From Microcystis aeruginosa NIES-843 (GTDB lineage Bacteria > Cyanobacteriota > Cyanobacteriia > Cyanobacteriales > Microcystaceae), in assembly GCF_000010625.1 (NCBI RefSeq), contig NC_010296.1, positions 450,001 through 482,000 on the forward strand: a DNA stretch of 32,000 nucleotides. The letters are read 5' to 3'. Under the pieces are notes generated by a model. That model did no database searches. It was not told where the DNA came from and was given only the letters and a program-made list of their open reading frames with translations. Both the position numbers and the translations under genes were made by a program. Positions 1-32,000 of the stretch are shown here, in pieces (within the stretch, counting starts at the first letter, position 1; each line of letters opens with the position of its first letter).

Positions 1-496
1 TTCCCGATGCTTCTCAATTGATCGCATAAATATAAGGAACCCTCACGAATATGAAATGGCAACGAATAGTATTCTCACAACTGTATTTAGAACCTTCAAG
101 AAATGGAATATATAAATCACAAGAAAATCATGGCACTGGTATTAAAATTATAAATATGGGTGAGTTATTCGGATATGATTTTATTGCGGATCAGCCGATG
201 AAACGTATTTCAATGACCGATTCAGAGATCGATAGATTTTGTTTACAAAATGGCGATCTACTATTCGGGCGAAGATCTTTAGTAGAATCTGGTGCTGGTA
301 AATGCTCACTTATCGATAATATGATCGAGAAAACCACCTTTGAATCATCGATTATTCGGGTTAGGCTAGATCCTAATTTGGCATTACCTAAATTTTATTA
401 TTACTGGTTTAAATCTTTAAGAGGAAGTGGTGCTATACGAGCTATAGTAACAGGAACTAATGTCAAAGGGATTAAGGGAAGCGACTTAAAAAATAT

Positions 497-683
497 GGCT
501 CTTCGGTAATTGTTATGCAATGGACGGGGGTTATAAGGGATGGAACCCTTATATAGAAAGGCGTTTAGCGATTTTTGTCAATTGTTTTTGATCTAAAGCG
601 AACTCATCAATTAAGTCTTTTGCCAGATAAGGATTTAGTCAATTTATGCCCCCCTATCGAACCATACCAAGTAACGAAGAGCC
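497..683 (+). mobile_element. MITE-A copy 1 (187 bp, non-coding; termini GGCTCTTCGGT.../...ACGAAGAGCC)
   Basis: Terminal inverted repeats. Perfect 8-bp direct repeat AAAAATAT at 489-496 and 684-691. A related copy lies at 12644-12829. Excision restores the hsdS frame. Confidence 0.85.
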
Positions 684-1028
684 AAAAATATAATAGTTGA
701 TTATCCTTCAATTATTACTCAACAGAAAATCGCCGATATCCTCTCCAAATATGATGATTTAATCGAAAATAATCGCCGCCGCATCGAGTTATTAGAACGT
801 TCAGCCCGCTTACTTTACAAGGAATGGTTCGTCCGTTTACGCTTCCCCGGACACGAACACACCCCGATTATTGATGGTATTCCTGAAGGGTGGGAGAATA
901 CAAAAATTACTAATTTATGTTATGTGATTGATGGAACTCACGATAGTCCTAAACCCGTACATGAAGGATACTATTTAGTAACTGGAAGACATATAACAGA
1001 TGGTTTTATTGATTTTTCTAAATGCTAT

Positions 1029-1209
1029 TGGGACTTAGGCGTTTTCGGTCAGCAAAAAAGGCTCAAACCATTACGGGACAAAGGGTTAACCTCGATTTAT
1101 GATTTTCCTTGATATATCTGGGTTTCAGCGATTTTGGGCTTCTCGAAGTAAATCCCAAGCGGGGATTGGAGTTGAAGCTTTTCTCGATTTGTTTTTTGTC
1201 TAAGTCCCA
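1029..1209 (+). mobile_element. MITE-B copy 1 (181 bp; termini TGGGACTTAG.../...CTAAGTCCCA)
   Basis: Flanked by CTAT/CTAT (1025-1028, 1210-1213). Base-for-base identical to 10102-10282. Excision restores the hsdS frame (KCY/VITDE). Confidence 0.9.
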
Positions 1210-2922
1210 CTATGTGATTACTGATGAAGACCATCAAAAGGTTATGCAAAGGAGCAGACCAGAAACAGGAGATATAATTTTTTCAAATATCGGGACATTA
1301 GGTTCAACGGTTTTGGTAGATAATGAATTCGAGTTTAGTATAAAAAATGTAGCTTTATTTAAACCTTTTGACAAAAACTATTCTAGTTTTATATTTTTAT
1401 ATTTTTCCGATCCTGCTACTTTAAGAAAAATGGAAATTCAGTCTTCTGGAACATCACAAAAGTTTTTTAGTTTGAAATTTTTAAGAGGCTTGCATATACT
1501 TACTCCTAATAAAACTCTTCTTAGATTATTTAATGATGTAGTCGAGCCAGCGTTAAAACAACGCTCTCTATTGCATAAATACAATCAAAAACTAAAACAA
1601 GCGCGTGACATACTACTTCCGAAACTTATGAATGGAGAGATCGAGGTGTAGAGGCGAAAGAGCGATCGCACCTGTAAAAATCCCTGAAAATTGGCAATAT
1701 TAATAAAATAAACCACTCCCCTGCACAATCGACCCTATGACCACCGAGGATAAAGTACAACAACTCACCGCCAACTGTCTGCGAGATCAACTTGGTTGGC
1801 AGAGTGTCTATGCTTATAATCAAGAGGATTACGGTGAAAACAGCCTGCTCGGACGGCAAAATCAGAAAGAAGTTATCCTCAAACGCTACCTAAAACAGAA
1901 ATTACGAGAATTTAACCCCAATCTTCCCGAAGAAGCCTATAAATCCGCCATTCTCCAAATCGAAGAAATCAACTCTAGTCAAACCCTTCTGGCCACCAAT
2001 CAAGAGAAACATCAACTCCTTCTCGATGGAGTACAGGTGAGCTACCGCAACGCCAAAGGAGAGCTAATTAGACAAACCCTAAAAATCCTTGATTTCGACC
2101 AACCCAGCAATAACCATTTTCTAGCGGTTCGAGAACTGTGGATACAGGGGGAAATCTACCTCCGTCGCACGGATTTGGTAGGTTTTGTTAACGGCATTCC
2201 CCTACTCTTCCTAGAAGCGAAAAACCTCAACCGGGACCTAAAAGCGGCCTACGACGAGAATTTATCGGACTATCTTGATACCATCCCCCATCTATTCGCC
2301 TATAACGCCTTTGCGATTTTAGTTAATGGCATAGACGCGAAAATAGGTAGTTTCTGCGGCAAATACGAACACTTTCACCCATGGAAACGCTTGGCCGAGA
2401 GTGACCCCGGCATTGTCGATATGGAAACCATGCTAAAAGGAGTCTGCGATAAAAATAACTTTATCGATCTGTTAGAAAATTATGTCCTTTTCGATAACTC
2501 CACTGGCAAAACCTGCAAGATTATCGCCCGAAATCACCAGTTTCTAGGGGTTAACCAAGCGATCGATTCTGTGAAAAGATGGCGGGAGGGTGCGATAAAA
2601 GATAACAAACTAGGGGTTTTCTGGCATACCCAAGGCTCCGGAAAAAGCTACTCTATGGTTTTTTTCACCCGCAAAATTCGCCGTAAACTAGGCGCAAACT
2701 ATACCTTCGTTATCTGTACCGATCGCGAAGATCTAGATAAACAAATCTACTATACCTTTGCCGGTTCCGGATTGACCAATAACGAGCAAGAACTCTGCCA
2801 AGCTTCCAGTAACGAACACTTACAGAGTCTTCTGGGAGACCATAAAGCCTATATTTTCACCCTCATCCAGAAATTCAACCAAACCGTCAATCCCGACCAA
2901 CCCTACAACTCCCGAAACGATA

Positions 2923-3009
2923 AGCTAAACGGCGCTTAACCTGCATGATCCAACAGCTATAACCCTTTTGGAGTCTATATCGGTGATCCGAAGTAAAAGC
3001 CGTTTAGCT
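2923..3009 (+). mobile_element. MITE-C copy 1 (87 bp; termini AGCTAAACGGC.../...GCCGTTTAGCT; TA duplication)
   Basis: TA at 2921-2922 and 3010-3011. Identical in reverse complement to 31383-31469. Lies one nucleotide from the IS701-family left end. Confidence 0.85.
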
Positions 3010-3012
3010 TAT

Positions 3013-4375
3013 TGGGACTTAAACGCCAAATAAAGATCAAATCGAGTATAATCGTTAAAGAGTAAGCACTTTACGTTGAAAGATCAGCGATGAAAGAGAC
3101 AACCCCAGCCGCGATGCCCCCATGCTTTGACCGATGGTGTCGGCGGTTTGACAATTGCTTCAAAAACGAAGCGCAAAAAAACGGCTTCAGACAATATTTA
3201 GGAGGATTATTAGGGGAAAGTGAGCGGAAAAACCTCACTCAAATGGCCAATAATGCCGTCGGAGTAGTTTATAACCGATTACATCACTTTTTGACCGAAT
3301 CTCCCTGGTCAGACCGTCAGGTGAATGAATGTCGGTTGCAAGTGATGAACCAATGCCGCCAGACGCAAATCCCCCGAGGATTTTCCCTGATTGTCGATGA
3401 CTCAGGACATCGAAAAAGTGGCAATCTGACCGCCGGAGTTGGCAGGCAGTACCTAGGAGAAATTGGCAAGACAGACAACGGAATAGTCGCCGTCACTACC
3501 CATCTCTACGACGGCAAAAAAAGTGTCCCCCTAGACATTGAAATTTATCAACCGGCTAGTTCCTTAGCCGAGGGGAAAGAAGACAAAGAATTTAAGAAGA
3601 AACCGGAGATAGCGATAGATTTAATTGACCGGAGCTTAACCAGAGGCTATCGACCGAAAATCGTCTTAATAGATGCTGGTTATGGCAACAACACAAATTT
3701 TCTCAAAGCCCTGGAAGAAAGAAAGCTAAAATACTTAGGAGGATTGGCAAAAAATCGAAAAGTAATTATTGAAAAAGAAGGGGGTGTGGAAGAAACAATC
3801 CAGCTTGAGCAACTAGCAAAAAGCCTATCAGAAAAGGATTGGGAGAAAATCACCCTAAATCTAGATAAAGAAAAAACGGTTTGGGTAGCGGTATTCAGAG
3901 CGAAAATATCTCAACTAGAAGGAGAAAGGAACTTGGCGATCGTCATGAATGCAAGTTCAATGGAAAAAGCCACAGAGGTGGACTATTTCATCACCAATGT
4001 AGTTGAGGCAGATACAGTAACAGCGTCGTGGATAGTCAAGACTTACACCGAAAGAAATTGGGTGGAAGTATTCTACCGAGAAGCCAAAGGATGGTTAGGG
4101 TTAAGGGAATACCAAGTCAGGGATAAACGAAGCTTACTTCGTCATTTTATCCTGGTGTTTTGTGCCTATACATTTATCCTGTGGCATAAGTTAACTGGGG
4201 GATTGCAAAGGCAGTGGGCGAATCGACCTTTAAACACTTTTGTGGAAGCCTTGGAAGCTTTTCGGACAGCGATGTCTTTCCGTTTCTTTGAGTGGCTGAC
4301 CGAGAATCGGGATGTGTTTGCCGCTTACAAAGCCAGTTTAGGCTTTGTTTGGGCTTGAAATTTGTTTAAGTCCCA
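3013..4375 (+). mobile_element. IS701-family insertion sequence (1363 bp)
   Basis: Termini TGGGACTTAAAC.../...GTTTAAGTCCCA. Single transposase ORF. Flanks ATAT/TTAT (4 bp, one mismatch). The hsdR frame is restored across it. Confidence 0.8.
3090..4358 (+). CDS. IS701-family DDE transposase (IS4 superfamily)
   Basis: 422 aa. Motifs [18 protein letters not shown] and [17 protein letters not shown] (Y-R-E-K signature). The N-terminus resembles IS701/ISRso17-type transposases. Confidence 0.8.
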
Positions 4376-4586
4376 TTATCATCATTATCAGCGACGAAGC
4401 CCACCGAACCCAGTACGGAACCCTAGCCAGCAACCTCCGGGCTGCACTTCCGGGCGCTGGTTTTATCGGTTTTACCGGCACCCCTCTAGTCAGCAACGAC
4501 GAGATCACTAAACGCTATTTCGGGGATTATATCTCCACCTACGACTTCCAGAGAGCGGTCGAGGATAAAGCCACCGTTCCCCTCTA

Positions 4587-6181
4587 GGGACTTCCAGAGA
4601 ATAAAATACCCAACAAAAAAATAGAAAAGTGTTTTTTTGAAAAAGTAATTATTTTTGTCTAGGAAAACAAAGAGTCTCCCATTACAACCTATTTTTCCGA
4701 AAAAATAGGCAGCACAAACTCTTATACTTCCGAGCTTTTTCGAGTATAACAAGGACAAGTTAAAGAATCAAAGACAGTTTTTAGCTAACCATCTTAGTTA
4801 ACTACAAACTAGGTCTTATCATAATAGATATCAATAAACCATTGTCCCAAATCGGGAAAGTCTTGATTCGTTGATTCTGTGAGACGTTCGATTTTTTCTT
4901 CGATTTTTTCCATGGCTTTTTTAGTAAGCTTTACTCCTTTTTCATAAGTTTCAGTAATCAACTTAACAATCGGGTGTTTTCCTTTCCAAGTCATAGTTTG
5001 GGCGAATTTCAAAGCCGTTTCGATTTCATCTAAAATACTCCCATTCCAAGGGTTTTCTAACACAGCCCAGGTTCGTTCAATAGGATTATATTTACTATGG
5101 TAAGGGGGATAGTAAGCTAAACGTATATTAACTTGATATTTTTGGGAAAACTCAACTATACGTTTCATGAACTGAGTTCGTCTCGAATTATTTTCTGGTC
5201 CATTATCTTGATTAATTATCAAAGTTTTAATTTTCTCAAAACGAGATTTTTCCGACTCCCAGAAATCTTCTAATATATCAACAATAAAGTCACTGGTGAC
5301 TGTGGAGGCAGTGAAATACAAAAACAACTCATCAAATTCTGGAATAAATATTCCGTAAGGGGTTAGGGTTGTTTTCGGATTAAAATCATGATCGTTTGTT
5401 TCGACAGTTATTCTATTCTTACCTCCTCGATCAAATAGTCCAATATTAACACGGGCTTTGGCATCCAAACTAAGACGTAACATCGTAGGGTCTTCATCCG
5501 CTTCCCGATTAATGTTAGCTAATTCCTCAAAGATTGCCTCGGTTTCTGGAATTTTTTTTGAGGTAAAACTTTAGCGACTCTTTTCAGACGATAACCTAAG
5601 TTATTTAATTTAACCCGAATAGTTTCCTCGCTCGGTAAATCCTCATCACTGTACCCATATTTAGAGATTAATTGCTTTCGGACTTCGGCCGCACTCAGTC
5701 TCACATAAAGCCTTTGGCTTTTAAAACTTGGGTCAGTTTGGCTTTGAGAATCCACTAAACTTTTGATGTTTTCCAATAGAAAAGGTAAATGTTCTTCTGC
5801 TTTTTTCCGCCCCTTAGCTGAATGATTATCAACACAAATAATACCTCTTTTTAGTTCTTTAATTCCTTTACGAATAGTAGTTCGATTCCAGCCTAACTCC
5901 TGTGCAGCAAGGGTTTGTCCCCCATAGCCTAATTCTAAGACTGTTTGGGCCATGAATCTTCTTTTAGCTGCACCTTTTAATTGAAGTGCAGTTTCACTGA
6001 GCAATTTCTTGAGGGAATCAGTTAATTCCATATACACTTACAAAGAAAAACTTGATTAATAATGTACAGGATTAATTCTACTACAAAATTGGAAGGAGGA
6101 GGCAACCATCGACCCCTACCTCCTACACTCCGAGAATGATTATTATTCTTGAGCATGAATAGTTTATTTTTTGGAAGTCCC
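4587..6181 (-). mobile_element. ISAzo13-like insertion sequence (~1.6 kb)
   Basis: Termini GGGACTTCCAGAGAATAAA / reverse complement GGGACTTCCAAAAAATAAA. CTA (minimally TA) duplicated at 4584-4586 and 6182-6184. hsdR reads ATVPL/YYDARG across it. Confidence 0.75.
4809..6037 (-). CDS. ISAzo13-like DDE transposase, two frames joined by a -1 shift at an A8 run
   Basis: ORF 5519-6037 is the HTH-containing N-terminus. ORF 4809-5483 is the DDE part (INQDNGPE, YYPPYHSKYNPIERTW). The downstream frame stays open upstream through the run of eight T at 5552-5559 (A8 on the coding strand), reading ...KKIPETEAIFEELANINREADEDPTMLRLSLDAK. Confidence 0.7.
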
Positions 6182-6284
6182 CTACTATGATGCAAGGGGT
6201 GATAAACTCTCGATCGCCGTCAACGACCTCAACGAACAGATCGCCGCCAAAATCGAAGAGTTAGAGATCGAAAATGTCGAGATA

Positions 6285-7422
6285 TACTTTGCACGGCTAC
6301 AACTTGCATTTTTTACTCAAGGACAATAATATAGTTTAAGAGTCATAATTAGAAGCAAAGCACTCATTAAAAACATGATTAACCTAGAATTCACGGAAGA
6401 AGAAAAGAACTCACTGTATTATGAAAGATTTCATCATCCCCATCCCCGGGTTCAACTGAAGATGGAAGTTCTCTGGTTAAAAAGCCAAAAGATACCGCAC
6501 CAAAAAATTTGTCAGTTAGCAGGAATCTCGCCAAATACCTTATTAACCTATCTTCGAGATTATCAAGAGGGCGGAATAGAAAAATTAAAAGAAATCAACT
6601 TCTATCGCCCTAAAAGTGAATTAGAGTCTCAAAGAGAAACGCTCAAAAAATATTTCGAGAAAAATCCACCAGCCACAATAAATGAAGCTGTATATAGAAG
6701 AGAAGAATTGACAGGAATAAAACGAAGTCCTACCCAAGTGAGAAAATTCTTAAAATCCTTGGGAATGAAATGTTTAAAAGTAGGTTCTCTTCCTTCTAAA
6801 GCTGACCCAGATGAACAAGAAGAATACAAAGAAAAAAAGCTAGAACCCAGACTAAATGAGGCTAAAGAAGGAAAAAGGGCTGTTTTTTTTGTTGATGCCG
6901 CTCACTTCGTCATGGGAGCATTTCTCGGTTTTGTTTGGTGTTTTGAGAGACTTTTTGTTAAGTCACCGAGCGGGCGTAAACGCTTCAATGTTTTAGGAGC
7001 ATTAAATGCAATAACTCATGAAGTTATTCTGGTTACGAATGACACTTATATTACAGCAACTCAAGTCTGTGAACTCCGGTCAAAAATAGCTGCTTTAGGA
7101 CTAATGATTCCCATCACTCTCGTATTAGATAATGCCCGCTATCAGAAATGTAAAATTGTTGAAGAATTGGCTCTTTATTTGTCAATAGAGCTACTCTATC
7201 TACCGTCTTATTCGCCTAATCTAAATTTAATTGAAAGGCTGTGGAAATTGGTCAAAAAGAAATGTTTATATGGTAAATATTATGAGAACTTTTCTGACTT
7301 TTCTTCAGCTATTTATGAATGTCTGAATGATGCCCATCTGAAACATAAAAAAGAACTGGATTCCTTGCTGACTCTACGATTTCAGAAGTTTAATAAATCT
7401 CAGATTATGAACGTCTAAAGTA
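6285..7422 (+). mobile_element. IS630-family insertion sequence (1138 bp)
   Basis: Imperfect termini TACTTTGCACG.../...CGTCTAAAGTA. TA duplication at 6283-6284 and 7423-7424. hsdR reads ENVEI/EDRLE across it. Confidence 0.85.
6375..7418 (+). CDS. IS630-family DDE transposase
   Basis: 347 aa. N-terminal HTH (ICQLAGISPNTLLTYL). DDE motifs FFVDAAHF, LVLDNARYQK and LPSYSPNLNLIERLWKLVK. Confidence 0.9.
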   Translation: MINLEFTEEEKNSLYYERFHHPHPRVQLKMEVLWLKSQKIPHQKICQLAGISPNTLLTYLRDYQEGGIEKLKEINFYRPKSELESQRETLKKYFEKNPPATINEAVYRREELTGIKRSPTQVRKFLKSLGMKCLKVGSLPSKADPDEQEEYKEKKLEPRLNEAKEGKRAVFFVDAAHFVMGAFLGFVWCFERLFVKSPSGRKRFNVLGALNAITHEVILVTNDTYITATQVCELRSKIAALGLMIPITLVLDNARYQKCKIVEELALYLSIELLYLPSYSPNLNLIERLWKLVKKKCLYGKYYENFSDFSSAIYECLNDAHLKHKKELDSLLTLRFQKFNKSQIMNV

Positions 7423-7606
7423 TAGAAGACCGTTTAGAAAGGGAATTAAGAAGGGATTACTACATCCTGACGGCCCCGCAGCGGTTGGATGCGCTGGCCC
7501 GTGATTTCGTTGAACATTACAGCACCGCTTGGGAAACAGGCAAAGCCATGGTGATTTGTATCGACAAGCTCACCTGTGTCAAGCTGCATAACCTGATCGA
7601 TCGTTA

Positions 7607-9593
7607 CCCGCATTTCTCACAAACTGAATTAAGAACCTAATTTGGAGGTTAAAAGTTGGTGTTTTTCAAAAATAAGAGAAACCCGCTTAGTTATCAAGGA
7701 ATAATCTGACTAAACTAATCAAAAAATTCCTGAATTACTGGAAAAATTCCGTCAATTAGGGAAAATGTTCACGACAAAGTTAGCTGAATTTATAAGCAGC
7801 CATTTTTAAGACTATTTAATGATCTTTGAAAACTCTTCAACTTATCCAGTTCCCGCTATCGCTTGAATTCTAGAGTAAGCTATCGCTAAAATATCTTGAT
7901 AGGGACAAGAACTGGCAATTGCGATTAAAATTCTTCTGACACTAACAGTAATTCTAGCTCCTAATTTAAGGAAATTAAGGCGAATTGTTCCCACTGTCGC
8001 TTTGGCAAAAGAAGTTTTAGCCAAACAATTTTGACGAAAAGCTTGCATTAAAACATAAGCCATTGATGACAACCAAAGTCTTAATTGATTACTCTCAAAT
8101 GTCTGTGTCGAATTCCGGTCAGCAAATAAGTCTAATTGTTGCTCTTTAATTCGATTTGACCTCTCACCTCTGGGGCAATATTTTTCAGTGTAAAGTTTAG
8201 ATGGGGGAATCTTTGATGCAGGTAAAGAAGTCACAACGTGGCGAATTTTTACGCCCTCACTACCAGGACAAACTTTTGTCACCACTCTTCTTGAACGGCT
8301 CCAGGATTTTTGGGTTTGATAACATAGGGAACGATACCAAGTCGATTCTGGTACCAATTTCGCCAATTCTCCTAACTCTTCATCGGGAGAAAATAACGTC
8401 TCCATTAATTCAGTAACTGGCTGAAGTCTTTGCTCGTAATCTGCCTTAGCTTTCTCAATTACATCGGTCGCTCGTAATTTTAATTGACTATTCGTTGCCA
8501 TTGCTAAAACATAATCAACTCCTGCTTGACTTTCGCAAAATTTCATGATATCTTCACGGGAATAGGCACTATCTCCTCGTACTAATATCTGCGTATCTGA
8601 CCATTTTTCTCGAATTATACCGATTATTCGCTGCAATTCTTCTAATGCTCCCCCAGCAGTATCTACATGAGAAGACCGGAGTTTAGCTACTAATAAATGA
8701 TGCTCACAGAAAATATACAAAGGAGCATAACACACTCCTTTATAATAAGTATTGAAAAACGCTCCCTCTTGATTTCCATGCACTTGGTCATCGGTGACAT
8801 CCATGTCTAAAATAATTGGTTTCGGTGGCTTTTTGTAGGATTCTAGAAAGATGTCCACAAAAGCTTTTTCAATTTCTTTGGGGTTAGGCTCGATTTTATG
8901 GTAACGACTGTTCTCTTGATTGATGACTGTTTCCGGACAATATTCTAGTCGATTAATTGTACTTTTTCCCGCTAAATTTGCTTGGGCTGAGTCAATAAAA
9001 TTTAGTTTTTTCAATGCTATTGCTAAAGCTGGAGCATGACGTAATTTATCATGATCATTGACATCCTCATATCCCAAAACTATCCCATAAACTCTTTGTG
9101 CGAGTAGTTCATGAACTGAATAATCTAGATAGGATGAATTTCGATAATCTCGAAAACATTCGGCAAACCGAGCCGTTATTTTTAGCTTTTGGTCTAACTC
9201 TGCCATCAAAATAATTCCTGCATCTGAGGTGATTTTTCCTCCCTCAAAATTAGCGATTACTTGTCTTCCATTGAGGTTTCCAAAATTTAATTGATTGAGT
9301 CGAGACTGGTCTGAACTAGGAGTCATAAACTTGACATACTTTAAATAGTTTTAATGATTAAATTATAGCAAGCTTTTGACTTCATTCTCTACTTAAAATT
9401 GAGACTTTATCAACTAATTAACCTAAAAATACGCATTTTAAATTTGTTCTTTTTTCAAGGTCTAATTGATGATGAGCTTAAGTTGAATCCTAACAACACA
9501 CTGTCGTTTTTGCTACAAGGCGATCACCCAGTCAAAACCCAGATTTTGTAAGGCTTCGGGGGTTGGTGATCGTACTTTTTGTGAGAAATGCGG
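7607..9593 (-). mobile_element. IS1380-family insertion sequence (~2.0 kb)
   Basis: Perfect 17-nt terminal inverted repeat CCCGCATTTCTCACAAA (7607-7623; reverse complement at 9577-9593). Left flank is hsdR. Right flank is 8 nt upstream of a Uma2 start codon. Confidence 0.85.
7842..9326 (-). CDS. IS1380-family transposase
   Basis: 494 aa. The N-terminal FEGGKITSDAGIILMAELD...LLAQRVYGIVLGYEDVNDHDKLRHAP block is characteristic of IS1380-type DDE transposases. Confidence 0.85.
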   Translation of the reverse strand: MTPSSDQSRLNQLNFGNLNGRQVIANFEGGKITSDAGIILMAELDQKLKITARFAECFRDYRNSSYLDYSVHELLAQRVYGIVLGYEDVNDHDKLRHAPALAIALKKLNFIDSAQANLAGKSTINRLEYCPETVINQENSRYHKIEPNPKEIEKAFVDIFLESYKKPPKPIILDMDVTDDQVHGNQEGAFFNTYYKGVCYAPLYIFCEHHLLVAKLRSSHVDTAGGALEELQRIIGIIREKWSDTQILVRGDSAYSREDIMKFCESQAGVDYVLAMATNSQLKLRATDVIEKAKADYEQRLQPVTELMETLFSPDEELGELAKLVPESTWYRSLCYQTQKSWSRSRRVVTKVCPGSEGVKIRHVVTSLPASKIPPSKLYTEKYCPRGERSNRIKEQQLDLFADRNSTQTFESNQLRLWLSSMAYVLMQAFRQNCLAKTSFAKATVGTIRLNFLKLGARITVSVRRILIAIASSCPYQDILAIAYSRIQAIAGTG

Positions 9594-10101
9594 GTTAAGC
9601 AATGGTTAGACAACTCGACGACAGCCCGAAAACCACAATCGTCTATCCCGATAGCGATGGTAAACCGATGGCCGATAATACAAGACAATTTCGCTGGATT
9701 ACGACGATTAAAGCGAATTTAGACTGGTTATTTGCCAATGATGCCGATGTTTTTGTCGCTGGCGATTTACTCTGGTATCCCGTGGAGGGAGATAATAAGA
9801 CTCGGCAAGCGCCTGATGTCATGGTAGCTTTCGGCAGACCGAAAGGGGAAAGAGGTTCCTATCAACAGTGGAAAGAGAACAATATCCCCCCACAGGTGGT
9901 TTTTGAAATTCTCTCTCCGGGTAATACTCAAACGGAAATGACCAGAAAACTACTGTTTTATGACCGTTATGGTGTGGAAGAATACTACATTTATAACCCA
10001 CATTCCGCACCCTAAGTGTCACAACGTCTCAAAAGAGGAAGGGGCGTGAGTCAAAATACTTATCTAGAGGAGTGAGTTGGCGGCAAGCTGCCAGCAACTA
10101 A

Positions 10102-10282
10102 TGGGACTTAGGCGTTTTCGGTCAGCAAAAAAGGCTCAAACCATTACGGGACAAAGGGTTAACCTCGATTTATGATTTTCCTTGATATATCTGGGTTTCA
10201 GCGATTTTGGGCTTCTCGAAGTAAATCCCAAGCGGGGATTGGAGTTGAAGCTTTTCTCGATTTGTTTTTTGTCTAAGTCCCA
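10102..10282 (+). mobile_element. MITE-B copy 2, nested inside the IS1634-family element
   Basis: Identical to 1029-1209. Flanked by CTAA/CTAA (10098-10101, 10283-10286). Confidence 0.9.
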
Positions 10283-10427
10283 CTAAGCCGAAAATTTCAG
10301 AGTTCCCCCGGTCATTCTCAATAAACAGTGCTTGTTGAGAATGACTAGGCAATCAGACTTAACATCTAGGGGGAGATGTTCCAGTTGCTCGCTTTGTTTT
10401 GTCACCCCTTGAAGTCAATCCATCTGG

Positions 10428-12101
10428 TCAAGATAAGAGATAATATTCCTGGCAAGGTTTGGGGAAAAATCTCAAAATGTTGCGCCTCTCATCCGTTAAG
10501 TTGCTAATCTTTTGATTGTCTTGAATACGGACGAGATGAATCCCTTGAAAGCACTGAAATATCCAGCGTAACGTCGGTCGGTCAGTTAACTTACCCAACG
10601 GATTTTTCAGTCCCGTCTCCTGCTGTTTTAAACTTAAACGAAGTTGTCTTTGACCAATAGTATAAACCAGCAGGCACAAGCCCATGAGCATGGCCATGAC
10701 CTCGATTCTATGGGGAGATTTGAGAAAGACACTGTCAGCAAAAAAGCAGGGGTCTTTGAGAAAAGAAAATCCTCTTTCTGGAGCTTGTTGCCCCTTATAT
10801 TTTTTGAGTATATCCTCACTGCTCAATCGTTTTTTCTCCAAATCGTTAGTTGCTAAAACGAATCGTCCTGCTCGTTTCTTTAGCCTCTCAATGGCGGTCA
10901 AATTCAACTCTAATTTGGCTTGAACTTGATAGCTTTGAGAGGGTAAATCGTCTTTTAATTTGAGTTTTGACCCCTGGGACTCAGGCGGAATGAGATTGAC
11001 TTTAATCTCCGTTAACTGATGAGATTTTAAGGAGTCAGATAATCCTTTGGCTATCGCCAACGCCACCGCTCTATTCTCAAATTCTCTTCGGGATAGTTGC
11101 CGGATTTTTTCTTGGGCAGAATTCTTTTCCTGCTCGATTTTTTTCTCTAATTTTTTCAAGTCTGATTCTTGTCTAGCTTGACTTTCAACTAGCAACCATC
11201 TTTGTTCTATCCCCCCATAGTTAGAGCTTGTTTCCCGCCAGGAATAACCCGGTATTTCTGAATCGGTTAACTCTTTTTCTGAGATGCTATCGACTAACTC
11301 TTGAGCCTCTTTAATGCTTAATGGTACTCGAGACAACCAACGCATTTCTTTCATTAGTTTTAAATTCTCTTTGCTATAGAGGGCGCTATCGCCGACTATT
11401 AAACTGTCAAAGTCAACTTGTTTTTTAAATTCTCGGGCGATTTGACCAAAAACCGCTTTGTCCGCTTCATTTCCGTCCCCTACTTTCAGGAATAAAGGTA
11501 CATCTCCATCCCCACTTACGATTAAGTCAATCATAAATTGTTTTAAGTCAGGTCGTCGGTCGCGGGAGTATCCGTAGGTAATTTTTATTGGCTGTTGTCT
11601 GGTTTCAATTTCTTCTCCCACTGCTCCTGATTTCAGGATTTCTACTGTTGGGTATTCCTTTTTATATTCTCCTTCTACTGATAGAGAAGTCGAATCTAAA
11701 TGGGAGTTCTCGGTTGCTACACCAAATTTTTTCACGGCGGCTAAACTAATCAGTAGGAAAATGACCGAAACATTAAGTTGATAAAGTTTGTCCATTACTC
11801 GACCAATTTTATCATCATTCAGGTGTTTTGGTTCGATGCCCTCTCCCAGCAGATGTTCGGTTGCTTTATCTTCAAAAAATTGAGGAAATAAATACAAGGC
11901 TCGGGAGACAAATCCCAATCCATTCAGGATAATTGCTTTCACGACTTGCCCCGCTGTGACAATTTCTCCTCGCTCAATTGAGACTTGTTCGTTGATAATT
12001 TCAACGATTCCTATTTCATCGATAATTCCGGCTACTAATCCCAGATGGTCTAGATTTTTGACTTCAATTTCTGTTGATTGATTCATGGTCGAACAGTCCA
12101 C
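10428..12101 (-). CDS. IS1634-family transposase (IS4 superfamily)
   Basis: 557 aa. N-terminal NLDHLGLVAGIIDEIGI (DUF4277-type). HLDSTSLSVEG and LIVGDSALYS DDE blocks. Long coiled-coil insert. Confidence 0.8.
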   Translation of the reverse strand: MDCSTMNQSTEIEVKNLDHLGLVAGIIDEIGIVEIINEQVSIERGEIVTAGQVVKAIILNGLGFVSRALYLFPQFFEDKATEHLLGEGIEPKHLNDDKIGRVMDKLYQLNVSVIFLLISLAAVKKFGVATENSHLDSTSLSVEGEYKKEYPTVEILKSGAVGEEIETRQQPIKITYGYSRDRRPDLKQFMIDLIVSGDGDVPLFLKVGDGNEADKAVFGQIAREFKKQVDFDSLIVGDSALYSKENLKLMKEMRWLSRVPLSIKEAQELVDSISEKELTDSEIPGYSWRETSSNYGGIEQRWLLVESQARQESDLKKLEKKIEQEKNSAQEKIRQLSRREFENRAVALAIAKGLSDSLKSHQLTEIKVNLIPPESQGSKLKLKDDLPSQSYQVQAKLELNLTAIERLKKRAGRFVLATNDLEKKRLSSEDILKKYKGQQAPERGFSFLKDPCFFADSVFLKSPHRIEVMAMLMGLCLLVYTIGQRQLRLSLKQQETGLKNPLGKLTDRPTLRWIFQCFQGIHLVRIQDNQKISNLTDERRNILRFFPKPCQEYYLLS

Positions 12102-12523
12102 TCGCCTCAGTTTTCCAACAATTCCTATTTTTTCATAATTAGGGGTCTCAAGACCCCCCTAGCGGCCACCGAGAAAACCTTCACCAGCTAGGTATTTTTA
12201 CTCAAGTCTCTGGAGGGGGACAGCTTACACCATTTTTCTTTATTCGCGTCACAACGAACACCGGCTTGGCAAGCATTCGAGCGTGGATGTCTGTCATGGA
12301 TTTAGAAATTTGGTATTATGTGACAGTTGAGGGTGCGGAATGTGGGATTTATAATCCCGATAAAAATGATTTGGGCGGCTGTATTCGTCGGGAAAATCGC
12401 CTCGAAAGTCTGGAAAATCTCGATAATTGGATCAGTCCTCGCTTGGGCATTCGTTTTCAATTAGCCCAACCAGAGTTACTCTTGTATTATCCCGATGGTC
12501 AACCTTTCACCAGTTACAACCAA

Positions 12524-12586
12524 GAACGACAACGGGCCGAAGCGGAACGACAACGGGCTGAAACGGAACGACAACGGGCCGAACGA
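12524..12586 (+). repeat. 21-nt coding tandem repeat, 3 units (ERQRAEA-ERQRAET-ERQRAER), Uma2 copy 1 tail
   Basis: GAACGACAACGGGCCGAAGCG-type unit repeated head to tail, in frame. Confidence 0.9.
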
Positions 12587-12643
12587 TTGGCGGCAAAACT
12601 GCGAGAATTAAACATTAATCCCGAGGAGATTTAAAAAAATTAT

Positions 12644-12829
12644 GGTTCTTCGGTTTGTGTTATGCAACGTACAGGGTTATAAGGAATGAAACTCTTATAG
12701 AGAAAGACATTTGGCGATTTTTGTTAATTGTTTTCGATCTAGAGCGAACTAATCAATTAAATCTCTTGCCAGATAAGGATTTAGTCGATTTATGCCCCCC
12801 TATCGAACCATACTAAGTAACGAAGAACC
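12644..12829 (+). mobile_element. MITE-A copy 2 (186 bp)
   Basis: Termini GGTTCTTCGGT.../...ACGAAGAACC. 8-bp duplication AAAATTAT at 12636-12643 and 12830-12837. The equivalent sites after Uma2 copies 2 and 3 are empty (AAAAAAAATTATCG). Confidence 0.9.
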
Positions 12830-13051
12830 AAAATTATCGGTAGAATAAAAGTAGATAAATATCAAGTCCTCTAGCTAGAGTCGCAACAGTAAGCCCAGAA
12901 AAAATGCCCTAGGGCAGGGTTGACTAATTCCCACTCTCCGATACTTTTTAAACAGGATTTAGGATCATCACCGTCCCTAAATATTTGCCCTAGTTTTTTA
13001 TAGTAAAGTTATACTATGAAGGAAGCCAAGACGAAATTCTAGGGTTAAGCA

Positions 13052-13705
13052 ATGGTTAGACAACTCGACGACAGCCCAAAAACCGCAATCGTCTATCCCG
13101 ATAGCGATGGTAAACCGATGGCCGATAATACAAGACAATTTCGCTGGATTACGACGATTAAATCGAATCTAGACTGGTTATTTGCCAATAATGCCGATGT
13201 TTTTGTCGCCGGTGATTTACTCTGGTATCCCGTGGAGGGAGATAATAAGACTCGGCAAGCGCCTGATGTCATGGTAGCTTTCGGCAGACCGAAAGGGGAA
13301 AGAGGTTCCTATCAACAGTGGAAAGAGAACAATATCCCCCCACAGGTGGTTTTTGAAATTCTCTCTCCGGGTAATACTCAAACGGAAATGACCAGAAAAC
13401 TACTGTTTTATGACCGTTATGGTGTGGAAGAATACTACATTTATAATCCCGATAAAAATGATTTGGGCGGCTGTATTCGCCAAGAAAATCGGCTCGAAAG
13501 TCTAGAAAATCTCGATAATTGGATCAGTCCTCGCTTAGGCATTCGTTTTCAATTAGCCCAACCAGAGTTACTCTTGTATTATCCCGATGGTCAACCTTTC
13601 ACCAGTTACAACCAAGAACGACAACGGGCCGAAGTGGAACGACAACGGGCCGAACGATTGGCGGCAAAACTGCGAGAATTAAACATTAATCCCGAAGAAA
13701 TTTAA
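13052..13705 (+). CDS. Uma2-family (DUF820) endonuclease, tandem copy 2
   Basis: 217 aa. Has the family pattern YPDSDGKPMADNT, QAPDVMV and VVFEILSPGN (PD...E-x-S/K nuclease-type core). C-terminal ERQRAE repeats followed by RLAAKLRELNINPEEI. Confidence 0.85.
   Translation: MVRQLDDSPKTAIVYPDSDGKPMADNTRQFRWITTIKSNLDWLFANNADVFVAGDLLWYPVEGDNKTRQAPDVMVAFGRPKGERGSYQQWKENNIPPQVVFEILSPGNTQTEMTRKLLFYDRYGVEEYYIYNPDKNDLGGCIRQENRLESLENLDNWISPRLGIRFQLAQPELLLYYPDGQPFTSYNQERQRAEVERQRAERLAAKLRELNINPEEI
13616..13657 (+). repeat. 21-nt coding tandem repeat, 2 units, Uma2 copy 2 tail
   Basis: ERQRAEV-ERQRAER. Confidence 0.9.
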
Positions 13706-13957
13706 AAAAAATTATCGATTGATGGAGTCGATCGAGATAGTCTCGCTACAATAAAAGTAAATAAACATCAAGTCCTCTAGCTAGAGTCGCAACAGTAAGC
13801 CCAGAAAAAATGCCCTAGGGCAGGGTTGACTAATTCCCACTCTCCGATACTTTTTAAACAGGATTTAGGATCATCACCGTCCCTAAATATTTGCCCTAGT
13901 TTTTTATAGTAAAGTTATACTATGAAGGAAGCCAAGACGAAATTCTAGGGTTAAGCA

Positions 13958-14695
13958 ATGGTTAGACAACTCGACGACAGCCCGAAAACCACAATCGTCT
14001 ATCCCGATAGCGATGGTAAACCGATGGCCGATAATACAAGACAATTTCGCTGGATTACGACGATTAAATCGAATCTAGACTGGTTATTTGCCAATAATGC
14101 CGATGTTTTTGTCGCCGGTGATTTACTCTGGTATCCCGTGGAGGGAGATAATAAGACTCGGCAAGCGCCTGATGTGATGGTAGCTTTCGGCAGACCGAAA
14201 GGGGAAAGAGGTTCCTATCAACAGTGGAAAGAGAACAATATCCCCCCACAGGTGGTTTTTGAAATTCTCTCTCCGGGCAATACCCCAACGGAAATGACCA
14301 GAAAACTGCTGTTTTATGACCGTTATGGTGTGGAAGAATACTACATTTATAATCCCGATAAAAATGATTTGGGCGGCTGTATTCGTCGGGAAAATCGGCT
14401 CGAAAGTCTGGAAAATCTCGATAATTGGGTCAGTCCTCGCTTAGGTATCCGTTTTCAATTAGCCCAACCAGAGTTACTCTTGTATTATCCCGATGGTCAA
14501 CCTTTCACCAGTTACAACCAAGAACGACAACGGGCCGAAGCGGAACGACAACGGGCCGAAACGGAAAGTCAACGGGCCGAAGCGGAACGACAACGGGCCG
14601 AAACGGAAAGTCAACGGGCCGAAGCGGAACGACAACGGGCCGAACGATTGGCGGCAAAACTGCGGGAGTTAAATATTAATCCCGAAGAAACTTAA
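13958..14695 (+). CDS. Uma2-family (DUF820) endonuclease, tandem copy 3
   Basis: 245 aa. Only a few substitutions relative to copy 2, but a longer repeat tail. Confidence 0.85.
   Translation: MVRQLDDSPKTTIVYPDSDGKPMADNTRQFRWITTIKSNLDWLFANNADVFVAGDLLWYPVEGDNKTRQAPDVMVAFGRPKGERGSYQQWKENNIPPQVVFEILSPGNTPTEMTRKLLFYDRYGVEEYYIYNPDKNDLGGCIRRENRLESLENLDNWVSPRLGIRFQLAQPELLLYYPDGQPFTSYNQERQRAEAERQRAETESQRAEAERQRAETESQRAEAERQRAERLAAKLRELNINPEET
14522..14647 (+). repeat. 21-nt coding tandem repeat, 6 units, Uma2 copy 3 tail
   Basis: ERQRAEA-ERQRAET-ESQRAEA-ERQRAET-ESQRAEA-ERQRAER. Confidence 0.9.
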
Positions 14696-14983
14696 AAAAA
14701 ATTATTGATCTACTCAATCGATCGAGATAGTCTCGCTACAATAAAAGTAGATAAATATCAAGTCCTCTAGCTAGAGTCGGAACAGTAAGCCCAGAAAAAA
14801 TGCGCTAGGGCAGGGTTGACTAAATCGACGAAGCAATCGCTAAATAGGGGTAATTTCCGTCCACTTCTCCCCAATCCTGAACGGGAGAGGCAGAACCGAA
14901 GAATTTCTATAAAATTTCGGTAAGGGTGGAAAGATCAAGTAAGTTAGCGTTAGGGCTTAATCTTCGCCACGGAAAGTAGAACT

Positions 14984-16123
14984 ATGACAGTTTGTGAATA
15001 TCGGCCAGGTTTAGAAGGAATTCCCGCCGCCCAATCGAGTATCAGCTTTGTGGATGGGCAAAAGGGAATCTTAGAGTATCGGGGCATTCGGATTGAGGAA
15101 CTCGCCGAAAAAAGTACCTTCCTCGAAACCGCCTATCTCCTTATCTGGGGTGTTCTGCCCACGGGGGCGGAACTGGACGAATTTGCCGATGAAATCCGTT
15201 ATCATCGACGCATCAAGTACCGTATCGAAGACATGATGAAATGCTTCCCCGAAAAAGGCCATCCCATGGATGCGCTACAAACTTCGGCGGCGGCTTTAGG
15301 GTTATACTATGCCCGTCGGGCTTTGGATAATCCCGAATATATCCGTCAGGCAGTGGTGCGGTTATTAGCGAAAATCCCCACCATGGTGGCGGCGTTTCAA
15401 TTAATTCGCAAAGGTAATCATCCCATTCAGCCCAACGATAGTCTTGATTATGCGGCCAATTTCCTCTATATGTTGACGGAAAGACGACCAACGGATTTAG
15501 CGGCGAAAGTTTTCGATGTCTGTTTGACCCTCCACGCCGAACATACCATGAATGCCTCGACTTTTTCGGCCATGGTGACGGCTTCCACTTTAACCGACCC
15601 CTACGGTGTCATCGCTTCAGCAGTGGGAACTCTCGCCGGCCCCCTCCACGGTGGGGCAAACGAGGAAGTATTGTTAATGTTAGAGGAAATCGGTTCGGTG
15701 GCTAATGTTCGTCCCTATGTGGAAAAATGTATCGCCAATAAACAAAAAGTTATGGGTTTTGGACACCGGGTATATAAAGTTAAGGATCCCCGGGCGACGA
15801 TTTTACAAAACCTTGCCGAACAATTATTCGCGGAATTAGGTTCCGATGAATACTACGATATCGCCCTAGAATTAGAACAAGCAGTGGTGGATATCTACGG
15901 CGAAAAAGGTATCTATGCTAATGTGGATTTCTATTCGGGATTGGTCTATCGGAAATTAGGCATCCCCAGTGATTTATTTACCCCGATTTTTGCCATCTCC
16001 CGGGTGGCCGGTTGGTTGGCCCACTGGAAAGAACAATTAAATGCTAACCGCATTTTCCGTCCTACCCAAATATACACTGGAGAACACGAAGTCCCCTATA
16101 CACCGATCGAACAACGTTCTTAG
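14984..16123 (+). CDS. gltA: Citrate synthase
   Basis: 379 aa. GLEGIPAAQSSISFVDGQKGILEYRGIRIEEL, HAEHTMNASTF and GPLHGGANE...GFGHRVYK citrate synthase signatures. Confidence 0.95.
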   Translation: MTVCEYRPGLEGIPAAQSSISFVDGQKGILEYRGIRIEELAEKSTFLETAYLLIWGVLPTGAELDEFADEIRYHRRIKYRIEDMMKCFPEKGHPMDALQTSAAALGLYYARRALDNPEYIRQAVVRLLAKIPTMVAAFQLIRKGNHPIQPNDSLDYAANFLYMLTERRPTDLAAKVFDVCLTLHAEHTMNASTFSAMVTASTLTDPYGVIASAVGTLAGPLHGGANEEVLLMLEEIGSVANVRPYVEKCIANKQKVMGFGHRVYKVKDPRATILQNLAEQLFAELGSDEYYDIALELEQAVVDIYGEKGIYANVDFYSGLVYRKLGIPSDLFTPIFAISRVAGWLAHWKEQLNANRIFRPTQIYTGEHEVPYTPIEQRS

Positions 16124-16156
16124 ATTTTATCTCCCATTCTTGATGGAAACACGGTT

Positions 16157-16193
16157 TCTCGCCTTTGTCAATCTTTCCTAGGCGAGATTTTTT
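16157..16193 (+). terminator. Possible rho-independent terminator of gltA
   Basis: TCTCGCC (16157-16163) pairs with GGCGAGA (16181-16187), followed by TTTTTT. The 17-nt loop is long. Confidence 0.45.
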
Positions 16194-16321
16194 GTCTCAT
16201 TTCCTGTTATATTGATGGGGCAAGGAAACAGTCCAGCGGCTTTCAGCTTGGTCAGTTTCGGTGTATATAGCAAGGCAAGGTCTCTACTTCTAGATAGTCG
16301 GACAGAAAAATATTAAAGATT

Positions 16322-18064
16322 ATGGTGAAATTTTGGCAGGGATTAACGGTATTTTTAATTTCTTGTTTATTGCTGATTTCCCTAACTGCTTGTGGTAATC
16401 AAGTTAGACGCAATCAAGTGGTCATATCGGTATTAAGTGACCCAAAAACCTTTAATGCTGTTTTATCGGCCGAATCCCCGAATATTTTTGGTTTAACCTA
16501 CGAAGGACTATTAACAGAAAATCCCATTACTGGCAAAAAAGAACCGGTCTTGGCAGAATCTTGGACAATTTCCGATGATAATTTGAACATTATTTTTACT
16601 ATGAGAGAGGGTTTAAAATGGTCGGATGGTCAACCCTTAACCGTTGATGATGTGGTTTTTACCTATAAAGATTTATATCTAAATCCTGATATTCCCAACA
16701 ACTACCGCGATAGTTTAAGAATAGGATTAAAAAAAGAATTTCCAGTTATTACTAAACTAGATAATCGCCGAATCGAATTTAAACTACCCGAACCTTTTGC
16801 TCCTTTTTTAGATGCTGTCAGTTCACCGATTTTACCTAAACACGCTTTAGAAAAAACTATTCAGAAAAAAAGCCCCGATGGTAGGTTAGAATTTCTCTCC
16901 ACTTGGGGGTTAGATACTCCTCCCGATCAAATTGTTTTTAATGGTGCTTATAAACTAAAAGAATATATAACGGGACAAAGGATTATTTTTGAGAATAACC
17001 CTTACTATTGGAAAAAAGATGACCGTGGACAACAATTACCCCATATAACTTCGGTAATTTGGGCAATTGTTGAATCGCAGGACACAACTTTACTGCAATT
17101 TCGTTCTGGAAGTTTAGATTCTATTGGGGTAACTCCCGAATTTTTCTCCCTCTTAAAAACTGAAGAAGAAAGAGGAAATTTCACTATTTTTAATGGGGGA
17201 CCTGCCTACGGAACCCAATTTATCGGTTTTAATCTCAATCAAGGAAAACGCGACGGAAAACCCCTAGTAGATCCGATTAAATCCCGTTGGTTTAATAACT
17301 TAAATTTCCGCCAAGCTATTGCCTACGGCATTAATCGTCAAAGAATGATTGATGATATCTATCGAGGATTGGGACAAGAACAAAATTCTTTTCTTTCTAT
17401 CCAATCTCCTTTTTACGATAAAACCCTGAAAGGTTACGATTATAATCCCGAAAAAGCCAAAGAATTATTATTAGAGGCGGGATTTAAGTATAATAGTGAT
17501 AATCTCCTAGTCGATGCCGATAATAATCCCGTTAGATTTAACCTGATTACTAATGCGGGTAACAAAATCCGGGAAGCAATTGGCGCACAAATTAAAAATG
17601 ATTTAGCCGCAATAGGAATTCAAGTGGATTTTCAAGCGATCGCTTTTAGCAATTTAGTTGATAAACTAAGTAATAGTCTAGATTGGGAAGCACATATTTT
17701 AGGTTTTACCGGCGATAATGAACCCCACGCCCCCAATATTTGGTATGTAGATGGAAATCTCCACGCTTTTAACCAACAACCTCAACCCGGCAGCCCGCCG
17801 ATTCAAGGCTGGCAAGCGGCGGATTGGGAGAAAAAAATCGCCGATTTATACGTCAAAGGTTCCCAAGAATTAGACTTTGAGAAGCGCAAAGTTATCTATA
17901 ATGAAATTCAACAACTTCAACAGGAATACGTCCCGTTTATTTATCTAGTTAATCCCCTCGCTTTGGGGGCTGTGCGTAACTGCTTTGAAGGAATACAATT
18001 CTCCGCCTTGGGTGGTGCATTCTGGAATCTAGAAGAATTAAAGAAAACCTGTGGAGGTGTTTAA
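16322..18064 (+). CDS. ABC transporter substrate-binding lipoprotein, family 5 (peptide/nickel type)
   Basis: 580 aa. Signal peptide with lipobox LISLTAC. Overall SBP_bac_5-like sequence (NPITGKKEPVLAESWTISDD, AIAYGINRQRMID). Confidence 0.85.
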   Translation: MVKFWQGLTVFLISCLLLISLTACGNQVRRNQVVISVLSDPKTFNAVLSAESPNIFGLTYEGLLTENPITGKKEPVLAESWTISDDNLNIIFTMREGLKWSDGQPLTVDDVVFTYKDLYLNPDIPNNYRDSLRIGLKKEFPVITKLDNRRIEFKLPEPFAPFLDAVSSPILPKHALEKTIQKKSPDGRLEFLSTWGLDTPPDQIVFNGAYKLKEYITGQRIIFENNPYYWKKDDRGQQLPHITSVIWAIVESQDTTLLQFRSGSLDSIGVTPEFFSLLKTEEERGNFTIFNGGPAYGTQFIGFNLNQGKRDGKPLVDPIKSRWFNNLNFRQAIAYGINRQRMIDDIYRGLGQEQNSFLSIQSPFYDKTLKGYDYNPEKAKELLLEAGFKYNSDNLLVDADNNPVRFNLITNAGNKIREAIGAQIKNDLAAIGIQVDFQAIAFSNLVDKLSNSLDWEAHILGFTGDNEPHAPNIWYVDGNLHAFNQQPQPGSPPIQGWQAADWEKKIADLYVKGSQELDFEKRKVIYNEIQQLQQEYVPFIYLVNPLALGAVRNCFEGIQFSALGGAFWNLEELKKTCGGV

Positions 18065-19332
18065 TGACTCATTTTGGCATTCTTTGTCCCACCGCTTCTG
18101 GACATATCAATCCTCTCCTACCTTTAGGAAAAGAGTTACAAAAACGCGGTCATAAAGTTACCTGTTTTTTAACTCTTGATGGTGAAGAAATGGTGCAAGC
18201 AGCCGGCTTAGATTTTCAGGCAATTGCACCCGACCAATATCCGAAAGGCACATCAGCCAAAAATTTAGCCGAAATTGGTCAATTACAGGGAACAGCCGCC
18301 GTCCGTCGCACGGTACAATCAGTTACTAATTCTACCGCTGCCCTCTTTGAAACTATCCCTCAAGAGATGCGTCGCTTGGGAATTGATGCCCTAATTGTCG
18401 ATCAAGTCTCCCCCTCAGGAGGTACAATCGCAGAAAAATTAGCTATTCCCTTTGTCAGTTTTGCTGGGGCATTGGTTTTAAATCGTGACCCGCTTATTCC
18501 GCCCTTTATGACCATTTGGGACTATAATCCCTCATTTATCGGGGTTATTCGCAATAAAATTGGCTATAAACTGCTTGACTCTCTGACTCGTCCCCTGAAT
18601 GAGTTAATCAACCGGCAGCGTCAAGAATGGGGGTTAATTCCCTATCAAAACATCAATCAACGCTATTCACCCATCGCCCAAATTAGCCAACAACCTGCCG
18701 AATTCGAGTTTCCTCGGCAAAATTTACCCGCTCACTTTCACTTTACCGGCCCCTTTCACGATTCCTCCACCAGAAAAACGATTCCTTTTCCTTACGAAAA
18801 ATTAACCGGACAACCCTTGATTTATGCTTCCCTCGGTACAATTCAAAATCGCCTACAATCGGCCTTTAATGCGATCGCCGAAGCCTGTGCCGATTTGCCG
18901 GTACAATTAGTTTTATCCTTGGGCAACACCGACTCTAACATTCAAATAACGACAAAAAACGCCCTAGTTGTTCCCTACGCTCCCCAATTAGAGCTTTTAA
19001 CCAGAGCCTCTCTTACTATCACCCACGCAGGCTTAAATACTACCCTAGAATCCCTTGCCCAAGCTGTACCGATGGTGGCTATTCCCATCACTAACGACCA
19101 ACCGGGGGTATCTGCTCGGATAAAATGGTCGGGGACAGGGGAAGTGATTCCGATTTCCCGTCTAGAAGTTCCCCGTTTACGAAAGGCGATTGAAAAGGTC
19201 TTATCCTTCCCCAGTTACCGAGAAAATGCCCTGAGAATGCAAAAAGCACTACAGAAGACTGGAGGAGTGAAAATGGCCGCCGATATCGTCGAAAAAGCCA
19301 TTTCTACCGGCCAACCCGTCCTATCGGTATAA
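18064..19332 (+). CDS. GT1-family UDP-glycosyltransferase (MGT/CrtX-like)
   Basis: 422 aa. N-terminal PTASGHINPLLPLGKEL. C-terminal THAGLNTTLESLAQAVPMVAIPITNDQP nucleotide-sugar motif. The start overlaps the upstream stop (TAATG). Confidence 0.8.
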   Translation: MTHFGILCPTASGHINPLLPLGKELQKRGHKVTCFLTLDGEEMVQAAGLDFQAIAPDQYPKGTSAKNLAEIGQLQGTAAVRRTVQSVTNSTAALFETIPQEMRRLGIDALIVDQVSPSGGTIAEKLAIPFVSFAGALVLNRDPLIPPFMTIWDYNPSFIGVIRNKIGYKLLDSLTRPLNELINRQRQEWGLIPYQNINQRYSPIAQISQQPAEFEFPRQNLPAHFHFTGPFHDSSTRKTIPFPYEKLTGQPLIYASLGTIQNRLQSAFNAIAEACADLPVQLVLSLGNTDSNIQITTKNALVVPYAPQLELLTRASLTITHAGLNTTLESLAQAVPMVAIPITNDQPGVSARIKWSGTGEVIPISRLEVPRLRKAIEKVLSFPSYRENALRMQKALQKTGGVKMAADIVEKAISTGQPVLSV

Positions 19333-19398
19333 TGGCTAGGGTCTGCTAAAAAAGTTTTTCCTGGGGACAGGGTGTCGGGTGTCGGGTTTTAAAAACGT

Positions 19399-19464
19399 TA
19401 TCGAAAACAATTGACAAAAATCGCCCTTTATAACCCGTCCATGGCCTAACACAAACCGAAGAAC
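19399..19464 (-). mobile_element. MITE-A remnant (internally deleted, one terminus retained)
   Basis: The reverse complement matches the MITE-A 5' end (GGTTCTTCGGTTTGTGTTA...) and the internal GGCGATTTTTGTCAATTGTTTTCGAT block. Confidence 0.6.
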
Positions 19465-19510
19465 TATAAAGATTAGATTGAACATTTCTGTGATTTCTGT
19501 CTAACAGCAA
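19449..19510 (+). repeat. 62-nt direct repeat, copy a (left of the TA cassette)
   Basis: 57 of 62 nt identical to 20452-20513. The first ~16 nt equal a MITE-A terminus. Confidence 0.85.
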
Positions 19511-19594
19511 TGGTCAGCGGTGATGAATGAACTAGAACATCGCCGCTTCATCGTGTTAGCTGGCTTGTGCTTAGAGTGTAAGTTTGCGGAGAAA

Positions 19595-19939
19595 TCATGC
19601 GTATAGTAACTGATTATTAATACTATCAACAGTTAAGGTGTTGACTAAAACACTAACCCGTTGCACGACCTCGTAGGCAGTTTTCTGAGGGACAACAATA
19701 ATCCCACAATGTTCTCTGCCTTCCTCTATGAATTGAAGATGCAATCGTTCAAAATCAACTCGGTTGTGGGTGACAAGACATCTACCTAAAGAAGCGGCAA
19801 ATTCTAATTGTTCGCTGTCAGTTTTGCCCAAAGTTGACTGCTCAGGAACAGTGGTGACATCTAAACCACGAGAACGCAGAAGTGTTGCAACTAACGCCGA
19901 CATATCTTCGTCCATGTAAAGCGAAGCAAATATGCTCAT
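19595..19939 (-). CDS. DUF5615-family PIN-like putative toxin
   Basis: 114 aa. LYMDEDMS...LLRSRGLDV...THNRVDF pattern. 4-nt overlap with the upstream DUF433 gene. Confidence 0.7.
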   Translation of the reverse strand: MSIFASLYMDEDMSALVATLLRSRGLDVTTVPEQSTLGKTDSEQLEFAASLGRCLVTHNRVDFERLHLQFIEEGREHCGIIVVPQKTAYEVVQRVSVLVNTLTVDSINNQLLYA

Positions 19940-20229
19940 AGCTTACCCAAAGCTGCCTTTACAGAAGGATGCACCAACTCATCGGGGACTTGGTTACGTT
20001 CAATGTACTCGTTAATTTCTGCTTGATGATCCAAATAAAAACTCAAGGCATCGAACACTTGTGCTAAGGTCAAATGAGGTAAATGAGTTGGAATTTCCTC
20101 TGGCATCACACCTAATCGCCACAGACCTACGATTGCGCGAATAGATGTGCGAGTGCCTTCAATAATTGGCTCTCCACCTAAAATCTCATTGTTTCTGGTG
20201 ACATAACGTGAAAGAGTGATAATCGTCAT
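19936..20229 (-). CDS. DUF433-family putative antitoxin
   Basis: 97 aa. ILGGEPIIEGTRTSIRAIVGLW...PHLTLAQVFDALSFY is the DUF433 signature. Commonly paired with DUF5615. Confidence 0.75.
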   Translation of the reverse strand: MTIITLSRYVTRNNEILGGEPIIEGTRTSIRAIVGLWRLGVMPEEIPTHLPHLTLAQVFDALSFYLDHQAEINEYIERNQVPDELVHPSVKAALGKL

Positions 20230-20362
20230 GGAATTAGGTCTCTTAGGGAAATCGCTGATTCTATTTTAGTAAGGGACAGACATGACTTGATCACGCAATC
20301 CAGTGGCTAGAGGAATCCCAGGCTAGATGTTTTTTCGGCAACCTAACCTAAGACTGGCTCTA

Positions 20363-20451
20363 ATAGTTTGACTAGAGAAAAAAGAGGTGCGTTACATTTC
20401 ATTAACTACCAGAGCGGCGTACTGCTACGCAGTGCCTTCGGCATCGCACTG
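20363..20451 (+). repeat. Dispersed repeat R, copy 1 (core plus two-hairpin module)
   Basis: ATAGTTTGACTAGAGAAAAAAGAGGTGCGTTACATTTCATTAAC, then GGCGTACTGCTACGCAGTGCCTTCGGCATCGCAC (hairpins GCGTA/TACGC and TGCC/GGCA). Confidence 0.85.
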
Positions 20452-20513
20452 ACACAAACCGAAGAACCATAAAGATTAGATTGAACATTTCTGGGATTTC
20501 TCTCCAACGGCAA
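20452..20513 (+). repeat. 62-nt direct repeat, copy b (right of the TA cassette)
   Basis: See 19449-19510. Confidence 0.85.
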
Positions 20514-20549
20514 AGTTAGCCTGCTTTTGGGGCAGGGATTAGCGCAAAG

Positions 20550-20828
20550 GTGGTGTTATACTCAGACAAAGTGCAGAAAGTCAAAATCCGTAACTTTCTT
20601 GAATCCATGCTGACAACTACTCAATTTGCGCCCCTGCTCAAGCAATTGTCTTACTCCGATAAGCTCTTATTACTTAACTTTCTTGTAGCCGAGTTGCTCA
20701 AGGATTCTGGTATTGCACCGATGTCTATTCAAGATGATCTCCCTAGACAAGGTTTACATGACTCTTTTGAGGCTGCCGCCATTCTTGCTCAAGCATTAAA
20801 AGAGAAACAAGAATTGACTCATGGCTAA
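20550..20828 (+). CDS. Hypothetical small protein, upstream partner of the retropepsin-like gene
   Basis: ORF with a GTG start at 20550. An in-frame ATG at 20607 (MLTTTQFAPLLKQLSYSDKLLLLNFLVAELL...) is a more likely start. The stop overlaps the next gene's start (ATGGCTAA). Confidence 0.5.
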   Translation: MVLYSDKVQKVKIRNFLESMLTTTQFAPLLKQLSYSDKLLLLNFLVAELLKDSGIAPMSIQDDLPRQGLHDSFEAAAILAQALKEKQELTHG

Positions 20829-21055
20829 TAAGGTAAGATTTGCTTTCACTGAGGTAGATTCTAGTCTTGGGGCATTAAGTGCGCTTCCTTATTTACCTAT
20901 AATGTCGGCTTGAAGGAACCCTCGGTTTCACCTCGGAGATGAAAAGTTCCGCCAGCATAGAACAGCGAAGCACGACTAAGAATAACTCTAATCTATAGTT
21001 GCCAATTTAACTTTAGTATGCTAGAGTAGTTTGCGTAGTAGGTCGATAACGCAAA

Positions 21056-22243
21056 ATGTTTGTTTTAGAGTACAAGCTTAGAGGAAAACCATCTCAATAT
21101 CAAGCCATTGATGAGGCTATTCGGACAGTACAGTTTGTTCGGAATAAATGTCTTAGATATTGGGAAGACAATAAAGGTGTAGGACAAAAGGATGTATATA
21201 AATATGTCACTCAATTAAGAAGTGAATACCCTTTTGTTCAAGACCTTAACTCTACAGCTTGTCAACAGGCTTGCGAACGTACTTGGACTGCTATTCTTAG
21301 GTTCTATAATAACTGTAAGAACAAAATTGCTGGTAAGAAAGGATATCCTAAATACTCTAAACGTACTCATTCTGTTGAGTTTAAAAAGTCAGGTTGGAAA
21401 CTTAATCGAAATTCCAAGAGAATAACTTTCACTGATGGAAAAAACATTGGGGAGTTAAAACTAATTGGTAGTCGAGACTTGTTTGATTTTCAAGAATGGC
21501 AAATTCAACGGATAAGAATAGTTAAAAGGGCTGATGGATATTATTGCCAGTTAATGCTAAAACTCGATGCTAGAGATATAACCCCACAATTAGAATCGAC
21601 GGGTCATTGCCTAGGATTAGATATGGGGTTAAAATATCTTTATGCTGACAGTAACGGGAATACAGTAGAGCCTCCTAAGTATTATCGAAAAGCCGAGAAA
21701 CGTCTTCATAAACTGAATAGAAGAAAGTCGAAAAAGTTTAAGAGAGGACAAAAGCAGTCTAATAACTACAAAAAAGCTAGTCAAAAATACGCCAAGGGAC
21801 ATTTAAAAGTAAGTAGGCAACGAGAAGAGTTTGCTAAAAAATTGGCACTCCGTTTAATTCAGTCAAACGACTTGATAGCCTACGAGGATTTAAAAGTCAA
21901 GAACCTTGTGCGTAATCGAAAACTAGCTAAGAGTATCAATGATGCTGGTTGGTCACAATTGAGAAAATGGATAGAGTATTTTGGCATTAAATACGGCCGA
22001 TTAACCATAGCAGTTAATCCAGCCTATACAAGTCAAGAATGCTTTAATTGTGGTCGGTTAATCCAAAAGTCTCTATCAGTTAGAACTCATGTTTGTTCCT
22101 GCGGATATGTGGAAGATAGAGACAAAATGGCGGCCTTGAATATACTCAAAAAAGCTACGATAGGGCATATCGGAAGCTGGTCGTTAGACCTAAACGCTTG
22201 GGGAGATTTAAGCTCTATTTTGGTTGGTAGAAATACCTGCTAA
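21056..22243 (+). CDS. tnpB: TnpB RNA-guided endonuclease (IS605 OrfB family)
   Basis: 395 aa. RuvC-I LGLDMG, RuvC-II IAYEDLKVKN, zinc finger CFNCG...CSCG, RuvC-III DRDKMAALNI. All three catalytic positions look intact. Confidence 0.9.
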   Translation: MFVLEYKLRGKPSQYQAIDEAIRTVQFVRNKCLRYWEDNKGVGQKDVYKYVTQLRSEYPFVQDLNSTACQQACERTWTAILRFYNNCKNKIAGKKGYPKYSKRTHSVEFKKSGWKLNRNSKRITFTDGKNIGELKLIGSRDLFDFQEWQIQRIRIVKRADGYYCQLMLKLDARDITPQLESTGHCLGLDMGLKYLYADSNGNTVEPPKYYRKAEKRLHKLNRRKSKKFKRGQKQSNNYKKASQKYAKGHLKVSRQREEFAKKLALRLIQSNDLIAYEDLKVKNLVRNRKLAKSINDAGWSQLRKWIEYFGIKYGRLTIAVNPAYTSQECFNCGRLIQKSLSVRTHVCSCGYVEDRDKMAALNILKKATIGHIGSWSLDLNAWGDLSSILVGRNTC

Positions 22244-22297
22244 GACAACTTGAGTCAGTGAACCAAGAATCCCTCGCATAAGCGCGACGGGATTGTC
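22150..22297 (+). ncRNA. Putative omega (right-end) guide RNA scaffold of TnpB; 5' limit approximate
   Basis: By analogy with characterised TnpB systems, the guide RNA derives from the 3' end of tnpB plus the right end. A right-end hairpin is visible at 22268-22294. No expression evidence. Confidence 0.3.
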
Positions 22298-22633
22298 AAC
22301 ATTGACATTAACTTATCAAAGTCAATCCTTGAATGTTTCGGGTCTCTTGGATACTGGCTCTAGTGTTAATGTGTTGCCCTATGAAATGGGTTTAGCTTTA
22401 GGTGCAGTCTGGGAAAACCAAAGGCTATCTCTGCCATTAGGAGGTAATTTAGCTAGATTTGAAGCTGGTGCATTGGTTGTTAAAGCTACTGTTGAGCAAT
22501 TCCCCACCGTAGATTTAGCCTTTGCTTGGACACAAGATAAATATGCGCCGCTAATACTAGGACAGATGAACTTCTTTCTTGCCTTTGATGTCTGTTTTTA
22601 CAGATACGACTTAGCATTCGAGATTAGTCAAAA

Positions 22634-22679
22634 ATAGTTTGACTGGAGAAAAAATATGTGCGTTACATTTCATTAACTA
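22634..22679 (+). repeat. Dispersed repeat R, copy 2 (core only, variant ATATGTGCG)
   Basis: ATAGTTTGACTGGAGAAAAAATATGTGCGTTACATTTCATTAACTA, immediately after the protease stop codon. Confidence 0.8.
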
Positions 22680-22794
22680 AGCAACCAGCGATCGCAGTTT
22701 CGCCTCAAGCGATCGCCCTATGAAAAGAGATTAATTTGTCTAAAGATTTGCTAAACTGAGGACAATAATCGCTTATTTTCAAGGTGTTAACTAA

Positions 22795-23049
22795 ATGTGG
22801 TGGCAAAGTTCTCGGTTAGACCGTATTGAAGCCAGTCTAGAGGCAAGTCAGCAGCGAATAGAGCGAATAGAAAGCAATATTGACAGATTAGCAGCAATCA
22901 GTGAGGCAACGAATCGGCGTATTGATCGGTTTGTGGAAGCTACTGCTCAACAAATGGAGGAATCTAAGGCTCGTATTGACCAACTGCAACAAGGGATGGA
23001 ACAGCTTCAGCGTGCAGTTGGCTATTTTTTAAGTCAGGACGGTAACTAA
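22795..23049 (+). CDS. Hypothetical 84-aa coiled-coil protein
   Basis: Heptad-like RIE/RID periodicity (LDRIEASLEASQQRIERIESNIDRLAAISEATNRRIDRF). No recognisable domain. Confidence 0.5.
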   Translation: MWWQSSRLDRIEASLEASQQRIERIESNIDRLAAISEATNRRIDRFVEATAQQMEESKARIDQLQQGMEQLQRAVGYFLSQDGN

Positions 23050-23124
23050 CGATCGCCTTTTCAAAAATCAAAAAACCCCGTTAGCTTACAATCACTTGCT
23101 TCAATGAATGAACATGGTGCTACT

Positions 23125-23212
23125 ACTAGAAAAAAAGAGGTGCGTTACATTTCATTAACACACCCTACCAGATCGGCGTACTGCTACGCAGTTCCTTCGG
23201 CATCGCACCACG
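23125..23212 (+). repeat. Dispersed repeat R, copy 3 (core plus hairpin module)
   Basis: CTAGAAAAAAAGAGGTGCGTTACATTTCATTAAC...GGCGTACTGCTACGCAGTTCCTTCGGCATCGCAC. Confidence 0.85.
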
Positions 23213-23259
23213 GCTAGAGAAAAAAGAGGTGCGTTACATTTCATTAACTACAAGATCGG
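23213..23259 (+). repeat. Dispersed repeat R, copy 4 (core only), directly abutting copy 3
   Basis: CTAGAGAAAAAAGAGGTGCGTTACATTTCATTAACTACAAGATCGGC. Confidence 0.85.
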
Positions 23260-23265
23260 CTAATT

Positions 23266-23538
23266 TCAAGGATTAATCTGTGAGATTTTGGTGATGTGAG
23301 GAGCTCCTTGTGGTGGTTTATAAATATAGACCAGTACTACGAGATCAGGTGCGTTAGGATAAACAACTTTTCCTTTACATAAAAAGCAGTAATTCATCCC
23401 CGCAACAACCTGAGTTGCAAAGGCCAATGGGGTGTACCCTACCCCAACAAAACCTTTTAAAGCGGCGTCAAATACATTTTTTGCGGATTCAGTTATAGCA
23501 AAACTAAAAGCGGTCCATTCACCAGATGCGTATGACAT
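23266..23538 (-). CDS. Stefin/cystatin-like small protein (QVVAG motif); putative cysteine-protease inhibitor
   Basis: The ORF extends to 23568, but the ATG at 23538 has an AAGGTGG Shine-Dalgarno 5 nt upstream. The 90-aa product is MSYASGEWTAF...YTPLAFATQVVAGMNYCFLCKG...YIYKPPQGAPHITKISQ. It parallels stefin A/B in length, in having no signal peptide, and in the KTQVVAGTNY(Y/F)IKV and LPGQN loops. Confidence 0.6.
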   Translation of the reverse strand: MSYASGEWTAFSFAITESAKNVFDAALKGFVGVGYTPLAFATQVVAGMNYCFLCKGKVVYPNAPDLVVLVYIYKPPQGAPHITKISQINP

Positions 23539-24016
23539 AATATCCACCTTTTCGATGGTCGCATACATGATATGCCCGAAACTGTTGCGACCTTCCAGTC
23601 GCGAGCGTATTCTCAGTATTTATTATACAGCAAATTTCCGAATAACAATCCTCAGAGTAACGATATGTAAACACTCTCGACATATCATACTAAATTCGTT
23701 TATTAAAGACTGATTATATATTTTCCCTTTTGCCTCTTGCCTCTTGCCTTTTGCCTGTCCTCATAATTAGCCTAAACTCAACGGATTTAGTATTAGCACC
23801 ATCGCAGCGAACTTTTCCGCATATCATAACCAAAAGCATATTAGCCAGATTAAACAACCTATTTTAAGTAGATTCCTAACAACAAACTGAAATAAAATAG
23901 ACTTTTCGGGAAGTCTAGCACTAATTGCTTCAGTCCACCCCACAATTACCTAATTTTCGGGGAAAAAGTGCCTAAAATTTCCCCTCGATCGCTCTTATGT
24001 TCGGCACTTTTTCAGG

Positions 24017-24058
24017 GCAAAAAAATCTAAAAATCTTAGCCAACAATGTTTTTAGATT
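24017..24058 (-). terminator. Possible terminator of ldh
   Basis: On the minus strand, AATCTAAAAA and TTTTTAGATT form a 10-bp AU-rich stem with a 15-nt loop, followed by a T-run. The stem is weak. Confidence 0.35.
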
Positions 24059-24076
24059 TATTCAGCCAACCCTAAG

Positions 24077-25072
24077 TTAAATTTTGAGTTGATCGATTAA
24101 ATCGCGCATAATTTTGGCCGAATTATGTAACTGTTCCATTTCTCTGGGACTAAGAGCAAGATTCAGGGTTTTAATCACTCCTTTCTCGTTAACCACCGAG
24201 GGAATACTTAAACACACATCTTTGAGACCGTATTGACCATCGAGGAGAGTGCTAATAGTGAGAATTCTTTCTTGGGAACGTAAAATCGCTTTAACGATAT
24301 CTGTGGTAGCTAAACCGATCGCATAGCTAGTATAACCCTTGCGTTTGATAATTTCATAGGCGGCGTTTTTAACCTGAAGAAAAATTTCTGTTAAGCTTTC
24401 TTGGTCGGCTGCGCTTAAATCCTGCCAATCTCCTTCTAGTAACCTTGCTCCTCCGATATTAGCCGAACTCCAGACAGCAAGCTCACTATCCCCGTGTTCA
24501 CCGATAATATAAGCGTGGACGTTACGCGCATCTACATGGAGTTGGGTGGATAAAAGAGAGCGTAAACGGCCAGAATCTAGCACCGTACCCGAACCAATCA
24601 CCCTAGAAGGCGGAAAATTGGTGATTTTCAAGGTAACATAGGTCATGATATCGACGGGATTACTCACCACCAAAATCAAAGCACTGGGGCAGTAAACAGC
24701 CACATCCTCCAGAATACGGCGAAAAATCGCCACATTTCGCTCAAGGAGATGTAATCTGGTTTCTCCCTCTTTTTGGGCGGCCCCGGCAGTAATAATCACC
24801 ACATCGGCATTTTGTCCCACATCGGCCACGGTTCCCATTTTCAAGTCTGTGGGTTCAATAAAAGGCATTCCGTGCCTTAAATCCATCACTTCCCCTTCGA
24901 CTTTATCCGTGGCGATATCTTGCAGAATTAATTCATCAAAACAGTCTTGAATTAACATCGAGTAAGCGCAGGCCATCCCCACCTGACCAACACCGATAAT
25001 TACCCCCTTGCGAGGACGCAGAGGAGCGGGTTTTTCAGCGTAGGGATTGGGAGTAAATATTTTATCTAGCAT
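24077..25072 (-). CDS. ldh: L-lactate dehydrogenase
   Basis: 331 aa. GVGQVGMACAY Rossmann motif. ITAGAAQKEGETRL (Gln at the substrate-discriminating position, as in LDH rather than MDH). IIGEHGDSELAVWS. Confidence 0.85.
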   Translation of the reverse strand: MLDKIFTPNPYAEKPAPLRPRKGVIIGVGQVGMACAYSMLIQDCFDELILQDIATDKVEGEVMDLRHGMPFIEPTDLKMGTVADVGQNADVVIITAGAAQKEGETRLHLLERNVAIFRRILEDVAVYCPSALILVVSNPVDIMTYVTLKITNFPPSRVIGSGTVLDSGRLRSLLSTQLHVDARNVHAYIIGEHGDSELAVWSSANIGGARLLEGDWQDLSAADQESLTEIFLQVKNAAYEIIKRKGYTSYAIGLATTDIVKAILRSQERILTISTLLDGQYGLKDVCLSIPSVVNEKGVIKTLNLALSPREMEQLHNSAKIMRDLIDQLKI

Positions 25073-25227
25073 AGATTTTTGCAGTTACTGGCTCGGTAAG
25101 CTCATTTTAAGGGGAAAAGGTTAATATCAGGTAAAAAGAGACTATAAACAGATTTTGAGGACGTTATCGGCAATTTTTTTCTGGTAAGTAGCTGGTTATA
25201 ATTAAATTAAAAATGGATTTTAGGTTC

Positions 25228-25305
25228 GATCCCCCCTGCCCCCCTTGATAAGGGGGGTGCCGATAGGCGGGGGGATCCCCCCTGCCCCCCTTGATAAGGG
25301 GGGTG
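25228..25305. repeat. Two copies of a 32-nt G/C-hairpin unit (46-nt period)
   Basis: GATCCCCCCTGCCCCCCTTGATAAGGGGGGTG at 25228-25259 and 25274-25305. Each contains a CCCCCC-TTGATAA-GGGGGG hairpin. The GGGGGGATCCCCCC palindrome lies at 25269-25282. Confidence 0.85.
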
Positions 25306-25455
25306 TCTGACAACTTTTAACGCCTACCTACTTAATTGGTCGGACAAATTTCTTGTCTTTATTCCCTGACCCCTAGTTTAAGAGAATTGAGGGCCGCTGA
25401 CAGCTTCAGGCTATATCCTAAAATTAGGAATAAGGTTACAGTAGGAGGCGAACCG

Positions 25456-25797
25456 ATGATCTATCACATCACTACAGAAAGAGGTTGGCAAATAGCTCGT
25501 GAAATGGGGGAATATCGGGCGTATTCCCTAAAAAATGAGGGATTTATCCATTGCTCCACCTTAGAACAAATTCCGAAAGTTGTGGCCGCTTTTTATCAAA
25601 ATCAGCCAGATTTGCTGGTTTTAGCCATTTCTCCTGAACAATTGCAGTCCCCGGTGAAATGGGAGCAGCCCCAACATCCTAACCCAGAAAATGCCACTCT
25701 AGAGCTAGAAAAAGAGACCTTTCCCCATATTTACGGTGCTATCAACCTAGAATCGGTGGTTTTTGTCAAACCCTTACAGGATTTGATCAATTCCTAG
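25456..25797 (+). CDS. DUF952 family protein
   Basis: MIYHITTERGWQIAREMGEYRAYSLKNEGFIHCST...FPHIYGAINLESV matches the DUF952 pattern. The ATG at 25456 is preceded by GGAGG. The longer ORF from 25336 lacks support. Confidence 0.8.
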   Translation: MIYHITTERGWQIAREMGEYRAYSLKNEGFIHCSTLEQIPKVVAAFYQNQPDLLVLAISPEQLQSPVKWEQPQHPNPENATLELEKETFPHIYGAINLESVVFVKPLQDLINS

Positions 25798-27087
25798 AAC
25801 TAAATCATCTAACTCTTGGTAATCGGGGAGAGTAGTATCGATGCTCAACCCGCGCCGAATCACGAGGCGATCCCACTGTGGTCGCGATAATAGCTCGCTA
25901 AAGTATCGCGCCTTGAAAATTAACAAATTTGCCTCTAGACCCGTCTTAATGCGCCCTAAATGGGGCAATCCGAGCAGATTTGCTGGGGTGAGGGTGACAC
26001 TATTTACCCAGTCAGCGTAGGGTGTGTCGAGATGAGCAATCCGCACCGCTTGGGTAAAGACTTCTAAACCATCGTGATCCCCAAAACCATAAAAGGGATC
26101 GCGACAGTTATCACTGGCAAAAGCCACCGGAATTCCCGCTTTTTTCATCTCTTTTACCTTAGTTGTCCCGCGCCAAAAGGGGGTTTTTTCCTCTTGACGA
26201 TCCTGTAGGTAGAGATTGCACATCGGCAAGCTAACGATAGCAATGCCCGCATTTTTGACTAAATTTAGGGTTTCTTGGATTATTTCAGGGGATTGTACCG
26301 CTAAACTGCAACAGTGACCACAGATGATTTGTCCGTCAAATTGCTCTTTGATAGCAGTACGCGCGATCGCTGCTAAACAGGTAGAATCGGGATCGCCGTT
26401 TTCATCCAGATGAAAATCGAGATTTAAACCCCTTTCTTGGGCTAATTTGAAGGTAATATCAATTTGTGCCTGTAAATCTGGATTTGTGTAGGCTACTCCC
26501 CCTAATATGCCCCCAAATTCGGCAATTTTATCGGCTAAGGCCGCTCCCTCGGAGGTTTGATAGTAGTCAAGGGAAACTAGAGAAACCGCTTGCAGGGTGA
26601 TTTTACCGGCCCATTGTCGTTGCAATTCTGCCAAAGCAGTTAAGCTAATCTGTGCCTGTTGACCAAAAGAGTCGATATGGGTGCGAATAGCGGCGGTTCC
26701 GTGGGCATAACTGCATTTAACGCCGAATTCCATGCGACGATACACATCCTCTAAGCGCCACTCCCGTCGGGAATCCTCTAGGGCCATTTTTAAGGCACTG
26801 TCAAAAGTGCCATCATGGTTAGGACAACGCTGCCAACTATGACCTTTATCGAGATGGGTGTGCATATCGACAAAGCAAGGAAAAACAATCTTTTTTTTGA
26901 GGTCAATAACGGGAATATTATCTTCGGGGGGGATTGTTGAGGTGATGCGATTAATGTTACCGTCATTAATTTCCAGATTAACTAAGGTTAATCCCTCGGA
27001 GGTTTGGGGAGAGAAACTCTCATTTTCTAGCAGGGAAACGGGAATATGAGCATTTTTGAGCCAGTAGCGCTCGCTTGAGGGAATCAT
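25774..27087 (-). CDS. Cytosine deaminase-like amidohydrolase
   Basis: FVDMHTHLDKG metal site, RTHID, DFHLDE, GHCCSL, FASDNCRDPFY. Colinear with the CodA family. ATG at 27087 preferred over the TTG at 27108. Confidence 0.75.
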   Translation of the reverse strand: MIPSSERYWLKNAHIPVSLLENESFSPQTSEGLTLVNLEINDGNINRITSTIPPEDNIPVIDLKKKIVFPCFVDMHTHLDKGHSWQRCPNHDGTFDSALKMALEDSRREWRLEDVYRRMEFGVKCSYAHGTAAIRTHIDSFGQQAQISLTALAELQRQWAGKITLQAVSLVSLDYYQTSEGAALADKIAEFGGILGGVAYTNPDLQAQIDITFKLAQERGLNLDFHLDENGDPDSTCLAAIARTAIKEQFDGQIICGHCCSLAVQSPEIIQETLNLVKNAGIAIVSLPMCNLYLQDRQEEKTPFWRGTTKVKEMKKAGIPVAFASDNCRDPFYGFGDHDGLEVFTQAVRIAHLDTPYADWVNSVTLTPANLLGLPHLGRIKTGLEANLLIFKARYFSELLSRPQWDRLVIRRGLSIDTTLPDYQELDDLVLGIDQIL

Positions 27088-27141
27088 AAGACCTCTGGTA
27101 AAAATCAAAAATTGTTGTTAGGGTTAGGAGTCGGTCGTCGG

Positions 27142-27505
27142 TGCATCTCACATTTGCAGGAATACCGACAATCAGCAATTATCAGTAACTCTTATAGCGG
27201 GTCTCACACCTGTGTGGCACAGTTAAACCTTTGCTAATTAAGCTTTTCAACATCGATAATGTACCTCTTGCGAACAGGAAACGCTATAGATAATTACAAA
27301 TGTATCAGCAGCTGCGTGTAAGCATCCCACCGAAAAACTAATGCGCGGGGGGTTTGGGGGCGGCGCCACGCTCCCAACGGGGGGTTTGGGGGGTAGAACC
27401 CCCCAAAAGCTTGGATTGAGTGATAAAATCGGAAGTAATGCCCGATCTTAGCCGAGAGTTTCCCCGTAAAAATCCCAATTGGTAGATGTACAAAAATGAG
27501 ATGCA
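27142..27505. mobile_element. Inverted-repeat-bounded 364-bp non-coding element (MITE-like)
   Basis: TGCATCTCACATTTG (27142-27156) faces CAAAAATGAGATGCA (27491-27505). TCGGTCGTCGG occurs on both outer sides. The interior carries G-tract repeats. Confidence 0.5.
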
Positions 27506-27607
27506 GCCTCGGTCGTCGGTCGTCAGGAAAATTAAGAATGAATAATAATCAATTATGCGGTATTAAGTAAGTAGTGTTAAATGGCATTAACAGTGCTATC
27601 TTTTCCC

Positions 27608-27654
27608 TGATTACTGATTACTGATTACTGATTACTGATTACTGATTACTGATA
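27608..27654. repeat. Heptamer tandem repeat (TGATTAC) x 6.7
   Basis: Perfect copies from 27608 to 27649 plus a partial unit. Overlaps the cofG stop codon (27646-27648). Confidence 0.95.
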
Positions 27655-28533
27655 AACCGGTAGGCGTGGCTTTAATTCCCAGCCATAAATTGCTAAAAAT
27701 TCCTTTAATTTATCGGGGTGTAAATGGAGGTAATCGGGATTAACTTCATCGATAAGGCCAATACCGCCTAAATCCCGCGCTCCTGCCGCTAAACAATCCA
27801 AGAGAAAAAGAGGATCGGGTACTAAATTCGGGGGAATTTGAATGACAATATCTGGGGGCAAAATTTCCCTGGCTTGCCTAACCAAATCGGGCAGTTTTTG
27901 CAGATCAAAAGGATTATTTTGCCACTGTTCTCTTTTGCCCGGATTGTAGGGTTGTAGGATCACTTCTTGAATATGTCCCCAACGTTGATGAATAGCGGCA
28001 ATAGTTTCTAAGGTTACTAAGCGATCGCATTCTGTTTCACCAATTCCTAATAATAACCCCGTGGTAAAAGGAATTCCTAATTCTCCCGCCCATTGTAACT
28101 GCTCTAAGCGCAGGGATGGCACTTTACTGGGGGCATGACGATGGACAGTATTTAATAAAGTCACCGTCATTTGTTCTAACATTATGCCCATAGATAGATT
28201 GACATTTTTCAGTTTTTCCATCTCGGCAAAAGTTAAAATCCCCGCATTGGTATGGGGATAAAAACCCATATTTAAAGCCAATGCTGCTAAATTATAAATA
28301 TGCCGAAACCATGACTCTCGATTGGCTGCTAAAGGATGAACTTCCCCGCTAAGAATTAAAATTTCCGTAATTTCCGAACCCTGCAAAGCAGTTAAAATCT
28401 CTTTGGCCTTGTCTAGACTTAACCAGCCATCAGTGCCTAAATCCCTGCGAAAATTACAATAACTGCAACGATTGAAACACTCGTAGGTAGGTACAAGGGT
28501 ATGAGAGGGACTATAGGTGACAATTCTTGACAT
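27646..28533 (-). CDS. cofG: 7,8-didemethyl-8-hydroxy-5-deazariboflavin (FO) synthase subunit CofG, radical SAM
   Basis: 295 aa. VTYSPSHTLVPTYECFNRCSYCNFR (CxxxCxxC). Overall CofG-like sequence. Confidence 0.8.
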   Translation of the reverse strand: MSRIVTYSPSHTLVPTYECFNRCSYCNFRRDLGTDGWLSLDKAKEILTALQGSEITEILILSGEVHPLAANRESWFRHIYNLAALALNMGFYPHTNAGILTFAEMEKLKNVNLSMGIMLEQMTVTLLNTVHRHAPSKVPSLRLEQLQWAGELGIPFTTGLLLGIGETECDRLVTLETIAAIHQRWGHIQEVILQPYNPGKREQWQNNPFDLQKLPDLVRQAREILPPDIVIQIPPNLVPDPLFLLDCLAAGARDLGGIGLIDEVNPDYLHLHPDKLKEFLAIYGWELKPRLPVYQ

Positions 28534-28645
28534 TTTTTTCGGAATTGGAGTTCATTACGAGCATTCAAGGGCGATAAAATTTGCTATCGTGGGAAGAATT
28601 GCTGTTTTATTCACTTAAAAACGCTCTCCCTTTTCGCTTCCTCCT

Positions 28646-30310
28646 ATGATTTTCGATCCTGCCAGTCTTCCCTCCCATCGTCAAACGATTCGCCCGATTA
28701 GCGCCACAGCCCTGCACGGAATTGTATTTCAAGATAACAAATTAATCGCTATCGACGCAAAAAACGGCTATTTATACCAAATTGCCCTCGATACTGGTCA
28801 TACAACCGTAATTAATTCCCATCGCTGGCAAGAATTCGTCGGGACGACGGGATTGGCAATCGATGATCAAAATCACCTCTGGTTTACTACCCGCGAAAAT
28901 CTCTACTGCTGCACTCTCGAAGATTTTACCCCGAAATTTTTTACCCGTCTTCCCTACACCGCTAACGGAGTCGCCGTAACTGGTAACACAATTTATGTCA
29001 CTTGTCAACGTTCTGGACAAATCTTTATATTTGATCGCCAATCGGGACAGGAGATTACTCGTTTGTACGCGCCTGGTATCGGCATCGAAAATATCACCAT
29101 TCGCGGGGAAGAACTTTGGTTAACGGATACCCTAGAACAAACGGTTTACTGTCTTGATCGCGCCACGGGAGAACAGCTTTTTAGCATGATAACTCCTTTT
29201 GAATCACCGACGGGATTAGCATTTTATCGCAATGCGAACAGTGGCAAGGATATCTTATATGTGGCCTATGCTTTCCAAGAACCCTTTATCCGCGATAATC
29301 CCAATTCCGAACAGGTTTACGAACTTAGTTATCGTCCGCGTACTTTTGTCCATCCTCTATATTTTCACTACGATCCCGCTAAAAAATACGCCCTTTCTAA
29401 TGGTTATCTGATTGAATTATCCTACGTCGAGGAATTGGAACCTCTATATAATATCGAACTAAAAGATGTGGAATGGCGCATCGCTTTACCCCTAGAAACA
29501 CCGCGGCAAAAAATTCGCAGCGTCGAAGCGGTGGGATTGCCTTTTACTGAAGAAATTCAAGACGGGCAGCGGGTGGCAGTATTTAAGTTCAAGCAAATAA
29601 CCGCCAAACAACGTCATATTTTTGGGTGGAAAGTAGTATTAGAAGTATGGGGAATTAAATACCAAATTACCCCCCAAGATTGCGAAGATTTACCCCCCTT
29701 ACCCGCCGATTTTCCCGATCGCTATTTGATCGATAATGATGATCTGGCCATGAATACAGAAATTATCCTCAATGCTGCCGAAGAAGCGATCGGTCGGGAA
29801 ACCAATCTCCTCCGAAAAGTTTATAGTATTCGTAACTACGTCTATGATCAGCTTTCCTACGGCATCAAACCCAACATCGACACCCCCGATATTGCTCTGC
29901 GGCGCGGAGTGGGTTCCTGTGGCGAATATGTGGGTTTATTATTGGCTTTGTGTCGTCTTAATGGTATTGCCTGTCGTACGGTAGGACGCTATAAATGCCC
30001 ACCCCATCCCCTCGAACGTAATTTACCCCTCGAACCAGATTACAATCACGTCTGGATGGAATTTTATCTCCCCTCTATCGGTTGGGTTCCCATGGAGTCC
30101 AATCCCGATGATATTTTTGAAGGTGGTCCCTATCCCAATCGTTTCTTTATGGGTTTAGCTTGGTATCACACGGAAATTGCCAAAGATATCCCCTTTGAAC
30201 GAATGCTAAGTGAAGGACAACCGGTGTTAAAAACCCAAGTTCCCATCGGCGATTTAGCGATTAATCACGTTCAATTCATCATTCTTGAGGAATTAGCCCC
30301 AAAAGACTAG
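28646..30310 (+). CDS. Transglutaminase-like domain protein with an N-terminal repeat (beta-propeller-like) region
   Basis: 554 aa. The C-terminal GVGSCGEYVGLLLALCRLNGIACRTVGRY...YNHVWMEFYLPSIGWVPMESNPDD forms a Cys-His-Asp/Glu transglutaminase core. Confidence 0.75.
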   Translation: MIFDPASLPSHRQTIRPISATALHGIVFQDNKLIAIDAKNGYLYQIALDTGHTTVINSHRWQEFVGTTGLAIDDQNHLWFTTRENLYCCTLEDFTPKFFTRLPYTANGVAVTGNTIYVTCQRSGQIFIFDRQSGQEITRLYAPGIGIENITIRGEELWLTDTLEQTVYCLDRATGEQLFSMITPFESPTGLAFYRNANSGKDILYVAYAFQEPFIRDNPNSEQVYELSYRPRTFVHPLYFHYDPAKKYALSNGYLIELSYVEELEPLYNIELKDVEWRIALPLETPRQKIRSVEAVGLPFTEEIQDGQRVAVFKFKQITAKQRHIFGWKVVLEVWGIKYQITPQDCEDLPPLPADFPDRYLIDNDDLAMNTEIILNAAEEAIGRETNLLRKVYSIRNYVYDQLSYGIKPNIDTPDIALRRGVGSCGEYVGLLLALCRLNGIACRTVGRYKCPPHPLERNLPLEPDYNHVWMEFYLPSIGWVPMESNPDDIFEGGPYPNRFFMGLAWYHTEIAKDIPFERMLSEGQPVLKTQVPIGDLAINHVQFIILEELAPKD

Positions 30311-30573
30311 AATTCTGAGCCATCATCTAGGATGCCCATTTCTCTATCTCTTTCTTCTTTGAGTTCTTTGACCATTTGCAAACCCGCACCCACACAGAAG
30401 CCCAGGGCTGCCCCGGCACCGGCAAAATAACGTCTATAGATGATTTGATAGTTATAGGGATTTCTATAGTTGACTTGGCTGGGATTGCGTTCAATGCGGC
30501 TAATGCCATAACCGATACCAGCACCAACTAAAGCCGTTACTAGGCCTGAAAATAGAACTAGACGAAGGTTCAT
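30307..30573 (-). CDS. Hypothetical small membrane protein (two glycine-rich TM segments)
   Basis: 88 aa. LVLFSGLVTALVGAGIGYGI and FAGAGAALGFCVGAGL segments, with an acidic tail. Confidence 0.5.
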   Translation of the reverse strand: MNLRLVLFSGLVTALVGAGIGYGISRIERNPSQVNYRNPYNYQIIYRRYFAGAGAALGFCVGAGLQMVKELKEERDREMGILDDGSEF

Positions 30574-30711
30574 GATCTTATCTCCCGATAGACTCTGACT
30601 TTAGATTATCGCTGAAAATTAGTTAATGGCAAGCTATCGCAATAATTTGTTAAGTAGTCGTGTCAAATCAATTTCCCTTGAGATGTGTAATTAATTTTGC
30701 TTAGGTACTTA

Positions 30712-31110
30712 TTAAGTAAATAAACTGGCATCAACCCGAAAATATGCTCCCAAAGACCTAGCTTCTGACTGATTGATGCTGCGTTGTCCATTAATTATTT
30801 GCTCCACCGCATCAGGGGAACCCAAAATAGTAATTAGCTCTGCATATTCTATATCATTAGCTTCTATAAGATGTTGTAAAGTCGCTAAAGGATTTATGTC
30901 AGGAATTGGATAATTATCCGCCTCGAACCTTTCGATCAAACTAATCAATAACTCCAGTAAAGCCTCCTCCTCTAAACTAAGTTCCGAGCGATGTTCCAAC
31001 TCTTGAGCAATTGCGATCGCTCGCTCGTTTTCCGCCTCTGTGGTGATTGCTTTTGGTTGATAGTGAGCGAGTAATTCTCCATAGGTTTTAGAATTAAAAG
31101 TAAGCATCAT
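30712..31110 (-). CDS. higA: HigA-type HTH antitoxin (COG5499-like)
   Basis: 132 aa. Has the pattern typical of antitoxins paired with HigB (ENERAIAIAQEL...LLELLISLIERFE...INGQRSINQSEARSLGAYF). Overlaps higB by 17 nt. Confidence 0.7.
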   Translation of the reverse strand: MMLTFNSKTYGELLAHYQPKAITTEAENERAIAIAQELEHRSELSLEEEALLELLISLIERFEADNYPIPDINPLATLQHLIEANDIEYAELITILGSPDAVEQIINGQRSINQSEARSLGAYFRVDASLFT

Positions 31111-31482
31111 TTTTCCAATTTTCTTTATCGTACTCGGCGTGGGTAAGAATATATTTAATATAGATAGTCTGTCGGTTATAAACTAGATCTACAATTAGAC
31201 GATAGTGATTTCCTTTAATGTTAAAAACAGTGAAATTACCAACAGATTCAGCACTTTTATAAGTGGCTTGCACATCGATTAGATTTTGCCATGCTGCTTT
31301 ACTAGCGACTCTATACCAATCATAGAGAGACTCGCAGGAATTAGCGTTGGTCATACAGAAATCGCGAAGTATTCGACGGCTAAGCTAAACGGCTTTTACT
31401 TCGGATCACCGATATAGACTCCAAAAGGGTTATAGCTGTTGGATCATGCAGGTTAAGCGCCGTTTAGCTTAATTACCCGCAT
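31094..31482 (-). pseudogene. higB: HigB-family (RelE-fold) toxin, disrupted after codon 4 by MITE-C
   Basis: Removing 31383-31469 plus one TA gives MRVI/SRRILRDFCMTNANSCESLYDWYRVASKAAWQNLIDVQATYKSAESVGNFTVFNIKGNHYRLIV...THAEYDK. This matches the HigB-toxin pattern. Confidence 0.75.
31383..31469 (-). mobile_element. MITE-C copy 2
   Basis: The reverse complement is identical to 2923-3009. TA at 31381-31382 and 31470-31471. Confidence 0.9.
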
Positions 31483-31726
31483 AATACAAATATACCTCTG
31501 GCAGTTTCTGTCAATAGCAATTATATCTCAATATCTAGGCTAACTCAAGCCGGCGGGCTGATTTGCTCACACTTTACATCCGGTAAAATGGTAGCACTTG
31601 GGGCTAGTGGGGACGTTTTCCCGCTTACCAATTCAGATAGGCTAAATTGAGAATATCAGGGGCATTGATGCCTAAAGGGAGAGAAAATGTATTAGGCTAA
31701 AAACTAAACTATTTTGGCAAGATTTC

Positions 31727-32000
31727 TTTGAAGACCTCCTCAGCCTACTTATTGGTTTTCCACGGTAGTCGCGATCCGCGTCCAGCCATGGCGGTGACAC
31801 GATTAGCAGCCTTAGTTCAAGAAAAAATCAGTCAACCCGCCGAAAGATTGGCGAGTAAATCGGAGTTTAGCCCATCTATAGCGGTTCTAGAAGCAGATAA
31901 TCGGGTATTAGTGGGGACTGCCGCCCTAGAATTAGCGATAACACCTCTCCATCAAGAAATAGAAGCTTTTGCCCAACAAGCACAAAGCCAAGGATGTAAC
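31727..32000 (+). CDS. cbiX: Sirohydrochlorin chelatase CbiX-like, 5' partial (runs off the window)
   Basis: Open frame from 31700. (L)KTSSAYLLVFHGSRDPRPAMAV... carries the CbiX/SirB LLVxHGSRDPR motif. The TTG start at 31727 is tentative. Confidence 0.55.

Follow-up and report, generated by a model that had tools for sequence, protein, structure and literature searches.

Three copies of a Uma2 nuclease-like gene lie head to tail in the chromosome of Microcystis aeruginosa NIES-843, and the question raised by this locus is whether they record the ongoing amplification of a defensive or selfish gene, as an earlier note on this DNA had proposed, or a duplication of a different age and meaning. 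Within the window, i.e., the entire 32,000-nucleotide stretch that was analyzed, the copies (PF05685) are all on the + strand and start at positions 9602, 13052, and 13958 (window coordinates). The locus is probably a birth-and-death tandem array derived from one chromosomal Uma2/COG4636 gene, making it a real but ordinary case of gene birth and death, a process known for the Uma2 family since 2005.

Layout and erosion of the array

All three copies described in the earlier note exist, but only copies 2 and 3 are intact. Copy 2 (13052-13705; 217 aa, two heptad units) and copy 3 (13958-14695; 245 aa, six heptad units) match PF05685 at 61.5 and 59.5 bits (E = 9.4e-17 and 3.9e-16), respectively, relative to a cut-off of 27. 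Copy 1 is divided by a 2,350-bp insertion sequence of the IS1634 family (9997-12346, - strand; transposase 10428-12101; NF033559, 404.8 bits versus a cut-off of 100) into a 5' part of 131 codons plus the first two bases of codon 132 (9602-9996, + strand) and a 3' part with three heptad units (12355-12634, + strand). Because of this element, copies 1 and 2 are 3,450 bp apart from start to start, and the reported period of ~906 bp holds for copies 2 and 3 (906 bp) only. The element possesses 17-bp perfect inverted repeats (CCCACATTCCGCACCCT) and is flanked by an 8-bp target duplication, ATTTATAA, at 9989-9996 (the end of the 5' part) and 12347-12354. Copies 2 and 3, like all of the orthologues, show the empty site, and the insertion is the sole lesion in copy 1, where rejoining 9602-9996 with 12355-12634 restores an uninterrupted, 224-aa ORF.

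A second insertion sequence, of the IS1380 family (7606-9595, - strand; transposase 7842-9326; NF033539, 407.8 bits versus a cut-off of 180), is bounded by 18-bp perfect inverted repeats (7606-7623 and 9578-9595). Its right end lies 6 nt 5' of the copy 1 ATG, so that the conserved upstream segment described below is absent from copy 1. Its left end abuts a probable internal fragment of hsdR (7431-7605, + strand), recognized by the resemblance of its frame-2 translation (…RLDALARDFVEHYSTAWETGKAMVICIDK…), and no target duplication accompanies this boundary; hence, the element appears to have taken away both the upstream segment of copy 1 and the adjacent 3' part of hsdR. In addition, a 186-nt MITE-like element with terminal inverted repeats GGTTCTTCG/CGAAGAACC and the target duplication AAAATTAT occupies the spacer between copies 1 and 2 (12644-12829, no strand assigned). 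Another copy, 87% identical, is present at 496-683 of the window, more occur in two other Microcystis loci (L001 and L012), and the empty site is present in a third (L092). Finally, the 5' half of copy 1 is missing from a sister genome. Mobile elements are actively remodelling the locus; the array is in decay, its visible trend being one of loss, with copy 1 having been struck twice.

Farther upstream, the dead restriction-modification (R-M) system of the earlier note is confirmed. Specifically, a Type I remnant (1109-2939, + strand; Pfam Methylase_S, HSDR_N, and SWI2_SNF2; PADLOC REase_I and Specificity_I) comprises a C-terminal piece of hsdS (1109-1651) followed by the first 400 aa of hsdR (1737-2939), which an IS701 element truncates, and a further hsdS fragment lies at 51-509. 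Since the hsdR gene is truncated, its match to TIGR00348 falls under the cut-off. The suggestion that the array sits between this remnant and IS elements is only half correct, as no IS element flanks the downstream side; there, the citrate synthase gene, gltA (14984-16123, + strand; PF00285), a conserved neighbour of the Microcystis Uma2 orthologue, follows directly.

Origin and age of the duplication

In most other Microcystis genomes, a single orthologue is found at the same position, upstream of gltA. One copy is present at L013, L014, L015, L006, L012, and L016, the first four of which adjoin gltA, and Uma2-gltA linkage is seen at L001, L002, L005-L010, L013-L015, and L093. Copy number thus varies among strains, as predicted, with single-copy loci on one hand and, on the other, a duplication junction shared by the window and three other assemblies (AP019314.1, i.e., L001; L002; and L092). 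Short-read contigs and MAGs may collapse tandem repeats, so some “single-copy” loci are possibly under-counted and the duplication could be commoner than is apparent. The opposite error, in which the three copies are a mis-assembled expansion of one repeat-rich gene, is extremely improbable. The locus is certainly difficult to assemble, with short-read contigs breaking there (L003-L011 begin in or just past the gene), but the copies differ from one another by 13-15 substitutions, by unequal tail lengths, and by the insertions they carry. Moreover, the separate assembly AP019314.1 possesses the 3' part of copy 1, the MITE, copy 2, copy 3, and gltA at 99.8% identity downstream of a different upstream region, with an identical copy 2 protein and the same copy 3 protein and spacer; this independent occurrence argues against an artefact, as does the junction in two more independent contigs.

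The structure of the repeat unit suggests how the array may have arisen. The spacer between copies 2 and 3 (13706-13957, + strand) is composed of a 128-nt 3'-flank segment (13706-13833) and a 124-nt upstream segment (13834-13957), and the join between them at 13833/13834, where GGGTTGACTAA meets TTCCCACTCTCC, is the duplication junction. Preceding copy 2 are a partial first copy of the 3'-flank segment, with palindromes CTCTAGCTAGAG and TGCCCTAGGGCA (12844-12927, + strand), and a 124-nt upstream segment that includes a -10-like TATACT (12928-13051, + strand). A final 3'-flank segment follows copy 3 (14696-14822, + strand), where homology among the repeat units ends and unique sequence extends to gltA. 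The conserved spacer of ~250 bp that had been reported is thus borne out as 252 nt repeated at 98% identity, and so is its palindrome: TGCCCTAGGGCA occurs at 12905 and 13811, with a one-mismatch version at 14801, relative to an expected count of 0.02 from shuffles. The spacer is no more conserved than the coding sequence, however, which implies no extra constraint, and its predicted fold is unremarkable (z = -0.83). The 124-nt segment is also conserved 5' of the single-copy orthologues at L006, L014, L015, and L012 and may serve as a promoter, although a consensus scan of it called none.

The paralogues, which the earlier note had termed near-identical, are 97.3-97.7% identical, with 13-15 substitutions in a 561-nt core, a dS of 0.08-0.10, and a dN/dS of 0.09-0.11. 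For comparison, dS is 0.11-0.26 among Uma2 orthologues and 0.04-0.10 for gltA between the same Microcystis genomes and lineages. A divergence between copies similar to that of gltA between lineages, together with purifying selection and a trend toward loss, speaks against ongoing amplification. Judged from these sequence comparisons, the duplication appears to be old on the scale of Microcystis diversification, selectively maintained, and now decaying. Alternatively, paralogues as divergent as orthologues could reflect imported alleles that integrated side by side rather than an old duplication in situ. The pattern of variable sites among the copies is mosaic.

Under the model of an old duplication, the ancestral state, still seen in single-copy genomes, was one copy between a variable island and gltA, equipped with the 124-nt upstream segment and the 128-nt 3' flank. 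A single illegitimate joining event between the 3' flank and the upstream segment, preserved in the junction, may then have generated the 906-bp unit, each carrying its own presumed promoter, and a third copy could have been added later through unequal homologous exchange. All three ORFs remained under purifying selection, with recombination or conversion probably giving rise to mosaic alleles. Decay has followed, through the IS1380 and IS1634 insertions, the entry of the MITE, and the truncation of copy 1 in the sister genome.

A putative nuclease with a variable tail

The assignment to Uma2 and the retention of nuclease-core residues both stand. All three copies contain QAPDVMV and FEILSPGN as well as the residues D72, E102, and K116 (PD-EXX-K), which are invariant in 45 homologues and whose placement agrees with the published description of this pattern (PMC551604). 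In an AlphaFold2 model of copy 3 of moderate confidence (pLDDT 77.5; below 50 at residues 1-24 and 57-67), these three residues are located on strand 72-77, strand 99-103, and helix 110-122, respectively. By alignment, the position of the conserved His that is usual in the family may correspond to part of an invariant D25-N26-T27 motif. Foldseek matched the model to all of the solved Uma2/DUF820 structures (9y1l, 6okh, 3ot2, and 1wdj), none of known function, with a probability of 1.00 but TM-scores of only 0.3-0.57, and profiles matched 9y1l and 6okh at ~1e-7. The Pfam match well over the cut-off and the PD-EXX-K pattern are likewise those of the Uma2/COG4636/DUF820 putative PD-(D/E)XK nucleases (PMC551604; PMC2701414; Steczkiewicz et al. 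2012, PMC3424549). On the basis of family knowledge, the protein is most likely a putative metal-dependent phosphodiesterase of the “PD-EXX-K” type; no biochemistry of a Uma2 protein was found in the literature searched. It most likely acts alone, with no dedicated partner gene, as no neighbour family other than another Uma2 gene recurred among 80 loci, and a solo gene of this kind, expanded in cyanobacteria, is typical of the family.

Unlike other Uma2 proteins, members of the present subfamily are extended at the C-terminus by a beta-hairpin region and by a long, highly charged helix with a variable number of ExxQRAE heptads and an LRELGI-type motif at its end. The charged heptad tail, of which no description was found in the literature searched, is encoded by an in-frame, 21-nt minisatellite specifying ERQRAEA/ERQRAET/ESQRAEA (copy 3: 14522-14644, + strand; TRF period 21, 5.9 copies; period 42, 100% matches), with equivalents at 12524-12583 in copy 1 and 13616-13654 in copy 2 (+ strand). 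Because of this repeat, tail length changes by whole 21-nt units (three, two, and six in copies 1, 2, and 3), and the tail-length change noted earlier is indeed polymorphic, ranging from two to seven ERQRAEx units among ten Microcystis alleles; unit number also varies throughout the cyanobacterial subfamily. The tail is predicted to form a long helix (residues 186-237; pLDDT mostly 77-93), to which slippage or unequal exchange could add or remove exact heptads. A similar arrangement is seen in the HsdS subunits of EcoR124I and EcoR124II, where short in-frame TAEL repeats set the length of a helical spacer by whole units, with a proven change of the spacer in the recognition sequence; in contrast, no coiled coil but a single charged helix is predicted for the Uma2 tail.

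Host-retained, defensive, or selfish

A host-retained nuclease, whether defence-like or involved in DNA metabolism, accords better with the pattern of selection and the fixed chromosomal position than does a selfish element in active spread. An anti-phage role, in which Uma2 genes would each encode a stand-alone defence nuclease in a defence island, allied in function to the nearby Type I R-M system and diversified in copy number and tail length by an arms race, is unlikely. The copies do match the PADLOC candidate family PDC-S03 (E = 1.5e-11 to 3e-09), but PDC families are unvalidated candidates and the match spans the core only. At L015, the order hsdS-hsdR-Uma2-gltA is intact, with hsdR ending 143 nt before Uma2, and the R-M neighbour is ancestral in that lineage; elsewhere, however, the orthologue lies behind a P-type ATPase (L014) or a DHH gene (L012 and L016), so there is no general R-M-Uma2 linkage, and in NIES-843 the R-M system is dead while copies 2 and 3 are intact. 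Uma2 homologues have been found within type III CRISPR clusters of Microcystis FACHB-524 (PMC11855584), and one of the three variants common to Ma-LMM01-resistant lines of NIES-298 is 259 bp upstream of a Uma2 gene (bioRxiv 10.64898/2026.07.12.738045), whereas transcript studies report nutrient-dependent regulation only (PMC13485200). The polymorphism in copy number and tail length would suit an arms race, but the core, with a dN/dS of about 0.1 and 65-77% identity across cyanobacterial orders, is unlike arms-race proteins.

That Uma2 genes multiply for their own sake, as selfish elements or solo toxins, with the array a snapshot of proliferation, is quite doubtful. Such proposals, along with tandem Uma2 cassettes, have already been published (Feder & Bujnicki 2005, PMC551604; Makarova et al. 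2009, PMC2701414): one paper reports 95 copies in Gloeobacter and suggests selfish elements (PMC551604), and the family has been called a likely solo toxin forming cassettes of paralogues (PMC2701414). A tandem array of four close relatives has also been published from Crocosphaera watsonii. In cyanobacteria, the expansion of the family is huge (>7,900 clusters at 90% identity among the matches listed), and relatives in Chloroflexota and Gammaproteobacteria (Candidatus Contendobacter) suggest horizontal transfer. Lineage-specific differences in uma2 copy number between closely related cyanobacterial strains are likewise known from the uma2 and rpn expansions of Thermosynechococcus TA-1/CL-1, although uma2 was counted genome-wide there rather than at one locus (15-17 versus 4 or fewer) and the tandem arrays of nuclease-like genes reported for those genomes are rpn genes (PMC9403480). 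Against proliferation, the orthologue holds a fixed, gltA-adjacent position in most Microcystis assemblies, the 906-bp unit has neither terminal repeats nor a target duplication, 2.9 million viral contigs yielded no relatives, no mobility gene was recurrently associated at the 80 loci, and the IS elements interrupt Uma2 genes rather than carry them.

Structure and disruption of the Uma2 array

Three plus-strand copies of one Uma2 gene (PF05685) lie within 9602-14695 of this stretch of Microcystis chromosome, upstream of the citrate synthase gene gltA. Copies 2 (13052-13705; 217 aa) and 3 (13958-14695; 245 aa) are intact and start 906 bp apart. Copy 1 (9602-9996 and 12355-12634) is a pseudogene split by a 2,350-bp IS1634-family element at 9997-12346, whose minus-strand transposase (10428-12101) matches NF033559 with 404.8 bits against a cut-off of 100. 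This element possesses 17-bp perfect inverted repeats and an 8-bp target duplication, ATTTATAA, an empty site was found for it, and the copy 1 reading frame now ends inside it at 10015. Joining the two parts of copy 1 yields an uninterrupted 224-aa ORF, and the insertion is therefore the sole lesion of its coding sequence. The upstream region of copy 1 is gone, and its place is occupied by an IS1380-family element (7606-9595; NF033539, 407.8 bits against a cut-off of 180; 18-bp perfect inverted repeats), the right end of which lies 6 nt upstream of the ATG. The lack of a target duplication around IS1380 is consistent with an adjacent deletion.

The spacer between copies 1 and 2 carries a 186-nt, non-coding MITE (12644-12829) with 9-bp terminal inverted repeats and a target duplication, AAAATTAT; its empty site is seen in L092, another Microcystis contig (VYLR01000126.1). 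Because of these insertions, the starts of copies 1 and 2 lie 3,450 bp apart rather than 906. The earlier note had described three near-identical genes with a 906-bp period: the three copies are real, but copy 1 is no longer intact, and the period holds between copies 2 and 3 only. Its proposal of turnover is borne out, as regards mobile elements, by the IS1634, IS1380, and MITE insertions at the array. Further copies of the MITE occur in two relatives' loci (L001, 4100-4286; L012, 10178-10364). Another copy, 87% identical, is located at 496-683 between hsdS fragments at 51-509 and 1109-1651, and thus probably interrupted that gene. The family is also represented by shorter fragments at 19400-19464 and 20452-20469.

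The 252-nt spacer between copies 2 and 3 (13706-13957) is composite. The first 128 nt (13706-13833) represent the Uma2 gene’s own 3' flank, which is repeated after copy 3 (14696-14822) and, in all Microcystis contigs examined, also follows the single-copy orthologue. The last 124 nt (13834-13957) are the gene’s own upstream segment, which is kept before the single-copy orthologues of L006, L014, L015, and L012, beyond which the DNA is unrelated. A single fusion of 3' flank and upstream segment, GGGTTGACTAA|TTCCCACTCTCC, thus gave rise to the array, which would subsequently have been extended by unequal exchange. Spacer identity between units is 98%, the same as that of the coding sequence, so it reflects shared ancestry rather than extra constraint. 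Both 12-nt palindromes, CTCTAGCTAGAG and TGCCCTAGGGCA, fall within the 3' flank; the latter is terminator-like on the minus strand only, where no gene would need one. An Rfam scan of the whole window yielded no family at its gathering score, and RNA folding of a 265-nt spacer sequence gave no evidence of structure (z = -0.83). Promoter and terminator counts did not exceed those of shuffled sequences, and no plus-strand promoter was called in the spacer. From its conservation and a TATACT hexamer, we infer that the 124-nt upstream segment may serve as the promoter.

Copy number, age, and origin

Uma2 copy number is polymorphic, as comparison of single-copy loci with those bearing the duplication junction indicates. 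The orthologue is single and immediately upstream of gltA in L013, L014, L015, and L006; L012 and L016 also have one copy, at another location. The junction is also present in L002, with the upstream copy interrupted by another repeat, and in L092, which holds two tandem Uma2 copies. Variation among strains, which the earlier note had proposed as a check, is thus found, with the proviso that short-read contigs may collapse repeats and lower such counts. L092 also carries a different insertion of ~210 nt in the 124-nt upstream segment (reverse strand, ~4190-3975), flanked by CCCTAAA-like repeats and probably another MITE.

Misassembly is a very unlikely source of the array. AP019314.1, which we take to be M. 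viridis NIES-102, matches window positions 10282-16270 at 99.8%. Its copy 2 and copy 3 proteins are identical to those of the window, and it also has the MITE and the 3' end portion of copy 1; farther upstream it is rearranged and lacks the 5' half of that copy. Two assemblies with differences elsewhere therefore share the array, and the copies themselves are distinct in sequence, tail length, and insertions. Another possibility considered was that a 75-90-nt segment of the 3' flank had formed an ancestral direct repeat around a single gene, as suggested by its presence on both sides in L002. This was rejected, since L006, L014, and L015 are without the upstream copy and that of L002 is interrupted by another inserted repeat; a remnant of the same duplication is the likelier explanation for L002.

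Over the 561-nt core, the three copies differ from one another at 13-15 sites, with dS of 0.08-0.10 and dN/dS of 0.09-0.11. For comparison, Uma2 orthologues of different strains show dS of 0.11-0.26 and dN/dS of 0.00-0.17, and the adjoining gltA (14984-16123 in the window) shows dS of 0.04-0.10 among the same genomes, with just 0.008 between the window and AP019314.1. Since dS between the copies is close to that of gltA between genomes, the duplication would be about as old as the diversification of Microcystis lineages. The variable sites are mosaic, copy 3 for example having blocks in common with the alleles of L002 and L016, and the array may alternatively have been assembled from diverged alleles instead of an old duplication. 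In either case, each copy has been kept under purifying selection. The ongoing amplification envisaged by the earlier note does not agree with this divergence and constraint, and the events now visible are losses. The tandem duplication of this conserved, solo Uma2 gene is old and maintained by selection, and IS and MITE insertions are now eroding it. The evidence favours ordinary duplication with purifying selection and decay driven by IS elements, the genome being notoriously plastic.

The Uma2 protein and its heptad tail

Residues 40-163 match Pfam Uma2 (PF05685) with 61.5 and 59.5 bits against a gathering score of 27; no NCBIfam model matched the copies. A profile of 45 homologues retrieved the Uma2 structures 9y1l (1.5e-07) and 6okh (4.1e-07). 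The AlphaFold2 model (pLDDT 77.5) has the PD-(D/E)XK restriction-endonuclease-like fold of 1wdj and 3ot2: Foldseek matched it to 9y1l, 6okh, 3ot2, and 1wdj with a probability of 1.00 (E = 2.6e-06 to 9.2e-05), at TM-scores of only 0.3-0.57. The best structural matches, which include 3ijm, are all Uma2/DUF820 structural-genomics entries. P71-D72 (APDVMV), E102-I-L (FEILSP), and K116 are invariant among the 45 homologues and present in all three copies, in agreement with the earlier note’s claim of a retained nuclease core. In the PD-EXX-K variant described for COG4636, an Asp after Pro begins one strand, a Glu lies on the next core strand, and a Lys lies on the following helix (PMC551604). The model places D72 on strand 72-77, E102 on strand 99-103, and K116 on helix 110-122, a predicted layout that matches this pattern and marks the protein as a putative nuclease. 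An N-terminal His (H43 of all3650) is conserved in most, but not all, family members, and a subgroup has Thr or Ser at that position (PMC551604). Residues 1-60 of the present protein are devoid of His; an invariant D25-N26-T27-x-Q29 precedes helix 28-43 and may occupy the position of H43. Literature searches on Uma2 biochemistry and the PDB entries found no biochemical or functional report for any member.

The tail of each copy is an in-frame, 21-nt minisatellite encoding ERQRAEA, ERQRAET, or ESQRAEA, with three units in copy 1, two in copy 2, and six in copy 3. Ten Microcystis alleles carry 2 to 7 units, and the number ranges from ~1 to 8 among the 45 aligned homologues from many cyanobacterial orders, while their cores are 63-77% identical. 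The rapid tail-length change reported by the earlier note is therefore real but belongs to the subfamily rather than to this locus. In the AlphaFold2 prediction, residues 186-237 form a single unbroken helix (pLDDT mostly 77-93). The tail contains i/i+3 and i/i+4 Glu-Arg pairs without an a/d hydrophobic pattern, a composition that suggests a charged single helix instead of a canonical coiled coil. Literature searches on the heptad motif found no functional description, and the heptad-minisatellite helix is the sole feature of the locus for which no published description was found.

It is possible, if improbable, that the minisatellite is a device for length variation rather than a product of neutral slippage, by which a rigid, highly charged single α-helix would be altered in exact heptads. 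If so, the heptads would determine how far the nuclease core lies from the LRELGI-type motif conserved at the C-terminal end of the subfamily’s proteins, with angular register kept, and reach or target spacing could change as with repeat number in HsdS. The copies with two, three, and six units would then be functional length variants kept together, not redundant duplicates.

Genomic neighbourhood and relation to known Uma2 loci

The array is preceded by the wreck of a Type I restriction-modification (R-M) system comprising, in order, hsdS fragments (one of them MITE-interrupted), hsdR, IS701, ISAzo13, IS630, an hsdR fragment, and IS1380. IS701 (3090-4358) cuts hsdR after 400 aa and is followed by a broken ISAzo13 (4809-6037), IS630 (6375-7418), and an internal, 175-nt hsdR fragment (7431-7605) assigned by resemblance of its translation rather than by family search. 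Between 2939 and 9595, four or five different insertion sequences are stacked inside one hsdR gene. In L015, a relative’s MAG, the order hsdS-hsdR-Uma2-gltA is undisturbed, with 143 nt between hsdR and Uma2, which makes the adjacency ancestral in that lineage. An origin of the adjacency solely through IS1380 rearrangement was rejected, given that hsdR lies directly upstream of this uninterrupted orthologue. Linkage to hsdR/M/S is not conserved: hsdS-hsdR lie upstream in the window and L015, and not in L014, where a P-type ATPase gene precedes Uma2, nor in L012 and L016, where a DHH-family gene does. The Uma2 gene sits at the border of a variable island and does not belong to the R-M system. 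The seemingly intact hsdR of L015 (2644-5858) consists of two overlapping ORFs (760 and 318 aa), reflecting a real frameshift or an assembly error.

When all ORFs of 70 aa or more lying within 3.5 kb of Uma2 were clustered across 80 loci from many genera, no conserved partner or type II antitoxin emerged; the recurring clusters comprised only Uma2 itself, a second type of Uma2, and spurious antisense ORFs. Diverged tandem Uma2 pairs occur at six loci (L034, L035, L043, L046, L062, and L066). None of 77 pattern matches in viral contigs was confirmed as a Uma2 relative. Relatives of ~60-63% identity were also encountered in MAGs of Chloroflexota, Caldilineaceae, Candidatus Contendobacter, and other proteobacteria (L047, L048, L061, L080, L086, and L090), and such occurrences outside cyanobacteria are consistent with horizontal transfer or binning contamination. 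Three PADLOC models of PDC-S03, listed there as a related candidate among unvalidated phage-defence (PDC) families, matched only residues ~47-146 (E = 1.5e-11, 8.3e-10, and 3e-09, with no curated cut-off). Some Uma2 genes of Microcystis, other than the present one, lie within type III CRISPR clusters (PMC11855584), and yet another is near a mutation common to phage-resistant lines (bioRxiv 10.64898/2026.07.12.738045). These cases hint at a defence link for other Microcystis Uma2 genes.

The Uma2 family was defined by Feder and Bujnicki in 2005, who noted its explosive cyanobacterial expansion, listed tandem duplications, among them four closely related genes arrayed in Crocosphaera watsonii, and put the genes forward as selfish elements (PMC551604). 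Makarova et al. (2009) regarded Uma2 as a likely solo toxin found mostly in cassettes of paralogous genes (PMC2701414), and strain-specific uma2 expansions are known in Thermosynechococcus (PMC9403480). The present array resembles these published cases in both its tandem cassette and its strain-specific copy number. The selfish or toxin hypothesis has likewise been published, the interpretation in the earlier note is not a novel one, and the locus reveals no new kind of system. Since Uma2 is among the largest uncharacterised nuclease families of cyanobacteria, any handle on its function is useful, and the locus offers natural experimental material: two intact, near-isogenic copies with unequal tails, one freshly inactivated copy, and single-copy orthologues in sister strains.

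Elsewhere in the window, a TnpB/IS605 OrfB-type gene (21056-22243), next to which no TnpA was called, matches PADLOC Cas12f/Cas14c-like models (E = 8.6e-103); its NIES-102 counterpart matches Pfam OrfB_IS605. A DUF5615 (PIN-like) gene lies at 19595-19939 on the minus strand, within 19595-20229, and a DUF433 gene is predicted just upstream by analogy with L001; this typical toxin-antitoxin-like pair is kept in L001, L002, and L003. Finally, a perfect heptanucleotide tandem repeat (CTGATTA, 6.7 units) at 27607-27653 overlaps the 3' end of a minus-strand radical-SAM ORF (27646-28533).

Follow-up and report, generated by a model that had tools for sequence, protein, structure and literature searches.

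A gene of Microcystis aeruginosa probably encodes a cytoplasmic stefin from a large bacterial group within the cystatin superfamily

Introduction

Human stefins A and B (MEROPS I25A) are proteins of about 90 to 100 aa that have neither a signal peptide nor disulfides. Each carries an N-terminal Gly, a QVVAG first hairpin and a proline-containing second hairpin, and in stefins these three elements form a wedge that enters the active-site cleft of papain-like (C1A) peptidases. Stefins have also been described in bacteria. Kordis and Turk (2009, BMC Evol Biol 9:266, PMC2784779) identified them across 17 genera of bacteria, with Microcystis aeruginosa and Burkholderia among the examples, and found a stefin in only one of 54 cyanobacterial genomes. 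The authors proposed that the bacterial genes were acquired horizontally and that their products serve as "emergency inhibitors" against host proteases. A review in 2012 called for more experimental data on bacterial stefins (PMC3594739), and in the literature that we searched no bacterial stefin had been characterised biochemically. One further paper that mentions both Microcystis and cystatin (PMC12390103) was set aside, as it merely cites a cystatin reporter vector.

Two other inhibitors are relevant for comparison. FhCyLS-2 of Fasciola hepatica (PDB 6I1M) is structurally closest to stefins, and protease inhibition assays have been described for it; this flatworm protein is secreted and carries two disulfide bridges in addition to its stefin scaffold (PMC9986714), whereas the Microcystis protein studied here is predicted to be cytoplasmic. 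Chagasin (ICP; MEROPS I42, PF09394) also inhibits papain-like C1 peptidases and is also patchy in bacteria, often without a known endogenous target. Chagasin and the Microcystis protein have no sequence similarity. The chagasin fold is immunoglobulin-like and unrelated to the cystatin fold.

Here we analyse a window of 32,000 nucleotides of Microcystis aeruginosa NIES-843 (contig NC_010296.1, positions 450,001 to 482,000 of the forward strand), in which an original prediction made from the DNA letters had placed a stefin-like gene and had called such a gene notable in a lineage known for its non-ribosomal protease inhibitors. That notability is now weakened, because the exact sequence is among the bacterial stefins of 2009 and the family occurs in hundreds of bacterial species. 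Additional file 11 of PMC2784779 prints a Microcystis sequence, TESAKNVFDAALKGF...QVVAGMNYCF...VLVYIYKP, that ends at residue 85; text-extraction noise excepted, it is identical to residues 26-85 of the open reading frame in the window, with matching numbering. The Burkholderia sequence of the same authors corresponds to P0026, one of the relatives collected in our analysis. The stefin assignment of the Microcystis protein is thus already known, having been published in silico in 2009, and for the window alone our results confirm it. The sequence, its patchy distribution and the interpretation by transfer are the same in both studies. What is added here is the size of the family, its tandem and secreted forms, the grouping of the Microcystis copy with Chloroflexota and Acidobacteriota, and the locus itself, a repeat-bounded slot that varies between strains and lies by candidate defence genes.

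Results and Discussion

Translation start and product

The predicted open reading frame, 23266..23568 on the minus strand, is present and translates to a 100-aa protein in which SGEW occupies residues 15-18, QVVAG residues 53-57 and YKPPQGAP residues 83-90 (numbering of the 100-aa form). The exact protein is found in public databases from Microcystis aeruginosa (BAG00355.1, CCI21002.1 and others), where its name is given as "hypothetical protein" or "conserved hypothetical protein". The 100-aa annotation includes a ten-codon 5' extension, MYATIEKVDI, that is without counterpart in most homologues, and residues 1-9 have a pLDDT below 50 in the predicted structure described below. We conclude that translation probably begins at an internal ATG and yields a 90-aa product (Table 1), because the homologues begin at the residue aligned to M11, because other gene callers report 90-aa genes in the same 90% cluster as the Microcystis protein, and because this ATG is preceded, at a distance of 5 nt, by a Shine-Dalgarno-like AAGGTGG. 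The ten-codon extension is probably not translated. With the internal start, the conserved Gly is the sixth residue, near the place that Gly4 has in stefins.

Read from the sequence, the N-terminus, MSYASGEWTAFSF, lacks a hydrophobic core, in agreement with the predicted absence of a signal peptide; some relatives of the protein have obvious signal peptides. The product therefore has the features of the stefin type, being a single domain of 90-100 aa without a signal peptide and free of disulfides. Its two cysteines, C61 and C64, lie on a single strand at a spacing of three residues, and the bacterial family does not conserve them.

Table 1. Features at and around the stefin gene (positions in the window; residue numbers of the 100-aa form)
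Feature	Position	Strand	Remarks
Four copies of the ~47-nt repeat	20362-20418, 22633-22679, 23125-23177, 23200-23260
Second repeat copy	23125..23177		On the gene strand, intrinsic-terminator-like hairpin, then T-run
Repeat copy directly 3' of the stop codon	23200..23260		Core GTGCGTTACATTTCATTAAC on the + strand, then T-run on the gene strand
Likely coding sequence	23266..23538	-	90 aa, MSYASGEW...SQINP; stop codon 23266-23268
Second hairpin loop L2, PPQGAP, residues 85-90	23299..23316	-	Between strands 75-84 and 91-97
QVVAG, residues 53-57, first hairpin loop L1	23398..23412	-	Between strands 43-54 and 58-68
N-terminal trunk MSYASGEW, residues 11-18	23515..23538	-	Gly16 at 23521-23523; Trp18
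Ten-codon 5' extension MYATIEKVDI	23539..23568	-	In the 100-aa database annotation
Shine-Dalgarno-like AAGGTGG	23544..23550	-	5 nt 5' of ATG 23538; putative role
Upstream intergenic region	23569..24076	-	508 bp between ldh/mdh gene and stefin gene
MITE-like element, 107 bp	23687-23793		31-nt imperfect inverted ends; absent from collinear contig L091
ldh/mdh gene	24077..25072	-	Upstream, same strand as stefin gene

Profile and structural evidence for a cystatin fold

A match to the Pfam Cystatin model PF00031, which the original prediction had proposed as a check, was not obtained for the Microcystis protein at E <= 10. A Pfam scan of the protein returned noise only (TAXi_N, WWE_5), and an NCBIfam scan returned no match. 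PF00031 also performed poorly on 33 bacterial relatives collected by sequence search, matching 1/33 at E 0.16, and a six-domain relative scored 22.0 bits against the PF00031 cut-off of 22.2. Since PF00031 misses the protein, the cystatin assignment rests on a family profile and on structure. As a single sequence, the protein gave a marginal cystatin match to 6I1M in a phmmer search of the PDB (E 0.017), so that the family profile was needed. We built the profile from the alignment of the 33 relatives, and a search of the PDB with it matched 6I1M at E 3.4e-6, the match taking in positions 7-80 of the 91 in the profile. This makes FhCyLS-2 the best sequence match to the bacterial family among solved structures. 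The aligned part starts at the N-terminal GG(W/Y), takes in the helix region and QVVAGTNY, and continues as far as the strand before L2. The remaining nine matches listed in this search were weak, and all were cystatins or stefins. When the family was compared by hhalign with human stefin B alone, the match was weak, with a probability of only 76% over 37 columns that cover the stretch from L1 to L2.

An AlphaFold model calculated from the same alignment was confident (pLDDT 88.6, pTM 0.77) and had cystatin topology. Its elements are a disordered N-terminal trunk, a helix at residues 27-36 and strands at residues 43-54, 58-68, 75-84 and 91-97, and the helix packs on a twisted antiparallel beta-sheet as in the cystatin fold. 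A Foldseek search of the PDB, also proposed at the outset, recovered this fold: the top 33 matches were all cystatins or stefins, with probabilities of 0.87-1.00 and TM-scores of 0.5-0.64 at modest E-values of 1e-3 to 1e-1. Stefin B was among them; the chain from its papain complex (1STF_I) superposed on the model with TM-scores of 0.60/0.62 and an rmsd of 3.2 A.

The assignment goes beyond chance because the profile match, the predicted fold and the family-wide conservation described below all support it, and not the pentapeptide alone. The original prediction was to be dropped if neither profile nor structure gave a significant match to the cystatin fold, and such matches were obtained. Taken together, these results make it very probable that the Microcystis protein is a cystatin-superfamily homologue with a cystatin fold. 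The narrower reading, in which the gene encodes a single-domain cytoplasmic stefin (type 1) that belongs to a large bacterial branch of the superfamily, we consider likely.

Conservation of the inhibitory elements

To describe conservation we used a set of 71 sequences, consisting of the window protein and 70 relatives from species-representative genomes that were gathered by motif. The invariance of ATQVV.G.NY in this set is partly circular, because the motif served to collect the loci. Positions outside the search motif are free of this restriction. The N-terminal Gly-containing segment SGEW had been predicted to correspond to that of stefins, and its Gly, G16 (G6 of the 90-aa form), is kept in 71/71 sequences and aligns with the GG of 6I1M. 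W18 is kept in 66/71 (93%), and G42 (100%), Y45 (97%) and P47 (96%) are also conserved outside the motif. In the first hairpin, Q53, V55 and G57 are invariant in the alignment of 33 relatives; the predicted QVVAG loop lies in the first hairpin of the model and matches the QVVAG of 6I1M, stefin A and stefin B.

The segment that had been likened to a second loop also proved to be well placed, since PPQGAP forms the second hairpin of the model and conservation at this loop is 79% for P85, 89% for L86 (P in the Microcystis protein) and 97% for G88. By hhalign, IYKPPQ pairs with VFQSLP of stefin B. The family consensus at L2 is P-L-x-G and the Microcystis sequence is P-P-Q-G, without the PW motif, as expected for the stefin type. 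Judged from these alignments, the N-terminal Gly, QxVxG and L2, which are all three of the stefin wedge elements, are conserved features of the bacterial family. The Microcystis copy departs from the consensus at two places. Beside the key Gly it has GEW for GGW (E17), a change unique among the 71 sequences, and in L2 it has PP for PL (P86).

The comparison with human stefins also reveals differences. The Microcystis protein is only about 20% identical to them, is not detected by Pfam Cystatin, and has a shorter predicted helix of 10 residues. Two traits set the bacterial family apart from the human stefins, namely a Trp after the N-terminal Gly and the pattern G-V-x-Y-x-P before strand 2.

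Size, forms and neighbours of the bacterial family

Sequence searches retrieved 47 relatives from several phyla, with identities as low as 46%. A relative was present in 309 species-representative genomes, which is a lower bound because the count rests on a strict motif. Among representative clusters, 2,802 matched the family at E <= 1e-3, and 1,699 of these did so at E <= 1e-10. Many members have 2-6 tandem domains, and some relatives are joined to tyrosine phosphatase, Big_2, RHS or fn3 domains. Secreted multi-domain relatives occur in gut and rumen Clostridia. Tandem two-domain proteins, secreted multi-domain proteins and proteins with up to six repeats were seen at L053 (5710-6261), at L079 (5890-6864) and among proteins P0056-P0204. 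In an Azoarcus MAG, one open reading frame (L046, 5605-6255) encodes a chagasin domain followed by a stefin-like domain; the former was recognised by Pfam Inhibitor_I42 at E 9.9e-10, with a score that exceeds the curated cut-off. A similar stefin-chagasin fusion was noted by Kordis and Turk in Bacteroides fragilis (PMC2784779). The fusion of two such domains supports C1 peptidase inhibition as the ancestral role of the stefin-like domain.

Clustering of the open reading frames up to 4 kb from the gene, carried out for 80 loci, revealed no partner gene conserved across taxa. The largest neighbour cluster was an artefact, composed of open reading frames antisense to the stefin gene where genomes are GC-rich. 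The other clusters reflected synteny at the level of lineages, for example Pectobacterium genes, and the same was true of a pair made up of a histidine kinase and a LuxR-type regulator in Ralstonia, Luteibacter and Dyella. No C1A peptidase was found in the 80 loci or in the window by tblastn with a papain sequence or by a scan for CGSCW-type active-site motifs, a test of little power given how divergent the C1A enzymes of bacteria are.

The Microcystis stefin matched none of the PHROG models and none of the PADLOC-DB models of known or candidate defence proteins. Three predicted IMG/VR viral contigs (L101, L102, L103) encode stefin relatives of 43-49% identity. These are 3 of 2.9 million viral contigs, and the genes are possibly phage genes or possibly host flanks of prophage calls. 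With no PADLOC or PHROG match and only three viral contigs, neither a phage origin nor a known defence role is supported.

The locus and its variation between strains

The gene had been predicted to lie in an accessory islet and to be bordered by repeats on one side, and a ~47-nt repeat is indeed present downstream of its stop codon (Table 1). The 20-nt core of this repeat, GTGCGTTACATTTCATTAAC, has 4 copies in the window against 0 expected, and among 103 loci the ~47-nt repeat is confined to those of Microcystis. Integron attC core sites were considered and rejected, as the repeats do not fit GTTRRRY / RYYYAAC by eye.

Differences between strains coincide with the repeats. A deletion in L083 joins 23165 to 20406 and a deletion in L087 joins 23214 to 22679; in each case a pair of repeat copies marks the ends, among them the copy at 23125-23177 in L083 and the copy at 23200-23260 in L087. 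In L091 (GCA_008579325.1), which has identical flanks, a 166-aa DUF2726 gene at 6397-6897 occupies the position of the stefin gene, and the right edge of this replacement is at the copy at 23125-23177. Because the deletions and replacements end at repeats, recombination between copies seems to reshuffle small gene modules; the stefin module of the window spans approximately 23214-23617. These repeat-bounded changes and the exchange with DUF2726 make the description of the locus as an accessory islet broadly right. Several Microcystis assemblies share the order ldh/mdh, stefin, an 84-aa coiled-coil open reading frame, a pair of 137-aa and 73-aa genes, and DUF433/DUF5615. The 137-aa neighbour matches the PADLOC candidate defence protein PDC-M52B at E 7.7e-50.

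Origin of the Microcystis copy

The closest relatives of the Microcystis protein, at 64-66% identity, are from Chloroflexota, Thermoanaerobaculaceae and Holophagales (Acidobacteriota), whereas other cyanobacterial relatives are only 46-57% identical to it. A neighbour-joining tree, built without bootstrap support, places the Microcystis copy among sequences from Chloroflexota and Acidobacteriota and not with those of other cyanobacteria. No Microcystis species-representative genome was among the best matches in the scan of species-representative genomes. The G+C content of the stefin gene is 41%, which equals that of the window and is consistent with an inter-phylum transfer that was not recent or that came from a donor of similar composition. 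We conclude from these comparisons and from the exchange with DUF2726 in L091 that the gene is an accessory cassette in Microcystis and was probably acquired by transfer between bacterial phyla.

Mechanism and possible targets

By analogy with characterised stefins, we think there is good reason to expect that the Microcystis protein inhibits papain-like cysteine peptidases. In the predicted structure, with its one helix on a twisted antiparallel sheet, Gly16 of the trunk, Q53-V-V-A-G57 and P85-P-Q-G88 lie on the same edge and could form the wedge that these elements make in stefins. The protein would then inhibit tightly, reversibly and competitively, without itself being cleaved. As it has no export signal, it would act inside the cell or after lysis. 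Inside the cell its target might be an endogenous, injected or phage-borne papain-like enzyme; after lysis it might act, for example, in the food vacuole or gut of a grazer. An endogenous target is possible because cyanobacteria possess short C1A peptidases (PMC10380794). The 80 loci, with no peptidase and no conserved neighbour, offer no partner to point to.

The bacterial branch is large, it is missed by the Pfam Cystatin model, and the Microcystis protein is still "hypothetical" in databases. With a branch of this size, an enzymatic assay of one member would annotate thousands of proteins. The same assay would show whether bloom-forming cyanobacteria pair a ribosomal cysteine-protease inhibitor with their non-ribosomal serine-protease inhibitors.

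Several readings of the target have to be weighed. We entertain, tentatively, the possibility that the protein inhibits an intracellular papain-like enzyme, either a C1A peptidase of Microcystis or a protease of a phage or competitor, and in a second version of this reading the gene would be a conflict or immunity cassette. The predicted cytoplasmic location of the protein agrees with both versions. So does the position of the gene in a variable, repeat-bounded slot beside the PDC-M52B-like pair and the DUF433/DUF5615 pair, where DUF2726 stands in place of the stefin in another strain. On the other side are the negative PADLOC and PHROG searches, the rarity of relatives among viral contigs and the lack of a partner gene conserved across taxa.

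It is also possible, if somewhat doubtful, that the protein is directed against eukaryotic enemies and, once released on lysis, inhibits enzymes such as the digestive cathepsins of grazing protists and zooplankton or those of parasitic fungi. Daphnia gut proteases, though, are mainly serine proteases. The reading with eukaryotic targets was part of the original prediction and comes near the role of "emergency inhibitor" suggested by Kordis and Turk, who argue that bacterial stefins most probably target eukaryotic host proteases (PMC2784779). The secreted and multi-domain forms of gut and rumen Clostridia would fit a host-facing role for part of the family, and the accessory nature of the gene in Microcystis would fit as well, but nothing in the locus links the stefin to grazing, and without a signal peptide the protein could act outside the cell only after lysis.

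We think it rather unlikely that the locus is a defence-island-like hotspot in which the stefin, as an exchangeable cassette, serves to block a papain-like protease of a phage, competitor or grazer. If this were true, bacterial stefins would be a ribosomal protease-inhibitor arm of microbial defence and not a stray eukaryotic import.

Finally, the protein may have a cystatin fold and inhibit no protease, with the scaffold used as a binding or structural module as in some eukaryotic members of the superfamily, a reading to which a literature search that found no assay of any bacterial member, the absence of an adjoining protease gene in the loci compared, the fusions to unrelated domains, E17 and P86 at otherwise conserved positions, and the trend of vertebrate families to lose inhibitory activity (Kordis and Turk, PMC2784779) all lend something, but which we regard as unlikely, given that the best-kept positions across phyla are the three inhibitory elements and that the chagasin fusions link the domain to C1 inhibition. 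Inhibition of papain-like peptidases thus remains the reading that we prefer.

Other features of the locus

The region upstream of the gene had been described as free of open reading frames over about 500 bp, which is correct in part. It has only open reading frames of less than 50 aa, and it holds the 107-bp MITE-like element (Table 1). The region 23569..24076 presumably holds the stefin promoter; a consensus promoter scan upstream of the gene returned no promoter, and an Rfam scan of 20200-24200 returned nothing credible.

Downstream, the PDC-M52B-like gene of the window lies at 22293-22637. It is retropepsin-like, has a DTGS motif and is shortened to 114 aa, and it is interrupted by a 1,402-bp tnpB-only IS605-type element at 20898-22299 (TnpB open reading frame 21056-22243). 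In other strains the intact 137-aa gene abuts its 73-aa partner, whereas in the window the partner-like open reading frame, 20550-20828, is separated from it by the insertion. The genes of the DUF433/DUF5615 (PIN-like) pair, at 19595-20229, have a stop/start overlap typical of toxin-antitoxin pairs, and the pair was present in all strains examined. On the other side of the stefin gene, between the ldh/mdh gene and a DUF952 gene, a 32-nt sequence of G/C runs, GATCCCCCCTGCCCCCCTTGATAAGGGGGGTG, is present in two perfect copies at 25228-25259 and 25274-25305, the starts of which are 46 nt apart.
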